Below are positions 1 through 64,000 of a stretch of 64,000 nt of DNA, piece by piece. The position numbers and the translations under genes were made by a program. The DNA comes from an uncultured Pseudomonadota bacterium (GTDB taxonomy: Bacteria; Oederibacteriota; Muellerivitia; Muellerivitales; Muellerivitaceae): NCBI GenBank assembly GCA_963836235.1, contig CAWIIP010000004.1, forward strand, positions 199,281 through 263,280, read 5' to 3'. Each line of letters opens with the position of its first letter. The first letter of the stretch is position 1. Below the pieces are notes generated by a model. It was given only the letters and a program-made list of their open reading frames with translations. It was not told the origin of the DNA and did no database searches.

Positions 1-109
1 AAAAGAGGGGGATCAGGTTCCTCCCACCAAATCCGTTCCTGAACCGAAACCCAAAACAAGTGGATTGAGCCACGGAGAAAATGCTTCCTAAGAAGGATTA
101 GTAATACTT

Positions 110-922
110 ATGAGCGATTTTCTTGAGATTAACGAAAACGAAGCCGAACATCTTGCATGGATTCACTCAAATAAATTTACGATTCCCGACGTCTTTCATC
201 AAAAATTTTTTAAGTCAAGTTACAGGTACGCTTGTCGAGTCCTCAGAAAATATTATCTAAAAAAAGGTTTTCTGAGTATGACAAAAGCAGAAGGGACAAC
301 CTTTCAAGATTCAATATATTTTCTTACGACAAACGCCTTAAGAAGTTTGGATTCCAAAAACAAAATCTTGGTTCGAGGGACAAAATTTCCGATAAAAGTG
401 AATCCTTATGAAAGGCAACATGATCTGATGGTTCAGGAGATTAGGGTTGCAATAGAGGCAAGCGAGGACTTATCCGATATATTTTGGGTAACGGATTTTG
501 AAATGCGGTCTGGAATAACCCCTTCCATTAAAGCCAGATTCGTTGAGGGAAAATTTGACAAAAACGAATGGAGGTCAAATGGTTTGAACCCCAACAGCAC
601 TGGCCGTAGAACACCTGATGGTTATTTCGAAGCGGATTTGGAGGGGCAGAGGGAGGGATTTACCCTTGAGTTTGAACATCATCCTTACGACGACAGAAAA
701 TTCAATCGAATGGCATGGTATTTAAAACAGTATTTTCCTAATGCTACAAAACTTGTCGTTTCCGCTAGCCGGGAGAATTCAATACGGATGATAAAAGCCC
801 TTCAAACAAAAATTAAAAGCGGGGAACAAGATAAGTGGTTTGTTACGGATTTTGAAAAAATTAAAACACTACCATTCAAGAAAATATGGCATCAACTTAA
901 CCATCCATTGGAGAAAGTGTAA
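110..922 (+). CDS. hypothetical protein, possibly replication-relaxation-like (wHTH) plasmid-type protein
   Basis: 270-aa ORF. Basic HTH-like stretch RVLRKYYLKKGFL. Motifs QHDLMVQEIRV, WVTDFE and PDGYFE...LEFE recall the replication-relaxation family. No nucleotidyltransferase GS..DxD motif seen. Confidence 0.3.
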   Translation: MSDFLEINENEAEHLAWIHSNKFTIPDVFHQKFFKSSYRYACRVLRKYYLKKGFLSMTKAEGTTFQDSIYFLTTNALRSLDSKNKILVRGTKFPIKVNPYERQHDLMVQEIRVAIEASEDLSDIFWVTDFEMRSGITPSIKARFVEGKFDKNEWRSNGLNPNSTGRRTPDGYFEADLEGQREGFTLEFEHHPYDDRKFNRMAWYLKQYFPNATKLVVSASRENSIRMIKALQTKIKSGEQDKWFVTDFEKIKTLPFKKIWHQLNHPLEKV

Positions 923-926
923 CGGT

Positions 927-1661
927 TTAATCTTTATCCCTTTTTATAAAAGCTATGCTTTCAAAAAGTCTAGAGGCGTAGGCGTCTGCTGGAATTTTTA
1001 CCCATGCTGGATTTATTTTAAGAATCCATAAAAAAATCAAAATGAGATCAAAAATAAATAAACCGGTTGTAATTTCTTTAATTGCAATTCCCCCACGTAA
1101 GTTTAAAGTTATTTCGAATAGTTGAAAAAAAGAAAGAGAAAATAGTATAAAAAGTGCAAAAGGTTTCATGGCCCACAGGTTCCGACGAAACCCATAACTC
1201 ACGTTTTCTGTAAAGAGGATCGAGAACTTTTTGGTGTCCCTGGTTCTTTCGATGAGGAAACGACAGAAGCTTTCGTAAATTTCATCTGCAAGTTGTGGAT
1301 TCTTATTTTCAAAAGCTTTTGTTAATTTTTTTCTAATTTTTAGGTTTTTAGAGAGTTCAGTTAAATATCGTTTGTGTGTTATGGGGTCTAGCCATGTGTT
1401 TCGGAATCTTAGAATGGATATACTTGGTTTTCCGGCCCACCTCTTAAATAACCAAGCTTCTTTTCGCTTTCCAGCATCGCGACCCGCTTCCCCTAAAAAG
1501 TGAATAATTCCGAATGAGGTAAGTATGGAGATAATGGATTTACGTTCAATCCAAAGCTCTGGGAACCTAATAATTAAAAAAAGGATTATGGGAAATAAAA
1601 CAATAAGGGAGGCCAAAAACCTAGCTTTATAGGCATAAAAGGCACTTGAAACAGTTGTCAT
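927..1661 (-). CDS. membrane protein, hypothetical
   Basis: 244 aa. N-terminal TM helix LASLIVLFPIILFLII and two C-terminal hydrophobic helices. Convergent with the upstream gene. Confidence 0.4.
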   Translation of the reverse strand: MTTVSSAFYAYKARFLASLIVLFPIILFLIIRFPELWIERKSIISILTSFGIIHFLGEAGRDAGKRKEAWLFKRWAGKPSISILRFRNTWLDPITHKRYLTELSKNLKIRKKLTKAFENKNPQLADEIYESFCRFLIERTRDTKKFSILFTENVSYGFRRNLWAMKPFALFILFSLSFFQLFEITLNLRGGIAIKEITTGLFIFDLILIFLWILKINPAWVKIPADAYASRLFESIAFIKRDKD

Positions 1662-1737
1662 TAGAACCTATTTTCATTGGGGTAAAAAATTAAAGGCGAC
1701 AAACCTATACCATAATATAACCATTTAAGGAGTATGT

Positions 1738-2817
1738 ATGCGTAGCATCACTTTTTTCCAGGCTGGCAATGGGAATTTTTCGCTTGTCCAAGCTGATAAC
1801 ACAAACATTTTGATGGATATGAAAAGCACCGAAGATAAGACCTCTTGGGAAATTGTGAAACCGTTTTTAAAGAAAGATGGAAAAAAATACATTTTGGACG
1901 TTCTTTCCGTATCGCATGGGGACCAGGACCATTGTGGTGGCTATACAGAGTTTCAAAAGTTAATGGATGAAGGAAAACTAGTAATCGGTTCTATTTGGCA
2001 CCCCGACTATGACCGCACTGAAGTTTCTGAAGAAGAAGAATTGCCTGAGGATTATCTTATGCTCCATAAAGAAATACTTCGGCGTCAAAAAATCAAAAAT
2101 CCTCAATTTGGGGAAATCCAAATACCTTTAACAACATTAGATGACGAAAAATCAGCTTTTAACGGTTTACAATTGCCCACTGATTTAAAACTGAAGGTTT
2201 TAAATCCTCATCATAAAGACCAAGGTGATACTGAGTGGGACGTAAATGATTCAAGTCTAGTAATAAAATTATCCATTTCCGGCTTAAGAGTTTTATTTAC
2301 TGGGGATTCGAGTTCGGAAGTTTGGCAAACAAGAATTATTCCTCTGACATTAAAGAAAAACGATAAATCAGATTGGGCAGAAGCTCAAATTTTAGTTGCA
2401 TCACATCATGGTTCTGCTACTTTTTTTGGCGTCGATAGAGAAACTGTTCTTAATGCCAAACCAACTCCTGAAAATTACAAGGCACTAGATTATATTAAAC
2501 CTGAATTTTTGGTTCTTTCTGCATCGACAAAATTTCCGACGAGTGGGGATGAATCTGGAGATCTACCCCCTCACTATGCGGCTTGGAAGTGGTATCACAA
2601 ATGGTTTAGAGAAAATAAGAATGTTAAGGAAAGCGATAACCATCCCGATTTGTTCAAATATACGGCTAATGGGCACGTTCGTTTGCAATTGGGCGACGAT
2701 AAAGAATGGAGATTTAAAGAAAATTGGACGCCTGATGATGATCCTGATAAAGGTAGCGATGTCCATTTTACAAATAAAGGCGGGGGAACTAAGCGCCAAG
2801 AATCAGGGTATGCGTGA
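1738..2817 (+). CDS. metallo-beta-lactamase-fold protein (ComEC/Rec2-type MBL, putative nuclease/hydrolase)
   Basis: HxHxDH-like motif SHGDQDHCGG and downstream ASHHGS motif typical of ComEC-like MBL domains. No signal peptide. C-terminus ...KRQESGYA. TGA stop 8 nt before the next ATG. Confidence 0.6.
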   Translation: MRSITFFQAGNGNFSLVQADNTNILMDMKSTEDKTSWEIVKPFLKKDGKKYILDVLSVSHGDQDHCGGYTEFQKLMDEGKLVIGSIWHPDYDRTEVSEEEELPEDYLMLHKEILRRQKIKNPQFGEIQIPLTTLDDEKSAFNGLQLPTDLKLKVLNPHHKDQGDTEWDVNDSSLVIKLSISGLRVLFTGDSSSEVWQTRIIPLTLKKNDKSDWAEAQILVASHHGSATFFGVDRETVLNAKPTPENYKALDYIKPEFLVLSASTKFPTSGDESGDLPPHYAAWKWYHKWFRENKNVKESDNHPDLFKYTANGHVRLQLGDDKEWRFKENWTPDDDPDKGSDVHFTNKGGGTKRQESGYA

Positions 2818-2825
2818 ATTGAATA

Positions 2826-4634
2826 ATGACTTCTTTCCCTCCCGGCCTTTCAGAGGCAATTCAAAAAGGTTTATTAAAAGCTGCTTCAACACAATGTTGT
2901 GAATTTATTTCTGAAATTCGGCCTTCGACTAATGAGGGCTATTTTGAAATAGAAGCCATAATTGGTCCTGCGGATGTACCTCTAGGTTCTAGCCCACCAA
3001 AATATAAGGTCCGTTTTTTAATACCAAAATCCTTCCCATATGACGTAATAGAGACCGTTCCCTTAGACCCAGCGTTAAAGTGGAACCAGCACCAATTTGC
3101 TGATGGAGATTATTCAAGGGCGAATATTATTTGTCCCCCGTCATTAAATAATATACCTGCTGAAGCATTATTCTTCCCTTATATCGAACATGCCTATAGA
3201 TGGATTACTGATTGTTTATCGGGGACGCTCATAAAACCATTGGAAGATTATGAATTTCCGCATTTGGGGGAGGAGCCTAGAGGCAACTTCAATTTTTATA
3301 TTGATATAGACAATTTTCCCCATTCATGGATTTCAAAAAATAAATTTGGTATGGCCTGGACCACTGAAATAAACGGAAGTAAATCAGGAAAGCTTTATCG
3401 TGTAAGGGAACTTGAGGCAATAAACCCGCTTGAAGGCCCCAAAAACATAGAATCCAGCATACGAGACAATTGTTTTGTTAACGGGGAAACAAAGGGTTGG
3501 ATTCCATGGATTTTCGGTGGCAATCCAGTCTTTAAAGTTCCACATCAACGTTTTCAAAAGCTTTCGGAATTTAGCTTAGAGTTTAGAGATGAATTTTTAA
3601 ATGCTTGTAAAAATGTAATGGAAAAACAGTTTACTTTGCCGTATTTACTTTTAGCGTTTGAGATCCCACTTAAATGGTCGGGTACACCAAACAGAATATA
3701 TTGGACTGCAATGAGTTTGAAGAAATTTAATGGTTCTTCATTTAAGTGTCCTCCGGGTTTTCGTCCGAAGACCTCTGATTTCAAAACGTGGCCTAATGTT
3801 ACTCAATTTTTTAGAGAAAACAATCCATTGTTACTAAACCATTGCGAAGATATTTCTCCTAACACAATGACATTGAGGAGCGGAGAAGAAAACGTGGATA
3901 TGAAGTCGAAAAAAATTGTTATTGTGGGTGTTGGTTCGCTTGGTTCAATGTTAACAAAATCGATCTCGAAATTAAGCCCGGCTAAAATCAAATTGATTGA
4001 CAGTGGAAGGATTGAACCGGGTAATTTAATTCGGCACGAGGCATTAACTTCTCAAGTCGAGGAATTTAAAGCTGATGCAATGAGAATGTTAATAAAACCA
4101 ATGTTTAAATCCTCTGAGGTGGTTTCCCTCGCGATTGATATTGTTTCTGGTTTGCCAAAATTTATTGAAGCTATTGCTGATACTGACTTAATACTTGATT
4201 GTACTGGAGACGCTGGTTCAAATTATATGTTGCTAAGTAATTCAAAATTTTTGACTCACAAAGTAGCAATCGCATTTATTAAACCCGGACCTGCTTTTGG
4301 GGTTTTAATTTTGAAAAACCCCGGCCTTAATATTTCTCCCCGCGCCTGTATTGATAAACTTAAAGAAGGAATTCCGGCAGATGTTTGGGAAAGATATAAC
4401 AGTTCAGATTCTACGGAAAGCCAAGAAGTAAGAACTGCACCTGGTTGCTATTCAACTACCTTTTCCGCCCCTTATTATAGAATTAGATTGTTGGCCGATA
4501 TGTTTCTTGCATCTATTCTTGGATGGTTGAATGGGGGAGCTTCCTCTAGTTTTATTTTATTGTTTGACCAAGTTGTTTCCGAAAGTGGATTAGGCGTAGA
4601 TATTAAACGCTATGAAGTAAAAATTAATGATTGA
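2826..4634 (+). CDS. E2-like/E1-like fusion protein (Cap2-like ubiquitin-transferase-like enzyme)
   Basis: N-terminal UBC-like core (KYKVRFLIPKSFPYD ... HQFADGDYSRANIICPPSL, candidate catalytic Cys). C-terminal ThiF/MoeB-type Rossmann domain (KIVIVGVGSLGS) with a downstream Cys (PGCYSTT). 8-nt overlap with the next gene. Confidence 0.6.
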   Translation: MTSFPPGLSEAIQKGLLKAASTQCCEFISEIRPSTNEGYFEIEAIIGPADVPLGSSPPKYKVRFLIPKSFPYDVIETVPLDPALKWNQHQFADGDYSRANIICPPSLNNIPAEALFFPYIEHAYRWITDCLSGTLIKPLEDYEFPHLGEEPRGNFNFYIDIDNFPHSWISKNKFGMAWTTEINGSKSGKLYRVRELEAINPLEGPKNIESSIRDNCFVNGETKGWIPWIFGGNPVFKVPHQRFQKLSEFSLEFRDEFLNACKNVMEKQFTLPYLLLAFEIPLKWSGTPNRIYWTAMSLKKFNGSSFKCPPGFRPKTSDFKTWPNVTQFFRENNPLLLNHCEDISPNTMTLRSGEENVDMKSKKIVIVGVGSLGSMLTKSISKLSPAKIKLIDSGRIEPGNLIRHEALTSQVEEFKADAMRMLIKPMFKSSEVVSLAIDIVSGLPKFIEAIADTDLILDCTGDAGSNYMLLSNSKFLTHKVAIAFIKPGPAFGVLILKNPGLNISPRACIDKLKEGIPADVWERYNSSDSTESQEVRTAPGCYSTTFSAPYYRIRLLADMFLASILGWLNGGASSSFILLFDQVVSESGLGVDIKRYEVKIND

Positions 4635-5223
4635 AAAACCAAGTAGCAATTACAGTTTTAATTTTAAAACAGGCAGTCTCGAAGTGCATTTATCAAATTC
4701 TTTAATAGGTCAGCTAAGTCGTTTATCGAAATCCGCTTTGCCTAATGAAACTGGCGGAACTCTTCTGGGCTATTACAATGATTCAATGAAGATTGCAAAT
4801 ATTACTGAAATTTTGAAATCTGCCGGAAAACCCAAATCAACTCCAACTTCTTTTATTAGGCCAAGTGATACCAAGGAAACTGAGTCAAATAGAAGAATTT
4901 TGGCTTCACGTGGGCGTCTTTTTTATTTAGGCGAATGGCATTCACATCCAAAAGGGCCACCTTATCCAAGCCCTAATGATTTAATGTCTTGCTTTGAATT
5001 AGTTAAATATTCCAGAGTCCCGACCGAAACACCAATAATGCTTATAATTGGAAATGATCTGTCTGCTAATGTAAACAATATGGCTTGCTGTCTATTGGTG
5101 GCGAAAAAAGGCGCATGCGAAATTCAAAGAGCAGAAAGAATAAACGAACCGATACCACTTAAGAACCAAAGAAAACTTCGATTATTTACCAACGTAAAAC
5201 TGCGAAAAAAATTGCATCTTTAA
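4627..5223 (+). CDS. JAB/MPN+ (JAMM) metalloisopeptidase, Cap3-like
   Basis: JAMM motif GEWHSHPKGPPYPSPNDL (E..HxH..S..D). ATG overlaps the upstream stop (ATGATTGA). Confidence 0.7.
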   Translation: MIEKPSSNYSFNFKTGSLEVHLSNSLIGQLSRLSKSALPNETGGTLLGYYNDSMKIANITEILKSAGKPKSTPTSFIRPSDTKETESNRRILASRGRLFYLGEWHSHPKGPPYPSPNDLMSCFELVKYSRVPTETPIMLIIGNDLSANVNNMACCLLVAKKGACEIQRAERINEPIPLKNQRKLRLFTNVKLRKKLHL

Positions 5224-5268
5224 TCGAATAAGAATTAGAACCAAGTACGATTACGGGAGGTGTAAGGA

Positions 5269-5958
5269 ATGTGCGTTTGTTACCAGCTAAACCTTCCCAT
5301 TAAAAACATCGCAAAGGCCTTCAAGGCAAAACCGCCCAAAGTGACCTGGAATCCCTTGGACAAAATCCGGCCTTCCAACCTGGTTCCCGTGGTTATGGTT
5401 AATCCTCCAACAGGGGAGAGGGTTATTAAGCTAATGACGTGGGGAATGCCTTTTTACGATTTTCAAAAAAAGAAATTGGTTAAGCACCACCTCTTTAACG
5501 CTAGGTCCGAAACCATCACCGAAAAGAAAACCTTCAAAAGCCACTTCCAAAAGGACCGTATCTTGGTTCCGGTTTTTCCCGCCTTTGTTGAATGGCAGGA
5601 CACCGGAGAAAAGCGAAAGAAGCCTTATGTGATTGGCCTAAAATCGAATGAGCCCTTTGCTTTTGCGGGTATATGGGGGAAATGGAACATGACCATCGAG
5701 GACGACGAAACCATCGAAAAGAAGTTGAAGGCAAATCCCAAGTATGTCCCGAAAAAAGAGGAAATCGAGTATTACTCAGTTATCACGACAACCCCAAACG
5801 AAGTAGTGGCTCCTATTCACAACCGTATGCCTTGCATTCTGGACTCCCGGAACTACGATGCTTGGTTGGACCCCAAAATTGACCCGGAGATACTCAGACC
5901 CCTTTTGAAGCCCTTCCCAGCCGAGAAGATGCAAGCTAAACCAACGGGGAAAACCTAA
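5269..5958 (+). CDS. SOS-response-associated peptidase (SRAP/YedK/HMCES family) abasic-site processing protein
   Basis: Cys at position 2. Motifs HHLFNARSETI, ILVPVFPAFVEW, FAFAGIWGKW and HNRMPCIL match the SRAP family core. Confidence 0.75.
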   Translation: MCVCYQLNLPIKNIAKAFKAKPPKVTWNPLDKIRPSNLVPVVMVNPPTGERVIKLMTWGMPFYDFQKKKLVKHHLFNARSETITEKKTFKSHFQKDRILVPVFPAFVEWQDTGEKRKKPYVIGLKSNEPFAFAGIWGKWNMTIEDDETIEKKLKANPKYVPKKEEIEYYSVITTTPNEVVAPIHNRMPCILDSRNYDAWLDPKIDPEILRPLLKPFPAEKMQAKPTGKT

Positions 5959-5995
5959 AAAAAGAATATTCGATTTATAGAGAAAGCTTTATTTT

Positions 5996-6304
5996 ATGAA
6001 GAAAAAAAGTTCCTCCCAAAAAGATCTATTCAATCAAGAACCAGAAAATCCCGATATGGTTCGTTTTATTAAACGAGATCGTAAATGGTCCCGTGAAATT
6101 CGTGAGTTGATTGCCACCACATCTTGTCCTCATTGTGGTTCTCGAAAAATCACTTACTTTGAATGGGGCCAAGGCGGTTTTGGACCAGAACACGATAAGC
6201 TGGTAGCGGAAGACCTTCTCATCCAGAGGGGTTGCATCATGCAGAAGGATGAACCGGAATTTACCTGCCGCGATTGCAAAAAGAATTTCTCTAAAAATCC
6301 TTGA
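5996..6304 (+). CDS. zinc-ribbon protein, hypothetical
   Basis: Two CxxC pairs (CPHCG ... CRDCK). 102 aa. Confidence 0.35.
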   Translation: MKKKSSSQKDLFNQEPENPDMVRFIKRDRKWSREIRELIATTSCPHCGSRKITYFEWGQGGFGPEHDKLVAEDLLIQRGCIMQKDEPEFTCRDCKKNFSKNP

Positions 6305-6313
6305 AGTAGGCGT

Positions 6314-7018
6314 TTGAATATGAAAATGAAATTTGCTCTCGTAAATGAAGAACGATTGGAGCCCCAGCCGGGCCTCAAAGGTAAGTGTTTCCTTTGTGAA
6401 AAACCCGTAGTTGCGAAGTGCGGAAAGATTAGGATTCCGCATTGGGCTCACCTTGGAAAGCTCGAATGTGACCCCTGGTGGAAGAACAAAACTGATTGGC
6501 ATATTGATTGGCAAAATAAATTTCCTAAGTCTTGGCAGGAATTTGTTCACCAAGCCACAAACGGTGAAAAACACTTTGCTGATGTAAAAACAGACCAAGG
6601 TTGGGTTCTTGAATTCCAACATTCCTTCATCAAACCGGACGAAAGAAATTCACGAAATAACTTTTACCCAAAAATAGTTTGGGTTGTAAACGGAATGAGG
6701 CGGAAGAATGACCTAAAGAAATTTTTTGAAGTTGTAAAAAATAATGGTAAACAACTCAACCCAAAGGCACCAATATTGAAGTTAATGGGTTACTGGGATG
6801 AGTCTGCTCTTCTTCGTGACTGGGCGGATAGTCCTGTGCCAGTATTCTTTGATTTCGGAGGAACTTCAGACCTTTGTTATTTACTTCCCAAGAGTGCCGA
6901 TGGATTTCCTGATGTTGTATGGTTCCCACGAACGTACTTCCTTGAACTATTTCTGAATGGGGCACAGAAAGTCAAAGATATGAACTTTTGGTTTTCGGAT
7001 TTTATATCGGGCAATTAG
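6314..7018 (+). CDS. CoiA-like competence/nuclease family protein
   Basis: N-terminal Cys pairs plus HWAH. Core EKHFADVKTDQGWVLEFQHSFI resembles the CoiA family. Confidence 0.5.
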   Translation: MNMKMKFALVNEERLEPQPGLKGKCFLCEKPVVAKCGKIRIPHWAHLGKLECDPWWKNKTDWHIDWQNKFPKSWQEFVHQATNGEKHFADVKTDQGWVLEFQHSFIKPDERNSRNNFYPKIVWVVNGMRRKNDLKKFFEVVKNNGKQLNPKAPILKLMGYWDESALLRDWADSPVPVFFDFGGTSDLCYLLPKSADGFPDVVWFPRTYFLELFLNGAQKVKDMNFWFSDFISGN

Positions 7019-7471
7019 GCAAAACCGCAGCCCCAAACACCAAGCCAACCTCCTCCTCAAGTACAAATTGATCCCAACAGCCTTCAAGCTTACGTTCAAC
7101 GTAAAATAGCCAGGGAGAATTGATTTCGGAGACGATTTTAAGGGGCTTAACGCGAAAATATGCTGACCGCAGCGACAGTCTGGGTAGGTAAGTATCCCTT
7201 GGCTAAGGACGAGGAACAGTACAAAGACCAATCAGCAGAGTTAGTATTTATTACTGGTCGCAGTGTATGGCCGTACCGAATCAGTGAAGTGGTAGAAGCT
7301 TTTTGGGATCAAACTTATGAAGGAGCTGTTAGCACCATCCCTGTTCCACTGATAGTTTGAAGCTGTTTCTGCACTTCGAAGCCCGAAATTGTAAGCAATA
7401 AACCCCGAACGATGGCTCTGGTGAGATAATAGAGTGCTTTTATACTAGGGAGATATATTCGGCGGTAAGTC

Positions 7472-8947
7472 TTGAAAATCCTCATCGACACCAACATCGT
7501 TATTCCTCTTGAACCGGCATCCACAGGCGACTTAGAGCCGGGTACCATCCTTGCCGCTGAATTTCATCGTTTGGCCGCCAAAGCGGGTCACCAGCTATTC
7601 ATCCATCCCTTAATCCGACTGGATATTGATCGTGACCGCGATAGTGCTCGGGCTGACCTGCGTCGACAGTTAATTGGGAAATATAGCCAGTTAAATAACC
7701 CCCCAACCATTATTCAAAGACCGATTCCGCCATTAGAGGCACCTGCCCAAGATAGTAATGATTGGGTTGATGTAAACCTATTGGTGGCATTGGACTCTAA
7801 TGCCGTGGATATATTGGTGACCGATGATGAAGATATCCATCGGAAGGCCTTGAAGGTTGGTTTGCAATCCAAGGTTGCGCGACTGCCAGATATGGTGGCG
7901 TCGCTAAAAGACCTGTTTGATAAGGTTCATGAGCCGCCACCGGCAGTTGACTTCACTGAAGCTTATACTTTGAACGAGAGCGACCCGATATTTAATAGCG
8001 TGAGAGAGAGCTATGGAGCTGAGTTTGATCCTTGGTTACAGAAATGCAAGGCCCAACATCGGCACTGTTTTGTCATTCAGGATAAGTCGGCGGGAAAGTA
8101 TGTCGGTGTGGCTATTCTGAATAGAGAAGATGGCGCTTATGGTCTTGTGGGGAAGACCTTAAAACTCTGTACTTTTAAAATAGCGGACGAATATGGTGGG
8201 TACCGATACGGGGAATTGTTGTTGAAAGCTGTTTTTGATTATGCGGTAAACAACCAATACGATGGCGTATTTGTAACGGCTTATCCTGACAAAGATCGTT
8301 TGATTCGAACGTTTCAAGATTTTGGGTTTCAAATTGTTGAGCAAGGTGCCCAAGTGGTTCTTGTGAAGCGATTCACTTATACACGGGCTGAATACGATTT
8401 GGTTGAACCGCTAGTTTTCCATACTCTTTATGGGCCGATGGCGACTAAATTTGAGGGAAACAACACTCACATTGTCCCAATTCAGCCGGAATTTCATAAG
8501 CTCTTGTTCCCGGAATATGAACCACAACCCGAACTGTTCCCAGGCCAGCATCCCTGTGGGAACAGTATCAAGAAGGCTTACCTGTGTCATTCGGCTACCC
8601 GTCAATTAAAACCAGGGGATAATCTTTTGTTCTATCGGTCCGAGGATGATAAAGCGATAACAGCGGTGGGAATCGTTGAGGAGTTCATTGTTTCTTCTTC
8701 TGCGGATGAGATTGCCCAATATGTAAGCACAAGAACGGTCTATTCTTATGATGACATTAAAGCTATGTGCGAAACGGAAACATTGGCGATTAAATTCCGA
8801 CTTGTTAAAATCGTTAAGCCGGTTATCCCGCTTAAGGACTTAAAGAAAAATAAGGTGGTAAAAGAACATCCGCAGGCTATTCACAAGATTAAAACAGGGA
8901 GTGCTGAATGGGTAAGAGAAGCGACGAGCCTTCAACCGAAGTATTGA
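7472..8947 (+). CDS. PIN-like / GNAT acetyltransferase / ASCH (PUA-like) three-domain protein
   Basis: TTG start. N-terminus ILIDTNIVI with acidic residues (DWVDV, LVTDDEDI) reads as PIN-like. Middle GNAT-like (GVAILNREDG ... YGGYRYGELLLKAV ... FQDFGFQ). C-terminus PUA/ASCH-like (KPGDNLLFYRS ... AITAVGIVEE). Confidence 0.5.
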   Translation: MKILIDTNIVIPLEPASTGDLEPGTILAAEFHRLAAKAGHQLFIHPLIRLDIDRDRDSARADLRRQLIGKYSQLNNPPTIIQRPIPPLEAPAQDSNDWVDVNLLVALDSNAVDILVTDDEDIHRKALKVGLQSKVARLPDMVASLKDLFDKVHEPPPAVDFTEAYTLNESDPIFNSVRESYGAEFDPWLQKCKAQHRHCFVIQDKSAGKYVGVAILNREDGAYGLVGKTLKLCTFKIADEYGGYRYGELLLKAVFDYAVNNQYDGVFVTAYPDKDRLIRTFQDFGFQIVEQGAQVVLVKRFTYTRAEYDLVEPLVFHTLYGPMATKFEGNNTHIVPIQPEFHKLLFPEYEPQPELFPGQHPCGNSIKKAYLCHSATRQLKPGDNLLFYRSEDDKAITAVGIVEEFIVSSSADEIAQYVSTRTVYSYDDIKAMCETETLAIKFRLVKIVKPVIPLKDLKKNKVVKEHPQAIHKIKTGSAEWVREATSLQPKY

Positions 8948-9411
8948 TTTCGATTTACCAGAAATATGCGGAAGCCATATTGAAAGGTGAGAAAATCATT
9001 GAATTTCGCAAAGCGCAATTCCCAAAAAACGTATCCCGTGTCTATCTATATTCCACGAGCCCCGTTCAAAAGGTCATCGGTCATTTTGATGTAAAAGACG
9101 TTCTTCGAGCTAGTCCTCGGAGTTTGTGGAACGAATACGGGAAACATGGCTCGATCGGTTATGCTGATTATGTTAATTACTATGGAGACGCGGAAGAGGC
9201 TTGTGGAATACTTGTTAAGAGTGTCGTTCGATATTTGCGACCGGTGGATTTAAAGGAAATTGATCCCTCAATGTCGGTACCACAAAGTTATCGTTACCTT
9301 ACTGAGGATCTTATTGAAAAGCTGGAAAGTAAATCTTTAAAAAATCGATCAAGCTATTTTTCACGAATAGTTTCCTCTGCATTTGGATTGGGAAAGATGT
9401 TTGCGAGGTAA
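8908..9411 (+). CDS. ASCH domain protein
   Basis: ISIYQKYAEAILKGEKIIEFRK ... RVYLYSTSPVQKVIGHFDVKDV is an ASCH-type beta-barrel signature. Overlaps the upstream gene end. An alternative TTG start at 8944 would give a 4-nt overlap. Confidence 0.55.
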   Translation: MGKRSDEPSTEVLISIYQKYAEAILKGEKIIEFRKAQFPKNVSRVYLYSTSPVQKVIGHFDVKDVLRASPRSLWNEYGKHGSIGYADYVNYYGDAEEACGILVKSVVRYLRPVDLKEIDPSMSVPQSYRYLTEDLIEKLESKSLKNRSSYFSRIVSSAFGLGKMFAR

Positions 9412-9673
9412 CTTGGTAAGATTTTATAGAACACCATTCCTTCTCCTATATTCGACATTGTGCGATCAAGCTTATAAGTGGGGCATTTCTACTTGGGCTA
9501 AGGTTATTTTTTAAGTGGCTTTTTCTAACTATTCTAGAATCTCTGATTTCATTGTTTTGGATGGGCCAGTTATTGAAAAAGTGATGCGATTATTGATTTA
9601 GCAAAAATGGCAAAGGGACAATAAACAAAAATCCAATCCAACAATTGAAGCTTTTTAAAAAGAAAGGAATTTC

Positions 9674-10519
9674 ATGGAAGCCAATGACGATATGTTTACA
9701 ACTATTCTTGGTTTAATTATTAGTCTGATAATTTCATGGAGCATTGGGCTTTTCCTTCCGATTCTGATTCGCTACGTTTTTTATAAACGGGCCCTTTCAA
9801 AAAAAGAGGCTGGTTGGTTTGCCTTTGCGAATTCTTTTTTAAATTTTATCCTCTCAGTGACAATGGCAATCGCATTCCCCGATTATTGGAAACTTTCCAA
9901 CGAAAAAAACTTGTTATTGCCTTACGTTATCTTATTTTTTGGTGCCCGGTGGGTAATGACCAGGCCAACAGCTCCCCCGAAAATTAAAAAGGCTGAAGAA
10001 AAAAAGGTGCCGGTGGAGCATTTAAGTTTGGGACGGAAGACTTTTCGATTTTTTTGGAAAACCGTTTTTTGTTTGGCTGGAACCTGGTTGGGGGTTCTAT
10101 GGATAATCACTATTTACGCGATGCTGAAGAAAGACATTGAAAACGAATTATTTACTTCCGGCTTTGTAATGTTTGTTTCCCGGTCTAGCTCCTTGGCGCT
10201 AATAACCTTTGAGTTGATAATCTCCCTCTATCTGTTTTCGTATATTATTCAAAAAACTCTGTTGGTGAAAATTATTAGATTTATTGAATGGATAATTTTT
10301 ATAATCTTTTTGATTATGGGAACGGTAGGGATTGCAAATTACTTATTTATGTTTTTGAAGGGGGAAGGGTTTTACCCGGGAACTATTATTTTCAATCTGT
10401 TTTTTGTTGGTATTTGTTTATTGGTTTTGTGGCATCTGTTTAAGATTCCGGCTTCGACGAGAATTTATCAAAATTTGAAAATTAGTTGGACCAACAATAA
10501 AGCTTTAAAAATGCCATGA
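9674..10519 (+). CDS. polytopic membrane protein, hypothetical
   Basis: 281 aa with at least 6 hydrophobic helices. No recognisable motif. Confidence 0.4.
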   Translation: MEANDDMFTTILGLIISLIISWSIGLFLPILIRYVFYKRALSKKEAGWFAFANSFLNFILSVTMAIAFPDYWKLSNEKNLLLPYVILFFGARWVMTRPTAPPKIKKAEEKKVPVEHLSLGRKTFRFFWKTVFCLAGTWLGVLWIITIYAMLKKDIENELFTSGFVMFVSRSSSLALITFELIISLYLFSYIIQKTLLVKIIRFIEWIIFIIFLIMGTVGIANYLFMFLKGEGFYPGTIIFNLFFVGICLLVLWHLFKIPASTRIYQNLKISWTNNKALKMP

Positions 10520-10871
10520 GATGGGAGAATTCATTTGTCAGAACTTAGAAGAACACATTTCATTTATAAAAAAGGCACCCTTGACGAACCCACCCCATCC
10601 GTATACTCTTAAATTAGTCATTAAGAGTTGGGCTGGCGCCCATACCAACCTGCCTACCCCGGCAAGGTGGTTCGCTTTCAAAAGCGGATGAGGCCCCCGA
10701 AGGGCAACTTTAGCGGGACTGCCAGCCTTCCTGAATTTTCAGGTGGGCTTTTTTATTGCCCGGAATTGGAGGAAATGCAAAACCAAAAAATTTTGTAAGG
10801 CTGGATTTAACCAACTTGTCCCGGCCAGGCTCCCGGAAAGGAACCAAAAGGGACTAAAAAGGAGATTTAAA

Positions 10872-12035
10872 ATGAGTAACACCATTCCGTTTGAGAATTT
10901 TGAGGATATCCACCAAGACATCCCGAGGCAATTTAGTTTTTTAAGGCAAAAACTCGTCACCCTCGCCTTCATCCCAAGGCGATTAGCAATTCCAGAACGA
11001 CCTGAACTAAACGATTTTCCACTCAACATCATCTTTTCCAACCGGGTTGATATCCCCAAGGGAGGGGACATCCGCCTAGCTCTTTATGAGCCGGATTTTT
11101 CGACCTTCGAGTCAAAAGAGGGCAAAAAGGAGTTGATCTACCGCAATACGCATGGCGGGGACAGCCAAGTAAAAGTTATCAAAGAAGCCAAGGGCTATTA
11201 CACGGGAGTCAGAACCATCAAAGGGGTGGATAAAAATTTCGTCAATGGGGAAACCTGGAAATTCTTTTTTCTCTATTTGAGTTTATACGGGATATTTGGG
11301 GATGAAGCTTATATCAACTTGCCCGCCTCGGTCATAACCGAAGCTTTCCCCCCGAAGGCGATTCCAGAAAAGGACAAGGAGATATTGACCGCTCCCGAAC
11401 CGATCAAACCATATCTGACGGTCGCCCAGAACAATGTCAATGCCGACAGCAAGGCGGTTGAAGAAATCCGTTTAAAAGCCAAAACAGAACCCGATAAATA
11501 TCTTTCCCAACTCGCTAAAAACCTGAGCGACCTCGGGCTCAGTTTAAGTGGAGCAGGCCAAAAGGATGACGCGGTTAAGGTCACCCGCGAAGCGCTTGAA
11601 ATCGCTCGTTCATTGAACGAAGGGGAAAACCAAGAAAACCCTATCTTGCTAGGCGTAATCCTCAACAACTTTGGCAATAGGCTTTACGAACAAGGAAAAA
11701 TACAAGAAGCCATCGAAACGGTCAATGAAGCCGAAGTCATTTTTCGCAAGTTGGCCAAAGATTACGGGGGAACTCCCAGGGGCGACCACGCCAGAAGCCT
11801 CATTGATAGTGCTCAATATTTAAGTAAATTGAATAAAAACGATGAAGCACTTAAGCTGGCCCAAGAAGCCGTTGAGCTAAGCCGAAAACTTGTAAACGAG
11901 AACGCTGTAAGGTACCGTTCGTTTCTTGCAAGGGGTTTATTCACTCTTTCAAATTCTTATAGAGGATTAGGACTTTTCGACGAATCATATAAGGCAGGGA
12001 AAGAGGCTGAAATGGTATCCGATGGGATGGTATAG
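10872..12035 (+). CDS. TPR-repeat protein, hypothetical
   Basis: ATG at 10872 has a GGAG RBS. The table ORF extends to 10743 with no RBS. C-terminal half carries TPR-like helical repeats (LGLSLSGAGQKDDAVKV ... ALKLAQEAVELSRKL). Confidence 0.45.
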   Translation: MSNTIPFENFEDIHQDIPRQFSFLRQKLVTLAFIPRRLAIPERPELNDFPLNIIFSNRVDIPKGGDIRLALYEPDFSTFESKEGKKELIYRNTHGGDSQVKVIKEAKGYYTGVRTIKGVDKNFVNGETWKFFFLYLSLYGIFGDEAYINLPASVITEAFPPKAIPEKDKEILTAPEPIKPYLTVAQNNVNADSKAVEEIRLKAKTEPDKYLSQLAKNLSDLGLSLSGAGQKDDAVKVTREALEIARSLNEGENQENPILLGVILNNFGNRLYEQGKIQEAIETVNEAEVIFRKLAKDYGGTPRGDHARSLIDSAQYLSKLNKNDEALKLAQEAVELSRKLVNENAVRYRSFLARGLFTLSNSYRGLGLFDESYKAGKEAEMVSDGMV

Positions 12036-12065
12036 AAATTCTTTAAGTTAAAAAGAGGTGGTCAA

Positions 12066-12536
12066 ATGCCAAAACAAATCCTCTATATCGACATGGACAA
12101 CGTTCTGGTCGATTTCAAATCAGGCATTAATCGCCTGACAAAGGCCGAGAGGAAGCTTTTCAAAGACCGTCTCGACGAGGTTCCCGGCATCTTCCACCGC
12201 ATGGAACCAATGAAGGACGCGGTCAAATCTTTTCAAACCCTTGCCAAACACTTCGACGTTTACATCCTCTCCACCGCACCTTGGGAGAACCACACCGCCT
12301 GGAGCGATAAGCTGCTTTGGGTCAAATTGCACTTGGGGGAAACCGCCTACAAGCGAGTGATTTTGACCCACCACAAAAACCTGAATATGGGGGATTATTT
12401 GATCGACGACCGCACCAAAAACGGCGTCGATAAATTCACTGGGGAACACATTCATTTTGGTAAGGGCGAATTCAAAACCTGGAAAGCTGTGGTAAAGCAC
12501 CTTTCTTCTAAAAAGACGTCGGTTTCCAAAAAATGA
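12066..12536 (+). CDS. 5'(3')-deoxyribonucleotidase-like HAD phosphatase (NT5C family)
   Basis: HAD motif I, IDMDNVLVDF, at the N-terminus. GDYLIDDR matches the NT5C-type fold. 156 aa. Confidence 0.55.
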   Translation: MPKQILYIDMDNVLVDFKSGINRLTKAERKLFKDRLDEVPGIFHRMEPMKDAVKSFQTLAKHFDVYILSTAPWENHTAWSDKLLWVKLHLGETAYKRVILTHHKNLNMGDYLIDDRTKNGVDKFTGEHIHFGKGEFKTWKAVVKHLSSKKTSVSKK

Positions 12537-12775
12537 AAAATTTTGCATTTTGGCGCGGGGCTATTTTCGACGCCAAAACCCTTTTGAGTTTAAAAGCCGT
12601 GGGGGAGGACATCGCCCAATTTCAGAAACAAACCGACCTTTTGGGCGACGGGGAAAAGAAATTAACTGAGGTCCAAGTGGAAACCCTTCGCTTGGAATAC
12701 TCCCTTAAAATGAAAAAATTGACCGCAGAAACCCTGTTTATAAAACAGCCTGGAAAGCCCAAGTTTAAAAAATAA
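12533..12775 (+). CDS. hypothetical protein
   Basis: 80-aa ORF overlapping the upstream stop by 4 nt. No motif. Confidence 0.25.
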   Translation: MKNFAFWRGAIFDAKTLLSLKAVGEDIAQFQKQTDLLGDGEKKLTEVQVETLRLEYSLKMKKLTAETLFIKQPGKPKFKK

Positions 12776-12906
12776 AACTGAAAATTGAACATCGTTCAGC
12801 CCCATAAATCTAGTATTTAGGGCCTGGTTAATTTATTGAATGGCATTTGGTATTGCGCAATAATTTACAAGATATAATTTGAAATTTTTAATTCGACAGG
12901 CATCAG

Positions 12907-14718
12907 ATGCTCTTCCCTTTGGAAATATCAGCCCTAACCTTTCTTAGTGGTTTGTTATTTTGGCGGCTTTACATTTATTACAGCACTCCTATTTTAGGTG
13001 ATGGGAGCTTTTTCCAGGACTCCAAGGACTTTATGAAAGAAGAATTTCATAGGGTCTTCAAAATCGAGATTAACAGCGTGGGTTTGGATAACCCGCCACC
13101 GTTAAAGAAAAAGGATGGGTTAGTTATTCCTTCAGCGGTAGGTGAAGCTGGTATCTATGCGGCATCAATTATCCATAATTTATTAAGTGTAGATCGAGCG
13201 GTTTTGGATACTGCTACTCAACTATCCCATCAAACAATTAAAAATGTTTCAGATCTTCATACAGCAATAGGTGATTACAGCCATACCTTGGATGGAGGAG
13301 CCACCCAATCCGTGGTCAAATTCTTCGAAGGCCACTTAGGGGAGCAATTGGTAGCCAATCATGTGGAACATCTCGGAGCCCAAGTGAATTTCCCCGAGAT
13401 GTCAAACCAGGTTGGTTATGACTTTCATCTAAATGGAATACCCGTGAATGTGAAAACTATTGCGGACGCTAATAACCTCGCCGAACATTTTGCTAAATAT
13501 CCAGACATACCGGCTGTCGTTCCTTCCGACGCGATGCACATACCGCATGACGCGATTTATTTGAACCATGCTGATTCGATCGATCATTTCGTCAATGCTT
13601 ATCACCAAGGGCTTAACCATATTGTTCTAGTTGATTCTGGTTTATCGAATGTAGATGCTGTTCACCACGCAGGGAGCGCTTTGGATGCTGCTTCAGGAAA
13701 TTTTGACATCCATTGGCCGTGGGTAACAACAGTCCTATCGACAGTTAGGGAAATAGAGCTCTTGGATAAAAACTATACGACTTTTAAAAACTCTATTAAA
13801 AACATTGCATTGGATGCATCTGGCACTGGTATTGGAGCTGCGGCTGGTGCCAAACTTGGTGGTTTATTTGGTATGGCTATTTTTGGGCCGATAGGAGCCG
13901 CTGTGTTTGTGGTTTTGGGTGCTATTGCCGGAGGAGTCGGTGGTAGGACTGGAACGAATGCTATTAAATACAAAGAGTTCAATGACTTAAATGATCGATT
14001 TGAAGCCTTAAGAATGAGTGCACCAGGAAAGATGGAACACATCAAATCTACAACGGAAAATAAGATCGATTCCCATGTGTTAGAAAAGCAAAACGAACTT
14101 AAAAATTATTCCCTTGAGTTGGAAACAAAAATCAATGAGGAAAGGGAAGCTGTTAAAAAGAATGTGATTGATAAGTCGTCGCTTGAAGTTGAACATTTAC
14201 ATAAATTGAAACAAAAGTTCATAGAGGAGGTTAATTTAGAGATTACCGATCTTTCAGCTAAAATGAATGAGATCCCATTACTCCACAGAATCTTTCCGAA
14301 TAAAAACACAACTCTTTTGGTAAAGACTCGAAGATTCTTGATTTGGAAAGTAAACGGAATTAATAAAAGATTTAATCGGGTTATTCAAAGTATTAAACCC
14401 AGTGGTCTTACGGTTGGTGAGGCTGTCTCGCTTTTTTCGATACTTGCTGAGTTCAAATCCGCAAGCTCAGATGTCCATGGATATGTTGCCGAATTACAGA
14501 AAGACAGAGATAAAGCATTAGCGGCATATTCGAAACTTACTCAACGTTGTATTGATAACCTGGCAATCAAACGAAAACACATTATTGATGGGTTAGCGGT
14601 TTTTACAAAAAGGGAAATGGATGAAGCCAATTCTAGAGTTTTAAGAGTTATTGAAGACTTGAAGTCTGTCCAGGACAGTCTTGTTAGGGAGGGGAAAAGA
14701 CAAGGTCTTATTCAATAA
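12907..14718 (+). CDS. glycine-zipper membrane protein, hypothetical (possible toxin/effector-like)
   Basis: 603 aa. N-terminal TM. Central Gly-zipper GIGAAAGAKLGGLFGMAIFGPIGAAVFVVLGAIAGGVGG. C-terminal coiled-coil region. Confidence 0.4.
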   Translation: MLFPLEISALTFLSGLLFWRLYIYYSTPILGDGSFFQDSKDFMKEEFHRVFKIEINSVGLDNPPPLKKKDGLVIPSAVGEAGIYAASIIHNLLSVDRAVLDTATQLSHQTIKNVSDLHTAIGDYSHTLDGGATQSVVKFFEGHLGEQLVANHVEHLGAQVNFPEMSNQVGYDFHLNGIPVNVKTIADANNLAEHFAKYPDIPAVVPSDAMHIPHDAIYLNHADSIDHFVNAYHQGLNHIVLVDSGLSNVDAVHHAGSALDAASGNFDIHWPWVTTVLSTVREIELLDKNYTTFKNSIKNIALDASGTGIGAAAGAKLGGLFGMAIFGPIGAAVFVVLGAIAGGVGGRTGTNAIKYKEFNDLNDRFEALRMSAPGKMEHIKSTTENKIDSHVLEKQNELKNYSLELETKINEEREAVKKNVIDKSSLEVEHLHKLKQKFIEEVNLEITDLSAKMNEIPLLHRIFPNKNTTLLVKTRRFLIWKVNGINKRFNRVIQSIKPSGLTVGEAVSLFSILAEFKSASSDVHGYVAELQKDRDKALAAYSKLTQRCIDNLAIKRKHIIDGLAVFTKREMDEANSRVLRVIEDLKSVQDSLVREGKRQGLIQ

Positions 14719-14901
14719 TCAGTCGAATCTCTTATGCACCACACGCCCTTGAAAACCAAAATTCAAAAAATAAATTCTTTAAATTTACTGAAAATCCCCA
14801 GTTTTTAATTTTACCAAATCCTAAAAACTTGACCCCCTTCCAATATAGGCGTTATATCTACAGTATACCCATGTATACCAACGACCTTATTTGGAGGATT
14901 T

Positions 14902-15372
14902 ATGACCACCCATGCCCACTATGTCGGCTCCGTCGAAGAATACGAAAACCTCATCCTGACCCTCGTTCTGCCCCCGGTCCAGTGCGGGGCTCCCGGCCCA
15001 CCGGAGTCCTACAAGGAGAAGCGCATCCAATTAAGCGACTTGGTGGATCACCCCTACGCCTCTTACCTCTGGATTGCCTCCGGGGATTCCATGATCGGGG
15101 CTGGCATCCATTCGGGGGATTTCCTTTTGGTCGATAAGGCACTCATCCCCATCCCCAACGATATCGTCATCGCCGCCCTCAATGGGGAGGCAACCGTCAA
15201 GCGGCTCAGTATCCAGGACAAGAAAGTTCTCCTCATTCCCGAAAACCCGGAATTCAAACCCATCCCGATTGACCCCGAAGAAGGGGTCCATATGCTCGGT
15301 GTCATTACCTATACCATCCATCCCTTGAGAGGTTCCAATGGAGTACGTCGTCGCATTGGTCGATTGCAATAA
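14902..15372 (+). CDS. umuD: UmuD-like S24 peptidase (LexA-like autoprotease; translesion synthesis accessory)
   Basis: ASGDSMIGAGIHSGDFLLVDKAL and IVIAALNGEATVKRL carry the Ser/Lys dyad context. N-terminus PVQCGAPGPPESY resembles the UmuD cleavage region. GGAGG RBS. Confidence 0.7.
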   Translation: MTTHAHYVGSVEEYENLILTLVLPPVQCGAPGPPESYKEKRIQLSDLVDHPYASYLWIASGDSMIGAGIHSGDFLLVDKALIPIPNDIVIAALNGEATVKRLSIQDKKVLLIPENPEFKPIPIDPEEGVHMLGVITYTIHPLRGSNGVRRRIGRLQ

Positions 15373-16609
15373 TTTCTTTGTCTCCTGTGAGCGTGCCTTT
15401 AACCCCCGACTTTTCAAGAGGCCGGTCGTTGTGCTTTCCAACAACGACGGCCTGGTCATAGCCCGCTCAAACGAAGCTAAGGCCTTGGGTTTCAAGATGG
15501 GTGACGCTGTGTTCTTGAAACGGGATCTGATTAAAGAACACAACGTCATAGTCATGTCCTCGAACTACGCCCTGTATTTCGACATGCGCGACCGGGTGAG
15601 GGAAGTGTTTTCTCTCTTTACCCACAGGCTAGATAAATACTCCATCGATGAATGTTTCCTCGACCTGTCCGGCATGCCCCATGAGGAATTAGAGGGGTAT
15701 GGACGGCAGATCAAGGAGATGGTGGAAAGATGCACAGAGATACCGGTGTCGGTGGGTATCGCCGGAACCAAAAGTTTGGCAAAACTCGCAAACAAGATCG
15801 CCAAGAAATCCGATAAGGCGAAGGGAGTTGTGAACCTTTTTAAATCCCCTCACTTGGAAAGAGCCTTGGCCCAAACCGATGTGGGTGACCTATGGGGTGT
15901 GGGACCGGCTTACGAAAGGATGCTCAAAGAGAACGGCATTAACAACGCCCTGGAATTCAGGAACGCCCCGGAACATTGGGTGAGGGCCAGGATGACAGTC
16001 ATGGGGGCCAGGATTCAAACCGAACTGAAAGGGACCGAGTGCTTTCCCTTGGAACTGCTACCACCGCCCAAAAAGATGATTGGTACGGCCCAAGGTTTTG
16101 GAGCCCTTATCGAATCCCTGGAAGAAATGAGGGAGGCCGCGGCGACCAGGGCATCCGAGGAGGCGGTGAAGCTCAGGGTCGAGAAGCAATGCGTGAAGGA
16201 ACTGACCGTCTGGATTCAGACCAACACCTTCAGCCCTGAACCCCAATATGGGGAAGCCCGGACGGTGGTATTCCCGGTGGCCACCAACGACACCTCGACT
16301 CTGATCCGGTATGTGGTGGCCGTGGTGGAGGCCCTTTACAAGAGGGGCTACCGGTACAAGAGGATAGGATTGAACGCCGACAAGTTGGAACCGGAGGACG
16401 CCGTTCAACAACATTTGTTCCTCAGGCCTGAGGATGCCCGGAGGCCTGTCCTGATGAGGGTCATTGACCAATTGAATGAGGTCAAAGGGGCCGGCACGAT
16501 CAGAATGGCGGCGGTGGGGATTAACCAAAGGTGGCTGACCAAGTTCGAACACCAGTCACCGCACTACACGACAAGACTCAGGGACTTGCCCATCGCAAGA
16601 GTCTGTTGA
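15338..16609 (+). CDS. umuC: Y-family DNA polymerase V catalytic subunit UmuC
   Basis: N-terminus ALVDCNNFFVSCERAFNPRL...PVVVLSNNDGLVIARSNEAKALG is the UmuC/DinB-type signature. 423 aa. Confidence 0.85.
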   Translation: MEYVVALVDCNNFFVSCERAFNPRLFKRPVVVLSNNDGLVIARSNEAKALGFKMGDAVFLKRDLIKEHNVIVMSSNYALYFDMRDRVREVFSLFTHRLDKYSIDECFLDLSGMPHEELEGYGRQIKEMVERCTEIPVSVGIAGTKSLAKLANKIAKKSDKAKGVVNLFKSPHLERALAQTDVGDLWGVGPAYERMLKENGINNALEFRNAPEHWVRARMTVMGARIQTELKGTECFPLELLPPPKKMIGTAQGFGALIESLEEMREAAATRASEEAVKLRVEKQCVKELTVWIQTNTFSPEPQYGEARTVVFPVATNDTSTLIRYVVAVVEALYKRGYRYKRIGLNADKLEPEDAVQQHLFLRPEDARRPVLMRVIDQLNEVKGAGTIRMAAVGINQRWLTKFEHQSPHYTTRLRDLPIARVC

Positions 16610-16725
16610 AGGCCGGAAAAAACGTCCGACAAAACCCTCAAACCCACCCCGAAAAAGGCCAAGATGCAGAGACAAACACCGTCACAGGTAGTACCGCGCC
16701 ATGGAACCATCAAAAGTAAAGTTAT

Positions 16726-16848
16726 GGGCTGTTTTACTGGTCAATCTTCGTGCTCCGATGGCGACCCCCCCTATCTACGCATCAAGAGAAGATGCTAGAA
16801 GCGATAGGGGGGGTCGCCCTCTCCGCACGAAGACCAGTAAAACAGCCC
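16726..16848. repeat. long imperfect inverted repeat (about 48-nt arms, about 27-nt spacer)
   Basis: Left arm gggctgttttactggtcaatcttcgtgctccgatggcgaccccccctatc. The right arm is its reverse complement except for a 4-nt indel and a 6-nt mismatch block. Confidence 0.8.
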
Positions 16849-16923
16849 AAGTTTTTAAAACAGAAAAGGAACAGAGTTAAGAAACAGAGAAAGTCAAAGT
16901 CAAAAGCAAACACTGTAAACCGA

Positions 16924-17140
16924 AGTGGTAGGACGGGAGTGAAGTGGTAGGGGTATGCGATGTGGTAGGTGGTAAGGCAGCCATAGGAGCCAGAGGTTGT
17001 AGGTGGTGGATGTTGGGGGTAATAGAATTCAGGATGGTAGGTGGTAAAACAGACATAGGGGCCGGGAGTTTTAGGTGATGGATTTTAGGGGATTTAGAAT
17101 CCGGGGTGGTAGCCGGTAAGGCAAAGCACAGACAAGGCAA
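16924..17140 (+). repeat. G-rich tandem repeat, about 72-nt unit x about 2.4
   Basis: Unit starts (ggtaggtggtaa / ggtagccggtaa) at 16964, 17036 and 17108, giving a period of 72. Preceded by GTGGTAGG motifs at 16924-16962. Confidence 0.7.
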
Positions 17141-18437
17141 AATCTTAGAGGCATTAAAACTAGGCTTCCTGGTTCCCAGGAAGCCTAGTTTTTTAGGGCA
17201 TGGGGAAGACGGGTTTTTTAAGGCCATACTTCCAGAGGATGGAAGCCGCTTTGAAGTTTGGGGGAGTGACGGCTTGGAAGCCCTGGATGGAATAGACATC
17301 CTCAGGAACAACGACACCCTGAAAAACAGACGTCCAACAGAAACTTAAAGTCTTGATGATTGGGGGGAACGGAGCAGGGAAAAGCGCCCTGCTCCTGGGC
17401 CTTCCCCCTGGATTGAAATATCCCGCAAAGATCGCGGAATGATTTCAATCCACCCCTTTCCTCAGGGGCTTCCGCCCCCGAACCCCTGACCAAAGGAACA
17501 TCCCTTTGGAATCCCTTAAAACCGTCCGTGAGGGATTGGAGTGGTCGCGTTGAAGTTTCCCTTTCCTTTCCCTTTGGGGACCCCGCCAAGCCGAAATCCC
17601 CCTCCCCGTCTTGCTAGCCAGCCAAATTTTTTTAGCCCTTCGGGGAATGGAATTTTGGAGGCTACAAGCCGGGGAGGGGTCTTGTCGGATTGGCCCTCCC
17701 ACAAAGGCGGCTCCCCGCCTGGGCGACAACAAACGCCGCCCTGGCAGGAAGCCGATAAAGGAAAGGGGAGTTTGAGTCCTCAGTGCCGTTTCAAAAATGG
17801 AAAATTTCGGCGTGACATAACAACACCGCCTCGGTTTCCCATTTTTGAAAGGCTGAAAGCCGTGCCCCTGAAAGGCAGGGGCACCGGCCCTTCGGGTATC
17901 GGGGATTCATTAAAACCTTCCTAGTGGATCTTGGTAGTTATTCCTTCCTGAAGTTCAGTAGCAAACCCAATCAAGCAGACATAGAGGTCCGGTAGTCCAG
18001 GACTTAGGACGATGGACAGTTTCGGGATTTCGTCCCGAGGCCCAATGACGGTTTTTCTTCGTTCACGGCCACCCTTGCGAAGTTCGCAACTTTTGCGCCA
18101 GCCGAAAAGCACGGCTGTCACAAAAGCGAGGGATGGCCTTTCTTTTTTTGTTCTCCCTTCGTCTCAGAACGTTCCCAAGCACGAAATCCCAAAACTCCTT
18201 CTTTGCCTTCCCCTCCCCCCTCTGTTTTTGAGGGGGGAGGCGGAAGGCGGTTTCAAAAAGGCGAAGAGCCTTCAAAAAAAATAAAGGGGGTGATGGGACA
18301 TGACGGAAGAAATCAAGGAGAAGCGGGAAGAGAAACCGGAAGGAATCCAAGGCGAGGGCTGGAAGGTCAGCGACGAGGAAATCGACCGGGTCATCAAAAA
18401 GCTGGAAGAAGGTTGGCTTGGATTTTAAGGGGGAGTT

Positions 18438-18671
18438 ATGGCGCATCCATCGTTTCAGGTCGGGAAGTTCAAAGTTTTAGGCCGGTATGAAATTCACTTT
18501 GGGAAAGACGGTGAAGGGTTCTTCTTTTACGAAATCGAAGACCTGGAAACCTTTGCCATGGTGGACGTCAAGGACGGCCTGACCGAGGGCGAGTTTTTGG
18601 AGGCGGTCGGATGCGCCATGAACCCTATGGAGTTCTTTGTTTTTCAAAAACTAATTCACTCAAACACATAA
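18438..18671 (+). CDS. hypothetical protein
   Basis: 77-aa ORF after a 42-aa ORF (18300-18428, AAGGGGG RBS). Acidic. No motif. Confidence 0.3.
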   Translation: MAHPSFQVGKFKVLGRYEIHFGKDGEGFFFYEIEDLETFAMVDVKDGLTEGEFLEAVGCAMNPMEFFVFQKLIHSNT

Positions 18672-18683
18672 GGAGGCAGAGCC

Positions 18684-19565
18684 ATGAAAAGAAATATCGC
18701 AGAGGAAATCACCAACCGGATTTTAGAGGACTTGGAAAAAGGCGTCACGCCTTGGGAGAAGCCCTGGAAGGCAGGGCGGGGGCTACCCCTGCCCCTCAAC
18801 GCCAGCACCGGGAAGCACTACCGGGGAATCAATGTCTTTGTCCTTTGGGATCAAGCCATAGCGAAGGGCTATTCCACCCCCTCTTGGGTGACTTTCAACC
18901 AAGCCAACGGACTTAAAGGCCACGTCAAGAAAGGCGAGAAGGGAACCGACGTTGTTTTTTACAAGCCGATTTCCAAAACCAAGAGCTTAAACCTTGAGGA
19001 CGAGGTTTTGGTGGACCAGCAGACCTTTTGGGTTCTTCGAACCTACACGGTTTTTAACCTGGACCAAGTGGACGGACTTGACCACCTAAAACTGAAACCC
19101 GAACCGATGGAACCCTTTGTGGCCATCGAGGAAGCGGACGGGCTTTTGATTGATTCGGGAGCCGAGATTATCCACGCCCCTATTGACCAAGCCTTCTATG
19201 ACCGCAAGAAGGATTTCATCACTCTTCCCTTGAGGGAGAGCTTCGTGAGCCGGGAGAGTTTTTACGGGGTCGCCCTCCACGAGGTCACCCACTGGACCGG
19301 ACATTCGACACGGTTGAACCGGGAATTCGGGAAGCGGTACGGGGACCAAGCCTACGCCTTTGAGGAACTGGTGGCCGAAATGGGAGCGGCTTTCCTTTGC
19401 GCTACTTGCGGCATTCCTTACGCTACCCGGCATTCCAACTACATCGGGGACTGGATTCAGGTTTTGAAGGACCACAAGCGGGCCATCTTCACGGCGGCGG
19501 CCAAGGCCCAAGCCGCCATGGATTTTGTTTTGAAAAGAACGGGTGAGGAGGCGGCGGTGGCTTAA
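18684..19565 (+). CDS. ardC: ArdC-like antirestriction protein (N-terminal ssDNA-binding domain + zincin HExxH metalloprotease-like domain)
   Basis: ITNRILEDLEKGVTPWEKPW...YRGINVFVLW is an ArdC-N-like start. C-terminal HEVTHWTGH (HExxH). Typical plasmid/ICE gene. Confidence 0.75.
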   Translation: MKRNIAEEITNRILEDLEKGVTPWEKPWKAGRGLPLPLNASTGKHYRGINVFVLWDQAIAKGYSTPSWVTFNQANGLKGHVKKGEKGTDVVFYKPISKTKSLNLEDEVLVDQQTFWVLRTYTVFNLDQVDGLDHLKLKPEPMEPFVAIEEADGLLIDSGAEIIHAPIDQAFYDRKKDFITLPLRESFVSRESFYGVALHEVTHWTGHSTRLNREFGKRYGDQAYAFEELVAEMGAAFLCATCGIPYATRHSNYIGDWIQVLKDHKRAIFTAAAKAQAAMDFVLKRTGEEAAVA

Positions 19566-19663
19566 AGGCCGAAATACCGGCTTCCTCGAAAAGGTGAGGC
19601 GACCGGTATCAACGGGTTATGCCCGTTCTGACGAAGGCCAGATTTTTTTAAGGAGGAAATAGC

Positions 19664-19891
19664 ATGACCAAAGAAATCGCAAAGGAACTTTGGCCGGAAG
19701 TTTATGAAGCCGTCCGCGAGGAAGCGAGATCAGCGGCGGTTTGCATGAAAGCGGCCATGTTCGTGGTGTGGGACCCCACGGACTCAAACCAGAAGGTCCA
19801 TTGGGCAAGCCCGGTTTGTTTCAACGAGTTATTCCCTAAAGCCGCCGAGGTCATCGAGGTTGTCGGACCTTATGCCCGGCGGGTGCTGTAA
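19664..19891 (+). CDS. hypothetical protein
   Basis: 75-aa ORF with an AGGAGG RBS. Confidence 0.3.
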   Translation: MTKEIAKELWPEVYEAVREEARSAAVCMKAAMFVVWDPTDSNQKVHWASPVCFNELFPKAAEVIEVVGPYARRVL

Positions 19892-19924
19892 GGCAAACCA
19901 CAAAACGGGGCGTCCATAAGGTGG

Positions 19925-20275
19925 ATGCCCCGAAAGGAGATTTCCGTGTTTAAGCCAATCGAAGAACTATTGGATAAGCCCGAGGCTTTGGCTGACATGC
20001 CAGCCTTGTACGCCACCGAGGGGCAAGAACTGGATGACCACCGCTTGCTCCTCCGGTTTTATCATCCCCTGTGCCAGTGGTCGTGGTACGCCGTGGAGTA
20101 TAACTCCGAAGAGCGGGTTTTCTTTGGATGGACTGACGGGCAATTCCAGGAGTGGGGTTATTTCAGCCTGCTGGAAATGGCTTTTGTGGAAGTGAAGGGA
20201 GTCCCTGTTTTTTGGGACGTAGATTTCAAACCGGTTCGTTTTGGTGACTTAAAGGCCAGCTTGAGGAATGCTTAA
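19925..20275 (+). CDS. DUF2958-like plasmid-associated protein
   Basis: PALYATEGQ ... HPLCQWSWYAVEYNSEERVFFGWTDGQFQEWGYFSLLEM resembles the DUF2958 family, which is often found near ardC. Confidence 0.4.
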   Translation: MPRKEISVFKPIEELLDKPEALADMPALYATEGQELDDHRLLLRFYHPLCQWSWYAVEYNSEERVFFGWTDGQFQEWGYFSLLEMAFVEVKGVPVFWDVDFKPVRFGDLKASLRNA

Positions 20276-20422
20276 GGGTAACCAACGGCCACCTTCGCCG
20301 GTGTGTCTTCGTGACCGAAGGTGGCGGGCTTTGGAACAGGATGGAAAGGTAGGTAGTGGTTTTTAAGGTCTGGCTCCGAGGGCTCGCCCTCAATTCGTGA
20401 AAGAATTATTCGTTATTCCTCC

Positions 20423-20444
20423 GAAGCCGGAAGGCTTCTTTTCG
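20423..20444 (+). terminator. candidate intrinsic terminator
   Basis: GAAGCC-GGAA-GGCTTC hairpin followed by TTTTCG. Confidence 0.35.
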
Positions 20445-20528
20445 TCAATCAGGCCCTTGCCGTTATAATGCCTTTCAAGCCGATTCTGAAAGAGGGTAAA
20501 ATTGATGAAATTGTGAGGGGGAATTTCT

Positions 20529-23156
20529 GTGCCTAAATATTTACGGCTCTACAACCAATTTGTTAATTTCGTAAAAATGGTGGAGAAAGAATTAACTACC
20601 GATTACGAACGTAAACTCATCAATCTAATTTTGGAGGATTTTGACGCGATAAAGGACAAGAAAGCCACCAAGGGTTTGCGGGGGAAACACCTTTACGAGT
20701 TGATTAAGAAAAAAGGAAAAAGTGTTTCGCCTACGATCACGGTTTCTTCGACTAACACTCAGTCAGGTGGGTTTTCTTTCGTCGGTCTTGATTCCATTGT
20801 GGTAGAACATTTTCGGGGGTTCTCCGAAAAAGAGACATTCAAATTCGACCGTCCATTCACGTTTGTCTTCGGCCCAAATGGAAGCGGTAAATCCAGCCTC
20901 TGTGAAGCGCTCGAATTCTCCATGCTTGGATACATCCAGGAAGCAATAGCCAAAGATATCGACGTCCAAGAGTACACGACCAACTGTTTCGATGAAAAGC
21001 AAAGTGATCCCGTCCTTAAGGCAAAGGATGCATCGGGGAATATCATCGACATTTCCCAGAACCAAGACTTGCAATTCTGTTTCATAGAAAAAAGCCGGAT
21101 CGAAAGCTTTGCAAGGATTTCAGCAAACACCCCGAAAAAGATGGAGGAGCAACTCGCAACATTGTTTGGCCTGGATGAGTTCAACGAATTTGTCGGAGAT
21201 TTTAACAAGAAGGTTGACGATTATTTTGAAATGGATTCTCTTAAGGCAAGGGAATATGAGGCCAAAAGCGCCGGGATGCCGGGCATTAGGGAGAACCTGG
21301 AAGGGGAAAAAAAGAAGAAGGGGGAAGCAGAAGCCAAGATTGCTGAAATTGTAAAAAACTCCGGGATTCCCTCGGTGGGGGATTTCGAATTTGCGTTTGT
21401 AAGCCCGAAAACAGGAACTAAGACCAAACTGGAAGAAATGAGCGAAAAACTTTCAGCGCCGACGTCCCAATCTCTCGTTTTTCCAACGGTTATCAAAATA
21501 GTGGAGGATATCAAGGCGGCGAAAACCGCTTTGGTTCCGCTAACCGCAATTCGGAGCCAGTTGACCTCCCGCAAAAAAGAATTCCAATTCCGCGATCTTT
21601 TCGAAGCTGCGTCCGTAGTTGAAACTTTATGGACAGAATCCTGTCCCCTGTGCGAAACGCCAATGGATGAAGTCCACAAACATCCATACGACAACGCCCG
21701 TGCCAAACTGAAGGAACTGGAGACACTTGCCGCTTTTGAAAATCAGGAAGAAAAAGATTATGAGATATTTTTGGAAAAGATAGACGCCATGGATAAATCC
21801 ACCGAATCTTTCAACGCTGTCCTGGTCTCCAATGGGAAAGATTCCTTTCAGTTCGACGCCATCCCTTGGCCCGGGAAGAACAGGGCGGACAGGGATCTTG
21901 CCATTGCACACCACGAAACGGTTGAAATATTTACAAACCAAAGAATGAAAGAATTGGTCGAGGCGGAGGCTTCATTAACAGCAATTAATTCCAAGATTCA
22001 AGACGAAATGAAAGCAAAAGCCGTTCTTCGGGCTGAATACGAACGGCTAAAAATTGAAAAAGACAGTTATATACAAGAAAAAGCTAATGTGAAAAATTGC
22101 GATGACCGAATCCAACAAGCGGAAAAAACGATTGCAACTTTTGAAGCCGAAACAGCCACTCTGAAAGCAGAGGTCCAGTCAGAAAAGGAACGTATTGACC
22201 AAAATAAACTATGGCTTTCGGCTTACGATAGCTTTAAGGAAAAGCTCGACGTCTATAAAGATCAACTACCCCTCAGGTACGTACAAAAACTCAGCGAGCT
22301 TACGTGTTCGATCTACAACCAATTAAATCAGCATGACCGGGAATATGAAAAGGCGTTATCAATTGATCTTCCTAAAACCACTGCCGATTCCATCAAGATA
22401 GAATTCGCCAAAAATCCCGGTTCTAAATTTGATGCCTTGCTTGTATTAAGCGAAGGGCATCTGCGGTGCTTAGGGCTCTCGATACTCATGGCGAAGAACA
22501 TTGATGACAATTGCCCGGTGATAATTTTTGACGATGTGGTTAATGCAATCGACGACGAACATAGGAGCGGAGTGGCCGACCTCCTCTTTGAATTTGATCG
22601 GTTGCGGGGTAAACAGATAATACTAACGACCCACGCTGAACATTTCATATCCGACCTTCAATTGAAAGTGCCGGCCCAGAACAAGAAGGATTTGATTCAT
22701 GTCTATAATTTTCAATCAGATGAAAAAAGGCGGAAAATAAATATTGATTCCAAATCCCGGAATCATCTTGAACGCGCCGATGAACATTATTCCGACGGAC
22801 GAATGGACGATACGCTTCATAGCTGTAGGTTGGCACTTGATAACATTGCCGAGGCTTTATGGAAAAGACTATGGAAAAAGGGTTATGCCGCAACAATTAG
22901 GGTTCCTCTAAGAGAACTCCATGCCAAGCCGGATACAAAAAATGCCATCGAAGCATTGAAATCCTTCATCAAGACTAAGAATGTTACTGAATTTATAGGG
23001 ACTGATGAGCATTTTGAGTATTTGTTACAGGAGGATGTCTGGAGCCAATTTAATATTGCTTCTCATGAAATGGGAGGTAAACCGACTTTCAACAACGCCA
23101 TCATTAAGGAAATTGTGGGTAGGTGTTATAAGATCGATGCGATTGTAAAAAGCTAA
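20529..23156 (+). CDS. SMC/Rad50/SbcC-like ABC ATPase with zinc-hook-like CPLC motif
   Basis: Walker A FGPNGSGKSS. Long coiled-coil with a central CPLC (Rad50-hook-like). Signature LSEGHLRCLGLSILMA. Walker B/D-loop IIFDDVVNAIDDEH. Extra C-terminal domain of about 170 aa. Confidence 0.65.
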   Translation: MPKYLRLYNQFVNFVKMVEKELTTDYERKLINLILEDFDAIKDKKATKGLRGKHLYELIKKKGKSVSPTITVSSTNTQSGGFSFVGLDSIVVEHFRGFSEKETFKFDRPFTFVFGPNGSGKSSLCEALEFSMLGYIQEAIAKDIDVQEYTTNCFDEKQSDPVLKAKDASGNIIDISQNQDLQFCFIEKSRIESFARISANTPKKMEEQLATLFGLDEFNEFVGDFNKKVDDYFEMDSLKAREYEAKSAGMPGIRENLEGEKKKKGEAEAKIAEIVKNSGIPSVGDFEFAFVSPKTGTKTKLEEMSEKLSAPTSQSLVFPTVIKIVEDIKAAKTALVPLTAIRSQLTSRKKEFQFRDLFEAASVVETLWTESCPLCETPMDEVHKHPYDNARAKLKELETLAAFENQEEKDYEIFLEKIDAMDKSTESFNAVLVSNGKDSFQFDAIPWPGKNRADRDLAIAHHETVEIFTNQRMKELVEAEASLTAINSKIQDEMKAKAVLRAEYERLKIEKDSYIQEKANVKNCDDRIQQAEKTIATFEAETATLKAEVQSEKERIDQNKLWLSAYDSFKEKLDVYKDQLPLRYVQKLSELTCSIYNQLNQHDREYEKALSIDLPKTTADSIKIEFAKNPGSKFDALLVLSEGHLRCLGLSILMAKNIDDNCPVIIFDDVVNAIDDEHRSGVADLLFEFDRLRGKQIILTTHAEHFISDLQLKVPAQNKKDLIHVYNFQSDEKRRKINIDSKSRNHLERADEHYSDGRMDDTLHSCRLALDNIAEALWKRLWKKGYAATIRVPLRELHAKPDTKNAIEALKSFIKTKNVTEFIGTDEHFEYLLQEDVWSQFNIASHEMGGKPTFNNAIIKEIVGRCYKIDAIVKS

Positions 23157-23195
23157 TGACTTGACAACGTGTCGCTAGTAAACGACAATTGATTC

Positions 23196-23546
23196 ATGGA
23201 AGCTAGGCCCCGGACCGTTATCAACTACGCAAAACTCGACGGGGTCGAACCGGTCGATGTTTGGTTCCGTAACTTGAAAGACTTGGTAGGGAAGAAGGCT
23301 GTTTCGGACAGGATTCGAAGGGTCCGGCTGGGCACTTTGGGCCACGTTGATAATATCGGGCAAGGTGTTTGGGGGTTGAAGATTGACGTGGGGCCGGGTT
23401 ACAGGGTCTATTTCGGCCAGGACGGCCCTGTGTTAGTTATCCTTCTTTGTGGAGGGGAAAAGCACGGCCAGGACAAAGATGCGGCTACGGCCAGGGAACA
23501 TTGGGCAGATTATAAGAGTCGAAAGCAGAAGGAGCATGGAAAATGA
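23196..23546 (+). CDS. type II toxin (HigB/RelE-like, addiction-module killer protein family)
   Basis: VGQGVWGLKIDVGPGYRVYFGQDGPVLVILLCGGEKHGQDKD is the killer-protein family signature. 4-nt overlap with the next gene. Confidence 0.65.
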   Translation: MEARPRTVINYAKLDGVEPVDVWFRNLKDLVGKKAVSDRIRRVRLGTLGHVDNIGQGVWGLKIDVGPGYRVYFGQDGPVLVILLCGGEKHGQDKDAATAREHWADYKSRKQKEHGK

Positions 23547-23899
23547 AAAATAAAAAAGCCAATTCCCCGATGGGCGGTGAATTTAAAGACACTGTTGTCC
23601 GTGAGCTACAAGAGGATTCCGCATTCCGCGAAGAATATCTTAAAGACCTTTTGATAGAACAAGACCTACCTATGTTAGCTCTCGGTTTACGTGACCTTGT
23701 GGAAGCTCTAGGAGGGATCGGGAAGCTGGCAAAGGAAACCGGCCTCAACCGGCAGAACCTTTACAGAGCCCTTTCCGGGAAAGTACGCCCGGATTTTCCG
23801 ACCCTTTTAAAAATTATTAACTTCTCTGGATTCGACCTTTCCATCCAGAAGAAGTCAAAAGGGAAGCCGTCGGGCCACACCTTGGCTTTGGCGAATTAA
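23543..23899 (+). CDS. HTH antitoxin (HigA-like addiction-module antidote protein)
   Basis: ETGLNRQNLYRALSG is an HTH. It sits immediately downstream of, and is coupled to, the toxin gene. Confidence 0.65.
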   Translation: MKNKKANSPMGGEFKDTVVRELQEDSAFREEYLKDLLIEQDLPMLALGLRDLVEALGGIGKLAKETGLNRQNLYRALSGKVRPDFPTLLKIINFSGFDLSIQKKSKGKPSGHTLALAN

Positions 23900-23904
23900 C
23901 TTCA

Positions 23905-24957
23905 ATGGAAGAAACGTGTTTATTTTGTGGCCAAAAAGTTTTAGTGGAAACTATCCATAACGGGCCATCTAAAAATAATCCAATTTGCCACAAGTTTAAT
24001 TGTCAAACTTGTGGCCTCCACATCCTGTCCAACGCAGTGCACGCCAAAAAGAAATCCGGTCAATTATTGGGTACTCCTCAAGAATTGGTGAATTGCGGTT
24101 CTAAATCTTTGGAGGTGAAAAAGGAATATCCAAAAAAGATTTCGTATTGGGTATTAGACGAAAATTCTCCCCAAGTAGAAGAGTTGAAAAATCATCCTGA
24201 AGTAGTTGTGTGTGTTTTTGAAGAAATAAAGCATTCAACTGTAGAACATGCAAATAAACCTTATGTTTTATTGGAACAGATTTCCAAAAGGGCTTCAAAA
24301 GATGGGGCTTATAAATATTCCCCCGTACTTAAGGAGGATGTTTGTTTTTCAAAAATTCCTGATTTGGAAGAATTGAAAACGTTAATAACCTTTTTGGTTG
24401 AAAAGGGATTGGTTCAACAAAAAGGAACTTTTAGTGATGAAGATTTGGCTAGAAAAGATATTTCTCCTCATAATGTCCGTTTAACTGTTGAGGGGTGGGA
24501 TTTCATTTGGCGGAAGAACTCATTTCCAAATACAAATAAAGTATTTATTGGAATTCAGTTCAATTGGGAAGATGAATCGTTGCGTGAAGAAGTTCTTAAA
24601 TCTATTAAAAACGCCTGCAAAAAAAACAACTATGATGCAGATATTGTTACTCAGGATCACACAGGGAATGTAACGGATCAAATAATATCAGAGATTAAAA
24701 AATCAAGATTCATGGTTGCTGAATTAACTTATAACAACAAAGGTGTCTATTTTGAATCCGGTTTTGCCCGAGGTTTAGGTATGCCAGTTTTTCATTTAAT
24801 TCGCGATACACATATAGACGGGAATGATAATGAAGGGAAAAAGATTCATTTTGATATTCAACAAGTAATGTATCGTAAATGGAATGACCCACAGGAATTA
24901 GAAACGGAACTGGATTCTTGGATCTTCGGTACTATTGGCCCTTTTGAAAAATCCTAA
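23905..24957 (+). CDS. zinc-ribbon protein with C-terminal nucleoside 2-deoxyribosyltransferase-like (NDT/TIR-like) domain
   Basis: N-terminal CxxC...C..C. C-terminus VFIGIQF...DIVTQD...SRFMVAELTYNNKGVYFESGFARGLGMPVF resembles the NDT-fold FE.GyA.GlGkPV motif. Confidence 0.45.
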   Translation: MEETCLFCGQKVLVETIHNGPSKNNPICHKFNCQTCGLHILSNAVHAKKKSGQLLGTPQELVNCGSKSLEVKKEYPKKISYWVLDENSPQVEELKNHPEVVVCVFEEIKHSTVEHANKPYVLLEQISKRASKDGAYKYSPVLKEDVCFSKIPDLEELKTLITFLVEKGLVQQKGTFSDEDLARKDISPHNVRLTVEGWDFIWRKNSFPNTNKVFIGIQFNWEDESLREEVLKSIKNACKKNNYDADIVTQDHTGNVTDQIISEIKKSRFMVAELTYNNKGVYFESGFARGLGMPVFHLIRDTHIDGNDNEGKKIHFDIQQVMYRKWNDPQELETELDSWIFGTIGPFEKS

Positions 24958-24985
24958 AAGAAAAACGAAAGGGGCTCAATAAAGC

Positions 24986-25375
24986 TTATTCCCTGGATTT
25001 CGCCTCGAAAGAATGATCCCTAATCCTTTTCTTGATTGATTTGGTTAGTTGGATTTCCCAATACCGAAACCAAGTTTTTTGACCTTTTTTGGATTTATGG
25101 TGGGGAAAGGTAGGGGCTATCAGGTATCCAGCAAGGTCAATGGCTAAGTCTTCAACCGGTTTTTCCACTTTGAAACCTCAGTCGTTTTCTGGCCCAAATA
25201 AACAATACCGCATGGAACTAGGAACTCGGTCTTTACCTTCGTAAACAATATGTCCTATCCGCCAGCGTGTCACCCGAAGGCATTTCAAAAGGGCAAAATC
25301 GGAATTAAGGGCAAAGGTTGGGTAAATAGCCCCAAGTCGGCCATTCCTAAAGAAATATAGAAAATCAGACTCCAA
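24986..25375 (-). pseudogene. possible disrupted gene (two same-frame ORFs separated by an in-frame TGA)
   Basis: ORFs 25178-25375 and 24986-25168 are in the same frame on the minus strand with a TGA at 25178-25180 between them. No recognisable family. Confidence 0.25.
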
Positions 25376-25394
25376 AGTGTCCTCTTTTATAACA

Positions 25395-25408
25395 ATATCT
25401 ATAGATAT
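25395..25408. promoter_or_regulatory. perfect 14-bp palindrome ATATCTATAGATAT (candidate operator) upstream of the XRE regulator
   Basis: Exact palindrome. A TATAAT-like hexamer lies at 25423-25428. The start codon is at 25446. Confidence 0.4.
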
Positions 25409-25445
25409 TTCTTATAATAACCTCCTCCCACATATCTTGTAAAGC

Positions 25446-25670
25446 ATGAAAAAGTCCAAATACGTTGAAGTCCTAAAGTTTGGAGATAATGTCAGGCGTT
25501 TACGGATAAAAAAAGGTTTTACCCAGGAAGATTTGGCCGAATTAACGGGATTACAAGCCGCTTATATCGGTTTTGTTGAAAGGGGAATAAGGTCTCCATC
25601 AACTCGGACCACCGCCAAGCTTTACAAGGCTTTGGGTTGCAAGCCCAACGACTTGTTCAAGGGAGTTTAG
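25446..25670 (+). CDS. XRE-family HTH transcriptional regulator
   Basis: KKGFTQEDLAELTGLQAAYIGFVERGIRSPS is a Cro/C1-type HTH. Confidence 0.7.
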   Translation: MKKSKYVEVLKFGDNVRRLRIKKGFTQEDLAELTGLQAAYIGFVERGIRSPSTRTTAKLYKALGCKPNDLFKGV

Positions 25671-25808
25671 TTGTCCGCGAACGGTCAGTCCTGTCAAAAA
25701 GGAGGCTGATTTTAAAAAACAACTCTTTTAAATTTCTGCTCTTGCCCAGAAGGTTTGAAAGTTTTATTATTTTATTAAGGAAGGTTTAACCTGTGTAGGC
25801 GGCAGATA

Positions 25809-26279
25809 ATGAAACTTTTAGGCGATCTTTTTTCCAACATATTTCTTATTGGCCTTGTAGTTTTCCTTGGCGTCTTTTGCTTGATGATGGTCTTGGGCGG
25901 TATTGCTTTTATCGGCAGGATTTTGTTTTACGTTTTTTATCCCCTCTATTTCCTAACATTAAAACCGGCCATTTGGGCATTTAGTTCAATTTTTCAAAGT
26001 CGTTGCCCTCAATGCAAAGGGTTCTTCAAAAGAAAGTTAATCGATTTTGAAGTCGCCAGCGAAGAGGAAATTAGAAAGACAGTAAACCGCATTGATCGGG
26101 GAACCATCTATTCCAACAGGCTTTTTGTTCCAAACATGGGTTATGAAGCCAACCGTAAGGAACAGGTAACCGTAATTCAAAAGACGATTCAAAACCATTG
26201 GGAATGTAAAAATCCTACTTGCGGTCATAAGTGGCTTTCCGAAGAATTCATGGAATACGAAGGTTCCTTGGAAAATTAA
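25809..26279 (+). CDS. membrane-anchored zinc-ribbon protein, hypothetical
   Basis: Two N-terminal TM helices, then CPQC ... CKNPTCGH. Confidence 0.35.
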   Translation: MKLLGDLFSNIFLIGLVVFLGVFCLMMVLGGIAFIGRILFYVFYPLYFLTLKPAIWAFSSIFQSRCPQCKGFFKRKLIDFEVASEEEIRKTVNRIDRGTIYSNRLFVPNMGYEANRKEQVTVIQKTIQNHWECKNPTCGHKWLSEEFMEYEGSLEN

Positions 26280-26407
26280 TAGTTAGTCCCTCGTCCTCTA
26301 CAATCCCGGTCTAATTAAGTTAAATACCCAAAATGTCTTTTGGTTGATTGCGCCGAAAAGGTTAGAATCGTTTGGCGTTTGAAACCTAGAGGGTTGGGGG
26401 TTCTTGA

Positions 26408-28027
26408 ATGGGTTCAATATATTTAAACGGGTTGAATGTCGAGCAAAGGAAAGCTTTGGTCGAAAAGTTATTTAAAACACAAAATGGTAAGTGTTTTATT
26501 TGTGAAAAGGAAATTGACCTAACTCTTCATTCTGATTCGGTTGACATAGACCATGTAGAACCACAAAAAGTTGGGGGAAAAGATGATCCGAGTAATTTTG
26601 CTTTAACCCATGATTCCTGTAACAGATCGAAGCAAGCAAGTGATCTGCGAGTTGCAAGAGTTCTTTCTCGTTTCGAAAAGATTAAAGAAGAAGTAGAAGC
26701 GGCAGTAAATCGTGGCCCGAATTTAAGTGATGTTCTGCAAAGGTACCAAGGGGCAAGGTACGACCTCCCAATGAAAATTGAAGACGGTTACATTTCTTTT
26801 TCTTTTCCAGATTTAAAGATTAATCAAATTGTTAAAGTTCCCTTATATAAGGATGAATTAAGCGGCCTTCAATATTTTTTTGCAAAATTACCAATTGAAT
26901 ATTTGTTCCATGATGATCGTGTTAATCCGAGATCAGTAGGAGGAAGTCTTCATGGATTGGTGGAGGAGTTTCATAGGAAACGACCCCAACTTCAAATTGG
27001 ATTGGCTTGGTCCGAATTAAAGGGAAGCGACGTTCGAGGAAAAATTCAAGTTTTCGATGGACAGCATAAAGCAACCGCCCAAGTGTTGCTTGGGACCAGG
27101 GAAATTCCATTACGAGTTTTTTTAAACCCCAATTTAGATATTTTATTAACGACAAATACGAATGCAGGTACTACGTTACGCCAAGTGGCTTTTGACAAAT
27201 CAGTCCAAAGACACTTGGGGAGCGCATTGTTTGCGGATCGAATTCAAAGGTATCGAAAAGACCGTGGTTTGAAAGATGACGATGAGAATTTTTCTGAAAA
27301 AGATCTTGTCAATCACTTCAGGGGTGAATGGCGAGAAATGAGAAAATACATTCTTGATGCGGTAAGAGATTACATTACTCATAACGTAGAAAATAAATTA
27401 AAAGATTATGTGGATTTCGCCGGCAAAGGTAAGGAGAAGCCTTTGTCATATAGCACAATGGAAAAAACATTTTATTCTTTTTTTATTTTACAAGAAGCTT
27501 TGGAAACTCCTTTAAATTATCGTTTAGATGAGAATGAAAACCCTCGGGAGTTAGAGAAACAACAAATATTGCAATTGATGAATTTAATTGCTGAAAAAAT
27601 TTATATCGGTCGTTTTGACCCTGCATTAGGTACAGCTAGAATAGAAAACAAAATTCAAAAAGGCGAGGATGTTCCCGAACCACATTTGATAGCTTATCGG
27701 TTGAGTCGTGAAGAAATAATTTATACTTGGTTAAAGATTGTGAGAAACATTGCGCATAATTATTTCATCATGACCGGAAAATCAATCCATGAAGAAAAAC
27801 TCTTTCAATACAAGTTTCCTGAACCTTTATGGGACAATATTGAGAATTTCCTTGTGAATTTAACCAAGATGCCATTATGGATTAACCGGGATCTTTCTTT
27901 ATCAGTGTTTGGCGGTAAACAAAATAATGAATATTGGCAAACGATTTTCGAGACTGGAAAGACACCATCCGGACAAGCGGTTTTACCGGCGGGTGTAAAT
28001 TTCATTAAAATGATTCAACAAAGTTAA
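26408..28027 (+). CDS. HNH endonuclease fused to DGQHR-like (DndB/ParB-Srx-type) domain protein
   Basis: N-terminal HNH (CFICEK ... IDHVEPQKVGG ... HDSCNRSK). Central VFDGQHKATAQVL, a DGQH(K) variant of the DGQHR motif. 539 aa. Confidence 0.55.
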   Translation: MGSIYLNGLNVEQRKALVEKLFKTQNGKCFICEKEIDLTLHSDSVDIDHVEPQKVGGKDDPSNFALTHDSCNRSKQASDLRVARVLSRFEKIKEEVEAAVNRGPNLSDVLQRYQGARYDLPMKIEDGYISFSFPDLKINQIVKVPLYKDELSGLQYFFAKLPIEYLFHDDRVNPRSVGGSLHGLVEEFHRKRPQLQIGLAWSELKGSDVRGKIQVFDGQHKATAQVLLGTREIPLRVFLNPNLDILLTTNTNAGTTLRQVAFDKSVQRHLGSALFADRIQRYRKDRGLKDDDENFSEKDLVNHFRGEWREMRKYILDAVRDYITHNVENKLKDYVDFAGKGKEKPLSYSTMEKTFYSFFILQEALETPLNYRLDENENPRELEKQQILQLMNLIAEKIYIGRFDPALGTARIENKIQKGEDVPEPHLIAYRLSREEIIYTWLKIVRNIAHNYFIMTGKSIHEEKLFQYKFPEPLWDNIENFLVNLTKMPLWINRDLSLSVFGGKQNNEYWQTIFETGKTPSGQAVLPAGVNFIKMIQQS

Positions 28028-28086
28028 TCGAGATTTAAAACTTAAATTTCCAATTTAGATAAATTAGGAAAAATGGGAGTGTTTTT

Positions 28087-31000
28087 TTGTCTATAAAGAG
28101 GTTGGACAAAGCCTTAACAAATATTTTTAAATCCTATTTACGGGATGTTAAAAGTCTCTTAAATGAGTCTGCGAAAACCCACCGTTTTGTTGCTTTGGTA
28201 TCCGAACTCTTTCCAGGAAACCCCGTAATTAGTGATCTTGCATCGAGCATAGAAAAGAACACTTTGCGAATTGATGAAAATAAGAAGCTTGCAAAGGGAC
28301 GTATCGATTCTTATTACGGAAACGCAGTTATTGAATTCGAAAATTCTTTAAAGGTCACAGGCGCTCATGCTGAGGAACAACTAAAAGGGTATGTTGCTGG
28401 TATTTGGATTAAAGAACATCCAAAGCCCGGAAAGGAATTTCGACCTTTAATTGCAGTGGCTTCTGATGGAATTGTTTGGCGAATTTATCGACCGGTATTT
28501 GTTTCCTTGGATAATGGAATCCCGAATGTCAGACTTGATAAACTTCAGGATTTCATTCTTACAGAAGATAACCTGGATGAATTTTGGGTTTGGCTTACGA
28601 GTTTTTTATTTAGGCCACAGCAAATTGAACCTACCGCGGAACAATTTAGAAGAGATTTTGGAGCTTCAAGTCTGGCCTTCAACGAGGGGAAAGAGGCGTT
28701 AAGACAAGCATGGAAAGAAGCTCAAAAAAACAAAGAAATACTTTTAGCTTTTGAAACTTGGAAAAAGTACCTGACCTTCACTTATGGTCGGCTATCCTCC
28801 GAAGACGATTCTCAACTTAACAATGAACTTGTTGAATTGTTTTTAAAACATACTTACTTAGCTTGTTTGGCAAGGCTACTAATTTGGGCTTCGCAGTCGA
28901 AAGGGAAAGTCGGAGAAGATATAAGAGGAATGATTCATCAGATCATTTCCGGGGTTTATTTTGTTTCAAGAGGATTAGCCAACTTAGTAGAGAATGATTT
29001 CTTTCAATGGACTCGTGGTGAACAAGCCGACATTATCCTGTATCCCATTTGGGAAAGGATACTTGTTCAATTACTAACTTATGATTTGCGGTCAATGAAG
29101 GAGGATGTATTTAAAAGTATCTACCAAGAATTAGTTGACCCAAAAGACAGGCATGATTTAGGGGAATATTACACACCGGATTGGTTATGCGAACGATTAG
29201 TCGAGGAATTATTGCCTAAAAGGGGGTTCGTATCTGTTTTGGACCCAAGTTGTGGGTCTGGTTCATTTTTAAGAGCGTCAATTTCTCATCTCCTAAAAAA
29301 TAACCCTGGATTATCCAAAGAAGAAAAGCTTAACCAAATTCTCCAAAATGTTGCCGGTATTGATATTCACCCTTTGGCTGTCACGATTGCGAGAGCAACA
29401 TATGTTTTGGCACTTGGGGACCTTATGGCGACAGTAAAAAGACCTATTAGGATTCCTGTTTATATGGCGGATTCACTTTTCTTACCAGCGGATGTTACTC
29501 AAACAAGCATTTTTGAAGATGAAAGTATTGGGATAGAACTTAGTTTCGGCGGGGAAAAGGTAATTATCCCGGATGAATTAGTTAAAAATCCTGATCTGTT
29601 TGACAAAGCAATTTCCTCCTCCACAAAAGTAGCTGTCGATCACGCCATTTCCGGGAAAGAGAACTTAAATAGTTTGAAAAGCTTCTTAGAAAAAGAAGCT
29701 CCGGCAATTGGTAAATTTAAAAACAAAAAGAGTGTTTATACTTCTTTGTGGTCTTACGTTGAAAAACTTACCAGGTTAATAACTTTAAAGCAAAATTCAA
29801 TTTGGGATTTCATCATAAGAAATGCTTATAGGCCTGCCATGATAAGAAACCATTTTGATGTAATTTTAGGAAACCCCCCTTGGTTGTCGTATCGTTACAT
29901 TGAGAACCCCGAATACCAAAAAGAAATTAAACGACTGGCAGTTGATGAATATAAAATCGCGCCGAAATCACAAAAACTTATTACCCAAATGGAATTGGGT
30001 ACTGTTTTTTTGGCACATAGCTTAACGGCGTTTGGAAAAGAAAAGGCAAAGCTTGGTTTTGTTCTCCCGAGAAGTGTTTTAGGGGCTGACCAGCATTCAA
30101 ATTTAAGATTAAGAAAATATTTTGCCCCTATTCGTTTGACTGGGTATTGGGATTTAAAAGGTGTACACCCGTTATTTCGGACTTTATCTTGTGTCCTTTT
30201 TGCAGAACACAATGAAAAAAAGGGGAGTATTGGGGATAGTCTTGATGTCTTGGAATGGGAAGGTGCTCTCGAGGAAAAAGATGTTCGATGGGAAAAAGCC
30301 AAAAAATCCCTGAAAGTTGTAAAGGCTCTTGGACGAGTCAGATTTCACGGCAATAGCAATGCTTTCACTACAAAGGAAGGAAGTTTAGAAGAACAAAAGG
30401 TAAGTACGTATTCTGCCCGGTTTAAACAAGGGGCAACACTTGTTCCCAGAAATTTTTATTTTGTTAACGTTAAAGATTTAGGGAAAAAGGTCGAACCGAA
30501 TAAACTTTATTGGGCAGAAACAGATCCTGAGCAAGCAAAGCAATCAAAGCCAACTTATAAAGAAGTAAGAATGAGCGGTCATGTCGAAGGACGATTCATA
30601 TTTTCTACGGCTTTGGCAAAACACTTACTCCCGTTCGTTTTATTGGACACCCCAAAGGTCGTATTGCCTTCAGAATACAAAAATGGATATTTTAATGTTG
30701 TTACTTCAGAAGAATTGAGACAAAACGGTTTTAGAGAAATGGCAGAATGGATGTCGAAAGCGGAGAAGATTTGGAACAAAAAGAGGGAAGACAAGGCTAT
30801 AAACCAAACGGCTTATGAAAGAATTGATTATCAAAAAGGAATTTCTGCCCAAAGTTTAAATCAAAGATACCTTGTACTTTATAATGCGGCAGGGAAAAAC
30901 ATTTCTGCTGCTTACTTTGATAGGAGCACCTCTCCATTGCCTTTTATTGTAGAGAGCAAACTTTATTGGATGGACTGCGCTTCAGTTGAAGAATGTGATT

Positions 31001-31308
31001 ATGTCAGCGCCATCTTAAATTCTGAGATAGTGAACGAAAGTATGAAACCATTTCAATCCGCAGGATTACTTGGCGAAAGAGATATTCACAAAAAAGCTCT
31101 TGGATTACCAATACCCGCATTCGACCCAAAAAATATTTTGCATAAGGAAATTGCTGATCTTGGTAAAGCTTCTAGAATTAAAGCGGCGACTTTGGTAAAT
31201 CCGAAATTTCTCGAATCATCTTTAGCGAAACAAAGAGGAAATATTAGGGAAGGTGTAAAAGAAATTCTTGATAAAATTAATCCTTTAGTTAAAGGCCTTA
31301 TTACTTAG
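28087..31308 (+). CDS. large gamma-class N6-adenine DNA methyltransferase (type IIG/PglX-like architecture)
   Basis: GEYYTP (motif X), VLDPSCGSGSFL (motif I) and ILGNPPWLSY (motif IV, NPPW). 1073 aa with N-terminal extension of about 330 aa and C-terminal extension of about 450 aa. Confidence 0.7.
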   Translation: MSIKRLDKALTNIFKSYLRDVKSLLNESAKTHRFVALVSELFPGNPVISDLASSIEKNTLRIDENKKLAKGRIDSYYGNAVIEFENSLKVTGAHAEEQLKGYVAGIWIKEHPKPGKEFRPLIAVASDGIVWRIYRPVFVSLDNGIPNVRLDKLQDFILTEDNLDEFWVWLTSFLFRPQQIEPTAEQFRRDFGASSLAFNEGKEALRQAWKEAQKNKEILLAFETWKKYLTFTYGRLSSEDDSQLNNELVELFLKHTYLACLARLLIWASQSKGKVGEDIRGMIHQIISGVYFVSRGLANLVENDFFQWTRGEQADIILYPIWERILVQLLTYDLRSMKEDVFKSIYQELVDPKDRHDLGEYYTPDWLCERLVEELLPKRGFVSVLDPSCGSGSFLRASISHLLKNNPGLSKEEKLNQILQNVAGIDIHPLAVTIARATYVLALGDLMATVKRPIRIPVYMADSLFLPADVTQTSIFEDESIGIELSFGGEKVIIPDELVKNPDLFDKAISSSTKVAVDHAISGKENLNSLKSFLEKEAPAIGKFKNKKSVYTSLWSYVEKLTRLITLKQNSIWDFIIRNAYRPAMIRNHFDVILGNPPWLSYRYIENPEYQKEIKRLAVDEYKIAPKSQKLITQMELGTVFLAHSLTAFGKEKAKLGFVLPRSVLGADQHSNLRLRKYFAPIRLTGYWDLKGVHPLFRTLSCVLFAEHNEKKGSIGDSLDVLEWEGALEEKDVRWEKAKKSLKVVKALGRVRFHGNSNAFTTKEGSLEEQKVSTYSARFKQGATLVPRNFYFVNVKDLGKKVEPNKLYWAETDPEQAKQSKPTYKEVRMSGHVEGRFIFSTALAKHLLPFVLLDTPKVVLPSEYKNGYFNVVTSEELRQNGFREMAEWMSKAEKIWNKKREDKAINQTAYERIDYQKGISAQSLNQRYLVLYNAAGKNISAAYFDRSTSPLPFIVESKLYWMDCASVEECDYVSAILNSEIVNESMKPFQSAGLLGERDIHKKALGLPIPAFDPKNILHKEIADLGKASRIKAATLVNPKFLESSLAKQRGNIREGVKEILDKINPLVKGLIT

Positions 31309-31375
31309 TATTAAGATTATTCTGAGCTTGACCGAGACTTAATTTGGTAGTTCGGCACCAAATAAATAAATGGTT

Positions 31376-31861
31376 TTATTTTAAAAATTCTTTAGCCAAT
31401 TCCTTTGCGTTGTAAACCAAACAAGGCCATGTCCCTCCATCTTTTGGGGGTATTTGAAAAACCCAAAACATGAGTTTCGCATTATCATCGGGTAAAATAA
31501 GTAATCGAAGTTGTTCCTTTGTAAAACCCCGGACTACATAATTTCTTTTATCTTGTTCTGAACGGGTGGAACGAAAAATTTCTGCATCTGTTTCTCTGAA
31601 AAAAATAGGCATTGCCATTTTGAAAGGCGTTGGTCCCACAAGCAATACATAATAGTTCCCAGTTATTCTCCCCTTGGACAATTCCATCAATCCCCAAAAT
31701 GGCTGACCTTCCACGTTTTCATCAGGTAATAGTTTTTTTATTCGTTCACGAAAATCACTTAAAAATTCCTTTTTTTCTGTTTCCGACAAAACCCTATGGG
31801 GTGAAAAATTCCATTTAAATTGTTTTGCAAAAAACTTTAGGTATTGCATTAAAGCTTTCAT
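31376..31861 (-). CDS. hypothetical protein
   Basis: 161 aa. 4-nt overlap with the upstream HTH gene. Confidence 0.35.
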   Translation of the reverse strand: MKALMQYLKFFAKQFKWNFSPHRVLSETEKKEFLSDFRERIKKLLPDENVEGQPFWGLMELSKGRITGNYYVLLVGPTPFKMAMPIFFRETDAEIFRSTRSEQDKRNYVVRGFTKEQLRLLILPDDNAKLMFWVFQIPPKDGGTWPCLVYNAKELAKEFLK

Positions 31862-32211
31862 TTTGGGTCTTTGTCCCTTTTGGGATTCGAATCATTGGGG
31901 AAAAAATCATGTATTGAACAACACAAAGCTTTCGCAAGCCTGTACAAGACCCAAGTTGGAATTTGGATTACTTTTTTACGTTCCCAACGTTGAACCGTCC
32001 TGGGCGCCACTTCCACCTTTCCAGCAAGATCCTCCTGAGTGATCCCTTTTTTGATCCTCATTTCGGCTATCCGATGTTGGATTTCTTTTAAAAATGAATT
32101 TTCAGAAGGGCTTAAATTGGACATTTTTGAATAGTATTTCACGCAAAATACTCTTTCCACGACCTCTGGGGTCGTGGTAAAAATTTTTGAATAATTGAGA
32201 ATTACCTCCAA
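31858..32211 (-). CDS. XRE-family HTH regulator (true start probably the internal M of MSNLSPSE)
   Basis: IKKGITQEDLAGKVEVAPRTVQRWE is an HTH. Divergent from the lipoprotein gene. Confidence 0.5.
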   Translation of the reverse strand: MEVILNYSKIFTTTPEVVERVFCVKYYSKMSNLSPSENSFLKEIQHRIAEMRIKKGITQEDLAGKVEVAPRTVQRWERKKVIQIPTWVLYRLAKALCCSIHDFFPNDSNPKRDKDPK

Positions 32212-32296
32212 GTCATTCGGGCAAAAACCATTAGAAAGCTCAAATAAAGCTTTCGGTTTAACGGGGGAGGCCCGCCCTGGACTTATGGAGGGTTAT

Positions 32297-33385
32297 ATGA
32301 AAAAGAATTCCGCTATCATTTTGGGAATATCGCTGGTCGTAATTTCCGCTTTTATTTGCTCAATAGGCTGTAAAAACAGCGGCCCTTCAACCCCTTACGA
32401 TATTGGATTTACCCCAACCCCTGTCCGTATTTATGGGCCAGTTAATGCCTTTGTTGAGGATAAAGGGATTGCTGTCCCCAACCTGTTGGTTCAGGCGATA
32501 CCCCCTTCCGGTGTGACAATCTTCAGCCAATCCACCACGGCAAGCGGGATTGCAACCTTTAACCCGCCTTATCTTGAATTGGGGAATTGGACTTTTGTGG
32601 TTCCGGCCCAAACCCCGTTCCCCTATGCCCCTAGCACCATCACCATGCCCGTGTCAGTCGTCAATGAAACGGCCAACTTCAACACGGCGGGGGCTACAAT
32701 TTATTTGACCCCGACTGTGCCGGAATCTTTCACTTCAACCAACCCCGGCTCCCCCTATACCTACAGCATGATTTACAGCCAGCCCGGAAATTTGTTCATT
32801 CCGGGAAAAATCGCCTTTTCCGGATTTCCAACAAATTGGAGCGCGTCTTACGGACCAGCGACGATTGGATATGGGAATTCCGACACCGGCTCCGTTACTG
32901 TTGTTGGTGTCAATTGTGTGGACAGGCAACCCAGTTTCGCAGTGACCGCTCTCGATTTGGAACCAACGCCTTATCCCCGCGCCAACAGTTCACCACAGAC
33001 CATCACCAAAAGTTTCACATCGACGGTCACCGTTACTTGGAACACGACTGGGTTGAATTCCGATTTCTGCAACAACGGAACTGCAATTGGAATCGTATAT
33101 GGAACCCTTACTGTTTCAACTTCCAATGCTTGTTCTTACGATGCCGTTGTTTCAGTTTCAATGAACGCGGGGAATTGTTGTTACAGCCAATTCCAGACAC
33201 CCAATGGAAACGTCTCAGCCGCGAATTGTGGCGGGGGTGGAGTTAATTTTGGACCGGGGTCCTATAACTGCACTGTCCTGAGTGGTGCCACTTGGGGAGC
33301 CCTTAATTGTTCCTTCAACGGTGTCTCACATACCGTGAACGTTCCGACATCGGGTTCTGTCCAGCTTTTAAGCACAAGTTACTAA
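32297..33385 (+). CDS. Thr/Ser/Cys-rich lipoprotein, hypothetical
   Basis: ATG at 32297 follows an RBS. Signal peptide plus lipobox (AFICSIGC). The table ORF starts earlier, at 32195. Confidence 0.4.
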   Translation: MKKNSAIILGISLVVISAFICSIGCKNSGPSTPYDIGFTPTPVRIYGPVNAFVEDKGIAVPNLLVQAIPPSGVTIFSQSTTASGIATFNPPYLELGNWTFVVPAQTPFPYAPSTITMPVSVVNETANFNTAGATIYLTPTVPESFTSTNPGSPYTYSMIYSQPGNLFIPGKIAFSGFPTNWSASYGPATIGYGNSDTGSVTVVGVNCVDRQPSFAVTALDLEPTPYPRANSSPQTITKSFTSTVTVTWNTTGLNSDFCNNGTAIGIVYGTLTVSTSNACSYDAVVSVSMNAGNCCYSQFQTPNGNVSAANCGGGGVNFGPGSYNCTVLSGATWGALNCSFNGVSHTVNVPTSGSVQLLSTSY

Positions 33386-33397
33386 GGGGCCTGGATT

Positions 33398-34153
33398 ATG
33401 AAATATCTACCGGCACTTTTATTGATTTGTTTGATTTATGGATGCGGAAAAGGCCCTTCTGGACCGACCGGGCCTCAAGGTTCCCCTGGTACGGGTATCC
33501 CTTCATTTCAATTGGAATTCGAGCAAGGGATATTTCCCGACGCCGGATATTCCGGAGTTGACACCCACTGGCTGGATGGAAGCAATCCCAATACAGCGCC
33601 GGGTACGGGGGAGATTGAAGTAGCCACCGGAACAACCACCTCGAATGTGGCTTTGGGGTTAGTGAGGTTCGACCTTTCTTATGGCATTCCATCAAACGCC
33701 ACAATCACCGGCGCAAGTCTGGAATTAACAACCGAAACCGGTTCGATCCTTTCAGGCGGGACTTATGTTTTTGGCATCCATCAAGTCATCCAGCCACCTG
33801 CCGGGCAGGTGCCTTGGAACGACTCAAGTACATGGAATGTTTTGGTAACCCCATATGGTTGGGACGGGGGGACCAGTTCTCCCGTTACGGCGGGGGCCGA
33901 TTACAACTCGACCCCGATGGACGCTGTGACTGTTACCGCCTCGCAGGTCAACGCAACCCAAATTCTCCTAGCTTGGAATATCACGCCTGCCCTTGCCCAG
34001 GTTTGGGTGAACAAAGCCAATAACAATTACGGAGTTTTGATTTCGCCGGAACCAGAAATAAGCGGGTCGGTTTCAGGCTTTATTTCGTTTTGGGATAACA
34101 CGGGGAACTCCCAACAAAAACCAAAGATGATTGTTTCTTACACCATTCCTTGA
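33398..34153 (+). CDS. secreted lipoprotein with DNRLRE-like carbohydrate-binding-type domain
   Basis: Signal peptide/lipobox LLICLIYGC. Collagen-like GPTGPQGSPG. VALGLVRFDLSYGIPSNATITGASLEL ... WNDSSTW pattern as in DNRLRE-domain proteins. Confidence 0.4.
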   Translation: MKYLPALLLICLIYGCGKGPSGPTGPQGSPGTGIPSFQLEFEQGIFPDAGYSGVDTHWLDGSNPNTAPGTGEIEVATGTTTSNVALGLVRFDLSYGIPSNATITGASLELTTETGSILSGGTYVFGIHQVIQPPAGQVPWNDSSTWNVLVTPYGWDGGTSSPVTAGADYNSTPMDAVTVTASQVNATQILLAWNITPALAQVWVNKANNNYGVLISPEPEISGSVSGFISFWDNTGNSQQKPKMIVSYTIP

Positions 34154-34162
34154 GGTGGATAT

Positions 34163-35380
34163 ATGAAAAAGAGAATATCTATTTTTGTGGTCCTGATTTT
34201 ATTTCATTCGGTGATGGCTTATGCCAAGACAAAACCGAAAACCACCCCTACCCCAAGCCCAACTTCAACCCCGGAACCTAAGCCCCGGTGGGTCCCGCCA
34301 CCCTATGTTGGCAACGACTCCAAAGTCCTCAATGCGACTGTTGCGGCCCATTACGAGAGTGCCGCTTCCGGGAACCTTGGCTATTCCTTATTCGACCTTT
34401 CTGGTATCCGAAAACTCGACGAGAACGACGTTTCGGCCCAAGGGACCGTCCGGTTCATGAAATATTTTTCCAGTTCGGATGATGTAGGGGAACTCCAATT
34501 GAGGGAAGCCAATCTTTCCCTTTCCGAGCCCTGGATTGAAGTAAGGTTGGGCCGGATGGATTTGTCCGATATCGCAAGTACCACCCACTTTTTTGGGCGT
34601 TATCCCTTGATGGGTTTGAGGCGATTGGACGGGATCAAGGTTTATATCCCTTTCAAGTTTTTCTTCGGAGTTGAGGATTACAAGAGCGTTTCAAGCCCGC
34701 CGACATCGTTAAGCTTTTTTTATTTTCCAACCCTTCTTTCGGCCCAGGACGCTGTCATTGACGGTTCCCAAGGTTATTTCATGGGACAGGCCCGCATGAA
34801 ACTCAATTTCGGGGATATTCGGACAGTCCTTCTTTTCAACATGGGGGCCAGCTCGTCGGATGATTTTGAATACTCCTCCATGAGTGGGAATCCTGCCTAC
34901 TCCATTTGTGGGGAGGCCAACTTCAGCAGGGATTACACCCTTTACTTCGAATACGGGGTTCAGGATTCCGCCAGGTCGGGCGATACGAGCGCATTCACAT
35001 TTGGGGGAAAAGCCGAGCATCTATTTACCTTCGACTTCCTCTCCCTCGACCAAGTCATTCTGGAAGTCCAAGTTCCGATTGCCAACAATCCCAATAATCC
35101 ATTTACAGGCGGGAACGGCATTGATCCGGCATCCGCAGTACTCCCTCAGACCGCTTTGTATGGGAAGGCGCGGATTCGAATTCGGTCTATTTTCATTGAT
35201 TTCAACATCACTGATTCTTTGGGCGATTTCACCTTCGCTCGGTTGAATCCCAACAACATCAACACACCTTTACCCATGCCGGTGGGTGGGGGGAATGAGA
35301 CGGACGGCCTGGAAATCCCGCTTCTCTCATCCGGTTACAACAACTACGCCTTCAGCGTGGATACGGGGGTTCAGTTTTGA
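34163..35380 (+). CDS. secreted protein, possible outer-membrane beta-barrel
   Basis: Signal peptide MKKRISIFVVLILFHSVMAYA. Alternating beta-strand pattern. C-terminal ...VDTGVQF ends in Phe. Confidence 0.35.
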   Translation: MKKRISIFVVLILFHSVMAYAKTKPKTTPTPSPTSTPEPKPRWVPPPYVGNDSKVLNATVAAHYESAASGNLGYSLFDLSGIRKLDENDVSAQGTVRFMKYFSSSDDVGELQLREANLSLSEPWIEVRLGRMDLSDIASTTHFFGRYPLMGLRRLDGIKVYIPFKFFFGVEDYKSVSSPPTSLSFFYFPTLLSAQDAVIDGSQGYFMGQARMKLNFGDIRTVLLFNMGASSSDDFEYSSMSGNPAYSICGEANFSRDYTLYFEYGVQDSARSGDTSAFTFGGKAEHLFTFDFLSLDQVILEVQVPIANNPNNPFTGGNGIDPASAVLPQTALYGKARIRIRSIFIDFNITDSLGDFTFARLNPNNINTPLPMPVGGGNETDGLEIPLLSSGYNNYAFSVDTGVQF

Positions 35381-35883
35381 AAGGGGCATTTCTTTTCATC
35401 ATTTTTTGGTTTGTTTCCAGGGCCTTGGCCCAGGACGGCAACCCATTCACGGACGTCCGGGACAGGGACCAATGGTCTATAGAACAGGTTATGGAGCATA
35501 AAGCCCCCGTGGATTCATGGGATGGAAGTTCAAATGAAGGAGGCACCCACCGGGGAAAAAGACCTGCTCCAATTGCTCCCCCAACCGCGACTCCTTTTCA
35601 AACTAAATCTTACAACTTCCAAACCGAAACAGACGAGGCCAAGGTCGGCGCATCCATTACGGATAACGGTTCCAATTTCACCATAGATATTTCCTGTGAC
35701 CAAACGATCCAGGGTTGGCTTTTGAAATTCCAATCAACCAAGCAGGTTTTCCTGAAAGGGGGGGCGCCCACGGATAACCCTTACAAATGCCGGATCGCGG
35801 TGGACCGGCCCTATATCAGGGACTTTGGACTGACCGTTTATGTCACCCAAGACAGTGATCCGGCTTTTATCCAACTCTTTTAG
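35377..35883 (+). CDS. secreted protein, hypothetical
   Basis: Signal peptide FLFIIFWFVSRALAQD. 168 aa. Confidence 0.35.
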   Translation: MKGAFLFIIFWFVSRALAQDGNPFTDVRDRDQWSIEQVMEHKAPVDSWDGSSNEGGTHRGKRPAPIAPPTATPFQTKSYNFQTETDEAKVGASITDNGSNFTIDISCDQTIQGWLLKFQSTKQVFLKGGAPTDNPYKCRIAVDRPYIRDFGLTVYVTQDSDPAFIQLF

Positions 35884-35892
35884 GCGGTAAAG

Positions 35893-36342
35893 ATGGAAAA
35901 CCAAATACAGAAGTCGGAAAACTTAAAGACTTTTCATCCTTCATTTTATCAATGTACGCCCGTGCTTTTTCTCCCCTTTCCGTTGTTTCTTTTTGTCCTC
36001 TTGGGAGTCCGGCTTTATTACATCCTAATGCTGTTTTGGTTCATGGAAATGTCGTTTCTTTTATTTATCTGGGTTTACCTCACAACCACTCTCTACGTCA
36101 TCAGGCCCGACCGAATTGAAATCAAAACCGGGATATTCGTTAAGCGGTCAAGAACCGTCCCTTTCGACCAAATCATAAATATCACCTGCAAACAGAGCAT
36201 TGCCCAAAGGCTTTTTAGGATTGGGGACATTTTCATAGACACTCCCGGAGGGAAACCTTTTGAGTTGGCTTTGGCGGGGGTCGAGAGACATGAAGAGATG
36301 GCGGAATTTCTATTTGCCTTGAAAAAAAGAGGCAATCCATGA
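35893..36342 (+). CDS. bPH_2 (YdbS/YdbT-like) membrane protein
   Basis: Two TM helices, then IRPDRIEIKTGIFVKRSRTVPFDQIINITCKQSIAQRLFRIGDIFIDT, typical of bacterial PH domains. Confidence 0.45.
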   Translation: MENQIQKSENLKTFHPSFYQCTPVLFLPFPLFLFVLLGVRLYYILMLFWFMEMSFLLFIWVYLTTTLYVIRPDRIEIKTGIFVKRSRTVPFDQIINITCKQSIAQRLFRIGDIFIDTPGGKPFELALAGVERHEEMAEFLFALKKRGNP

Positions 36343-37205
36343 AGGTCATACTTCTTTGTTTTTTGATGTTTAGTGGGGCTTGCCAACTGGTTTTGGCCGA
36401 CACAACTTCCGACGATCCTAAAACGGAAGAGGCGTTGAGGAACAATGTCATCGACTTTAGGGATTGGTTGATGAAACAACTTTCCCAATTTCCCAAAGCC
36501 GACCCGCATAAAACAGGGATGATCCTAAGAAATTATGCATCTCTTCCAAGAAAGAACCGGGTCATCAATGCCAACCAATACAACCAAGCGGCCAAATCAG
36601 ATTGGGTGAAAGGCCAAGTTTTGCAGGGCCTTTCCACCTTGAGCCAACAGCTTGCCAATACCGCAGGGACGGCTTTAGCTCCTCAAAGCGCAAGCCAGCT
36701 TCAACAATACTCGACTCAATTGGGTCAAAGTAACGATCCCCAATTCCAACAGGTTGGAACTCTTTACTCCCAGGAAGCCCAGGCCTTACAAGCAGGGAAC
36801 ACCCAGGGGGCCAACCAAGCGGCCAGCCAGGTCGCCGCCGTTCCCCAGCCCAATGTCCCGCCAGGATACCAACCCACCCAAAACGAAACATCACTGGCCG
36901 CGACCCTTAACCAGATCACCGGAAGCCTTATCGGTGCGGTCGTTGAGGCAGTTATCGCCATTTATGGCGGACCGGTTGCGGCCTCCCTGTTTTCACCGGC
37001 AATTATGTCGATTTTTGGGGGTGGGCAGAATACCGGAAGTGCCCTAGCAACAGCGCCGAACCCCGCAACGGCGCTTAACACGGGGGGAGTCAATGTCGCA
37101 CAAACGGGAGGGGGAGCGTTGATGCAACAGTTGGGTAGTGTGAATGTCAAACCGCTTCAACCCCAAAATTCCGCAAATGCCGGTGCCGCACCACCGGCCC
37201 AATAA
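36339..37205 (+). CDS. secreted Q/A/N-rich low-complexity protein, hypothetical
   Basis: Signal peptide MKVILLCFLMFSGACQLVLA. Gln/Ala-rich repeats. Confidence 0.35.
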   Translation: MKVILLCFLMFSGACQLVLADTTSDDPKTEEALRNNVIDFRDWLMKQLSQFPKADPHKTGMILRNYASLPRKNRVINANQYNQAAKSDWVKGQVLQGLSTLSQQLANTAGTALAPQSASQLQQYSTQLGQSNDPQFQQVGTLYSQEAQALQAGNTQGANQAASQVAAVPQPNVPPGYQPTQNETSLAATLNQITGSLIGAVVEAVIAIYGGPVAASLFSPAIMSIFGGGQNTGSALATAPNPATALNTGGVNVAQTGGGALMQQLGSVNVKPLQPQNSANAGAAPPAQ

Positions 37206-37228
37206 ATATCAATGATCGGAGAAATTAA

Positions 37229-37591
37229 ATGAAAAAAAGAAACTTTATCAATTCTATAAAGCAGGTAGGGATGACGGGCTATCTCCTCATTCTTGCGGAT
37301 AAGGCCAATGCACAAGCGATTACCAGTATGCCGGAACTTTCCCCGATAAAACTGATGATCCTTTTTGTACTGGATGCTTATGGGGTTTGGAAACTATTGC
37401 AATGCGTTAAGAACGTCTTGGATCACCTCGCCGATTCAAGTAAGGGTGATCCGGCGGCTAAAGATCGGATTTGGGGAAGCGTTCTGGCTTTCATCGGGAT
37501 ACTTATGGTGGGGGTAATGGTCAATGTTTTAATTCTCAAAGCGGGAGAATTTGGGGCGAGGCCGGTTAGTTCTGTCCTGTCCGGGAATTGA
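37229..37591 (+). CDS. TrbC/VirB2-like T4SS pilin (putative)
   Basis: Long signal peptide ending ANAQA, then two hydrophobic helices separated by a short polar loop. 120 aa. Position upstream of VirB6-, VirB3- and VirB4-like genes. Confidence 0.4.
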   Translation: MKKRNFINSIKQVGMTGYLLILADKANAQAITSMPELSPIKLMILFVLDAYGVWKLLQCVKNVLDHLADSSKGDPAAKDRIWGSVLAFIGILMVGVMVNVLILKAGEFGARPVSSVLSGN

Positions 37592-37598
37592 TCCATTC

Positions 37599-39512
37599 AT
37601 GAAAAGAGTTCTTCAACTCCCACCCCTAATTTGTTTTTGCCTTTTGACCTCGACTTCCTGGGGGGTCTCGGTGTTATCGACCGATAGCGGCCCCACTTCA
37701 CAGACAATCGAGCAGGGAGTTTCGGCAGGGATTTTCGATTCCATGACGCAACACGCGGGGGATTGGGTCGCCAATGGGATGAACAAAATCGGGAATTGGG
37801 CTTTGCAAACTTTATTTGCGATTTACGATAAATATATTGGAACTTTCCTGATTATGATCCCCGATTTGGCATCTCCCCAAACCTATACCGCATTAACCAA
37901 TGGCTCCCTTAATACATCCGCCAATGCAGTCCAAGTCGTTCTAAATATTCTAAAAATTACCAGTGGGACAGGACTTTTCATCCTGATAGTAGGGTTTGTT
38001 ATAGATACGGGCCAAAGGTCATCCGGTTTGTGGGATAGGTTTGTCGATGGATCAACCGTGATTGGGTTCGTTGCGGCTTTCCTTTTTCTTTTCGCTTGGC
38101 CGACCGTTCATTCCTACCTGACCAATGGGATAACGGCGATGGGTTATTACATTTATAACCAGAATACTTTGCGCACTTCCGGCGTTTTGGAGGGCATCCA
38201 GAATATTGACCTAAATTCTGATGGTGTAGCGACTTCCGTTCAATTGGCCCAATTTGATTTCCGGGGAAATTTCATCACGATTCAGGGAATCATTTGGAAT
38301 CTTATTTATCTCATTTCCATTTCCTTGGTCGTCTTGGGTTTCTACAACTGTTATTCGGCGGTATCCGCGGGGGATTCCCAGAAAGGCAGTTATAAATTTT
38401 TTCAGGCCGTTGCCGGAATCATCCTGATTCTCGGTGTTCCCACAATCATCCATGTTTTTATCGACAAAGGAGCCGACGCTTTGGGGACCCAACAAGCCAT
38501 TCCGGGGCAATCCCTTACTCCTTTTTCCATGCAAGGATTGGTTCAGGATAACGGCGTTCAGTATCCCCAACAACAGGGGCAAGCCCCGCCCAACATTGGA
38601 ACAGCAGGCAATAGTACCCAAGTTCCTGGAACAAGCCGTTTAGCGATATTTTCTGCTGGCCTTGTGAAATGCGGAGTTTCTATTTGGGGACTCATCGTCT
38701 GCTTTTCGGTGGTCTTCGCAAAGTTTTTCCAAATTTTGAATCTTTGGGTCATGTTCATCCTCGGTCCCGTTTTCATCGGGTGCCTTGGGCACCCGGCCAC
38801 TTCCTCTATTTTTTGGGGCGCGGCCCGGTACTTTTTAAAACTCATCCTTTATTCCGTAATTTGGGCAATCACCCTTGTCGGCCTCTATTTGATTCCAAAC
38901 ATCAATTGGGGTGTGGAGACAATTGGTGTGAACAGTCTCTTGACGGCAGTCGCCGTACTTGCCGGTCTTCAAATGATCGCCAACGTCCAAGAATTCGCAT
39001 CCCTTTTCACAACCTTTTCAGGCGCAAACCTGAGAGGCGAAGGTTACAAGGAATCCTACCGGGATACCAAGGCAGCCCTTGGGTCGGCCAATTCATTACG
39101 CCTGGGAACATTTGGAGCCCTTCAAGGCGCATCGGGTGAGACAAGTCAAGGGTTGGCCGCCGCCACGGGTGCGGCATTCGGGTCAATTATTCCCGGTGTG
39201 GGGACGGCTAGTGGTGCCCTGGCAGGGCAAAAGACGATGAAAGGTTTTAACTCTTTAGCCAAATTGGGGTCTATGGGTGGCAGGGGAAAGGGTGAGGAAG
39301 AATCGGACAATCCGATTTCAAAAGCCCTTAAAAAGTTTTCCGGCAATGTAATTTCCAAGAATCTTTCTAAGGAAGACCAACAAAACAAGTCCTACTCGGT
39401 GGATGAAAGAAAAAAACGCCAATTGGTCAGTGAATACGCAAAAAAACTCCAAGGCAAGAAACCAAATCCGAATTCAGGGTATCAGGGACCAAAAGGGAAG
39501 AGGAGTGTCTAA
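37599..39512 (+). CDS. VirB6/TrbL-like polytopic inner-membrane T4SS protein (putative)
   Basis: ATG at 37599. At least 7 TM helices plus a hydrophilic C-terminal tail. Sits between pilin-like and VirB3/VirB4-like genes. Confidence 0.4.
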   Translation: MKRVLQLPPLICFCLLTSTSWGVSVLSTDSGPTSQTIEQGVSAGIFDSMTQHAGDWVANGMNKIGNWALQTLFAIYDKYIGTFLIMIPDLASPQTYTALTNGSLNTSANAVQVVLNILKITSGTGLFILIVGFVIDTGQRSSGLWDRFVDGSTVIGFVAAFLFLFAWPTVHSYLTNGITAMGYYIYNQNTLRTSGVLEGIQNIDLNSDGVATSVQLAQFDFRGNFITIQGIIWNLIYLISISLVVLGFYNCYSAVSAGDSQKGSYKFFQAVAGIILILGVPTIIHVFIDKGADALGTQQAIPGQSLTPFSMQGLVQDNGVQYPQQQGQAPPNIGTAGNSTQVPGTSRLAIFSAGLVKCGVSIWGLIVCFSVVFAKFFQILNLWVMFILGPVFIGCLGHPATSSIFWGAARYFLKLILYSVIWAITLVGLYLIPNINWGVETIGVNSLLTAVAVLAGLQMIANVQEFASLFTTFSGANLRGEGYKESYRDTKAALGSANSLRLGTFGALQGASGETSQGLAAATGAAFGSIIPGVGTASGALAGQKTMKGFNSLAKLGSMGGRGKGEEESDNPISKALKKFSGNVISKNLSKEDQQNKSYSVDERKKRQLVSEYAKKLQGKKPNPNSGYQGPKGKRSV

Positions 39513-39803
39513 ATGGCTATTCCTTTAGAAAAAGAATCCAAAATGTGGGGTCTCTTTTATACCTCCGATTTTAACAAATTGATGTTTGCCATTATCGGCA
39601 ACGCCCTTGCCTTCATGGTGTTTTTCATTTTTTGGGGCCTTGAAGGCGCATTAGTCCTTTTCTTCGCAACCATGATCCTCGTGACCACTTACTACGTCAT
39701 GAAGAGTTTTTGGCCCGAAAAATACTTTGAAAACATCATCCGTTACCACAACGAACCAAAACAATATTTTCCCGGCGGGGAAGCAAGCGAGTTTGAGAAA
39801 TGA
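39513..39803 (+). CDS. VirB3-like small membrane protein (putative)
   Basis: 96 aa with two TM helices. Stop overlaps the VirB4 start. Canonical position directly upstream of virB4. Confidence 0.4.
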   Translation: MAIPLEKESKMWGLFYTSDFNKLMFAIIGNALAFMVFFIFWGLEGALVLFFATMILVTTYYVMKSFWPEKYFENIIRYHNEPKQYFPGGEASEFEK

Positions 39804-42367
39804 GAAATTTCTTCATACCAAAAAAGAAGCCAGATTCAGTAGCGGGACTACTCAGGATAAAAGCAGTCGGACCGGGTTACATCGTTTTAAGGAATCCTGA
39901 GCAATATGTCTCAATATTTAGGATTGCGGGAGGGTTGAATCCTTGGATGGAAGACCCGGATGTTTTGGGGGAGAAAATCCGAAAGCTTGATTCAATCCTA
40001 TCGGATTTGAGAAGAGGCGAGGAAGTCCAATTCCTGACTAAAAGAATTAAGGCTGATGCTGAATCCGCGATTGAAAAATTTGACGAAAGGATTCACGACA
40101 ATGCCCCAGAGGTTTTCAGGAACCAATACCCAGAGTTTTTTCGGAATTGGCTAAGACAGTTTTATGACCAACAGAAAATATGTCATTACCGGTCCTATGT
40201 CCTATTTACCATCCCGCCACCCCGATCTTCAAAACCCACCAAGGATTTTTTGAAGATTGAGGAAGTGCTTCGAAGGGGGAAATCCTGGGCATCCCAACTC
40301 AATATGGTCGGAATGGATGTTCAGGAACCAACGGAAGAGGAGATTTACTCACTTCTTTTTGAGGAATTATCCCAACAACCTTTTTATGGGAATCCCCAAA
40401 GATTCAAGAATGCCGTTGGAGTTTCTGGGGGGGACTATGGTTTACAAACATTAAGAGAAATGTTGACCACCTATCCGTGGGATTTTAGGGAACCAACTTA
40501 CTTCAAGGTTGGGGATGTCTTTGGCAAAACCCTTTATGTGACTGAATTCCCATCTTTCAACGAAGAAAACCTTTTCTTCCAGGAGCTTTACGAACAAACC
40601 GATGATTTCAAAATCTCTCTTTTTGTGAAGGGAGTAGACATCTTCCGGGCTCAATCAATCGTGGAAAAACAAATTCAAGCCGACCAAGGGGCTATTTGGA
40701 AAAGAAAGAACGTGATGAATTTCGATGCGAAAGCGGCTTTGGATTATCGCCAAAGCGTTCTCGAGCTTGTATCGGAAAGAAGAACATCCCTCGCAAAGTT
40801 TTCCCTCTACGTGACCCTCTTTTCCGACAATTCCAAAAAACTTATGACCAGTTTCGAGAGTTTGACCAGGATGTTCAAGAACGTCCATCCCTTATCAGGT
40901 TACGGCGAACAGAAGAGGCTTTTTCTTTCGACTATCCCGCAGGCAACCGATGAAGCTGGACATGAACACCTTCAAGCCACGGCTGTCATCGCAAACGCGA
41001 TCCCCTGTCTTTATGACCCCATTGCAGATACGGACGGTGTCCCAATCGGGAAAACACTTTCCGGCGAAATGGTTCAATTAAATTTGTGGGGGAGGGAAAC
41101 GGAAAACTGGAACGTCCTGGTAGTTGGGTCTTCCGGCACGGGAAAGTCTTTCAGCATCAACCAACTGCTTATAAAAAACCTGCCCATGAACCCCTACGTC
41201 ATGATTATCGATAAATCCCAATCTTATAAAACCCTGTGCAGGCTGGCTGGTGGTCGCTATTTGAATTATGACTTGGATAGCTCCCATCACTTGAACATCT
41301 TCGACTATCCCCTTGATGAGGTTAAGGCGCTAGACGGTGAAATCGATCCCGATCATATCGCCAACATCATCATGTATTTGGGAGTAGTCCTTGCGAATAT
41401 CAAGGATAACCGGATTGAGGAAGCCGAGGAGTTGGACAAAGCCCTTCTCCAAGAAGCCGTAAAACAAACCTATAAGAACACCATCGGGGAGAACAGAGTT
41501 CCTCTCTTGAGGGATTTAAGGGAAACACTTTTCAAAATGGCCGATGACAAGAAAGTACCGGCCCAATTCCAATACATTTGCCGGAAACAATCGGAAGTTT
41601 TGAAACTCTTCACCGGAAAGGGAATGTACGCCAACCTAACCGACCGGGAATCGACCGTCAACGCGGACAATTCATTCATCGTTTTCGATACATCCGGGAT
41701 AAGTGATAACGACAAAAAGGCCGTAGGATTGGCGGTCTTTGTTATCTCCAATTACTGCCTTAATAAGGCAAAGCAGAACAAAGAATTAAACCGCCTTTCC
41801 CAATTGGCGATGGATGAATGCTGGTATTTAGCTCAGTATCCCGCAGGCCTAGCCTTCCTATTAAGAATCGCAAAGACCGCCCGGCATTTACGGCTCCAAC
41901 CCATTTTCGCCACCCAAGAAATTGGAGAGTTTTTCGGGGTGAAGGGTGTTGAAGCAATCCTCAAGAACACTTCCACAAAAATACTCTTAAAGCTGGTCGG
42001 GGACGACATCGACCACGCAAAAGGACTCCTTCAGTTAAATCCAACCCAAGTTGAGAAGGTGATGAACCTCCATTTGGTTAAGGGTGTCTATTCCCAAGCC
42101 TTGATCCACCAAACTCTTCGGCAGGGAATCGTGAACATTTTTCCCGATGAATTGGCTTATCACATCGCAACGACTTATGGCCCGGAAGCGGCAGTCCGTG
42201 ACCATTACCTTGAAACCTATTCGAGCGAGGAAGACCCATTAACGACTTTGGGAGCAATCAGCAAATGGATTGAGGACAAGGAAAACAACTGTGTTTTGAA
42301 ACCAATCGTTAGGGAACAGGACAAATTGCCCATAGTCAAAAAGGCGGAAGAGGTAGTGATGAAATGA
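39800..42367 (+). CDS. virB4: VirB4/TrbE/CagE-family T4SS ATPase
   Basis: Walker A VVGSSGTGKSF. Walker B MDECWYL ... IFATQEIGEF. 855 aa, the typical VirB4 length. Confidence 0.85.
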   Translation: MRNFFIPKKKPDSVAGLLRIKAVGPGYIVLRNPEQYVSIFRIAGGLNPWMEDPDVLGEKIRKLDSILSDLRRGEEVQFLTKRIKADAESAIEKFDERIHDNAPEVFRNQYPEFFRNWLRQFYDQQKICHYRSYVLFTIPPPRSSKPTKDFLKIEEVLRRGKSWASQLNMVGMDVQEPTEEEIYSLLFEELSQQPFYGNPQRFKNAVGVSGGDYGLQTLREMLTTYPWDFREPTYFKVGDVFGKTLYVTEFPSFNEENLFFQELYEQTDDFKISLFVKGVDIFRAQSIVEKQIQADQGAIWKRKNVMNFDAKAALDYRQSVLELVSERRTSLAKFSLYVTLFSDNSKKLMTSFESLTRMFKNVHPLSGYGEQKRLFLSTIPQATDEAGHEHLQATAVIANAIPCLYDPIADTDGVPIGKTLSGEMVQLNLWGRETENWNVLVVGSSGTGKSFSINQLLIKNLPMNPYVMIIDKSQSYKTLCRLAGGRYLNYDLDSSHHLNIFDYPLDEVKALDGEIDPDHIANIIMYLGVVLANIKDNRIEEAEELDKALLQEAVKQTYKNTIGENRVPLLRDLRETLFKMADDKKVPAQFQYICRKQSEVLKLFTGKGMYANLTDRESTVNADNSFIVFDTSGISDNDKKAVGLAVFVISNYCLNKAKQNKELNRLSQLAMDECWYLAQYPAGLAFLLRIAKTARHLRLQPIFATQEIGEFFGVKGVEAILKNTSTKILLKLVGDDIDHAKGLLQLNPTQVEKVMNLHLVKGVYSQALIHQTLRQGIVNIFPDELAYHIATTYGPEAAVRDHYLETYSSEEDPLTTLGAISKWIEDKENNCVLKPIVREQDKLPIVKKAEEVVMK

Positions 42368-42963
42368 CGGAACCGAACGAAAAAGATGATTTGAAATTCT
42401 TGGAAAAGTTGGATGAGGAACCGAAGAAATCTGGTTACACCCCCGCGATTCTTGTCGCTATTGCGTTTGTTGGGCTTGGAATCGCGACGACTCTTTTATG
42501 GGGAAGAACGAAGATTTTGAATTCCCCTAAAACCGACGTATCGAACACAACGGATCAACAAGCGGTAAGCCAGGAGGCTCAATATTCCGACATCATAAAC
42601 TTCGCCGAAAAATTCACAATCATGGTTTTCAACGTGAACTATACCGATATCAACCACCAGGAAGACAAAGTGGCAAACCTTATGAGCGACAACATGATGT
42701 CTTACTACCAGGATGCTTTTCTTGACCCTAAATGGATTGCCTTCATTACAGACAATAAGGCCTATGTGACCTACCAGGGAATTGAACGGTCAACGGTCGA
42801 GAACACCGATGGAACCCACTATTGGGTCCGGGTGATTGGTAAATGCCTCTACAACTCCGATACCAGAGGGTTTGGCTCCCAGATTGAATTGCCGTTTCAC
42901 CTGGTAGTTGTCGTCAAGAAGGACAACGGAAAACTAATCATTACGGATTTTCAAAGGTTATAG
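42364..42963 (+). CDS. membrane-anchored T4SS component, VirB8/TrbF-like (tentative)
   Basis: Single N-terminal TM (ILVAIAFVGLGIATTLLW) and a periplasmic domain of about 150 aa. Coupled to virB4 (4-nt overlap). Confidence 0.3.
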   Translation: MTEPNEKDDLKFLEKLDEEPKKSGYTPAILVAIAFVGLGIATTLLWGRTKILNSPKTDVSNTTDQQAVSQEAQYSDIINFAEKFTIMVFNVNYTDINHQEDKVANLMSDNMMSYYQDAFLDPKWIAFITDNKAYVTYQGIERSTVENTDGTHYWVRVIGKCLYNSDTRGFGSQIELPFHLVVVVKKDNGKLIITDFQRL

Positions 42964-42965
42964 CG

Positions 42966-43310
42966 ATGGAAGATCTTATTTTACGGATTAATCCTCAAAT
43001 TGCTCGGCGCTACCTGCAAGCGGCCAATTTTTACTTTGTGACCGATAGTTATCTTGATGCTTTGAAAAAATTTGAAGGCCTTTTGGTTGGACACGAAAAG
43101 GAAGGGTATTCCGAAACGCCTTGGATATATGCCAAGTTCAAAAAGCCTAACCTCGTTTTAAAAACCATAAATCGAATCAACGAATTCTTTCCAACCTTCA
43201 CAAAAAGAATTGCCTTTGTCGCTAGAGCCCAATTTTTACTTGGGATTTACCTGTTTTATGTCAAAGACGACCACGGAAAGTTAATCATCACGGATTTTAA
43301 AAGGCTTTGA
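42966..43310 (+). CDS. chimeric ORF created by partial tandem duplication (diverged copy of the N-terminus of the TPR-GGDEF gene plus a copy of the upstream gene's C-terminal codons)
   Basis: Starts MEDLILRINPQIARRYLQ (cf. MEDNVLQINPELARRCLQ at 43314). Ends DHGKLIITDFKRL (cf. DNGKLIITDFQRL at the end of 42364-42963). Confidence 0.5.
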   Translation: MEDLILRINPQIARRYLQAANFYFVTDSYLDALKKFEGLLVGHEKEGYSETPWIYAKFKKPNLVLKTINRINEFFPTFTKRIAFVARAQFLLGIYLFYVKDDHGKLIITDFKRL

Positions 43311-43313
43311 TCG

Positions 43314-44786
43314 ATGGAAGATAACGTATTGCAGATAAACCCGGAATTAGCCCGAAGATGCCTTCAATCTGCCCATCTATATATGGAAACAAACCGTTAC
43401 CGTGAGGCCTTGAAGCTTTTTGATGACGTTATTGGCAAATACCAACCCCAAAACATTGAAGCCCATCTGGAATCGGCAAAGATTTATGCCAAGTTCAAAA
43501 AGCCTAATTCCATATTAAAGGTAATAACCCGTCTCCATAATTTCGCTGAAAAAACTCCCGAAAGTCTTGTCTTGCTTGGTAGAGCCCAATTTTTTCTTGA
43601 GCTTTATAGCGATTGCGAAGAAACGCTTAAAGAAATCTTTTTCAAGACGAGAGACTTTCCCGAAGCAGTCGCCTTGGAAGGGGAATTGTGTATCCATACC
43701 GGGAAATACGAAGCCGCGATCGAAAAGTTTGAAAGTTTAAGCACTAGATATCCCAAGAATTACAACTATCTAGCCCTTTTGGCCCTTGCCCAATATGTAG
43801 GCGGACGATACCACCGAACAATTACCAATTGCACCACGATCATGAAAACCGGGTTTGCCGATCCCAAAGTCACGAAATTGTACGAAATGGCGAGAAAAAA
43901 GAAACGCCGCGAGGCTTTGGGAAAGTTGAGGAAGGTTAAACCCCTCAAGTGGCTTTTTGCCCAATTGTTTGACCCGTTTTTGGAAAGCGAAATGCGGGCT
44001 GAATCTCAAAGCCAAACAACACATGAAGATCTTGTTCAAGAAACATTGGTGGACCATAGAACGGGCCTTTTTAATGACCGGGCCGCTACACAACAAATAC
44101 CCGCCCTTGCCGCCCGGAGGAAGTCCCAATTCTTCTTGACCATGGCCGATATCGACTTTTTCAAATCTTTCAACGACGTCCATTACAACCATCAGGTCGG
44201 AAACGCTGTTTTAAAAGCCCTCGCAAAGGCGGGACAGAAAATATTCTCAAAAAACAATATTTGGCGATATGGCGGGGAAGAGATTGTTTGGGCCTTGGAC
44301 ACATCCGAAGACCAAGCAATCGAAAAAGCGGAACAATTCAGGAAGTATTGCGAAGAAAGCGTGGTTGAAGAAGCAAATGAGATTATCAAGAAAGAAGGAA
44401 TTAAACATTTTGCGGACGGCCTAGATCATAAAAAAGATGAGGTCTTCTATATCTACTATCCCGTAACCATCAGCCAAGCCATTGTTCAATGGGGTGAAGA
44501 CGGGACAAACCTGGAAAGCGTACTAACGGCGGCGGATAAGGGCCTCTATACCGCAAAGGAAAGCGGTCGAAATGCGGTGGTCTATAGGGGAGCCCTAAAG
44601 AGTAGCGGGAAACGCCCTATTAAGTACACTCCTGAAATCCTCGGAATTCTCCATGAACAATCCATCAAAAAAGGTTCGCCCCATTGGTGGGCTCACATTA
44701 AAGGTCTTTCCGAGAAGGCACGGGAAGAAGCCCTTGAATACGCAAGGAACACTTTAAGCAACAAGGAGGTACCCTCCAAAAAATAA
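43314..44786 (+). CDS. TPR-GGDEF diguanylate cyclase-like protein (GGEEI variant)
   Basis: N-terminal TPR-like helices. C-terminal GGDEF domain: RTGLFNDRA ... LTMADIDFFKSFNDVHYNHQVGNAVL ... RYGGEEIVWAL. Confidence 0.7.
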   Translation: MEDNVLQINPELARRCLQSAHLYMETNRYREALKLFDDVIGKYQPQNIEAHLESAKIYAKFKKPNSILKVITRLHNFAEKTPESLVLLGRAQFFLELYSDCEETLKEIFFKTRDFPEAVALEGELCIHTGKYEAAIEKFESLSTRYPKNYNYLALLALAQYVGGRYHRTITNCTTIMKTGFADPKVTKLYEMARKKKRREALGKLRKVKPLKWLFAQLFDPFLESEMRAESQSQTTHEDLVQETLVDHRTGLFNDRAATQQIPALAARRKSQFFLTMADIDFFKSFNDVHYNHQVGNAVLKALAKAGQKIFSKNNIWRYGGEEIVWALDTSEDQAIEKAEQFRKYCEESVVEEANEIIKKEGIKHFADGLDHKKDEVFYIYYPVTISQAIVQWGEDGTNLESVLTAADKGLYTAKESGRNAVVYRGALKSSGKRPIKYTPEILGILHEQSIKKGSPHWWAHIKGLSEKAREEALEYARNTLSNKEVPSKK

Positions 44787-44825
44787 TTTATGGCGTTGGT
44801 CTAAAACAAAAAAAGGAGAAAGAAC

Positions 44826-45128
44826 ATGGGCTTAAAAGTCAGGATTACCAGGATGTATCCGTATGACGGGGAACACACGAAGGCTTTTGTGGGGGCCAAG
44901 GTCCTAATATCCGGGCGTGTCTTTGGTTACAACGAATTGACACTTGTGAAAAAGAAGGAAGGCAATGGTTTGTTTCTTGGTCTTCCCTCAAGACCCGGAA
45001 GACAGGAGGGGGAATACCACGACATTTGTTATATGGACCCGAACACTCGGAAGGAAATTGAAAAAATCGCCATTTTGGAATACGAAAAAAAGGTAAAGGA
45101 AAACAAAACCTCGGAAAAACAGGATTAA
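44826..45128 (+). CDS. spoVG: SpoVG-family protein
   Basis: GLFLGLPSRPGRQEGEYHDICYMDPNTRKEIEKIAILEYEK matches the SpoVG core. Confidence 0.7.
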   Translation: MGLKVRITRMYPYDGEHTKAFVGAKVLISGRVFGYNELTLVKKKEGNGLFLGLPSRPGRQEGEYHDICYMDPNTRKEIEKIAILEYEKKVKENKTSEKQD

Positions 45129-45186
45129 GTGAGAAGCAATTCTTTCCATTTCAAAAACCGTTTTAAGGGTCTGGCGGAGGGAAATC

Positions 45187-45462
45187 ATGTCCGAACGTAG
45201 AAGTGGAGACAGGCGGAATAAGATTCAAAATCGCCTTTTGAGCGACAAACAGGTCGCTGAATTGGCAGGGGTTCCGGTCAATACCGTTCGTAAGTGGAGA
45301 CAGATTGGAACCCTACCCTTTGTCAAAGTCGGTCGTCATCCGAGGGTTTGGATGTCGGAATTCGAAAAAACTTTCCATCAGCCAAAACCAAATGGCCCTT
45401 GGGAACAAATCCCTGATGATGGTAAAATGCCAGGTGCTGGGAACATTAGGAGGAAGTTATGA
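45187..45462 (+). CDS. excisionase/AlpA-like HTH DNA-binding protein
   Basis: LSDKQVAELAGVPVNTVRKWRQIGTLPFVKVGRHPRVW is an HTH_17-type domain. 4-nt overlap with the integrase gene. Confidence 0.5.
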   Translation: MSERRSGDRRNKIQNRLLSDKQVAELAGVPVNTVRKWRQIGTLPFVKVGRHPRVWMSEFEKTFHQPKPNGPWEQIPDDGKMPGAGNIRRKL

Positions 45463-46568
45463 GCAAGCCTAATGTTCATGGATTGCCTTCGCATCTTCGT
45501 AAGGATGCGGAGGGTTATTTTTTGGACTACTTTATCCAGGAAGGCGGTTTGAAAAAAAGGAAAAGAGTCCGGTTGGGCCACGTACCTTTGGCCCAGGCCA
45601 AAAAGATCCTCGCTCAAAACATGACGGATATGTTGGAGCAAAGGTTTTTGGAGGTTGACCGGAAAAAGGTGACTTTTAACGAAGCCGCCGATTCCTTCTT
45701 GGCTTATTCCCAGGGCAGGAAAAAGAGCCACCGAAACGACATTCCAATTGTCGCGAGGTTCAAGGCTTTTTTTGGAAACCGGTACCTGGAAAGTTTGACC
45801 CTGGACCATTTGGAGTCGTACATTCTCCGAAGGCAAAGGGAAGGCCAAGTGAACCACAAGGGGAAACCCTTGTCGGGAACCACCTTGAACAAGGAAATCG
45901 CCTGCCTCAAGACGATTATCCATAGGGCTATTCGAAACGGCCAAATAGACCGTGATCCGATAGTCGGTATTAAAAAGTTCAAGGAAATTCCGCGGGATAG
46001 GACTCTTTCGCCAGAGGAGTGTCAGGGACTTCTCGTGGCTTGTTCCAACCACCTGCGGCCCATCGTCCAATTGGGTTATTCAACTGGAATGAGGTGCGGG
46101 GAAATACTAGGTTTGAGGTGGGAGCAAGTGGACTTTAAGAATAAAGTGATATTCTTAGAGGCTTTGGACACAAAGACCCAGGAAAAGAGGGAAGTACCGC
46201 TGAGCGAGGCTTTAGTAAGGCTTCTTCAGAATGTTCCCAAGACTCTTGGTAGTCCTTATGTGTTCACCTATAGAGGGAAGCGAATGGTCAGCGTGAAGAC
46301 AGCTTTCAAAATAGCGTGCCGAAGGGCTGGGGTTGAGAATTTCAGGTTCCATGACCTCAGGCATTGTTCGGTCACGAATATGAGGAAAGCGGGGGTTAGT
46401 GACAACGTCACCATGTCGATTCACGGTCATAAGTCAGGCGCAGTATTTAGGAGATATGACCGGGTAGACAGGGAAGACCGCCACAAGGCCCTTGGAAAAG
46501 TTGAAAGTTTGATTGACACGCATATGACACTCGTGGAAAATCAGTCTCCCCTTGAAGGGAGTAAGTAA
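45459..46568 (+). CDS. int: tyrosine recombinase / phage-type integrase
   Basis: RCGEILGLRWEQVDF. C-terminal catalytic region HDLRHCSVTNM ... HGHKSGAVFRRY (R..H..R..Y). Confidence 0.85.
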   Translation: MSKPNVHGLPSHLRKDAEGYFLDYFIQEGGLKKRKRVRLGHVPLAQAKKILAQNMTDMLEQRFLEVDRKKVTFNEAADSFLAYSQGRKKSHRNDIPIVARFKAFFGNRYLESLTLDHLESYILRRQREGQVNHKGKPLSGTTLNKEIACLKTIIHRAIRNGQIDRDPIVGIKKFKEIPRDRTLSPEECQGLLVACSNHLRPIVQLGYSTGMRCGEILGLRWEQVDFKNKVIFLEALDTKTQEKREVPLSEALVRLLQNVPKTLGSPYVFTYRGKRMVSVKTAFKIACRRAGVENFRFHDLRHCSVTNMRKAGVSDNVTMSIHGHKSGAVFRRYDRVDREDRHKALGKVESLIDTHMTLVENQSPLEGSK

Positions 46569-46631
46569 TGCAAAACCCTTTTGTGGAAAGGGTTTTGCAA
46601 GATGGAACGTAGATTGTAAAAAGTTGAGCTA

Positions 46632-46681
46632 GCCGCCTTGTAAGCGGCAGGTCACCGGTCCGATTCCGGTCGCCAGCTCCA
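46632..46681 (+). tRNA. tRNA-Thr(UGU)-like 3' fragment (anticodon arm + variable loop + T arm + acceptor 3' strand + CCA); partial, probable att site
   Basis: Anticodon stem GCCGC/GCGGC with loop CTTGTAA (anticodon TGT). T stem ACCGG/CCGGT with loop TCCGATT. Acceptor 3' strand CGCCAGC-T-CCA. No matching 5' acceptor strand or D arm upstream. Confidence 0.4.
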
Positions 46682-46883
46682 TTTTTCAAATTCATGTTGT
46701 TAATAGAAATTAAAAGCCTTTGTTTGCAATGACTTTAACCAGTTTTGCAGACAAGGGCTTTTTCATGTAACGGCAACAAAGCCACTCAAAGAATAACAAG
46801 AAGCCCATGACAACCGGTGAAGAAAAGCCCAATGAATAGGTTTCCGGAAGCGGAATTTGCGTCCGGAAACCATGGCCAATGGC

Positions 46884-47960
46884 CTAAGCCTTAAGGATGA
46901 CTTTCAAGGCATTTTCTTTCGCCGCGTTGCCGAAAGTGTCATAGGCCTTCATGACGTCGGAGAGGGCGAACTTATGGGTTCCCATCCTCTTGGCGTCCAG
47001 CTTCCCGGACTGCAACACCTTCAACAGCATGGGCGTGGTCACCGTGTCCACCAGGCGGGTGGTGATGGCCATGTTGCGGTCCCAAAGCTTTTCCAGGTGC
47101 AACTCGGCGGATTTGCCGTGAACCCCGATGTTGGCGATCCTTCCGCCGGGCGCGATGATGTTTTGGCAGGTCTCGAAGGAAGAAGGGACTCCGACGGCCT
47201 CAATGGCCACATCCACCCCATCGCCATGGGTCAGCAACCTCACTCGCTCCTCCACGTTCTCGTCCTTGAAATTAATGGTATGGGTCGCCCCGAAAGTGCG
47301 GGCCACCTGGAGCCGGTTATCATCCTGGTCGATCAGGATGAGCTGGGCGGGGGAATAGAACTGGGCGGTTAAGAGCGCGGCCAAGCCGATGGGGCCGGAG
47401 CCGACGATGGCTACCGTATCCCCTGGTTTCACCTGGCCATTGATCACACCGCACTCGAAGCCGGTAGGGAAGATATCCGACAGCATGACGATGGCTTCTT
47501 CGTCGATCCCCTCGGGCGCGTGGTAAAGGCTGTTATCCGCGTGGGGAACGCGGACATATTGGGCTTGGGTTCCGTCAATCATGTTTCCTAATATCCAACC
47601 ACCGTTGCGGCAATGGGAATACATCCCCTTTTTGCAATAATCGCATTTGCCACAGGACGTGATGCAGGAGACCAGAACCTTATCCCCTTTTTTGAATTGG
47701 GTGACGCCAGCACCGATTTCCTCCACGACCCCGACGCCCTCATGGCCCAGGATACGACCATCGGTCACGGTGGGTACGTCACCCTTCATGATGTGGAGGT
47801 CGGTTCCGCAAATGGTAGAAGTGGTGATACGGACAATGGCGTCGGTGGTTTCCTTGATGGCTGGTTTTGGCTTTTCCTCCCAAGCCCTTTGACCGGGTCC
47901 GTGATAAACCAGTGCCTTCATGGTGGTCGTGGTTTTTTCTTCCTTGATCATCGTCTTCAT
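46884..47960 (-). CDS. zinc-dependent alcohol dehydrogenase (MDR superfamily)
   Basis: GHEGVGVVEEIGAGV, zinc-binding CGKCDYC, and NAD-binding loop GSGPIGLAAL. Confidence 0.8.
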   Translation of the reverse strand: MKTMIKEEKTTTTMKALVYHGPGQRAWEEKPKPAIKETTDAIVRITTSTICGTDLHIMKGDVPTVTDGRILGHEGVGVVEEIGAGVTQFKKGDKVLVSCITSCGKCDYCKKGMYSHCRNGGWILGNMIDGTQAQYVRVPHADNSLYHAPEGIDEEAIVMLSDIFPTGFECGVINGQVKPGDTVAIVGSGPIGLAALLTAQFYSPAQLILIDQDDNRLQVARTFGATHTINFKDENVEERVRLLTHGDGVDVAIEAVGVPSSFETCQNIIAPGGRIANIGVHGKSAELHLEKLWDRNMAITTRLVDTVTTPMLLKVLQSGKLDAKRMGTHKFALSDVMKAYDTFGNAAKENALKVILKA

Positions 47961-48094
47961 GGCTACTCCTCCTCTGAACGAATCATTAACTTCAACATTA
48001 ACCTATTCCTAAAAACCTCGGCTTCATATGACTGAGGTCATACCTTGAGGTGGCCTTGATCCCTATCATGAAATCGAAAGCCTAAAAGAGGAGG

Positions 48095-50513
48095 ATGGTC
48101 ATGGCGGATTCAAGCGAATGGGTGAAAAGATTCGAGGAAGTGGGTATGCGGGACATCCCGTTGGTGGGCGGCAAGAATGCCTCCCTGGGTGAAATGACAC
48201 AAAATCTCGCGAAAGCGGGAGTGAAGGTGCCCGAAGGTTTTGCAATCACCTCCAAGGCCTATTGGGATATTTTGGAGCAAAACCGTTTAGAGGGCGCGCT
48301 GGATCACCTGGCCGCAGAAGCGGAAAAGAGCCCGAAAAAACTCAAGACCGTGGGAAAGGCCGCGCGGGGTCTCATGCTTCACGCCCAATTTCCCATGGAA
48401 CTCACATTAGAAATTCGCCGTGCCTATCGGGACCTTTGCGAGAAAGCAGGGGACGGGAATTTGGCGGTGGCGGTGCGTTCGTCCGCTACCGCGGAGGATT
48501 TGCCGGACGCTAGCTTCGCGGGACAGCAAGAAACCTTCCTAAATGTCAGGGGGGAAAAGGCGTTGTTGGACGCCTGCCGAAAATGTTACGCCTCTCTCTT
48601 CACCGACAGGGCCATCAGTTACCGCATCGAGAAGGGTTATTCTCACACGAAGGTGGCCCTGTCCATCGGCATCCAGCGGATGGTGCGCTCCGATATCGGA
48701 AGTTCAGGGGTCATGTTTTCCATCGATACTGACAGTGGCTTTCCCAAGGTCGTCCTCATCAACGCGGACTATGGACTGGGGGAAACAGTGGTACAGGGCG
48801 AGGTGGATCCGGACGAATACATGGTCTTCAAACCCCTTTTGGAAAATCCCGGATCTGATTCCTATTCTGGAAAAAAAGCGCGGGGGCAAGAAAGTCAAAA
48901 TGGTTTACCGCCCGGGGGGAGAGGGCACCCAACTTAAAAAAACCAGTTCGAAAGAGCAAACGAGCACCGTATTGACCAATACGGAAATACTCCAATTGGC
49001 CAAGTGGGCCGTTCTGGTGGAAAAGCATTATGGCAAGCCCATGGATATGGAATGGGCCAAGGACGGGAAGACGGGGGAACTTTACATGGTTCAGGCCCGG
49101 CCTGAGACCGTCCAATCCCGCAAAAAGGCCGGGGTATTAAAGAAGTATAGTTTGAAGGAAAAAGGCCAAGTTCTTCTGACTGGAATGGCGGTCGGGGACG
49201 GCATCGCCTCGGGCCAAGTGTGCCGGGTGAAGAGCGCCAAGGAGATCGCCAAATTCAAGGAAGGTTCCATCCTCGTGGCCGAGATGACCGATCCGGACTG
49301 GGTGCCCATCATGAAAAAGGCCAAGGGCATCATCACGGACCATGGAGGCCGCACTTGCCACGCCGCCATCGTGAGCCGGGAGCTGGGCATCCCCGCGGTC
49401 GTGGGCACGGCCCGGGCGACCCATATCCTCAAAAGCGGGCAACCGGTCACCCTTTCCTGTGCCGAAGGGCTGCAGGGCGAGGTGTATCAGGGTGAACTAG
49501 CCTTCGAGGAAAAGGAGATCCGGCTGGATCAAATGGCGGACACTCGGACGCAGATATTGATGAACATCGCCAGCCCCGACGCGGCTTTCCAGTGGTGGCA
49601 CCTTCCGGTCAAGGGAATCGGCCTGGCCCGGATGGAATTCCTGGTAAGCGACACTATCAAAGTTCATCCCATGGCCCTAGTGAATTTCCAAAAGTTAAAG
49701 GACAAGAAAGCTAAACGGCAAATCGCCGAAATCACCCAAGGCTATAAAGATAAAACCGAATATTTCGTGGATAAGCTTGCCCGGGGACTTTGCCAAATCG
49801 CGGCTACCCAGTATCCCTACCCGGTTATCGTGCGCTTGAGCGACTTCAAGACCAATGAATACGCCAACCTCATCGGCGGGGCGCCCTTCGAGCCAAAGGA
49901 GGAAAACCCCATGATCGGCTGGCGGGGCGCGTCCCGCTATTACAGCCCTGGCTACCAGCCGGGTTTCGAGCTGGAATGCAAGGCCTTGAAGCGGGCGAGG
50001 GAAGTGATCGGGCTGGACAATATCGTTGTCATGGTGCCCTTCTGCCGGACCACGGGGGAAGCGGATAAGGTGTTGGCGGTCATGGAAAGCCAGGGGTTGA
50101 AGCGGGGGGAGAAGGGTTTGAAAGTTTACGTGATGTGCGAGATACCCGCCAACGTCATCATGGCCGAGGAATTCGCCAAGCGCTTTGACGGCTTTTCCAT
50201 CGGTTCCAACGACCTGACCCAATTGACCCTGGGGGTGGACCGGGACTCGGGGGTCCTTAGCAAGCTTTTTGACGAGCAGGACGAGGCGGTCAAGCGTTCC
50301 ATCGCGGAAGTCATCCGCCGCTGCAGGGCCACCGGCACCAAAATCGGCATCTGTGGCCAAGCCCCTAGCGATCATCCCGATTTCGCGGCTTTTTTGGTGG
50401 AATGTGGAATCGATTCCATTTCGCTCAATCCCGATTCGGTGGCGGCGGCTTTGAAAAGTGTGGCGGAACAGGAAGCGAAACAAGAGAAAGGCCGGGGGAA
50501 GGGGGCGGCATGA
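48095..50513 (+). pseudogene. ppsA: phosphoenolpyruvate synthase (ppsA) with a frameshift near 48845-48860 (authentic pseudogene or homopolymer sequencing error)
   Basis: N-terminal PpsA signature (RDIPLVGGKNASLGEM) in ORF 48095-48937. It continues in another frame in ORF 48543-50513 (phospho-His region TDHGGRTCHAAIVSRELGIPAVVG, PEP-utilising C-terminus). The frame switch is at the CCCCTTTTGGAAAATCCC runs. Confidence 0.75.
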
Positions 50514-50705
50514 ATCGAGATTGGCACTCGCGCCATAAAATGCCGAAAAAGCCGACTGTTGAGCAACGGAAACGATGGCATTTAGGTCACGCCGAACATT
50601 GCGGGTGCCGGCCCATTCCACCGGGTTTGTTAAGGAAAGTTGGAAAGATGAAATAACCGAGTCTGAGCCTTTGTGGTTCTTTTTGAAAAGTAAGAGGAGG
50701 CGGCT

Positions 50706-51512
50706 ATGAAAACTAAAATGGGAAGCCGATTCGGAAAGAAAATCGAGGACTGGATCGGAGAAGCTTGTTTTGGTTGCTTGGAAAATACCTATATTCCAAA
50801 AGCTTTGCAAAAGCAGGTATCGAAACTTTTTAAAAGAAACAGAACTCAGTCCACCCCGAAACCCACCCCTTTAAAGGTTACGACCCGCCCGTTGAAAAAC
50901 AAAGGGTTACTGGGAATAGGCTTGTTCATTTTTGGGGCGGCTTTAATCCCGTTCCGGTTATTGGCCCAGGAACTGGCGCCCAATCAAAAGTGGATTGAAC
51001 AGGCCGACGCCGGTTTTGTCTTTCCCGTCAGTACCAATGTTTCATCGGTGTTCAATGTGGGCTTGGGGGGAGACATTCTGGTGGGCTATCGATTCGACCG
51101 CAATTTCAGCCTTTCCACGGATTTGGGTTATTACGATTGTGACCAGAAGGGGCCTTCCGGCGCGGCGGCCGGGGAATGGATTTACGTGCCCTTAATGGAA
51201 GTGGCACGGTACAACTTCGGTTCCGGCAGGATCCGGCCATATGTCCTTTTGGGGACGGGCGTGGCTTTCAATAATTACCATGAAACCCTCATCAACCTGG
51301 GCCAAAGCCTGGACCTCAGCCGAGTGGGAACCGATTTTTTATTGTCTCCCGGCGCCGGGGTCTTGTTTGTGGTTTACAGCGACGCGGCCGTTTATCTCCA
51401 GGCGAGGATGGACATGAATTTCACGCCGAATAGAAGCTTAAGCAGCCCCGTGGTGGACAATCCGTCAATTTTTATTCCCGTCAAGGCGGGATTGAGCTTT
51501 TTCGTGCTCTGA
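50706..51512 (+). CDS. outer-membrane beta-barrel protein (OmpA-like/OmpW-like porin-family barrel); likely true start TTG 50892
   Basis: From TTG 50892 the protein starts with signal peptide MKNKGLLGIGLFIFGAALIPFRLLAQE. Alternating-residue beta strands. The ATG 50706 version has an extension of about 60 aa before the signal peptide. Confidence 0.5.
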   Translation: MKTKMGSRFGKKIEDWIGEACFGCLENTYIPKALQKQVSKLFKRNRTQSTPKPTPLKVTTRPLKNKGLLGIGLFIFGAALIPFRLLAQELAPNQKWIEQADAGFVFPVSTNVSSVFNVGLGGDILVGYRFDRNFSLSTDLGYYDCDQKGPSGAAAGEWIYVPLMEVARYNFGSGRIRPYVLLGTGVAFNNYHETLINLGQSLDLSRVGTDFLLSPGAGVLFVVYSDAAVYLQARMDMNFTPNRSLSSPVVDNPSIFIPVKAGLSFFVL

Positions 51513-51591
51513 TCCGGAAACTTATGACTGCGGTCATAAAGGTTTTAGCCAAGCCGTCCTAGGATGAGGTTAAGGGAAGAAGAGGTGTTCC

Positions 51592-51933
51592 ATGGCGGAT
51601 GAAAGAAACTCTTCGGAAAAAAGTCAAACCGGTTTTTTTCAGACGGCGGGGAAAGCCTTCGATTTTTTGGCCGCTATCCGGATTTTTTTCACCGAAATCA
51701 AGGAGTCGATCCTACAGCATTGGGATTGGTTCCTTCGCCGGGTGGAGTATCTTTTTGTCGTTTATTTGTGGATTTCGGTCGGCATTCTTTTGATGGTCCT
51801 TGGAATATTCGACCTCTTAATCGACTTCTGCCGGATCTCACGGGGAGTGGTATTTTCTCTCGGCGGATTGTTGATTTTACTGGTCGCGGTCATTTTTTTA
51901 CAGGCGGCCAAGATGAAAAGACGCGGAAAATAA
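51592..51933 (+). CDS. small membrane protein, hypothetical
   Basis: 113 aa with two TM helices. Confidence 0.3.
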   Translation: MADERNSSEKSQTGFFQTAGKAFDFLAAIRIFFTEIKESILQHWDWFLRRVEYLFVVYLWISVGILLMVLGIFDLLIDFCRISRGVVFSLGGLLILLVAVIFLQAAKMKRRGK

Positions 51934-51950
51934 AATAAGAAGGGGGAATT

Positions 51951-52301
51951 ATGGCACTCAAGGAAAAGGCTTCGGCCGCGTGGAGCGAACTGAAGCAGAA
52001 ATTGCAGGATAAGGAAAACCGGCGCAGGGTGAAAGAGGAGATTGAGAGGCGGTTGAAGCAGGGACGGGAGGCTTTTGACCGCGTCGAAAAGGAACTCAGG
52101 GATCCCGAGAATGAGGCGCGGTTGGAAAATAAATTATTTGACGCCCAGCGGAAATTGAAAAAAGCGAAGGCCGAATTCGCGAAGAAGAAGGCTGAAGCCG
52201 TCAATTACACCAAGGACAATCCCGAAAAGGCGCTAGTGATCGCGGCGGCGGCGGGGGCCTTGGCGGGGGCTCTTTGGACAGTTTTAAAGCGAAAAAAATA
52301 G
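51951..52301 (+). CDS. DUF883 (ElaB/YqjD-like) membrane-anchored stress protein
   Basis: Helical, K/E-rich. C-terminal TM ALVIAAAAGALAGALW. Confidence 0.5.
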   Translation: MALKEKASAAWSELKQKLQDKENRRRVKEEIERRLKQGREAFDRVEKELRDPENEARLENKLFDAQRKLKKAKAEFAKKKAEAVNYTKDNPEKALVIAAAAGALAGALWTVLKRKK

Positions 52302-52313
52302 GACGGTGGAACC

Positions 52314-52508
52314 ATGATGAAAAACGCGCATAAAAAGGAACCCCGATTCTCCGATGCGGATATTTTAAAGCCTGCGCATCATCAGTTGAGGGAAGCGGCT
52401 TATTACCGCTGGTTAGACCGGGGGATGCCTGAGGGGGAAGGACTGGAAGACTGGTACGAGGTGGAGAATAAGTGGAGGGACAATATCGTTCCTTCCCGAA
52501 ATGATTAA
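52314..52508 (+). CDS. DUF2934-like small protein
   Basis: REAAYYRWLDRGMPEGEGLEDW motif. Confidence 0.4.
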   Translation: MMKNAHKKEPRFSDADILKPAHHQLREAAYYRWLDRGMPEGEGLEDWYEVENKWRDNIVPSRND

Positions 52509-52531
52509 AACAACTTTCAAAAAGGATCGGA

Positions 52532-52777
52532 GTGAATAACGTAGTAAGAAGCAAGGAGGATGTCATGACGATGATTAAAGAAAGAAAAACGGTGTCAAAG
52601 CATTTGGAGACGGGGAAGCCTGTGGAAAAGATGACCAAGGAAGATCTGGAAATGGCGGCTTATTTCCATTGGCTGGGCCGGGGATGCCCCAGCGACGACG
52701 CGCTTACCGATTGGATCGCCGTCGAAAAAAAATGGGGGCAGGAAGCTATTTCCGACAAAATGGACGTGCAGGCCTGA
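52532..52777 (+). CDS. DUF2934-like small protein (paralogue)
   Basis: EMAAYFHWLGRGCPSDDALTDW motif. Confidence 0.4.
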   Translation: MNNVVRSKEDVMTMIKERKTVSKHLETGKPVEKMTKEDLEMAAYFHWLGRGCPSDDALTDWIAVEKKWGQEAISDKMDVQA

Positions 52778-52797
52778 AAGCCGGTTAAGGAGGAGCC

Positions 52798-53136
52798 ATG
52801 AAAACGGAATTGATGGAAAAATTCAAATGGCGCATGGCCAAGTGGCTTTGGGCGCCGCCAGGAGAGATGCCCGTCTCCGATAAAAAATACGCCGAGTGGA
52901 TCAAGCCCGAGGGAAAGCCCGTCAAAAACAAAAGACAGCGCCAACCATTGGCGGGGCGCGGAACTCCCCTGGGTGGAACCAGGCCCATCGAGGAATTTTA
53001 CCATCGGGGCCCTTATTCCCGGCATGAAGCGCGGGCCCGCCATACTCCCAAAGCGGCATTGCCCTTTAGGGGTAAAGGTTTCAAAGTGGAGAGGCGCTCC
53101 AATCGGAGCAAAACCCGCAGGGCGGAAGGGAACTAA
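52798..53136 (+). CDS. basic hypothetical protein
   Basis: 112 aa, Lys/Arg-rich. No motif. Confidence 0.3.
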   Translation: MKTELMEKFKWRMAKWLWAPPGEMPVSDKKYAEWIKPEGKPVKNKRQRQPLAGRGTPLGGTRPIEEFYHRGPYSRHEARARHTPKAALPFRGKGFKVERRSNRSKTRRAEGN

Positions 53137-53139
53137 GTC

Positions 53140-53748
53140 ATGCATCACATCATGGCGAAATTCTGGTGGATATTAGCCGTCCGGGGGATTTTAGGGATTC
53201 TCTTGGGTCTGGTTTCCATTGGGTGGATTATCGCCTTGAACGGATATTATCCGGATGGTTTTGGTTTGTCCCTTTTCGCGAAGTGGGCGACGATCGTCGC
53301 GACGTTGGTTTTGCTCTTGGGGCTTTACGCTTTTCTGGACGGTTTTTTTGCCGTTCTTTTGGGGGCTCAGGATTATGGGGACGGCCGCCGTTGGTGGACC
53401 CTTATAGTGGAGGGCATCTTGAGCATCGGTTTGGGGGTTTTAACTTGGCTCAAACCGGATTCGGTTTTGTTAATGCTCCTCTATTGGGTGGCGGGTTGGG
53501 CTTTTCTCACGGGTTTTCTGGAAATTTTCCAGGCTTTTGACTTGAACGAATATAAGGAAAGAAGGCGTCCCCTATTCTTCGCCGGGCTTTGTTCCGTAGT
53601 ATTCGCGGTGTTGATCCTCGCTTTCCGGGAGGGTGGAATAACGCTCGTCTGGCTGATGGGAACCTATGCCTTCGCTTTCGGAATCCCCCTGCTTGTTTTT
53701 GCCTTCCGTTTACGCAGTTTTACCCCTGTTTCCCATCGGACCCGATAA
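53140..53748 (+). CDS. HdeD-like (DUF308) membrane protein
   Basis: Repeated WW.L..GIL.I.LG hydrophobic hairpins. 202 aa. Confidence 0.5.
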   Translation: MHHIMAKFWWILAVRGILGILLGLVSIGWIIALNGYYPDGFGLSLFAKWATIVATLVLLLGLYAFLDGFFAVLLGAQDYGDGRRWWTLIVEGILSIGLGVLTWLKPDSVLLMLLYWVAGWAFLTGFLEIFQAFDLNEYKERRRPLFFAGLCSVVFAVLILAFREGGITLVWLMGTYAFAFGIPLLVFAFRLRSFTPVSHRTR

Positions 53749-53881
53749 CCGCCGGTTCTTTAACTTTCCTAAAAAACCAAAATTTACGCCTTTTTTCTTC
53801 AACTTTCCCTTGTGACTTGGCGAAGTAAAACAGTAAAATTTTTCATTCTGTTTTTACCTTCTATCCGGGAAAGTCCTGCCA

Positions 53882-55090
53882 TTGAAGAAACAAAAGAAGG
53901 TCAAAAAACCAGTCGTTAAAGGACGAGCAAAACCCAAGTCCCTTTCAGGATTCAAGGAACTTCGTAAGGCCGGAGACCAGGTGGACCGGTTCAAAGGGGT
54001 CTTGGAAGCCGCGCCCGACGCCATGGTTATTGTGGGAAAGGATGGAAAGATCATCCTGGTGAACGCCCAGACCGAAATCCTTTTTGGTTACAACCGGGAG
54101 GAATTACTGGGCCAACGTATCGAGATCCTCATCCCAGAGCGTTTTCGAGCCCATCATCCGGGCCAACGCGGCGGCTATTTTGTTTCCCCCAATGTAAGGC
54201 CCATGGGTCCGGGACTCGATCTTTACGCCCTTCGGAAGGACGGGACTGAATTTCCGGCGGAAATCAGCCTGAGCCCGGTAGAGACACCGGATGGCATTTT
54301 TGCCACCGCCGCCATCCGGGACATTACCGAGCGCAAAAGGCAAATGGAGGAAGAGAACCGGCGCATGCAGGAAGCCAGCCGCCTCAAGAGCGAGTTCCTG
54401 GCTAATATGTCCCATGAGCTCCGAACTCCCCTGAACGCCATCATCGGTTTTTCCGAACTGATGTACCATGAAAAGGTCGGCCCGGTTTCGGAAGAACACA
54501 AGGAATACCTGGGCGACATCCTCACCAGCGCCCGGCATCTTCTCCAGCTCATCAACGACGTGTTGGACCTGACCAAAGTGGAAGCAGGCAAGATGGAGTT
54601 CCGCCCTGAAGTCTTAGATTTAGTCAAAGTTGTCCGGGAAGTGAGGGACATCTTGAGGGGTCTGGCCAGCCCGAAAGGCATCCAAGTGGAAGTTCAAATC
54701 GACCCCCTCCTCACGAAAGTGGTCCTGGATGGTTCGAAATTCAAGCAAGTGCTTTATAACTACCTGTCCAATGCCCTCAAATTCACTCCTGATCAAGGGC
54801 GGGTAACCATTCACCTGAACCCCCTCAACCAAACTATGTTTCGCCTCGAGGTAGAAGACACGGGCGTTGGCATCAAACCGGAAGATATCCACAAACTTTT
54901 CATCGAATTCCAGCAATTGGACGCGGGTTCGGCCAAGAAATATGCCGGGACAGGCCTGGGGCTGGCCCTGACCAAACGAATCGTGGAGGCCCAGGGCGGG
55001 AAGGTGGGAGTTCGGAGCGAGTTTGGGAAAGGAAGCGTATTTTTCGCCGAATTCCCGATCGAAATGAAGGGGGTGTCCGGTGGCCGGTGA
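53882..55090 (+). CDS. PAS-domain sensor histidine kinase
   Basis: TTG start. PAS ([21 protein letters not shown]). H-box [15 protein letters not shown]. HATPase_c (GTGLGLAL). Confidence 0.8.
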
Positions 55091-55463
55091 AACCATCCTG
55101 ATCGTGGATGACAGTCCTATCAATTTGAAGCTGGTAAAGGTGTTATTGATCAAGGAAGGATACCAGGTGCAAACCGCTATTGACGCGGAGGAGGGCTTAA
55201 AATCCATCCAGGTTTCCAAGCCCCGATTGATCCTCACGGACATCCAGTTACCCGGCATGGATGGACTGGAAATGACAAGAAGGCTCAAAGCCTCTCCTGA
55301 AACCGCGGATATTAAGGTGGTTGCCTTGACGGCTTACGCCATGAAGGGTGACGAAGAAAAGGCCCGGGCGGCGGGCTGCGACGGTTATATTACCAAGCCA
55401 ATCGATACCCAGGCCCTGCCGGGTTTGATAGCGAAGCAACTCCAAAATGGAAACGGAAAATAA
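55080..55463 (+). CDS. single-domain response regulator (CheY-like receiver)
   Basis: [11 protein letters not shown] ... [14 protein letters not shown] ... KPID. Confidence 0.75.
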
Positions 55464-56862
55464 AGTGAGCAAAATCCTCGTCGTGGACGATGACGCGATT
55501 GAACGCCGGCTCTTGACCACCCTTCTGGGCAAGGTGGGAGGTTACGAGGTGGTGACGGCCGAAACAGGCCGGTTGGGCTTGGAGCGGGCCGTCGAATCGG
55601 TGGAAGCGGTTCTTTTGGACCTTCAACTTCCCGACATGAGCGGCATGGAGGTTCTCCAGAAACTCAAAGCATCACGCCCGCAGCTTCCGGTGCTCATGCT
55701 GACCGGGGTGACCGACATTCAAAAGGCCGTGGAAGCCACCCGGTTGGGGGCCTACAACTATCTCACCAAACCTTTTGAGAATGATCACTTGCTCCTCAAC
55801 GTTAGGCACGCGCTTGAGAAAAACGAGCTTCTGGCCCAAATGGAGGAACTCCGCCAGAGGGCGGGCAAGGGCCCGGCCCTCAGCCGTATCTTGGGAAAAA
55901 GCCGTGGCATCGAAGAAGTACTTAGCCAGATCAAAAAGGTGGCCGGTTCCACCCTCACGGTGCTAATTCAGGGAGAAACGGGAACAGGCAAGGAACTGGC
56001 GGCCCGGGCACTGCACGAGGAAAGTCCAAGGCGCAATAAGCCCTTTGTGGCCATTGATTGCGGGGCCTTGGCGGAAAATCTTCTGGAATCGGAACTTTTT
56101 GGCCATGAAAAGGGAGCCTTTACCAGCGCGGACCGCCGGAAAGAGGGGCAATTGGTTCTTGCCCAGGGAGGAACCCTTTTCCTGGATGAGGTGGGAAATC
56201 TCCCGGTCGGCCTACAGGCCAAATTGCTGAGGGTTTTGCAGGAACGTCAGGTGAAACCAGTGGGCGCTGAAAAATCCATTGCCATCGATGTCCGTTTCAT
56301 CGCGGCGACCAACGTGCCGCTAGAAGAAGAGGCCAAGGCGGGAAAATTCCGACAGGACCTTTATTACCGCTTGGCCGAGTTTACCCTCAAATTGCCACCA
56401 TTAAGGGAGCGGCGGGAAGACATCTTGCCCTTATCCCAAAAGTTTCTGGAAGAAGCCTCCTTGGAACTCAGGCGTACCGTCGGATCTTTTTCGGGAGATG
56501 CCGAAAAGCTTCTTTTGGCTCATGTTTGGCCCGGCAACATTCGAGAACTTCGCAATGTCGTCCGCCAGTCGGTTTTGTTGGCTTCGGGCCCGATTGTTCA
56601 AGTAGAACAAATCAAAGATCTTTTAAAGGGAACCTCCGCCTCCCTGGAATCGCCTGGGCCGGTGGAGGTGCCCATCCTGCCGGGACAATCGCTCAAGCAA
56701 ATCGCTGAGAACGCCGTGGAAGAGGCAGAAAAACAAGCTATTCGGAGCGTTCTTAAGTCCACCAAGGGAAATAAGAGCCAAGCCTCCAAAATCCTCAAAA
56801 CGGACTATAAGACTCTTCATGTCAAGATCAAGAAATACGGTCTGAAAGCCTCCGAAGAATAA
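55447..56862 (+). CDS. sigma-54-dependent NtrC-family response regulator (receiver + AAA+ + Fis-type HTH)
   Basis: ILVVDDD receiver. AAA+ GETGTGKELAARALH and GAFTSA. C-terminal HTH. Confidence 0.85.
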   Translation: METENKVSKILVVDDDAIERRLLTTLLGKVGGYEVVTAETGRLGLERAVESVEAVLLDLQLPDMSGMEVLQKLKASRPQLPVLMLTGVTDIQKAVEATRLGAYNYLTKPFENDHLLLNVRHALEKNELLAQMEELRQRAGKGPALSRILGKSRGIEEVLSQIKKVAGSTLTVLIQGETGTGKELAARALHEESPRRNKPFVAIDCGALAENLLESELFGHEKGAFTSADRRKEGQLVLAQGGTLFLDEVGNLPVGLQAKLLRVLQERQVKPVGAEKSIAIDVRFIAATNVPLEEEAKAGKFRQDLYYRLAEFTLKLPPLRERREDILPLSQKFLEEASLELRRTVGSFSGDAEKLLLAHVWPGNIRELRNVVRQSVLLASGPIVQVEQIKDLLKGTSASLESPGPVEVPILPGQSLKQIAENAVEEAEKQAIRSVLKSTKGNKSQASKILKTDYKTLHVKIKKYGLKASEE

Positions 56863-57063
56863 AAGCGTCAAATTAAACACGAATGATCCTTCCGGACGTC
56901 GCTGCCTATGGCATGGCCACTATGGCGTTAACGCCATAGTTCCCGCTTTTTCCCCAAGTCCCTCTTCCAAAACACCCTGTTTTTAACCATTTTTCAGCGG
57001 CATTGTCTTTGCTTTATACCCAATAGAAGTTATCCAGTTTTCCAGAAAGCAAGGACCTTCAAC

Positions 57064-57468
57064 ATGCTGAACGAACCCATTCTTATCGTGGACGATAATT
57101 TGATGAACCTGAAACTCGAGAAAAGACTCCTAGAAGCGGAGAAATATCAGGTGCTCACGGCGCAAAACGCTGAAGAGACCATAAAGCTCCTGGAGTTTTT
57201 CCACCCTCGGCTGATCCTGATGGATTTTCAATTGCCGGGTTTGGATGGCGTGGAACTTACCAAAAAAATAAGGTCAAATCCCGAATACCGGAAAATGGTC
57301 ATCTTGATGGTGACCTCTAACGACCAGCAGGGAGACGAAGCCAAGGCAAAAGCCGCGGGATGCGATGGTTACCTGCTCAAGCCCATCGATACCCAGGCTT
57401 TGCCGGCCATTATCGCAGGTTATTTGAGGGATGGGCATGGCACCGGCCAATCCGGGAACAAAAAATAA
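57064..57468 (+). CDS. single-domain response regulator (CheY-like receiver)
   Basis: ILIVDDNLMNL ... LMDFQLPGLDGVEL ... KPID. Confidence 0.75.
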   Translation: MLNEPILIVDDNLMNLKLEKRLLEAEKYQVLTAQNAEETIKLLEFFHPRLILMDFQLPGLDGVELTKKIRSNPEYRKMVILMVTSNDQQGDEAKAKAAGCDGYLLKPIDTQALPAIIAGYLRDGHGTGQSGNKK

Positions 57469-57510
57469 TCAATCGAAAGCAGCCTGGAATATTTTGGCAA
57501 GGAGGACAAT

Positions 57511-58209
57511 ATGCTGACTATCAACAAGAACCGGACGACCTCATTTTCGGCAACGCCCCGCAGTTTTCTCGCCACGACGAATATCTTTAAAGCCGTTCCC
57601 GTTGAGGCTTTGAGGGAAATTGAGCGCCGAGTGGTTGAGAAAAAATTCCTCAAGGGCGCGTCTCTTTTTCTGGAAGGCGATCCGGCCCAATATGTGTGGT
57701 TTGTCAAGGAAGGACATGTGAAGGCGGTCATCAACGCCCCCAATGGGCGCTGCCAGACCCTTTGCATGGTGGGCCCCCAAAATATGTTTGGCTCCTGCTG
57801 TTCTTTAAACGGGAACGCCTACACTTGCAATGGGGTTGCCGAAACCGATGTCACCGTTGTTTCTTTCCCCCTGTCCGATTTCCTCGCTTTGATGGGGCGC
57901 TATCCCCAAATTTCCCTGGCCGTGGTGGCGCATGTTTCCAAGCGCCTACGTCATTCCAAGGACATGCAAGCCTTCGAACAGGAAAGCGTCGAAAAGCGAA
58001 TCCTGCATGTTTTGGTGGATATGGTGGGGGAATTCGGGAACACCATACCTTTGACCCGCCGGGAGATCGCGGAAATGGCCGGCACGACCGTGGAAACTTC
58101 CATACGCACCTTTTCCAGGCTGGAGGGGGAGGGGCTGGTTTCCACCGTTCGCGGGAAAATCACCGTTAAAAGCCTTCAAGTCTTGAACGACTATTTGGAA
58201 AAGGAGTGA
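57511..58209 (+). CDS. Crp/Fnr-family transcriptional regulator
   Basis: cNMP-binding-like beta-roll (FLEGDPAQYVWFVKEGHVK). C-terminal HTH LTRREIAEMAGTTVETSIRTFSRLEGEGLV. Confidence 0.7.
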   Translation: MLTINKNRTTSFSATPRSFLATTNIFKAVPVEALREIERRVVEKKFLKGASLFLEGDPAQYVWFVKEGHVKAVINAPNGRCQTLCMVGPQNMFGSCCSLNGNAYTCNGVAETDVTVVSFPLSDFLALMGRYPQISLAVVAHVSKRLRHSKDMQAFEQESVEKRILHVLVDMVGEFGNTIPLTRREIAEMAGTTVETSIRTFSRLEGEGLVSTVRGKITVKSLQVLNDYLEKE

Positions 58210-58403
58210 TGATGGGCTCTTGGAACCGGAAAGCAAAAACCGACCGTCAGGGCAAAAAACGTTCCGCATTGAAAGGTCTCCTGCGATTCGAGAAAACCGT
58301 GCCGGTTTATTCGCCTAAACCGGAGGCCGTAAACCCGCTCTTCTATATCGCCTATTCGGCCGAATTTCCGAAACCGGCCTTCAAGCACGCATAAGAGGGA
58401 CCC

Positions 58404-58712
58404 ATGACTGAACCTCAGAGCGGTTTGTGGGACAGGATGATCCAGCACCTGCGGGATTATGACCACCGAAGCCTTTCCTTCCACGGTTTAGTTTATCACC
58501 TGAAAAAAACGGTCGAAGTCGTGGAACTCGAGGAAGGGGAATTCTTGCGGGGTTGGCGCGGGGTTTGGAACCCTCTCGCGGAAATCGTCCGTCAAAATCC
58601 CGCGGCGGATGTCGACCCCATGGAAGTCCAGCCCCGGGTCGAACATCTGCGGACCTTTTTAATTTTCGGAAAAAGTAAATACTCCCCCAAGAACCCTTTC
58701 GCGCAACCCTAG
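58404..58712 (+). CDS. hypothetical protein
   Basis: 102 aa. No motif. Confidence 0.3.
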   Translation: MTEPQSGLWDRMIQHLRDYDHRSLSFHGLVYHLKKTVEVVELEEGEFLRGWRGVWNPLAEIVRQNPAADVDPMEVQPRVEHLRTFLIFGKSKYSPKNPFAQP

Positions 58713-58840
58713 AAGGCCGCGGGAAAAACGAAAATCCAAAAAACCTACCCTAAATTGAATCTTGAGTTTATGACAGGGATCATGGCGGCCTTTTTCAAAG
58801 GGCGATAGGTTAAAGCCGTGAGATCCTAAAGGAGAGACCC

Positions 58841-59140
58841 ATGAAGCCAAGTCTAACGGGTAAAAAAACCGATTGGGTCCAAACGCTGAAACCGGGCGAT
58901 GAAATCACCTTGGATATGACGGCGCTGGTCGAAAATGGGCTTGAACCCATGTCGGCTGTTTTGGAGACGGTGGAGGACATGAGGCCTTGCCAATGCCTCC
59001 ATGTGGTTTTCTGCCATGAACCGCTTGTTCTTTGCAAGGCGTTGGAGGAAAGGGGTTTTGAACATTACGCCCAATGCAGGAAGGGTGTTTGGGACATCTA
59101 CTTTAGGCAAAAGGATTGCCCCTGCCCCGGACACTTTTAA
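58841..59140 (+). CDS. DUF2249-like (TusA-fold-like) small protein, tentative
   Basis: ITLDMTAL ... EPMSAVLETVEDM ... VLCKALEERGFEH pattern. Found near hemerythrin/RIC genes. Confidence 0.3.
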   Translation: MKPSLTGKKTDWVQTLKPGDEITLDMTALVENGLEPMSAVLETVEDMRPCQCLHVVFCHEPLVLCKALEERGFEHYAQCRKGVWDIYFRQKDCPCPGHF

Positions 59141-59160
59141 TAAAAATGTTTTTGCCTTAA

Positions 59161-59706
59161 GTGAAGGTTTTTTTAAGGAGGTCAGTCATGAAAAAGTTAT
59201 TTTTTCTTTTGGCTTTAATTCTGGCGGTGGGACCCGTCTTGGCGGATGATTTGCATCCGGTGGCGCAGGACCAAGCCATCCAGCAATACCAAGATTTCTG
59301 GAAAACCGAGACGCCTGATCCGATGAATCATATCGTTTGGAAGCTTTATGTTTACCGGGCAATTCCGCCAGCCGCAAATCCCAAAAGCGCTTTGGAGTTC
59401 CTCGTTGGCGGATTGTCTCCCTACCACAATTATTATGTCCGGCTTAATATCAACCAATTGTACAACTTCCTGCATCCCCTTCCGCAAAGGGGGGATGTCA
59501 TTGTGGTGAGCGGCCGAGTCCGCGACCACCGGGATTACCACGCGACTCTCCCGAAGAAGGAAGTGATTTTAAAGAGCCTTACCCTGGATTTGGACGACGC
59601 GAACGCCGTGCCTAACGAACATTTTGACCCTTCGGTGTGGCCCAGCCCCACGCCTGGGGCCGCCCCAGCAGTTTCACCCGCGGTCGGCAATCCAACCTCG
59701 CGTTGA
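59161..59706 (+). CDS. secreted protein, hypothetical
   Basis: Signal peptide MKKLFFLLALILAVGPVLA. Confidence 0.35.
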   Translation: MKVFLRRSVMKKLFFLLALILAVGPVLADDLHPVAQDQAIQQYQDFWKTETPDPMNHIVWKLYVYRAIPPAANPKSALEFLVGGLSPYHNYYVRLNINQLYNFLHPLPQRGDVIVVSGRVRDHRDYHATLPKKEVILKSLTLDLDDANAVPNEHFDPSVWPSPTPGAAPAVSPAVGNPTSR

Positions 59707-59806
59707 ATCTGTTATGGATCGTAAACGAAAATAAGACTTTTCTTTAGCATGAATCTTAAAAGGGGAGGCGTTCGCCTCCCCTAAAAATAAAACCATGGAG
59801 GAAGAA

Positions 59807-59932
59807 ATGAAAAAAGTTAAAGCGAGAGCTAAAAAAGTTTATAAAGCCTGCGCTGGATGCGGTGGAAAAATATTGAAAAGCAAGGGAATGATGTCGCGTG
59901 GCAAGTTTTATTGCTGTGCGGGTTGCAAATAA
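59807..59932 (+). CDS. small Cys-rich metal-binding protein (TRASH-like CxxC...CCxxC), tentative
   Basis: 41 aa. MKKVKARAKKVYKACAGCGGKILKSKGMMSRGKFYCCAGCK. RBS GGAGGAAG. Confidence 0.3.
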   Translation: MKKVKARAKKVYKACAGCGGKILKSKGMMSRGKFYCCAGCK

Positions 59933-59983
59933 CCTGCGAGTGAAATTTTGAGGGGAGAGGTCCCTTGGCCGAAGGAAGAGTTA

Positions 59984-60343
59984 ATGAACACTATTTTATG
60001 GATTTTACAATTTTTGTTAGCTGGAATCTTTCTGTGGGACGGTTACCTTAAGTATTACAAGCCTGAAACGATGAAAGCGCAGGGCTTGGAGGATATGGGA
60101 CTTCTCCTCTTCATCGGTTTATGCGAGATGTTCGGGGCGGGGGGTTTACTTCTTCCCGCCCTCATGCGTGGGATTTCCTGGCTAATACCTTTGGCCGCAT
60201 TGGGGATCGCCATGATCATGATTCTTGCCGCCCGTTTCCGCCTAAAACGCCATGAAGCCAAGGCCGCCGGGCTCACCTTCCTCCTGCTGTTCCTGTCGGT
60301 TTTCGTGGCCTGTGGACGGTTCTTTCTTTCTCCGCTGGACTGA
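59984..60343 (+). CDS. DoxX-family membrane protein
   Basis: MNTILWILQFLLAGIFLWDGYLKY is a DoxX-like start. RBS GAAGGAAGAG. Confidence 0.5.
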   Translation: MNTILWILQFLLAGIFLWDGYLKYYKPETMKAQGLEDMGLLLFIGLCEMFGAGGLLLPALMRGISWLIPLAALGIAMIMILAARFRLKRHEAKAAGLTFLLLFLSVFVACGRFFLSPLD

Positions 60344-60388
60344 AGAGGGCTGATAACGGGTATGATGATCCCCAATCGTCCTTGAGTT

Positions 60389-61048
60389 TTGGGGGCGGCT
60401 TCAGATCAACACGGGGTTTCTGTTTTGCTCGACTACTTGCAGTCCTTACTTACGCACTACGGTTATTCGGCCCTTTTCTTCGTGCTTTTCCTGAACAACC
60501 TCGGCATTCCCGCTCCCGGGACTTCGATCCTTTTGGGGGCCGGTCTTTTCGTGGGGAAAGGGATTCTTTCTTTTTGGATGACGGTCGTCACCGCCACGGC
60601 AGCCTGTTTCCTGGGAAGCAATTGCGGTTATTGGCTGGGCCTGAGGTTTGGACTCCCTCTTTTGGGCAAGATCCATTGGCTCCACCTCACCCATCAACGG
60701 ATCAAGCATATGGAACGGTTTTTCAAAAGGTACGGACCAAAAGGTGTCTTCTTTGCCCGGTTCGTGGCCTTTCTTCATCCGCTCATCGGCCTTATGGCAG
60801 GCGTCGGAAAAACGCCGAAAGGTCCTTTCCTCATTTACAACCTTGCCGGTGCGGCGGTCTATAGCCTGCTTTATACCCTGGCGGGGAATTGGTTCGGGTC
60901 CAAATGGGGGCTCCATAATGTCTGGATGGTTCATATGAGCTCTTACATCCTTTTATTGGTGGTCGTCCTCATTCTCTTGAGTCTCTTTTGGCGCTATTCC
61001 ATTCATAGTTTTTTGGGTTATATATATTTCAAAAAAAGGCGCCGGTAG
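60389..61048 (+). CDS. DedA/VTT-family membrane protein
   Basis: HYGYSALFFVLFLNNLGIPAPG ... FFARFVAFLHPLIGLMAGVG is the DedA signature. Confidence 0.7.
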   Translation: MGAASDQHGVSVLLDYLQSLLTHYGYSALFFVLFLNNLGIPAPGTSILLGAGLFVGKGILSFWMTVVTATAACFLGSNCGYWLGLRFGLPLLGKIHWLHLTHQRIKHMERFFKRYGPKGVFFARFVAFLHPLIGLMAGVGKTPKGPFLIYNLAGAAVYSLLYTLAGNWFGSKWGLHNVWMVHMSSYILLLVVVLILLSLFWRYSIHSFLGYIYFKKRRR

Positions 61049-61119
61049 TATCGGCCAGGTACCCCTTAGCATCCTACCGGGCATCCAAAGGGCTAAATAG
61101 GTTAAACTGTCGCTTCAAC

Positions 61120-61353
61120 CTATGGATCGTATTGGCTTTGGTTTTTTTTATTTCTTGAACCTTCTTTTTCCTCGTGGACTTCCAGGATGGGCTCGATCCT
61201 GGCAAACTCCTCAAGGGATATCTGGTGGGGCTGGCCGCCGGAAACCTCAATCAAGCAGATGGGTTCTTCCGCCGAACTGGAGATGGCTGAAACCTGGTCG
61301 AGATTCAGCCATAAATTCTTATTGTCGATCGTCTTGACGTGAATGAAGGGCAT
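61120..61353 (-). CDS. hypothetical protein
   Basis: 77 aa, immediately downstream of the SDR gene on the minus strand. Confidence 0.25.
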   Translation of the reverse strand: MPFIHVKTIDNKNLWLNLDQVSAISSSAEEPICLIEVSGGQPHQISLEEFARIEPILEVHEEKEGSRNKKNQSQYDP

Positions 61354-61365
61354 GCTTTCTCCTCC

Positions 61366-62157
61366 TCAAGAAAGCAGCATTCCGCCGTCCACGACCACCA
61401 ATGCGCCGGTCATGTAATTGGCGGCGCCGGAGGCCAGGAACAGCACCACTTTGGCGATGTCATCGGGAACCCCCATGCGCTTGAGGGGGATCCGGCTCAT
61501 GAAACCGTCCATCATTTCCTTCATTTGGGCCGGCGTCATACCGCTTCCCGCCAGGGGTTGGGCGGTGCCTTCGGTGTTGATCCCGCCGGGCGCGATGGCG
61601 TTGACCAGGATGCCATGGGGGGCCACTTCCACCGCGAAGTTCTTGGTGAAACTCAGGACTCCGCCTTTGGAAGCGTCATAGGCCGCCAAGCCCACCATGG
61701 AAGGGTGGACGCTGTCGATCGAGGCGATGTTGATGATCCGGCCCCGGCTTTCCTGCTTCATCATTTGGAGCGCCGCTGCCTTGGACAGGAAGGCCATACC
61801 CCGAAGGTTGATGGCGTAAACCTTGTCGAAGAGGGCGGAGTCCATTTTCAGCATCGGAACTTGGGGGTAAATACCAGCGTTGTTGACCAGAATATCCAGT
61901 TTCCCGAAATCACTCACGCAGGCCTTTACTGCCTTTTCCCAACTCTCGTCCTTGGATATATCCAGAGCCAGGGTCCGCACCTTTCCCTTTTTTAAGCGGT
62001 TTGGCACGTTCTCCAGGGCTTTTGGATTCACGTCAACCACCATCACTTCGGCACCCGCTTCCACCAACCGTTCGGTGATTCCGAATCCGATACCCAAGGC
62101 CCCGCCAGTGACAATGGCGGCTTTTCCTGTTATGTCAAAAGGATTTGTGTTTTCCAT
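61366..62157 (-). CDS. SDR-family oxidoreductase (short-chain dehydrogenase/reductase)
   Basis: TGGALGIG cofactor loop. Catalytic YDASKGG. NAIAPG. Confidence 0.8.
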   Translation of the reverse strand: MENTNPFDITGKAAIVTGGALGIGFGITERLVEAGAEVMVVDVNPKALENVPNRLKKGKVRTLALDISKDESWEKAVKACVSDFGKLDILVNNAGIYPQVPMLKMDSALFDKVYAINLRGMAFLSKAAALQMMKQESRGRIINIASIDSVHPSMVGLAAYDASKGGVLSFTKNFAVEVAPHGILVNAIAPGGINTEGTAQPLAGSGMTPAQMKEMMDGFMSRIPLKRMGVPDDIAKVVLFLASGAANYMTGALVVVDGGMLLS

Positions 62158-62362
62158 GACCGACCTCCAAACAATATGCTTTCAACTTATTTATTAGGAT
62201 GCACCCAGAATAATTTTGCCGCTATGACAGGGGTCATGTTGCGGACTACCGAATCCCGAACTTTGAAATTATATGAGCCCTGTCATGCGTGAAATCTCAA
62301 GGAATAAAGATAATGATTAATCAATAGGGGAAAGAGGGGCCTTGGGTTGAAGGAGGAGTGAA

Positions 62363-63097
62363 ATGAAAGTCGATCCAGCCCAGGCGGTGGGGCAAATCGC
62401 CGTCGAATTCAAGGAAGCCATTCCTGTTTTCGAAAAATTCAACATCAATTATTATAGCGAAGGCAATAGGACTTTGCGGGAAGCCTGCTATATCGCGGGT
62501 GTGCCGATGGAGAACATCGCGGCGGCCTTGGAAGAAGTCCAGCACCGCCACCAGGAATGGTACAAGCAGGAACCGGACTGGTGGAATGAGTCCATGGCGG
62601 ATTTGATCGTCTATATCGTGGGCGTCCACCACGTTTATACCCGTGGGCAACTGAACCGAATCGAGGAAATGCTGGATGCCCTGACGGCGAAGAAGGGCAA
62701 GTCGAACCCCGAGCTGATCGCCGTCCGGCGTCTTTTCCTGAAGATGGCCGAGGACTTGCGGGTCCACCTGTTGCGGGAGGAGGAAACGGTGTTCCCCTAC
62801 TTGATCCAAGCCGAAAGGGCGGTACAGCGCAATGAGCCCATCCCCCGCCCCTTCACGGGTTACAACAGTTTTACCCATCCCATCCGCGCCCTGCTCTTTG
62901 AGCACGGTATGATGGACCGGGAATGGAGGGACATCGTGCAATTGACCCATCATTTCGAGCCGCCCGCCTCCCAGCGTAAAATGCTGCGCCCCCTCTATGA
63001 GGCCATGAAGGAACTGGAAAAGGACGACGAAAAGCACATCCACCTGGAAAATAATATCTTGCTCAAGAAGGCCACCCAAATGGGCCTGTTGGATTAG
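62363..63097 (+). CDS. iron-sulfur cluster repair di-iron protein (RIC/ScdA/YtfE family)
   Basis: ScdA_N-like start (VGQIAVEFKEAIPVFEKFNINYY). Hemerythrin-like His/Glu-rich repeats. Confidence 0.7.
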   Translation: MKVDPAQAVGQIAVEFKEAIPVFEKFNINYYSEGNRTLREACYIAGVPMENIAAALEEVQHRHQEWYKQEPDWWNESMADLIVYIVGVHHVYTRGQLNRIEEMLDALTAKKGKSNPELIAVRRLFLKMAEDLRVHLLREEETVFPYLIQAERAVQRNEPIPRPFTGYNSFTHPIRALLFEHGMMDREWRDIVQLTHHFEPPASQRKMLRPLYEAMKELEKDDEKHIHLENNILLKKATQMGLLD

Positions 63098-63282
63098 TGC
63101 GTACCGCTACCAGCCAGCACGTTGTTAAAGGATTTTCCACTTGCAGGATTTGGTAATAGATTTTCCCATTTCTTTCGATCGAGGGCCCGACTTTTAGCAT
63201 GATCCATAAAGGACGCTGGGTTGTGGAGGCCCTTTTTCCATGGTTCCCCGGCGCACCCGGTCCTCCGGTTCCCGAAGGGAAA

Positions 63283-63537
63283 TCACTTAAACTTTTCTGC
63301 AAAGAGGTTATAAAGCCAGGCGAAGAGAACTCCGCCGATTCCCCCGTCCACCAGGGCGTAAACCAGACCGATCAGGCTTCCCATGGGGCTTATGTTGTAA
63401 CCCCGGTAAATATGCCCAATTCCAAAGAGGCCGTGGGTCGGCCCCTCAAAAAGAATGACCCACCAAGTCAGGAAGAAAAGCCCTACCCCCCATATTAAAC
63501 TAAAAGTTAAACCGAATGCTTTGATGTTTAGCCTCAT
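63283..63537 (-). CDS. small membrane protein, hypothetical
   Basis: 84 aa with two TM helices. Confidence 0.3.
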   Translation of the reverse strand: MRLNIKAFGLTFSLIWGVGLFFLTWWVILFEGPTHGLFGIGHIYRGYNISPMGSLIGLVYALVDGGIGGVLFAWLYNLFAEKFK

Positions 63538-63696
63538 CGCATACTCCTTGAAACGAAAATTACGGACCCAGTTTGTTCCAACGGCTTCTCCGCTAAAGGT
63601 ACTTTAATAATTACGAGGAGATTATGATCGCTGTCACATCCATGGCATGGCATGGGAATTATCCTGGGACGGTAGGTTCTGGAAGGGGAGTCGAAC

Positions 63697-64000
63697 ATGG
63701 ATTCGAGGGATCAATTACCAACTATTGGTGTCATCACCGAGGTGCAAGGCCCGGTGGTCCATATCGCCTGCCGGACCCTGCCTCCCTTACGGCGGGCCTT
63801 AAAGGCGGACCTGGAGGGAGCCACCTGCATCCTTGAGGTATACCAGCATTTGGATGAGAAACACATCCGGGCAATCGCCCTGCACCGGGCCTCGGGCTTG
63901 AGGAGGGGATTGGAAGTCACCGACAGCGGCGCCCCCATCCATGTTCCCGTTTCCCCCGATTGCCTGGGCCGGGTGCTGGACATCTTCGGCACCCCACTGG
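63697..64000 (+). CDS. atpD: ATP synthase F1 beta subunit, N-terminal part (runs off the window end)
   Basis: TIGVITEVQGPVVHI ... LEVYQHLDEKHIRAIALHRASGLRRGLEVTDSGAPIHVPVSPDCLGRVLDIFGTPL matches the beta-subunit N-terminal beta-barrel. RBS GGAAGGGGAG. Confidence 0.6.
   Translation, partial: MDSRDQLPTIGVITEVQGPVVHIACRTLPPLRRALKADLEGATCILEVYQHLDEKHIRAIALHRASGLRRGLEVTDSGAPIHVPVSPDCLGRVLDIFGTPL

Follow-up and report, generated by a model that had tools for sequence, protein, structure and literature searches.

Which protein do a Cap2-like ligase and a Cap3-like peptidase act on when no CD-NTase is encoded beside them? The question is raised by an operon of an uncultured Pseudomonadota bacterium, in which an MBL-fold protein is encoded directly ahead of an E2-E1 fusion and a JAB peptidase (Table 1); it lies in the window, the whole stretch of 64,000 nucleotides that we analyzed. 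The first-pass annotation had described three genes joined by an 8-nt gap and an 8-nt overlap, and both coordinates and junctions are verified in the sequence: read directly, the gap between the MBL and E2-E1 genes is TGA attgaata ATG, and the E2-E1 and JAB genes share ATGATTGA, an overlap through which the JAB gene is translationally coupled to gene 2. Each motif that the annotation had quoted is found at definite residues of the three proteins. An AAGGAG ribosome-binding site precedes the MBL start codon by 7 nt, and a promoter-like match (1646-1674, plus strand) overlaps the intergenic region that separates the MBL gene from a membrane-protein gene, in a promoter scan that overall stayed within chance (9 matches, 15.4 expected). 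The operon has no spare coding room for a ubiquitin-like gene; the other open reading frames of at least 60 aa in positions 1-6000 overlap called genes.

Table 1. Features of the operon and its upstream flank, in window coordinates.
Feature	Position	Strand	Remarks
Membrane-protein gene	927..1661	-	244 aa, divergent from MBL gene
Intergenic region, membrane-protein/MBL genes	1662..1737	.	76 nt, presumed promoter region
MBL-fold gene	1738..2817	+	359 aa, ORF call
Metal-binding motif HGDQDH (His60, Asp62, Asp64, His65)	1915..1932	+	invariant, 31 family members
SHHGS, distal metal ligands His223/His224 of MBL fold	2401..2415	+	invariant alignment columns
Disordered 22-residue C-terminal tail, ...TKRQESGYA	2749..2814	+	predicted adenylation/conjugation site Ala359
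Cap2-like E2-E1 gene	2826..4634	+	602 aa, ORF call
Candidate E2 catalytic Cys103 (ANIICPPSL)	3132..3134	+	invariant; loop low-confidence in model
E1 nucleotide-binding glycine loop VGVGSLGS, residues 367-374	3924..3947	+	conservation and alignment with 7TO3
Candidate E1 catalytic Cys541 (PGCYSTT)	4446..4448	+	G540-C541-Y542 invariant
Cap3-like JAB/JAMM gene	4627..5223	+	198 aa, ORF call
Upstream NETGG with Glu41 of JAMM	4744-4758	+	direct sequence reading
JAMM zinc motif HSHPKGPPYPSPND (His105, His107, Ser115, Asp118)	4939..4980	+	direct sequence reading

The reading of gene 2 as a UBC-like E2 fused to a ThiF-type E1 is borne out by Pfam, PADLOC and structure matches. An N-terminal UBC-like domain is followed by a linker and a C-terminal adenylation domain of the ThiF/Atg7 type (Pfam ThiF, 8.3e-13; Cap2_linker and ThiF in the precomputed Pfam annotation), and residues 119-587 match the CBASS E1-E2 model of PADLOC (2.7e-34). 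The Cap2 structure 7TO3 is the top match by sequence (1.3e-19; 3.2e-31 by profile), and is also the top Foldseek match (4.8e-25) of a structure model of this protein alone, which is of moderate quality (pLDDT 66, pTM 0.44) with low confidence in both catalytic loops. In the E2 domain, Cys103 (in ANIICPPSL, residues 99-107), H89 and N100 are invariant in 6 homologues of 36-55% identity. In the E1 domain, the glycine loop aligns with IIGAGSLGS of 7TO3, and G368, G370, G373, S374, R403, K415 and D458 are invariant in the homologue alignment. Cys541 (in PGCYSTT, residues 539-545), a candidate counterpart of the Cap2 catalytic cysteine by sequence, falls within residues 529-548, a loop modeled with low confidence, which fits a mobile E1 cysteine loop.

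The product of gene 3 is a JAB peptidase with an intact JAMM motif, as annotated. All JAMM residues (E41, H105, H107, S115, D118) are present, in NETGG (residues 40-44) and HSHP...SPND (105-118), and the protein matches Prok-JAB in Pfam (1.9e-16) and the JAB model of PADLOC (2.1e-32). The peptidase of PDB entry 9ILD matches it at 1.4e-7 with aligned JAMM motifs.

These matches uphold the proposed resemblance to Cap2 and Cap3, and with it comes the question whether this is an ordinary type II CBASS system, whose CD-NTase lies just beyond the window or has been lost and whose effector is the MBL nuclease. The two genes do match CBASS models of PADLOC, and the visible DNA upstream of the operon measures 1.7 kb. 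Within it, as the annotation had stated, there is neither a CD-NTase nor a ubiquitin-like gene, and neither Pfam nor PADLOC matched any of the ten proteins around it (110-9411) to a cyclase or SMODS model. The same holds for precomputed Pfam annotations that cover 5-8 kb to either side of the sibling loci L071-L074, where no CD-NTase is found, and for four scanned neighbor genes of L004, where no cyclase is found; L071, the closest sibling, has the same layout with nothing cyclase-like upstream. Further, the JAB and E2-E1 proteins score better on 6A-MBL models than on CBASS Cap3; the JAB protein matches the C-terminal JAB part of NF058523 (538-664) at 1.3e-26 and the Cap3 model NF050170 at 7.8e-8. 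We therefore regard an ordinary CBASS locus as extremely improbable.

The models that fit best belong to an existing family. The combination of MBL with E2, E1 and JAB was listed as operon type 6a by Iyer, Burroughs and Aravind (2006), and 6A-MBL was later reported as an anti-phage system (van den Berg et al. 2024); according to secondary sources, a Pseudomonas system of this type protects against phage. The Corbett laboratory groups it with type II CBASS and Pycsar under the term “MBL pathways”. The best NCBIfam match of the MBL protein is NF058524, 6A-MBL_enzyme (1.4e-31, 110 bits, curated cut-off 220), and that of the E2-E1 protein is NF058523, 6A-MBL_cap2_3 (7.7e-31, 107 bits, curated cut-off 320), with residues 268-599 aligned to profile positions 213-531; NF058523 is also the best match of the JAB protein (93 bits). 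Plasmid-borne 6A-MBL members reach 318-443 bits on NF058524, and fused cap2_3 members 538-553 on NF058523. In the Aeromonas member, the MBL is above the cut-off of NF058524 and the split Cap2-like protein scores 64 bits on NF058523. The 6A-MBL operons carried by plasmids of Acinetobacter, Hymenobacter and Aeromonas are homologues of ours, their MBL proteins being about 25% identical over 82-88% of their length. By these sequence scores, the window operon is a sister subfamily of 6A-MBL below the curated cut-offs and not an equivalog. The system is thus of a known kind, of which the window operon is a divergent member, and the suggestion that its layout differs from those described is refuted.

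The MBL protein itself has a single, sub-threshold Pfam match (Lactamase_B, 3e-4). Its AlphaFold model (pLDDT 86, pTM 0.87) has the ComEC MBL domain 9IC4 as top Foldseek match (2.7e-14); judged by this model, the ComEC nuclease domain is its closest solved fold. In an alignment of 31 homologues, all metal ligands are invariant, including H88, D190, H223 and H224 besides those in SHGDQDHCGG (residues 59-68); SHHGS occupies residues 222-226. In PADLOC, it matches the MBLs of Lamassu, DRT and Avs1 modules (1.6e-15 to 3.3e-11) and, at 7.6e-5, PDC-M48B. From these similarities we infer a nuclease function: the protein is predicted to be a ComEC-type metallo-hydrolase, a phosphodiesterase or DNase, and related defense MBLs are DNases that stay latent until activation.

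What sets the protein apart from a plain hydrolase is its C-terminus, ESGYA (residues 355-359). The last two residues are conserved, and the preceding 20 are variable and predicted to be disordered (pLDDT <50 for residues 338-359). Relatives from E2-E1-class loci end exactly in [YF]A in 15 of 17 cases, the remaining two having 2-3 additional residues; among broader relatives of 340-400 aa, [YFHW][GA] occurs in the final 7 residues of 62 out of 81. Bona fide plasmid 6A-MBL proteins end in QPAYA, PHGAS and SGYGAEAI. A conserved aromatic-Ala/Gly end on a disordered tail is as expected of a protein that would be adenylated and conjugated through its C-terminus.

Genomic linkage points in the same direction. 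In all 42 readable related loci, the gene following that of the MBL encodes an E2-E1 fusion (16) or a stand-alone E2 (26). The gene order of the window operon recurs in 16 other loci, with E2-E1 identities of 28-55% where measured. The subfamily is uncommon, with 20 representative clusters (E <= 1e-30) among 1.84 billion. The operon is part of a defense island: its low-GC surroundings carry PDC-M11, an LmuB-like ATPase, a type IIG restriction-modification gene and conjugation genes, and sibling loci are accompanied by AbiE, type I restriction-modification, PDC-S11 and PDC-S32. Together, the conserved terminus and the linkage of MBL to E2 support the proposal that the MBL stands in the position of the CD-NTase and is probably handled via its C-terminus.

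The E2-E1 and JAB enzymes could instead act on a host or phage protein, or on a distant ubiquitin-like protein, leaving the MBL as an unconjugated, co-encoded effector. Conjugation of the MBL is asserted by analogy in the literature consulted, and some stand-alone E2 partners occur without an E1, so activation of the E1 type is not universal in the family. Yet an aromatic-Ala/Gly end on a disordered tail, in the subfamily as in wider 6A-MBL, is hard to account for in a simple hydrolase, and no β-grasp gene is present in or beside the operon, either in the window or in its 16 siblings; nor did the precomputed Pfam annotation recognize a ubiquitin-like gene in L071-L074. We consider a different substrate quite improbable and, by analogy with CBASS, infer that the MBL is the protein conjugated.

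The gene upstream, taken in the first-pass annotation for an unrelated flank, turned out to be a recurrent partner. It encodes a multi-pass membrane protein with hydrophobic segments at both termini around a soluble middle, whose conserved residues are Y9, E68, G77, P79, L84, Y156 and R160. Counting the window, 13 of 17 E2-E1-class loci have a homologue of it beside the MBL gene (61% identity in L071), as do several E2-only loci, and in one locus (P0024/L074) the membrane protein and the MBL share one reading frame. The window protein has no direct PDC-M48A match in PADLOC. By hhalign, its type is related to that of L072/L073 (98.7%, E 3e-16), which in turn is related to PDC-M48A (94.5%, E 8e-8). 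Sister loci have a patatin phospholipase at this position instead, an effector of a type that is classic for CBASS. The membrane protein is thus a recurrent fourth component and, on sequence grounds, a candidate membrane effector or anchor. The view that no canonical effector is encoded nearby becomes doubtful, since the membrane protein is a conserved partner that patatin replaces in sister loci.

This partner could also be the terminal effector of a three-tier pathway resembling CBASS, in which the MBL would be a conjugation-primed sensor, or make or process a signal, and the membrane protein or patatin would kill by membrane damage. A third gene that swaps between one membrane-protein superfamily and patatin-like phospholipases is typical of CBASS effectors; such a partner is present in 22 of 26 E2-only and 13 of 17 E2-E1 loci, and the MBL is found where CBASS has its CD-NTase. 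In addition, a text of the Corbett laboratory terms the conjugated proteins “signaling enzymes”. However, the canonical operons of Acinetobacter and Hymenobacter plasmids have no third gene, so the MBL must suffice there, and homologous MBLs elsewhere in defense are terminal DNase effectors. No SAVED, STING or other signal-binding receptor domain was recognized in the membrane protein with Pfam, PADLOC or NCBIfam, and two loci (L081, L084) lack a membrane-protein gene within the upstream DNA available. On balance, a three-tier pathway seems rather unlikely.

The domains, catalytic motifs, synteny, conserved C-terminus and defense-island setting observed here are best explained, in our opinion with good probability, by a four-gene relative of 6A-MBL, in which the MBL would be conjugated through its C-terminus and released again by the JAB peptidase. 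The E1 domain would bind the flexible tail and adenylate the carboxylate of Ala359; the MBL would then be transferred as a thioester from Cys541 of the E1 to Cys103 of the E2, and finally be joined to a target amine on another protein, the MBL itself or the membrane partner. By stripping the conjugates, the JAB peptidase would keep the system quiet in uninfected cells, comparable to Cap3 in type II CBASS. Conjugation may prime or relocate the MBL, probably a two-metal phosphodiesterase of the ComEC type and most likely a DNase, comparable to the MBL effectors of Hachiman, Avs and Lamassu. The membrane protein would act alongside it, either serving as an anchor or damaging the membrane as a co-effector.

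Atg7 and Atg3 attach Atg8 to a membrane lipid. By a similar route, though we think the chances of this are small, the Cap2-like enzyme might use the C-terminal Ala/Gly of the MBL to fix this protein to its membrane partner or a membrane lipid. To our knowledge, a membrane target or logic is undescribed for any Cap2-type system. If true, membrane attachment would bring a ComEC-like nuclease to the membrane at the site of phage DNA entry, or would activate the membrane-protein or patatin effector, and 6A-MBL-type systems would be pathways directed at the membrane rather than simple “ligase plus nuclease” pairs, as the conserved partner genes suggest. The E2-only sister clade, in which neither JAB nor E1 is encoded nearby and the MBL always has 1-5 additional residues past the aromatic-Gly/Ala, would then be a mechanistically distinct variant.

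Among known systems, Bil and Bub share bacterial E1, E2 and JAB chemistry in defense-type islands, but they have separate E1 and E2 proteins and a dedicated β-grasp ubiquitin-like protein, which the window lacks. The MBLs of Hachiman (HamM), Avs1a/Avs2, Lamassu and DRT are homologous to ours and share the ComEC-type fold. Protease-activated MBL modules also have a separate MBL gene 5' of a regulator gene and, by analogy, may share the logic of a latent enzyme activated post-translationally. In contrast to their trypsin-like protease, the regulator in the window is an E2-E1 ligase with JAB, encoded downstream of the MBL, and Pfam and PADLOC gave no trypsin match among the window proteins; the MBL is the one homologous component. 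Further, the MBLs of these modules have about 420-450 aa and lack the aromatic-Gly/Ala C-terminus. PDC-M48 pairs a small membrane protein (A), of the same superfamily as ours via the intermediate group, with an MBL-fold protein (B). PDC-M48A genes are located 3' of MBL and E2 in eight sister loci, and L071, L072 and L076 have a second MBL gene of the PDC-M48B type next to the system, whereas the visible window flank contains neither a PDC-M48B gene nor a second MBL gene.

Type II CBASS shares the Cap2-like E2-E1 fusion with 7TO3 as top structural match, a separate Cap3-like JAB gene overlapping the end of the ligase gene, and a substrate-like protein with a disordered C-terminal tail, whose gene comes first. 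It also shares with the sister loci a “short” E2-only form as well as effectors of the membrane-protein and patatin types. The systems differ in that the window has no CD-NTase and no recognizable cyclic-nucleotide receptor domain, and that the presumed conjugated protein is a predicted hydrolase rather than a nucleotide cyclase. The closest relative is 6A-MBL, with an MBL gene directly 5' of the E2, E1 and JAB domains, an aromatic-Gly/Ala MBL terminus, carriage on mobile elements and in defense islands, and catalytic residues of E2, E1 and JAMM that are intact in the window proteins. NF058523, which defines 6A-MBL, describes one triple-module protein, whereas the window has E2-E1 and JAB in two genes; a 6A-MBL member on the Aeromonas plasmid pBY3 has Cap2 and JAB split in the same way and a small membrane-protein gene. 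A further difference is that a membrane-protein gene regularly accompanies the subfamily to which the window operon belongs.

ORF calling reproduced the three genes that the first-pass annotation had placed in this operon, and all the motifs it had quoted were located in the proteins: gene 1 encodes a metallo-β-lactamase (MBL)-fold protein, gene 2 a Cap2-like E2-E1 fusion and gene 3 a Cap3-like JAB peptidase. As read from the sequence, genes 1 and 2 are separated by 8 bases (TGA attgaata ATG) and the overlap of genes 2 and 3 is ATGATTGA. A ubiquitin-like gene within the operon can be ruled out, since in the ORF map its coding space is fully occupied. A promoter and terminator scan of the window gave matches that were not above chance.

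Features of the operon and of the surrounding window
Position	Strand	Feature	Evidence or remark
110-922		270-aa protein, weak MobC/replication-relaxation likeness	NCBIfam 1.8e-4; BLASTP 3e-6 to the Replic_Relax protein near the system in related locus L074
927-1661	-	Membrane protein, 244 aa	Hydrophobic segments at both ends, soluble middle
1738-2817	+	Gene 1, MBL-fold protein, 359 aa	ORF calling
2826-4634	+	Gene 2, E2-E1 fusion, 602 aa	ORF calling
4627-5223	+	Gene 3, JAB peptidase, 198 aa	ORF calling
5269-5958		SRAP (SOS-response-associated peptidase)	6e-47
5996-6304		Small zinc-ribbon protein	
6314-7018		CoiA-like protein	
7472-8947		GNAT acetyltransferase + EVE domain	PDC-M11 A, PADLOC 2.9e-169
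8908-9411		ASCH domain gene, overlapping the previous one	PDC-M11 B, PADLOC 1.1e-40
9674-10519		Multi-pass membrane protein, 281 aa	Inside island
12907-14718		603-aa protein	Inside island; no Pfam or PADLOC match
14902-16609		UmuD/UmuC-like genes	
18684-19565		ArdC anti-restriction/zincin gene	
20529-23156		SMC-type ATPase	Best PADLOC match Lamassu LmuB, 3.5e-26
26408-28027		HNH protein	Second low-GC block
28087-31308		Type IIG restriction-modification enzyme	5.1e-77; second low-GC block
37551-42367		TrbL/VirB6 and TraG/VirB4-like conjugation genes	

Gene 1 scores below the threshold for Pfam Lactamase_B. Its AlphaFold model scores well (pLDDT 86, pTM 0.87), with the MBL domain of ComEC (9IC4) as the nearest solved fold (fold search 2.7e-14, profile 3.2e-7), and 31 family members all keep the metal ligands H60, D62, D64, H65, H88, D190, H223 and H224. 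Further, gene 1 matches the PADLOC models of related defense MBLs, namely HamM of Hachiman and the Avs-associated enzymes (1.6e-15 to 3.3e-11). Because these are DNases, latent before proteolytic activation, DNA is the most likely substrate of gene 1.

Gene 2 carries a ThiF domain (Pfam 8.3e-13), and its residues 119-587 match CBASS E1-E2 models (PADLOC 2.7e-34). The best PDB match is Cap2 of Enterobacter cloacae (7TO3; sequence 1.3e-19, profile 3.2e-31, Foldseek 4.8e-25). Since two word-index searches yielded only 6 full-length relatives for the E2-E1 alignment, the structure model reaches only moderate confidence (pLDDT 66); around Cys103 it has a UBC topology of helix, four-strand meander, loop and long helix. 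The 6 homologs (36-55% identity) all keep H89, N100, C103, the glycine loop, R403, K415, D458 and C541. Gene 3 encodes a JAB peptidase (Prok-JAB 1.9e-16, PADLOC JAB 2.1e-32) whose JAMM motif is complete. The E2/E1 and JAB folds originally assigned by eye are thus borne out by the ThiF, Cap2 and Prok-JAB matches.

The MBL subfamily is rare, with 20 representative clusters among 1.84 billion at E <= 1e-30, or 436 if the limit is set at E <= 1e-10; word searches returned about 75 close homologs. We gathered 53 loci from genomes and metagenomes and classed their ORFs against reference proteins. The predicted synteny of MBL homologs with E2-type genes held in every case that could be read: an E2-type gene follows the MBL in 42 of 42 loci with a readable downstream gene. 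In 16 of these it is a Cap2-like E2-E1 fusion, with a JAB gene next wherever the DNA past the ligase gene sufficed, and in 26 it is an E2 standing alone, 135-250 aa long, with matches to CBASS E2 models (1.9e-23, 3e-38). As to the other 11 loci, 9 end about 200 nt or less from the MBL gene, the MBL ORF is disrupted in one, and in another an apparent transposase-type ORF, judged by eye only, comes after the MBL.

Residues 338-359 of gene 1 are predicted to be disordered in the AlphaFold model, and the equivalent stretch varies among homologs while the end itself is fixed. [YF]A forms the exact last residues in 15 of 17 MBLs of the class with an E2-E1 fusion, the other two having 2-3 extra residues. 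In the class with a stand-alone E2, 24 of 26 MBLs have an aromatic residue and Gly (Ala twice), followed by 1-5 more residues. More distant relatives of 340-400 aa have [YFHW][GA] inside their last seven residues (62 of 81), and longer, protease-associated relatives lack it near the end. The MBLs of the canonical plasmid-borne members of 6A-MBL, a described anti-phage system (operon type 6a), end in ...QPAYA, ...PHGAS and ...SGYGAEAI. An E1 needs a tail that is flexible and ends in a small residue under selection; the predicted tail of gene 1 fits, which supports the MBL as the putative conjugated protein. To judge by the titles of the solved complexes 7TSQ/7TSX, Cap2 handles the CD-NTase through such a tail.

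The MBLs of a clade that has a stand-alone E2 and neither E1 nor JAB (L002, L005-L011, L088-L102, L107, L110, L113) mostly end past the aromatic-Gly/Ala pair, and those of JAB-encoding operons mostly stop exactly at Ala. Extra tail residues where the JAB is absent are the opposite of what a simple trimming of a precursor by the JAB predicts. One member of this clade (L008) has an LRAT/NlpC-P60-like peptidase gene immediately upstream.

What we observed directly are the domains, the motifs, the synteny and the conservation of the C-terminus; from these and from the homology to Cap2/Cap3 we infer the following steps. The E1 domain would adenylate Ala359 of the MBL; Cys541 would then hand the MBL over, in thioester linkage, to Cys103 for ligation to an amine, and the JAB peptidase would undo this ligation. 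Conjugation may prime or relocate the MBL, a predicted ComEC-type two-metal phosphodiesterase. The universal MBL-E2 linkage and the aromatic-Ala/Gly end on a disordered tail are concrete support for the MBL as a ubiquitin-like substrate; they strengthen the original proposal that it is regulated via its own C-terminus, yet fall short of proof. If the MBL is the substrate, Ala359, Cys103, Cys541 and the JAMM site are the sites of interest.

The divergently oriented membrane-protein gene had been taken for an unrelated flank. The comparison of loci shows it to be a recurrent partner and makes the earlier view that no effector lies nearby doubtful. Its homologs adjoin the MBL in 13 of 17 loci of the E2-E1 class, the window counted. 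In the closest sibling (L071) the homolog is 61% identical and has the same divergent position, and in P0024/L074 the membrane protein is in frame with the MBL. Homologs also lie 3' of the E2 gene in several loci of the stand-alone class. In profile-profile comparisons, the window type matches a second group of these proteins (98.7%, E 3e-16), which in turn matches PDC-M48A, a small membrane protein in PADLOC (94.5%, E 8e-8). Eight loci have MBL and E2 followed by PDC-M48A, and in eight other loci with a stand-alone E2 the third gene encodes a patatin-like phospholipase. As the main alternative, the MBL might act upstream, as in CBASS, with the membrane protein or patatin as the true effector. 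The recurrence of these partners speaks for this reading. Among canonical 6A-MBL operons, Aeromonas has a small membrane-protein gene, and the lack of one in Acinetobacter and Hymenobacter speaks against it; we consider it rather unlikely and favor the conjugated MBL as the acting enzyme. Given the recurrent membrane-protein or patatin partner, the published two-gene descriptions of 6A-MBL may be incomplete.

A shorter second MBL paralog of 272-356 aa lies beside the system in several related loci (L071, 3667-4488; L072, 6224-7042; L076, 8483-9553; also L006, L093 and L098). The copy in L076 scores 7e-153 against PADLOC PDC-M48B, which is the shorter MBL paralog that recurs beside these systems. 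The position of this paralog suggests a physical and perhaps a functional link between PDC-M48 (membrane protein and MBL) and 6A-MBL-type modules. L009-L011, from three metagenome-assembled genomes that are unrelated to one another, each have an MBL, E2 and PDC-M48A cassette that separates hsdS from hsdR in a type I restriction-modification operon.

GC content around the operon is low (37-40% vs ~50% elsewhere) and climbs beyond position ~5000; a second low-GC block (~37%) spans 24-32 kb. Nearby defense and mobile genes comprise PDC-M11 A/B, the LmuB-like ATPase, the type IIG enzyme, UmuDC, ArdC and conjugation genes, and no tRNA genes were found across the window, which resembles part of an integrative conjugative element or similar mobile region. 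PDC-M11 A/B lies downstream of the operon at a distance of 2.2 kb and is a separate candidate defense system. Sibling loci lie in type I restriction-modification operons or adjoin AbiE, AbiL, PDC-S11 or PDC-S32. The gene at 110-922 was ruled out as a system part, as no homolog stands beside any sibling; L073 and L074 have Replic_Relax genes close to the system, but by sequence the 110-922 protein itself is not conserved with it. The SRAP, zinc-ribbon and CoiA-like genes were likewise ruled out, as none adjoins any sibling system. In L084 (2683-3589), an XRE-type HTH gene and an apparent ImmA/IrrE-type metallopeptidase gene, recognized by sequence motifs only, precede the MBL operon. Such pairs are CapH/CapP-like regulators, known from CBASS and other defense operons.

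An ordinary type II CBASS was rejected: no cyclase turned up in the window flank, which reaches 1.7 kb upstream of the operon, in the siblings L071-L074 or among the scanned L004 neighbors, and no CD-NTase was found near the system at any locus examined. The first-pass annotation had considered the layout unlike described systems. The architecture was, however, published as operon type 6a (Iyer et al. 2006), type 6b now being called type II CBASS, and is curated in NCBIfam as 6A-MBL. According to a 2026 review, van den Berg et al. 2024 confirmed by experiment that 6A-MBL is an anti-phage component in Pseudomonas aeruginosa, and a 2025 preprint counts it among known jumbo-phage defense systems; the Cap2 preprint makes no mention of MBL operons. 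The earlier interpretation is thus partly supported: its mechanism is plausible and has gained a firmer footing, its claim of novelty was wrong and it missed the effector-like partner.

The best NCBIfam matches were NF058524 (6A-MBL_enzyme) for gene 1 (1.4e-31) and NF058523 (6A-MBL_cap2_3) for gene 2 (E1 part, 7.7e-31) and gene 3 (JAB part, 1.3e-26). At 110, 107 and 93 bits, genes 1, 2 and 3 fall well short of the curated cut-offs of 220 (NF058524) and 320 (NF058523). In the plasmid operons of Acinetobacter, Hymenobacter and Aeromonas the MBL passes (318-443 bits). Among their ligases, the two fused ones, from Acinetobacter and Hymenobacter, also pass (538-553 bits), and the split Cap2-like protein of Aeromonas reaches no more than 64 bits. 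Annotation pipelines would miss the window subfamily because its scores lie under the cut-offs and its genes are split, and adding it to the curated models would broaden 6A-MBL detection. Given these scores and the ~25% identity of gene 1 to canonical 6A-MBL MBLs, the subfamily is a distant sister of the described system, and its separate E2-E1 and JAB genes are also found in the Aeromonas plasmid pBY3 member. We therefore conclude that the operon is a divergent member of the known 6A-MBL or "type II MBL" class, with little that is new in kind.

Follow-up and report, generated by a model that had tools for sequence, protein, structure and literature searches.

A translationally coupled PIN-GNAT-EVE and ASCH gene pair belongs to the PADLOC candidate system PDC-M11

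Results and Discussion

A gene pair with a conserved out-of-frame overlap

Two overlapping genes in the window (the whole stretch of 64,000 nt that was analysed) encode a three-domain protein, A, and a stand-alone ASCH protein, B (Table 1). Both open reading frames lie exactly where the first-pass annotation had placed them and, since hundreds of full-length homologues exist, the pair is not a product of chance. The TTG start assigned to gene A yields an N-terminus (M-KILIDTN) that agrees with those of its homologues, and the AlphaFold model of full-length A is confident (pLDDT 86.3).

The two genes had been described as overlapping at the stop codon of A and the start codon of B. The overlap exists; it is, however, not a 4-nt stop/start junction but spans 40 nt (8908-8947). 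The ATG of gene B consists of the last base of the E479 codon of A followed by the TG of the W480 codon (8909-8911). This arrangement recurs in the family: in 65 related loci the start of B could be assigned; 62 of these begin B on the base preceding the conserved Trp codon of A, and most carry GGAGG-like motifs upstream of that start. Overlap lengths in these 65 loci cluster at 28 nt (42 loci), 34 nt (11) and 31 nt (5), and a relative that is 80% identical (L085) has the identical 40-nt overlap. B is therefore translationally coupled to A through a start codon located within gene A. A promoter and terminator scan of positions 6900-9750 returned fewer sites than were obtained from shuffled controls.

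Table 1. Features of the gene pair and the domains of protein A (window coordinates).
Feature	Coordinates	Strand	Description
Gene A	7472..8947	+	ORF; 491 aa, TTG start, TGA stop at 8945-8947; PIN-GNAT-PUA(EVE), PDC-M11A member
PIN-like nuclease domain	7472..7921	+	Residues ~1-150; conserved D6, N8, E14, H45, D/E51, D100, T/S117, D119
GNAT-like domain	7949..8371	+	Residues ~160-300; Pfam Acetyltransf_1
PUA-like beta-barrel	8459..8926	+	Residues ~330-485; Pfam EVE, ASCH-like structure
RBS and start codon of gene B	8896..8910	+	AGGGAG at 8896-8901 and ATG at 8908-8910, inside the gene A coding sequence
A/B overlap	8908..8947	+	40 nt, out-of-frame; translational coupling
Gene B	8908..9411	+	ORF; 167 aa, ATG start; stand-alone ASCH protein, PDC-M11B member

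The pair is an ordinary member of PDC-M11

Comparison with the PADLOC models identified the pair as an ordinary member of candidate PDC-M11, a (PIN)-GNAT-EVE + ASCH module. Protein A matches the PDC-M11A model (PDLC04421) with an E-value of 2.9e-169, its residues 1-483 aligning with positions 1-482 of the 486-position model, and B matches PDC-M11B (PDLC04425) over its full length (E = 1.1e-40). As in PDC-M11, the genes are adjacent, lie on the same strand and follow the order A then B, with no structural difference; PADLOC systems of the PDC class are candidates, not validated systems.

The fusion, at first taken for an undescribed one, is thus already catalogued. It also appears in the literature as a computationally predicted (PIN)-GNAT-EVE + ASCH operon, in Matelska 2017, in Bell 2020 (PMC7641849) and, as related by both, in Iyer et al. 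2013. The operons of Matelska 2017 (PIN_15/PIN_17) and Bell 2020 combine an N-terminal PIN domain, a GNAT domain devoid of motif A, a C-terminal PUA-like domain and a second PUA-like (ASCH) gene, all of which are found here, and the defence-related setting given in these two papers, and in Iyer et al. 2013 as they recount it, is shared as well. An AAA_17 ATPase, an HTH domain fused to ASCH and adjacent type I restriction-modification genes, which are frequent but optional in the described operons, are all missing from our locus. Literature searches for an experimental study of PDC-M11, PIN-GNAT-EVE or GevT/GevA (phage relatives discussed below) returned none, with the results for GevT/GevA partly masked by the unrelated terms "Geva" and "GEVAT".

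Domain architecture and conserved residues

The domain calls of the first-pass annotation (PIN, GNAT and PUA/ASCH-like in A, together with a related ASCH partner) were borne out by Pfam, fold comparison and conservation. All three domains of A are under selection, judging from key PIN, GNAT and PUA residues that are kept in 72-73 of 73 orthologues.

The N-terminal domain is recognizable by indirect evidence. The window copy of A gave no direct Pfam PIN match; among 23 N-terminal homologues (39-85% identical), 14 match Pfam PIN_3, with a best E-value of 6.2e-8. When the AlphaFold model of residues 1-158 (pLDDT 81.9) was compared with solved structures by Foldseek, PIN domains accounted for 21 of the top 25 matches, including SMG6, Nmd4, EST1A, Utp24 and VapC4/11/15, at a moderate level of similarity (best E = 2.7e-3, TM ~0.5), and no PDB sequence was matched in a profile search with the domain. 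The acidic residues that had been singled out as a PIN signature are conserved, with D6 present in 73/73 orthologues, D100 and D119 each in 72/73, and an acidic residue (D/E) at position 51 in all of them. We thus consider the domain PIN-like, a call that rests on Pfam matches to homologues and on fold comparison, in agreement with the residue conservation.

The central domain matches Pfam Acetyltransf_1 at residues 183-286 (E = 2.8e-7). Profile searches relate it to Naa50 and PaiA, and Foldseek to NatD, PaiA and GNAT toxins (E = 1e-6 to 2e-5), with the toxin structures 7BYY and 7AK8 matching no better than ordinary GNATs. Across the 73 orthologues, Y181, F185, W188, R197, K231, K236, E248, L249, F284-G285-F286 and K299 are invariant. 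Judged by its sequence, the acetyl-CoA motif is non-canonical: aligned to RGIGIG of Naa50, motif A reads x-G243-x-R/K245-x-G247 instead of R/Q-x-x-G-x-G/A, with positions 1 and 4 of the latter not kept, and the Tyr of FY-x-x-GF, which many GNATs use as their general acid, is not conserved in the A family. Matelska 2017 likewise described a GNAT-like domain without motif A, considered there probably not to be an acetyltransferase.

The C-terminal barrel matches Pfam EVE at residues 374-465 (E = 1.5e-6) and has invariant N364, K368, Y370, T422, R443 and P467, while the ASCH motif GxKxxExR is missing. In a Foldseek search with the full-length model, the structure closest to the barrel was the ASCH protein of Zymomonas mobilis, ZmASCH (TM ~0.8, E = 8e-8). 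An hhalign comparison of the barrel with the B family extended over 134 columns (E = 7.8e-5, probability 61%); B is a distant relative of the C-terminal domain of its partner.

B itself matches Pfam ASCH at residues 14-76 (E = 1.3e-5) and, with its ASCH domain, the C-terminal half of the NCBIfam model "L22/unknown domain fusion" (E = 2.4e-17). Its octapeptide, G27-E-K29-I-I-E32-F-R34, is of the catalytic ASCH type (GxK[E/T]xR). In an alignment of 43 B partners, K29, E32 and R34 are kept in 43/43, and Y48, P52, Y91, P125-Q126 and Y130 are also invariant. The octapeptide matches the catalytic Lys plus Glu/Thr of the ASCH ac4C deacetylases YqfB, TthASCH, EOLA1 and TRIP4-ASCH; in TthASCH, EOLA1 and TRIP4 the octapeptide Lys/Glu are catalytic (bioRxiv 10.64898/2026.02.27.708502).

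The solved relative of B is again ZmASCH (5GUQ/5GUS; profile match with E = 4e-30). The two have a GKER-type octapeptide in common (G27, K29, E32 and R34 in B), and Y47 and S128 of ZmASCH correspond to Y48 and S127 of B. They differ at ZmASCH K53, which is replaced by Q54 in B with a Lys at the following position 55, and in a variable C-terminal tail of ~35 residues that is extra in B. ZmASCH is a nucleic-acid-binding protein with weak cleavage activity on single-stranded RNA, not on DNA, and this RNase activity needed a 100-fold excess of enzyme (PMC5615036). It also stripped ac4C from bacterial tRNA in vitro, but had no activity on the free nucleoside and left ac4C levels in E. coli cells undiminished (bioRxiv 10.64898/2026.02.27.708502). 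We considered whether ZmASCH is itself part of a PDC-M11 operon and rejected this, as its 375-aa upstream neighbour is unlike A and has no PADLOC match. Because ZmASCH does not adjoin a PDC-M11A gene, its activities are carried over to B by homology alone.

PIN-less relatives in phages and the role of the PIN domain

Relatives without a PIN domain occur in lambdoid E. coli phages and are annotated as toxin and antitoxin (GevT/GevA, GenBank PV340567.1), labels that derive solely from the GenBank annotation. GevA is 41% identical to B (E = 3e-28) and GevT 28% identical to residues 167-432 of A (E = 4e-23), and the phage pair matches the PDC-M11 models with E-values of 2e-133 and 7e-52. Gene order is as in A/B, and the phage genes also overlap out of frame, by 23 nt. 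GevT differs from A in lacking the PIN domain and in carrying Gly for C233 and Gln for E248. The settings differ too: GevT/GevA sits in a prophage immunity region, A/B in a chromosomal island. In lambdoid phages, the PIN-less pair directly follows cI, the position that rexAB occupies in lambda.

These relatives bear on an explanation in which only the PIN domain would be toxic, with the GNAT-like domain a degenerate, non-catalytic scaffold, as Matelska 2017 viewed it, and B a protein-binding antitoxin, so that the pair would amount to an expanded VapBC-like system. Such a scaffold would fit the replacement of motif A by x-G-x-R/K-x-G and the unconserved general-acid Tyr position, just as a PIN effector would fit the invariance of the four PIN acidic residues, and the distant kinship between B and the C-terminal domain of A could favour neutralization by mimicry or heterodimer formation. 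However, the invariance of about a dozen GNAT residues in 73 orthologues from many phyla is unexpected in a decayed domain, and the catalytic ASCH Lys/Glu, kept in 43/43 B sequences, also argue against this explanation. Moreover, because PIN-less GNAT-EVE proteins exist that match the same PADLOC family and carry the toxin annotation, PIN is not the sole effector in that branch. Taken together, we rate a PIN-only toxin as distinctly improbable.

Comparison with established two-gene systems

GNAT toxins of the GNAT/RHH class are single-domain proteins of ~160-180 aa; their acetyl-CoA motif is canonical, and an RHH/DUF1778 antitoxin is encoded upstream. The systems of this class (TacAT, AtaRT, KacAT and ItaRT) have the GNAT fold in common with A and follow a two-gene toxin-antidote logic, whereas the GNAT domain of A has a PIN domain on one side and a PUA domain on the other. 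We rejected membership in the class on account of the downstream ASCH partner, the lack of any RHH/DUF1778 match and the non-canonical motif A; together with GNAT-toxin matches that are no better than those to other GNATs, this leaves the analogy to TacT/AtaT, which the first-pass annotation had drawn, lacking specific backing. VapBC-type membership was rejected as well, the PIN domain being the first of three in a 491-aa protein rather than a stand-alone protein of ~130 aa, and neither an AbrB, RHH, Phd/YefM nor HTH DNA-binding antitoxin was found near the pair. Nor does it qualify as a type IV modification-dependent restriction enzyme, as the fused nuclease is PIN-like and the pair contains no HNH or PD-(D/E)xK domain. 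DarT/DarG is not homologous and resembles the pair in logic alone: a toxin gene comes first, and the partner after it belongs to an enzyme family able to hydrolyse the type of mark that the toxin family could add. In DarT/DarG this mark is ADP-ribose on DNA, added by DarT and removed enzymatically by the macrodomain protein DarG, whereas for A and B a writer-eraser relation is hypothetical.

Obligatory pairing in a mobile family

The A family comprises at least 1,679 homologous protein clusters, mostly of ~490 aa, and at least 372 loci in GTDB species-representative genomes. Wherever the contig left room, an ASCH gene followed A (78/78 loci), and in 77 of the 78 it was a B homologue immediately 3' of A in the same orientation. 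In the exception (L030), a divergent ASCH ORF overlaps A, and a DNA methyltransferase gene lies directly upstream. The expectation that the two genes are conserved together in other genomes is thus upheld, and their pairing is effectively obligatory.

Beyond A and B, by contrast, no neighbour is conserved, and even the 80%-identical copy lies among unrelated genes. In ~4 of 80 loci, genes of a type I restriction-modification system were found beside the pair. Distribution is patchy: the family turns up in many bacterial phyla, but also in archaeal viruses, on plasmids and in E. coli prophages. Homologues were found on 29 plasmids, of which 10 are conjugative, with the alpha-proteobacterial plasmid copies adjoining HTH proteins, and a full-length homologue resides in an inserted fragment of the archaeal virus psiM100. 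The region of the window around our pair holds a 6A-MBL-like E1-E2/JAB system, ArdC, an LmuB-like ATPase, an HNH protein and a type IIG restriction-modification enzyme. This setting is low in GC and resembles a defence island; tRNA genes are absent from the window.

It is against this distribution that a housekeeping function has to be weighed, in which the pair would write and erase an acetyl mark on tRNA or rRNA to tune translation, with no role in conflict. ASCH proteins that deacetylate ac4C in tRNA occur in all domains of life (bioRxiv 10.64898/2026.02.27.708502), and the match of the B-type ASCH domain to the C-terminal half of the "L22/unknown domain fusion" model points in the same direction. 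Nevertheless, the patchy spread across phyla, the variable flanks without a conserved neighbour, the occurrence on plasmids and phages and the island-like, low-GC setting all speak against such a function, and a fused PIN nuclease would not be expected in a housekeeping writer. We therefore hold a purely housekeeping role to be very improbable.

A possible toxin-antidote module acting on RNA

Based on these findings, we lean, if only slightly, towards the interpretation that the pair is a mobile module of the toxin-antidote or abortive-infection type that acts on RNA. A role in conflict is suggested by the defence genes in the window, the plasmid, virus and prophage homologues and the toxin/antitoxin annotation, and the link to RNA by the homology of B to ZmASCH with its cleavage of single-stranded RNA and removal of ac4C from tRNA. 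The earlier reading of the pair as a toxin-antitoxin or sensor-effector system is in line with both the computational predictions (Bell, Wolf & Koonin 2020, PMC7641849) and the GenBank annotation of GevT/GevA.

What the data show is the family identity of the two genes, their obligatory pairing and coupling, and the conserved active-site residues; toxicity, substrate and trigger, and the way in which B would neutralize A, we infer. Within such a module, A would be the effector. Its PUA-like barrel may select a nucleic-acid target, probably one with a modified base, to which the GNAT-like domain would transfer an acyl group, or which the PIN domain would cleave, or both. B, produced by translational coupling, would keep A harmless in uninfected cells. 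It could hydrolyse the mark in its ASCH Lys/Glu pocket, compete with A for the RNA or bind to A.

A point against an RNA-directed module is that EVE and ASCH domains are also readers of modified DNA. Modified DNA was what Iyer et al. 2013 first had in mind, as told by Bell 2020 (PMC7641849) and Matelska 2017: the barrel of A and B would sense modified bases, for example in hypermodified phage DNA, and in a restriction-like response PIN would nick or cleave the DNA or GNAT would acetylate a DNA base. EVE domains are known to recognise 5mC and 5hmC in DNA, and modification-dependent restriction enzymes combine them with nucleases in one protein (Bell 2020 background, PMC7641849). Bell 2020 (PMC7641849) also places PIN-GNAT-EVE near type I restriction-modification genes and describes fusions of ASCH with HsdS and with HTH. 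Our sample offers parallels in the ~4/80 loci flanked by type I restriction-modification, the methyltransferase directly upstream in L030 and the HTH neighbours on alpha-proteobacterial plasmids. Linkage to restriction-modification genes is, however, rare among the sampled loci and absent in the window, and the pair has neither a PD-(D/E)xK nor an HNH nuclease. Two further findings point away from DNA: the top structural matches of the PIN model act on RNA (SMG6, Nmd4, Utp24, VapC and RNase P types), and ZmASCH, the only characterised B homologue, cut single-stranded RNA, not DNA, and deacetylated tRNA. Sensing of modified DNA consequently seems unlikely to us.

The RNA-directed toxin-antidote reading can be narrowed to a scheme of writer, reader and eraser. 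Here the GNAT domain would acylate an RNA base (for example N4 of cytidine in tRNA or rRNA) or aminoacyl-tRNA, the barrel would read the target, PIN would cut it, and Lys29/Glu32 of B would continuously erase the mark. In this specific form we regard the proposal as tentative, with the odds against it.

Significance

The locus adds an ordinary copy to a candidate system that is already catalogued, and for this reason the finding itself is not new. What it brings into focus is an effectively obligatory pairing with ASCH that is fixed by the placement of the B start codon at a conserved Trp codon within A, a B protein that keeps the Lys/Glu dyad catalytic in other ASCH tRNA-ac4C deacetylases, and a GNAT-like domain that is strongly conserved despite its atypical motif. 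Together, these features yield a concrete, testable writer-eraser hypothesis. If the writer-reader-eraser scheme were true, the pair would be an RNA counterpart of DarT/DarG and would provide a natural antagonist writer for the widespread ASCH deacetylases.

Identity of the A-B pair

Both reading frames drawn in the first-pass annotation are present exactly as proposed, on the same strand. The product of the first, gene A, matches the PADLOC-DB phage-defence model PDC-M11A (PDLC04421; E 2.9e-169, residues 1-483, model of 486 positions) over its full length, as does that of gene B the model PDC-M11B (E 1.1e-40). All sequence-level defining features of this system, a (PIN)-GNAT-EVE + ASCH module, were tested and are present, and on its sequence the pair is assigned to PDC-M11. 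The candidate system is known and catalogued, and this locus is a standard copy of it. The fusion had not been recognised as a described system; besides the PADLOC entry, there are three computational descriptions of its architecture. Matelska et al. 2017 (PMC5499597) assigned the PIN domains to families PIN_15 and PIN_17, gave the domain order as PIN-GNAT-PUA, in an operon "always" with a second PUA-like gene, and reported that the GNAT domain has lost motif A. Bell, Wolf & Koonin 2020 (PMC7641849) described "(PIN)-GNAT-EVE" operons, "almost all" encoding an ASCH protein, considered them putative toxin-antitoxin systems located close to defence genes, and stated that no module had been characterised experimentally. 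Both papers trace the first description, as well as the idea that nucleic acids are acetylated, to Iyer et al. 2013. Our literature search found no experimental study of PDC-M11.

Features of the A-B locus, its surroundings and three loci used for comparison (L030, L082, L083)
Feature	Coordinates	Strand	Remarks
MBL-fold protein	1738-2817		6A-MBL-like system; first of three co-directional genes
E1-E2 Cap2-like protein	2826-4634		6A-MBL-like system
JAB Cap3-like protein	4627-5223		6A-MBL-like system
SRAP (SOS-response associated peptidase), 102-aa double zinc-ribbon and 234-aa CoiA_N-like N-terminus proteins	5269-7018		three genes between 6A-MBL-like system and A-B pair
Gene A	7472-8947	+	491 aa, TTG start
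B Shine-Dalgarno AGGGAG	8896-8901	+	six bases 5' of B ATG, from sequence
B ATG	8908-8910	+	last base of codon E479 and first two of W480
Gene B	8908-9411	+	167 aa, ATG start
Multi-pass membrane protein	9674-10519		281 aa; directly 3' of A-B pair
TPR-repeat protein, then NT5C-type 5'(3')-deoxyribonucleotidase	10743-12536		430 aa; 156 aa
UmuD-like S24 peptidase and UmuC-like Y-family polymerase	14902-16609
ArdC anti-restriction protein	18684-19565
SMC/ABC-type ATPase	within 20529-31308		LmuB-like (E 3.5e-26)
Protein weakly resembling nucleoside 2-deoxyribosyltransferase	within 20529-31308
HNH protein	within 20529-31308		539 aa
Type IIG restriction-modification enzyme	within 20529-31308		1,073 aa (E 5e-77)
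L030	5183-7913		DNA methyltransferase-like gene abuts A start; divergent ASCH ORF (motif SGSKIWELR) overlaps A end
GevT/GevA pair, phage PhiR47_2 (L082)	2198-4384		directly downstream of cI
ZmASCH locus, Zymomonas mobilis (L083)	3825-5447		gene of 375-aa protein 48 nt upstream of ZmASCH

Domain architecture

Pfam matches cover the central domain of A (Acetyltransf_1, residues 183-286, E 2.8e-7), its C-terminal barrel (EVE, residues 374-465, E 1.5e-6) and B (ASCH, residues 14-76, E 1.3e-5). Pfam detects no PIN domain directly in the window copy of A; PIN_3 is matched by 14 of 23 homologous N-termini (best E 6.2e-8). The N-terminus read from the TTG (M-KILIDTN) aligns with those of homologues. 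Solved PIN domains make up 21 of the top 25 Foldseek matches to the AlphaFold model of residues 1-158 (pLDDT 81.9), at moderate similarity (best E 2.7e-3, TM ~0.5), and include SMG6, Nmd4, EST1A, Utp24, PAE2754, VapC4/11/15 and RNase P types. Confidence is high for the full-length model (pLDDT 86.3, pTM 0.72); its central domain matches many GNATs, and the solved structure closest to its C-terminal barrel is the ASCH protein ZmASCH (TM ~0.8, E 8e-8). Profile alignment of this barrel with the B family (hhalign E 7.8e-5, 134 columns, probability 61%) shows a distant relationship. By the Pfam, homologue PIN_3 and AlphaFold/Foldseek matches, the description of A as a three-domain protein followed by an ASCH-only partner is confirmed.

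Pairing, coupling and spread

The A family comprises at least 1,679 clusters (E <= 1e-5), mostly of ~490 aa, and a scan of GTDB species-representative genomes yielded 372 loci in Desulfobacterota, Chloroflexota, Planctomycetota, Actinomycetota, Myxococcota, Cyanobacteria, Armatimonadota and other phyla. Sequence beyond the end of A is available for 78 of the 80 best loci, and in 77 of these a B homologue lies immediately 3' on the same strand; the sole exception, L030, has no detectable B-family gene and carries a divergent ASCH ORF. Pairing is effectively obligatory, and the proposed check for conservation in other genomes came out in its favour.

The genes are also translationally coupled. 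The predicted overlap exists, at a length of 40 nt by sequence inspection rather than 4 nt, and is common to an 80%-identical relative. Where the B start could be assigned (65 loci), it falls on the base preceding the conserved Trp codon of A in 62, with overlaps of 28 nt (42 loci), 34 nt (11) or 31 nt (5), and GGAGG-like motifs recur 5' of it in most.

No other conserved neighbour was found among related loci: type I restriction-modification genes and a small P-loop protein each adjoin the pair in about four, and the 80%-identical relative lies next to ruvC/ruvA rather than the genes found around the pair in the window. A and B therefore form an autonomous module of two genes. Homologues were found on 29 plasmids, of which 10 are conjugative, and an inserted fragment of Methanothermobacter virus psiM100 carries a full-length homologue.

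Genomic setting

The setting is that of a mobile defence island. The genes at 1738-5223 make up a defence system of ubiquitin-like conjugation, 6A-MBL-like in type; NCBIfam NF058523 ("6A-MBL cap2_3") matches its E1-E2 and JAB genes separately, so that the fused protein is present here in split form. Further defence genes of the same island lie at 20529-31308. GC content is mosaic (0.37-0.45 at 1-16 kb and 24-32 kb, ~0.53 at 16-20 kb, ~0.45-0.55 from 32 kb), and the 64,000-nt window contains no tRNA genes. That A and B are a housekeeping RNA-modification pair seems highly improbable.

The zinc-ribbon and CoiA_N-like genes also stand upstream of an identical A-B pair on a metagenome contig (L001). 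The 281-aa membrane protein has no Pfam, NCBIfam or PADLOC match and is not kept beside the pair in other genomes. The deoxyribonucleotidase is possibly a nucleotide-directed defence or counter-defence gene. UmuD/UmuC-like and ArdC genes are hallmarks of an integrative or conjugative element.

Constraint on the domains and comparison with GevT/GevA

Across 73 orthologues of A (36-47% identical to the window protein), the PIN-like domain retains D6, N8, H45 and T/S117 in all, an acidic residue (D/E) always at position 51, and D100 and D119 in 72, so that residues of catalytic type are conserved. The GNAT-like and PUA-like domains are under strong constraint, with Y181, F185, W188, R197, K231, K236, E248, L249, F284-G285-F286 and K299 invariant in the former (G247 in 71 of 73) and N364, K368, Y370, T422, R443 and P467 in the latter. 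Judged from the alignment, no domain of the three shows signs of decay. The family's acetyl-CoA motif A, x-G243-x-R/K245-x-G247 when aligned to Naa50 RGIGIG, is atypical, in agreement with Matelska et al. 2017 (PMC5499597).

In lambdoid E. coli phages, PhiR47_2 (PV340567.1) among them, cI is directly followed by two genes, one for a GNAT-EVE protein without PIN and one for an ASCH protein, which GenBank labels "GevT toxin" and "GevA antitoxin"; our literature search found no publication behind these names. Both match the same PADLOC models as A and B (E 2e-133 and 7e-52); identity is 41% between GevA and B (E 3e-28) and 28% between GevT and residues 167-432 of A (E 4e-23). GevT lacks the PIN domain. 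Phage lambda carries its exclusion genes rexA/rexB at this place. Were the PIN domain the only toxin, the GNAT domain would be an inert scaffold and B a binding-type antitoxin; we consider this improbable, and it is weakened because PIN-less family members exist and are the very ones annotated as toxins.

Membership in the TacT/AtaT-type GNAT/RHH family was rejected, the RHH antitoxin being missing and motif A non-canonical; structurally, A is no closer to GNAT toxins than to ordinary GNATs. VapBC membership was likewise rejected.

ASCH relatives and proposed mechanism

B, too, retains residues of catalytic type: all 43 partners have K29, E32 and R34 of the ASCH octapeptide, and Y48, P52, Y91, P125-Q126 and Y130 are equally invariant. 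The barrel at the C-terminus of A has no such octapeptide, which makes A look like a binding protein and B like an enzyme. Solved ZmASCH (5GUQ/5GUS) is matched by the profile of the B family with E 4e-30, and ZmASCH matches PDC-M11B (E 3e-29). ZmASCH binds nucleic acid and has weak Mg-dependent, ssRNA-specific nuclease activity involving Y47, K53 and S128 (Kim et al. 2017, PMC5615036), whose counterparts in B are Y48, Q54/K55 and S127. In a 2026 preprint (10.64898/2026.02.27.708502), 19 of 19 ASCH proteins tested, including ZmASCH, erased ac4C from bacterial tRNA in vitro, and Lys and Glu of the octapeptide are reported as catalytic in TthASCH, EOLA1 and TRIP4; on free ac4C ZmASCH showed no activity, nor did it reduce ac4C in E. 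coli cells. The 375-aa neighbour of ZmASCH has no Pfam or PADLOC match and no similarity to A, and transfer of function from ZmASCH to B is therefore by homology only; ZmASCH may have another partner that is so far undescribed. The ASCH domain of B also aligns with positions 183-310, the C-terminal half, of NCBIfam PRK12279 (E 2.4e-17), a "50S ribosomal protein L22/unknown domain fusion protein", which hints that this subtype can be tethered to the ribosome.

A restriction-like role, in which the pair would sense modified DNA, is in our estimate unlikely. We infer instead that A would be the effector, picking RNA through its PUA-like barrel and then acylating and/or cutting it, and that B would be the antidote, produced in fixed proportion to A. 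A more specific version, which we hold to be unlikely, would make the two proteins writer and eraser, with the GNAT domain of A writing an N-acyl mark that B removes. In its logic the pair may resemble DarT/DarG and work in a similar way.

Follow-up and report, generated by a model that had tools for sequence, protein, structure and literature searches.

The two adjacent genes described here are probably two independent defence modules, juxtaposed by chance in the AT-rich cargo of an element resembling an integrative conjugative element (ICE). The second, gene 2, is very probably a single-chain restriction-modification (RM) enzyme of type IIG/IIL. The first, gene 1, belongs to a widespread, widely transferred and uncharacterised family in which an HNH nuclease is joined to a predicted ParB/sulfiredoxin (Srx)-fold domain. 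The preliminary description of this locus had proposed that the pair forms a compact two-gene restriction/modification-type system. Such a layout would have been new among RM systems, but it finds no support in the data.

Within the window, the whole stretch of 64,000 nucleotides that was analysed, gene 1 occupies positions 26408..28027 (ATG start, 539 aa) and gene 2 positions 28087..31308 (TTG start, 1073 aa). Both genes, and all features given below, are on the + strand, and 59 nt separate the two frames. The sequence GGGAG is located 6 nt upstream of the TTG at 28087; one gene caller places the start of gene 2 five codons downstream, giving a protein of 1068 aa. Both reading frames and all the motifs quoted in the preliminary description were found in place. 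The genes sit in AT-rich (37–38% GC) cargo of an ICE-like element. The GC content is 0.365 for gene 1, 0.379 for gene 2 and 0.375 for the islet at 23905-32211, compared with 0.471 at 32212-47000 and 0.528 at 15000-20500, which bears out the islet noted earlier. The reported absence of BREX, Dnd and separate specificity-subunit genes was confirmed by a scan of ten ORFs in and around the pair. The Dnd, Ssp and Dpd families likewise gave no match in these ten ORFs, except for a weak cross-hit of the DndD model to an SMC-like ATPase.

Gene 1 can be divided into four regions. Residues 1-100 (26408..26707) form an N-terminal zinc-finger HNH nuclease domain, recognised by Pfam PF01844 at residues 29-76 (E=4e-8), where its score of 33.7 bits exceeds the cut-off of 21.4. 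It carries the motifs CFICEK (residues 29-34), IDHVEP (47-52) and HDSCNRSK (68-75). In 23 close relatives, residues C29, C32, D48, H49, N63, H68, C71 and N72 do not vary, and degenerate catalytic and zinc-binding residues were seen only in a few distant family members, P0255 and P0269. The HNH domain appears catalytically intact. It is followed by a beta-rich connector (residues ~101-170, 26708..26917) with five predicted strands (E120-168), which has no family match and none in Pfam at E<=10. The third region (residues ~171-262, 26918..27193) is predicted to adopt the fold of the ParB/sulfiredoxin superfamily and contains the motifs NPR (173-175), KRPQL (191-195), FDGQHK (216-221, at 27053-27070) and NTNAGT (250-255). 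The FDGQHK motif is positioned like the GCHR of Srx and the DGQQR of GmrSD. The remainder, residues ~263-539 (27194..28024), is all-helical and has no sequence or fold match. The AF2 model of the protein has a pLDDT of 80, and about 440 of the 539 residues, ~80% of gene 1, carry no family assignment.

The DGQHK region was searched at several levels: the whole protein against Pfam, NCBIfam and PADLOC, the excised domain and 22 divergent family members against Pfam, and all PDB sequences with a profile built from the ParB-like core. DndB, DGQHR, DUF262 and ParB models matched neither the domain nor the 22 divergent members. For the DndB/DGQHR models, this holds for the whole protein at E<=0.1 in Pfam and NCBIfam, for the excised domain at E<=10 in Pfam, and for the divergent members at E<=5. 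Whatever matches these searches gave for the region, including those of the core profile in the PDB, were at chance level. The 'DndB-type' label in the preliminary description is too specific: there is a DGQH motif on a predicted ParB/Srx-like fold, but no DndB, DGQHR, DUF262 or ParB HMM matches it.

The family of gene 1 is tight and always has the same architecture. It comprises more than 2345 homologues with a length of about 537 aa, and a search of 185,579 species genomes found it in ~350 stretches, spread over many phyla of both bacteria and archaea; a copy from Methanocellaceae is 64% identical. An exhaustive phmmer search of 1.84 billion representatives with residues 101-539 returned only 485 proteins. 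Every near-full-length match begins at about residue 100, indicating that these regions never occur apart from the HNH domain. Conservation in the family is highest in the DGQHK core of the ParB-like domain. Its lysine, K221, is kept in at least 90% of the family, and one member has AQHR. No PADLOC system matches the family, which is missed by present catalogues.

Gene 2 has the layout of a methyltransferase (MTase) with long extensions. The central gamma-class N6-adenine MTase domain (29077..30126) is recognised by the Pfam families N6_Mtase (E=2.7e-10) and Eco57I (E=8.2e-10). It contains GEYYTP (residues 359-364), DPSCGSGSFL (386-395; motif I, DPSCGSGSF, at 29242-29268) and NPPW (596-599; motif IV, at 29872-29883), in the motif order X-I-IV, and it has sequence matches to HsdM proteins in the PDB. 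Upstream lie a PD-(D/E)xK-like nuclease domain (residues ~56-160, 28252..28566), based on invariant columns and a weak match to Pfam MmeI_N (E=0.013, residues 58-154), and a helical spacer (residues ~161-330, 28567..29076), defined by the AF2 secondary structure. Downstream, residues ~681-1073 (30127..31305) form a target-recognition domain (TRD) of mixed alpha/beta structure and a C-terminal helical bundle (helices at 1017-1072 in the AF2 model); this region has no Pfam match. With its own TRD, gene 2 does not appear to need a separate S or R subunit.

The presence of a nuclease domain in the N-terminal 330 residues, raised as a question earlier, is supported by the stretch IDSYYGNAVIEFENSLK at residues 73-89, in which D74...E83-F84-E85 is invariant in 22 family sequences, including a 33%-identical relative. 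The loop of this motif, residues 56-78, is of low confidence in the AF2 model. The best PADLOC model for gene 2 is the type IIG REase-MTase, which spans residues 62-671 and includes the N-terminal domain. Together with the conserved residues and an alignment of ~590-600 residues to MmeI and DrdV, this supports the type IIG-like layout suggested in the preliminary description. The spacer layout also resembles that of MmeI, in which the spacer comprises residues 156-300. The relationship is a distant one: identity to MmeI (type IIL) and to DrdV and BpuSI (type IIG) is only ~15%, gene 2 exceeds MmeI in length by about 150 aa, and the Pfam MmeI models score under threshold. The catalytic motif differs as well. 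The catalytic residues of MmeI are D70...E80-M-K82 (PMC4833311). Gene 2 has D-x8-E-x-E in place of the MmeI-type D-x9-E-x-K, so that its motif is D...ExE rather than D...ExK and the catalytic lysine is replaced by E85.

This replacement raises the question whether gene 2 is an MTase only, either an orphan or a BREX- or MADS-like component, with an N-terminal domain inactive as a nuclease. BREX PglX and MADS MAD2 resemble gene 2 in being large m6A MTases of the gamma class that carry long extensions, and their models give weak local HMM matches and fold similarity. The scores, however, are far from those expected of family members: 18-39 bits against NCBIfam cut-offs of 400-900 for PglX (39 versus 400 in the best case), and 60 bits against 720 for MAD2. 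None of the partners BrxA/B/C, PglZ, BrxL or mad1-8 is encoded in the ten ORFs around gene 2 or near its relatives, and these relatives have no conserved neighbour in 80 metagenomic loci. The retention of D74, E83 and E85 down to 33% identity and the coverage of the N-terminal domain by the type IIG model also argue against an inactive domain. D...ExE is itself a catalytic motif, that of BamHI. We consider an MTase-only role unlikely. With conserved catalytic residues of its own, gene 2 has the appearance of a type IIG enzyme that is complete in itself.

The arrangement of the two genes in this element is compatible with co-transcription: they are on the same strand, have a similar low GC content and no terminator-like site was predicted between them, in a scan whose promoter and terminator counts were no higher than those of shuffled sequence and which is thus uninformative. 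A single system could be envisaged in which host DNA is marked by the giant MTase, and this methylation either guards the HNH-DGQHK nuclease or is what the nuclease depends on; SspE and DndI are ParB-like+HNH nucleases able to read host modification. One other locus repeats the family pairing (L014), with an MTase 34% identical to gene 2 and the opposite gene order. It is the only one of 79 other gene 1 loci in which a relative of the gene 2 MTase adjoins the gene 1 homologue. In the reverse direction, gene 1 is adjacent to gene 2 relatives in 0/80 metagenomic loci; the one possible gene 2-family locus with gene 1 (L090) contains a partial match 3 kb off. In Nitrospira, a relative of the gene 2 MTase stands alone.

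The homologues of gene 1 do lie next to other MTases. A gamma- or beta-class DNA MTase adjoins the homologue in 9/79 other loci, often overlapping it or lying within 50 nt of it, and one is found within 9 kb in 23/79. The frequency of direct adjacency is well above the random-gene expectation, suggesting that a looser functional link of gene 1 to methylation is possible. For a dedicated pair, however, the distribution is unfavourable: in 56/79 loci, the surrounding 9 kb contain neither a gamma- nor a beta-class MTase, and the MTases that are present belong to unrelated RM types (IIG, III and I), which would differ in specificity. The pairing put forward in the preliminary description fails on grounds that the description itself had named, since the homologues do not co-occur and gene 2, in which the nuclease residues are invariant, looks self-contained; the probability that the two genes constitute one system is low. 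The reading as two independent modules is consistent with the distribution of both families.

No conserved partner or neighbour cluster accompanies gene 1 when all ORFs within 9 kb are clustered across 80 loci. The other proteins of the islet (156 aa, 350 aa, SMC-like, 161 aa and 117 aa) were absent by tblastn from every locus examined. Among the genes around it are RM genes of types IIG, III and I, together with DrmD-like helicases, AbiU and Mokosh MkoA/MkoB. In five loci (L027, L028, L032, L043 and L058), gene 1 overlaps the 3' end of the upstream RM gene. With RM and other defence genes as its neighbours, gene 1 is a resident of defence islands.

Varying neighbours and very high conservation across phyla and domains, as in the Methanocellaceae copy, are also features expected of a selfish, free-standing homing-type nuclease gene that is copied into new sites and has no role in defence. 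Four loci (L023, L033, L048 and L052) have short direct repeats of flanking sequence bracketing the gene 1 homologue; in L048, the repeat flanking the homologue on either side corresponds to the first ~48 codons of a type III mod gene. Flanking repeats are, however, confined to about 7/80 loci. The loci share no insertion site, and a search of the non-coding flanks for a mobile-element or guide-RNA signature revealed no conservation. Furthermore, gene 1 is present at only 3 loci in 2.9 million viral contigs (IMG/VR), it has no match in the phage and plasmid collections, and large ParB-like and helical domains would be unexpected in a homing enzyme. A homing gene is therefore a quite improbable description of gene 1.

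The closest parallels to gene 1 are GmrSD, BrxU, SspE and DndI. In each case, a single chain combines a ParB/Srx-fold domain bearing DGQ-x-[RK] with a His-Me-finger nuclease, and the genes are found in defence islands, inside or beside RM, BREX or DISARM-type loci. The resemblance does not extend to sequence: similarity to these proteins is undetectable, with no match in the PDB-profile search, DUF262 (GmrSD_N) does not match gene 1 or its family in the Pfam scans, and GmrSD_C (DUF1524) matches weakly in 1/22 family members (E=0.1). The architecture differs as well. The HNH domain comes first in gene 1, so that the domain order is the reverse of that in GmrSD-like enzymes, as had been pointed out from the sequence. 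The nuclease is of the zinc-finger PF01844/Cas9-like type instead of DUF1524, the motif is DGQHK instead of DGQQR, and gene 1 has in addition the beta-rich connector and a private helical domain of 275 aa.

By its motif alone, gene 1 is nearer to DGQHR than to DGQQR; DGQHK is a conservative variant of the nearly invariant pentapeptide of DndB, but it is distinct from the motif that defines DndB. The DndB/DGQHR proteins (PF14072, TIGR03187) and DpdB share with gene 1 the DGQH-[RK] motif and the ParB/Srx-like fold, but they differ from it in that gene 1 has the HNH fusion and no linkage to dnd or dpd genes, and the role described for DndB is that of a regulator and not of a nuclease. A role of gene 1 as DndB-like regulator or accessory factor for a phosphorothioate (Dnd/Ssp) or 7-deazaguanine (Dpd) modification cluster elsewhere in the genome is highly improbable despite this shared motif and fold, given the lack of DndB/DGQHR matches in the searches above, the fused HNH domain with its invariant catalytic residues, the lack of such families, apart from the weak DndD cross-hit, in the ten ORFs scanned, and the absence of Dnd, Ssp and Dpd families from the recurrent neighbours of the 79 gene 1 loci, a tally that would not show single occurrences and in which the apparent DpdE matches are cross-hits of DrmD-like SNF2 helicases.

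Based on the analogy with GmrSD, BrxU, SspE and DndI, we give even weight to the proposal that gene 1 is an NTP-gated defence nuclease. The working logic would be that of these enzymes: NTP binding or hydrolysis in the ParB-like domain would gate the HNH cutter, and the protein would attack foreign DNA that is modified or otherwise recognised. In DndI, both defence and the hydrolysis of ATP depend on the DGQQR motif, and DNA is nicked by the HNH domain (PMC11662687). More speculatively, the family may constitute an unrecognised class of single-protein, nucleotide-switched defence nucleases, which would have arrived independently, and with permuted domains, at the design of GmrSD/SspE/DndI and would have been spread by transfer between bacteria and archaea. 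Such a nuclease could serve as a back-up to RM, sensing modified invader DNA or the failure of RM, a role suggested by the repeated embedding of gene 1 in RM operons of several types. For gene 2, the TRD and the gamma-class MTase domain would protect the host by adenine methylation at a specific recognition site, and the N-terminal PD-(D/E)xK-type domain (D74, E83, E85) would cut unmethylated foreign DNA at a distance.

The value of the locus lies mainly in gene 1, as a well-defined and strongly conserved family of more than 2300 sequences from many phyla of both prokaryotic domains. The 2025 survey of ParB-CTPases was built on PF02195; the gene 1 family has no match to this model and was beyond the survey's reach. 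If gene 1 is an NTP-gated nuclease, it is a new candidate for single-gene defence. It would also be a second, independent case in which a ParB-fold switch is coupled to an HNH cutter, and comparison of the two could show what such coupling requires. Gene 2 adds an MmeI-like lineage with a D...ExE catalytic variant, of practical interest for new enzyme specificities.

A MADS-like identity was also considered for the islet, in which the SMC-like ATPase, the MTase and an HTH protein give weak matches to mad3, mad2 and mad1, respectively. The scores are far under the cut-offs, and gene 1 matches no mad model. The SMC-like ATPase, encoded upstream of the pair, matches LmuB better than mad3.

The two genes lie at the positions, and carry the motifs, reported in the preliminary description. 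Gene 1, encoding a 539-aa HNH protein with an FDGQHK motif, occupies 26408-28027 (+). Gene 2, encoding a 1073-aa gamma-class m6A methyltransferase (MTase), occupies 28087-31308 (+) and begins with TTG; one gene caller places its start five codons further on. They are separated by 59 nt, and no terminator-like site was detected between them in a promoter/terminator scan whose output was no different from that of shuffles. The AT-rich islet was also borne out: GC content is 0.365 in gene 1, 0.379 in gene 2 and 0.375 over 23905-32211, versus 0.47-0.53 on the flanks. The islet is flanked by genes for two small XRE-type HTH proteins, one of 74 aa (25446-25670) and one of 117 aa (31858-32211, - strand), the latter a weak match to models for RM control proteins and for RmrA. 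Each is a possible regulator of the genes beside it.

From this arrangement a two-gene restriction/modification-type defence had been proposed, with a lack of co-occurrence of homologues named among the outcomes that would refute it. Homologues of the two genes do not co-occur. Using tblastn, a relative of the window's MTase was found adjoining gene 1 at only one of the 79 other gene-1 loci, L014, where it is 34% identical and comes first in the gene order; at L076, an MTase-core match lies on the other strand at a distance of three genes. Conversely, gene 1 adjoins gene-2 relatives at none of 80 metagenomic loci, with a partial HNH match 3 kb off in one. No conserved neighbour of gene 1 emerged when all ORFs within 9 kb were clustered, nor did gene-2 relatives have one across their 80 loci; the Nitrospira copy of gene 2 stands alone. 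The pairing is thus not conserved and gene 1 and gene 2 are not a pair; that they form a true two-gene system, for all their proximity in the window, is improbable. DNA MTases near gene 1 were also sought more broadly with a local iterative HMM for the gamma and beta classes. Such an MTase adjoins gene 1 in 9 of the 79 loci and lies within 9 kb in 23. Because genomes carry only a few DNA MTase genes, this 12% adjacency represents strong enrichment, not dependency.

Gene 2 belongs to a large family, with upwards of 2900 homologues about 1060-1085 aa long. It matches the Pfam models N6_Mtase and Eco57I; in PADLOC it scores best with a type IIG REase-MTase model (E=5e-77), over residues 62-671, which takes in the part that precedes the MTase. 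Here D74, E83, F84 and E85 are invariant in an alignment including a 33%-identical relative, and the excised N-terminal third weakly matches MmeI_N (E=0.013, residues 58-154). Our conclusion is that gene 2 encodes a type IIG/IIL RM enzyme complete in itself, with the caveat that E replaces K in the catalytic motif. The corresponding motif of BamHI is D...ExE. We consider it unlikely that gene 2 is an MTase only. Judging from homology and fold, we infer a standard type IIG/IIL cycle, in which the TRD would recognise the site, adenine would be methylated as self-protection and the N-terminal domain would cleave at a distance. Gene 2 is a fresh member of an already known kind of enzyme.

In gene 1, the HNH domain (29-76) is the only part recognised by Pfam, NCBIfam and PADLOC; its nearest local matches are HNH domains of Cas9, IscB and retron type. 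An AlphaFold2 model (pLDDT 80) has four parts: the HNH domain (residues 1-100), a beta-rich connector (101-170), a ParB/Srx-like domain containing FDGQHK, and a C-terminal all-helical domain of about 275 aa without any match. DGQQR and DGQHR have been equated with the sulfiredoxin FG/SGCHR nucleotide-binding signature in the GmrSD literature (PMC4619093), so the position of FDGQHK supports the suggested ParB/Srx assignment at the level of fold. Assignment to the DndB/DGQHR or DUF262 families found no support: no such model matched the whole protein, the excised domain (E<=10) or 22 divergent members, and a profile of the core found no match among PDB sequences. That gene 1 is a DndB-like regulator is unlikely.

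Homologues of gene 1 number over 2345 and are about 537 aa long, with 63-78% identity among the best 120. The family occurs in about 350 stretches among 185,579 species genomes, in Acidobacteriota, Verrucomicrobiota, Chloroflexota, Proteobacteria, Bacteroidota, Actinomycetota, Planctomycetota and several archaeal lineages. PLSDB plasmids and INPHARED phages contain no member, and IMG/VR hardly any (3 loci). When residues 101-539 were searched exhaustively with phmmer against 1.84 billion representatives, only 485 matches came back; in all near-full-length ones the matched region begins at about residue 100, and the architecture is therefore fixed. Q219, H220, N250, A253, L257, Q259, E297 and R380 are invariant down to 24% identity, making the ParB-like core the most constrained part. 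HNH motifs are degenerate in a few distant members. In alignment A6, P0255 and P0269 have lost the HNH catalytic residues, with D-R or A-Y replacing D-H, and retain FDGQHK or LDGQHK and the remaining ParB-like core. P0316 and P0332, at about 365 aa, begin only after the HNH domain and the connector; they may be truncated proteins or forms without an HNH.

The neighbours of gene 1 are a mixture of housekeeping and defence genes, the latter including N6_Mtase, Eco57I, ResIII, SNF2, AIPR, PLD, NucS, AAA_21, type IIG/DrmMI-like, DrmD-like, type III mod/res, type I MTase, Mokosh MkoA/MkoB and AbiU. Gene 1 and the 3' end of a type IIG/DrmMI-like gene of 1657-1908 aa overlap at four loci (L027, L032, L043 and L058); at L028 there is a 4-nt overlap with a type III res gene. 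Gene 1 thus behaves as an autonomous defence-island resident, as GmrSD and BrxU are known to do in BREX loci (PMC12839542). That gene 1 is a selfish homing-type gene is unlikely. A large island recurs at L043, L058 and L032 (about 2000-20600 in each), in the order DrmD-like SNF2 helicase, 1657-aa type IIG/DrmMI-like enzyme and gene 1, followed at L043 and L058 by MkoA, MkoB, a 447-aa unknown and a DruE-like helicase; at L032 the downstream genes fall in other clusters. At L048 (9761-15340; compare L055, 4521-12278), about 48 initial codons of a type III mod gene are present three times: ahead of gene 1, between gene 1 and an AbiU-like gene, and at the intact mod start. It looks as if cassettes were successively inserted at the mod 5' end. 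At L023, L033 and L052, gene 1 is bracketed by direct repeats of 78-230 nt.

Reasoning from the analogous DndI, SspE and GmrSD, we favour a reading in which gene 1 would be an NTP-gated HNH nuclease attacking foreign DNA. DndI depends on the arginine of DGQQR both for hydrolysing ATP and for its defence role, and nicks DNA with its HNH domain (PMC11662687). The target of gene 1 may be DNA with or without modification, or DNA picked out by the private helical domain. Gene 1 is an uncharacterised variant of the known design of ParB-fold switch plus HNH, and differs from the known proteins in being domain-permuted and without detectable sequence similarity to them. The family does not match PF02195, and a 2025 survey of ParB-CTPase fusions, relying as it did on that model, could not have picked it up (PMC12704722).

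The window largely looks like an integrative conjugative element, so that both genes are mobile-element cargo. The ICE-like stretch spans 15338-46568 and encodes UmuC (15338-16609), the anti-restriction protein ArdC (18684-19565), DUF2958 (19925-20275), TrbL/VirB6 (37551-39512), a VirB4/TraG-type ATPase (39800-42367), a TPR-GGDEF protein (43314-44786) and a tyrosine integrase (45459-46568). Beyond the integrase, at about 47 kb, GC content rises and housekeeping genes start. Within 20529-24957 lies an 875-aa SMC/Rad50-like ATPase with LmuB as top PADLOC match (E=3.5e-26) and mad3 weaker (E=1.9e-20); no Lamassu effector is recognisable beside it. Next come a RelE/ParE-HI1420 toxin-antitoxin pair (23196-23899) and a 350-aa protein (23905-24957) whose C-terminus is weakly nucleoside 2-deoxyribosyltransferase/TIR-like. 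A second low-GC stretch of the element encodes a 602-aa protein with a ThiF/E1-like domain (2826-4634) and a 491-aa GNAT acetyltransferase-EVE domain fusion (7472-8947).
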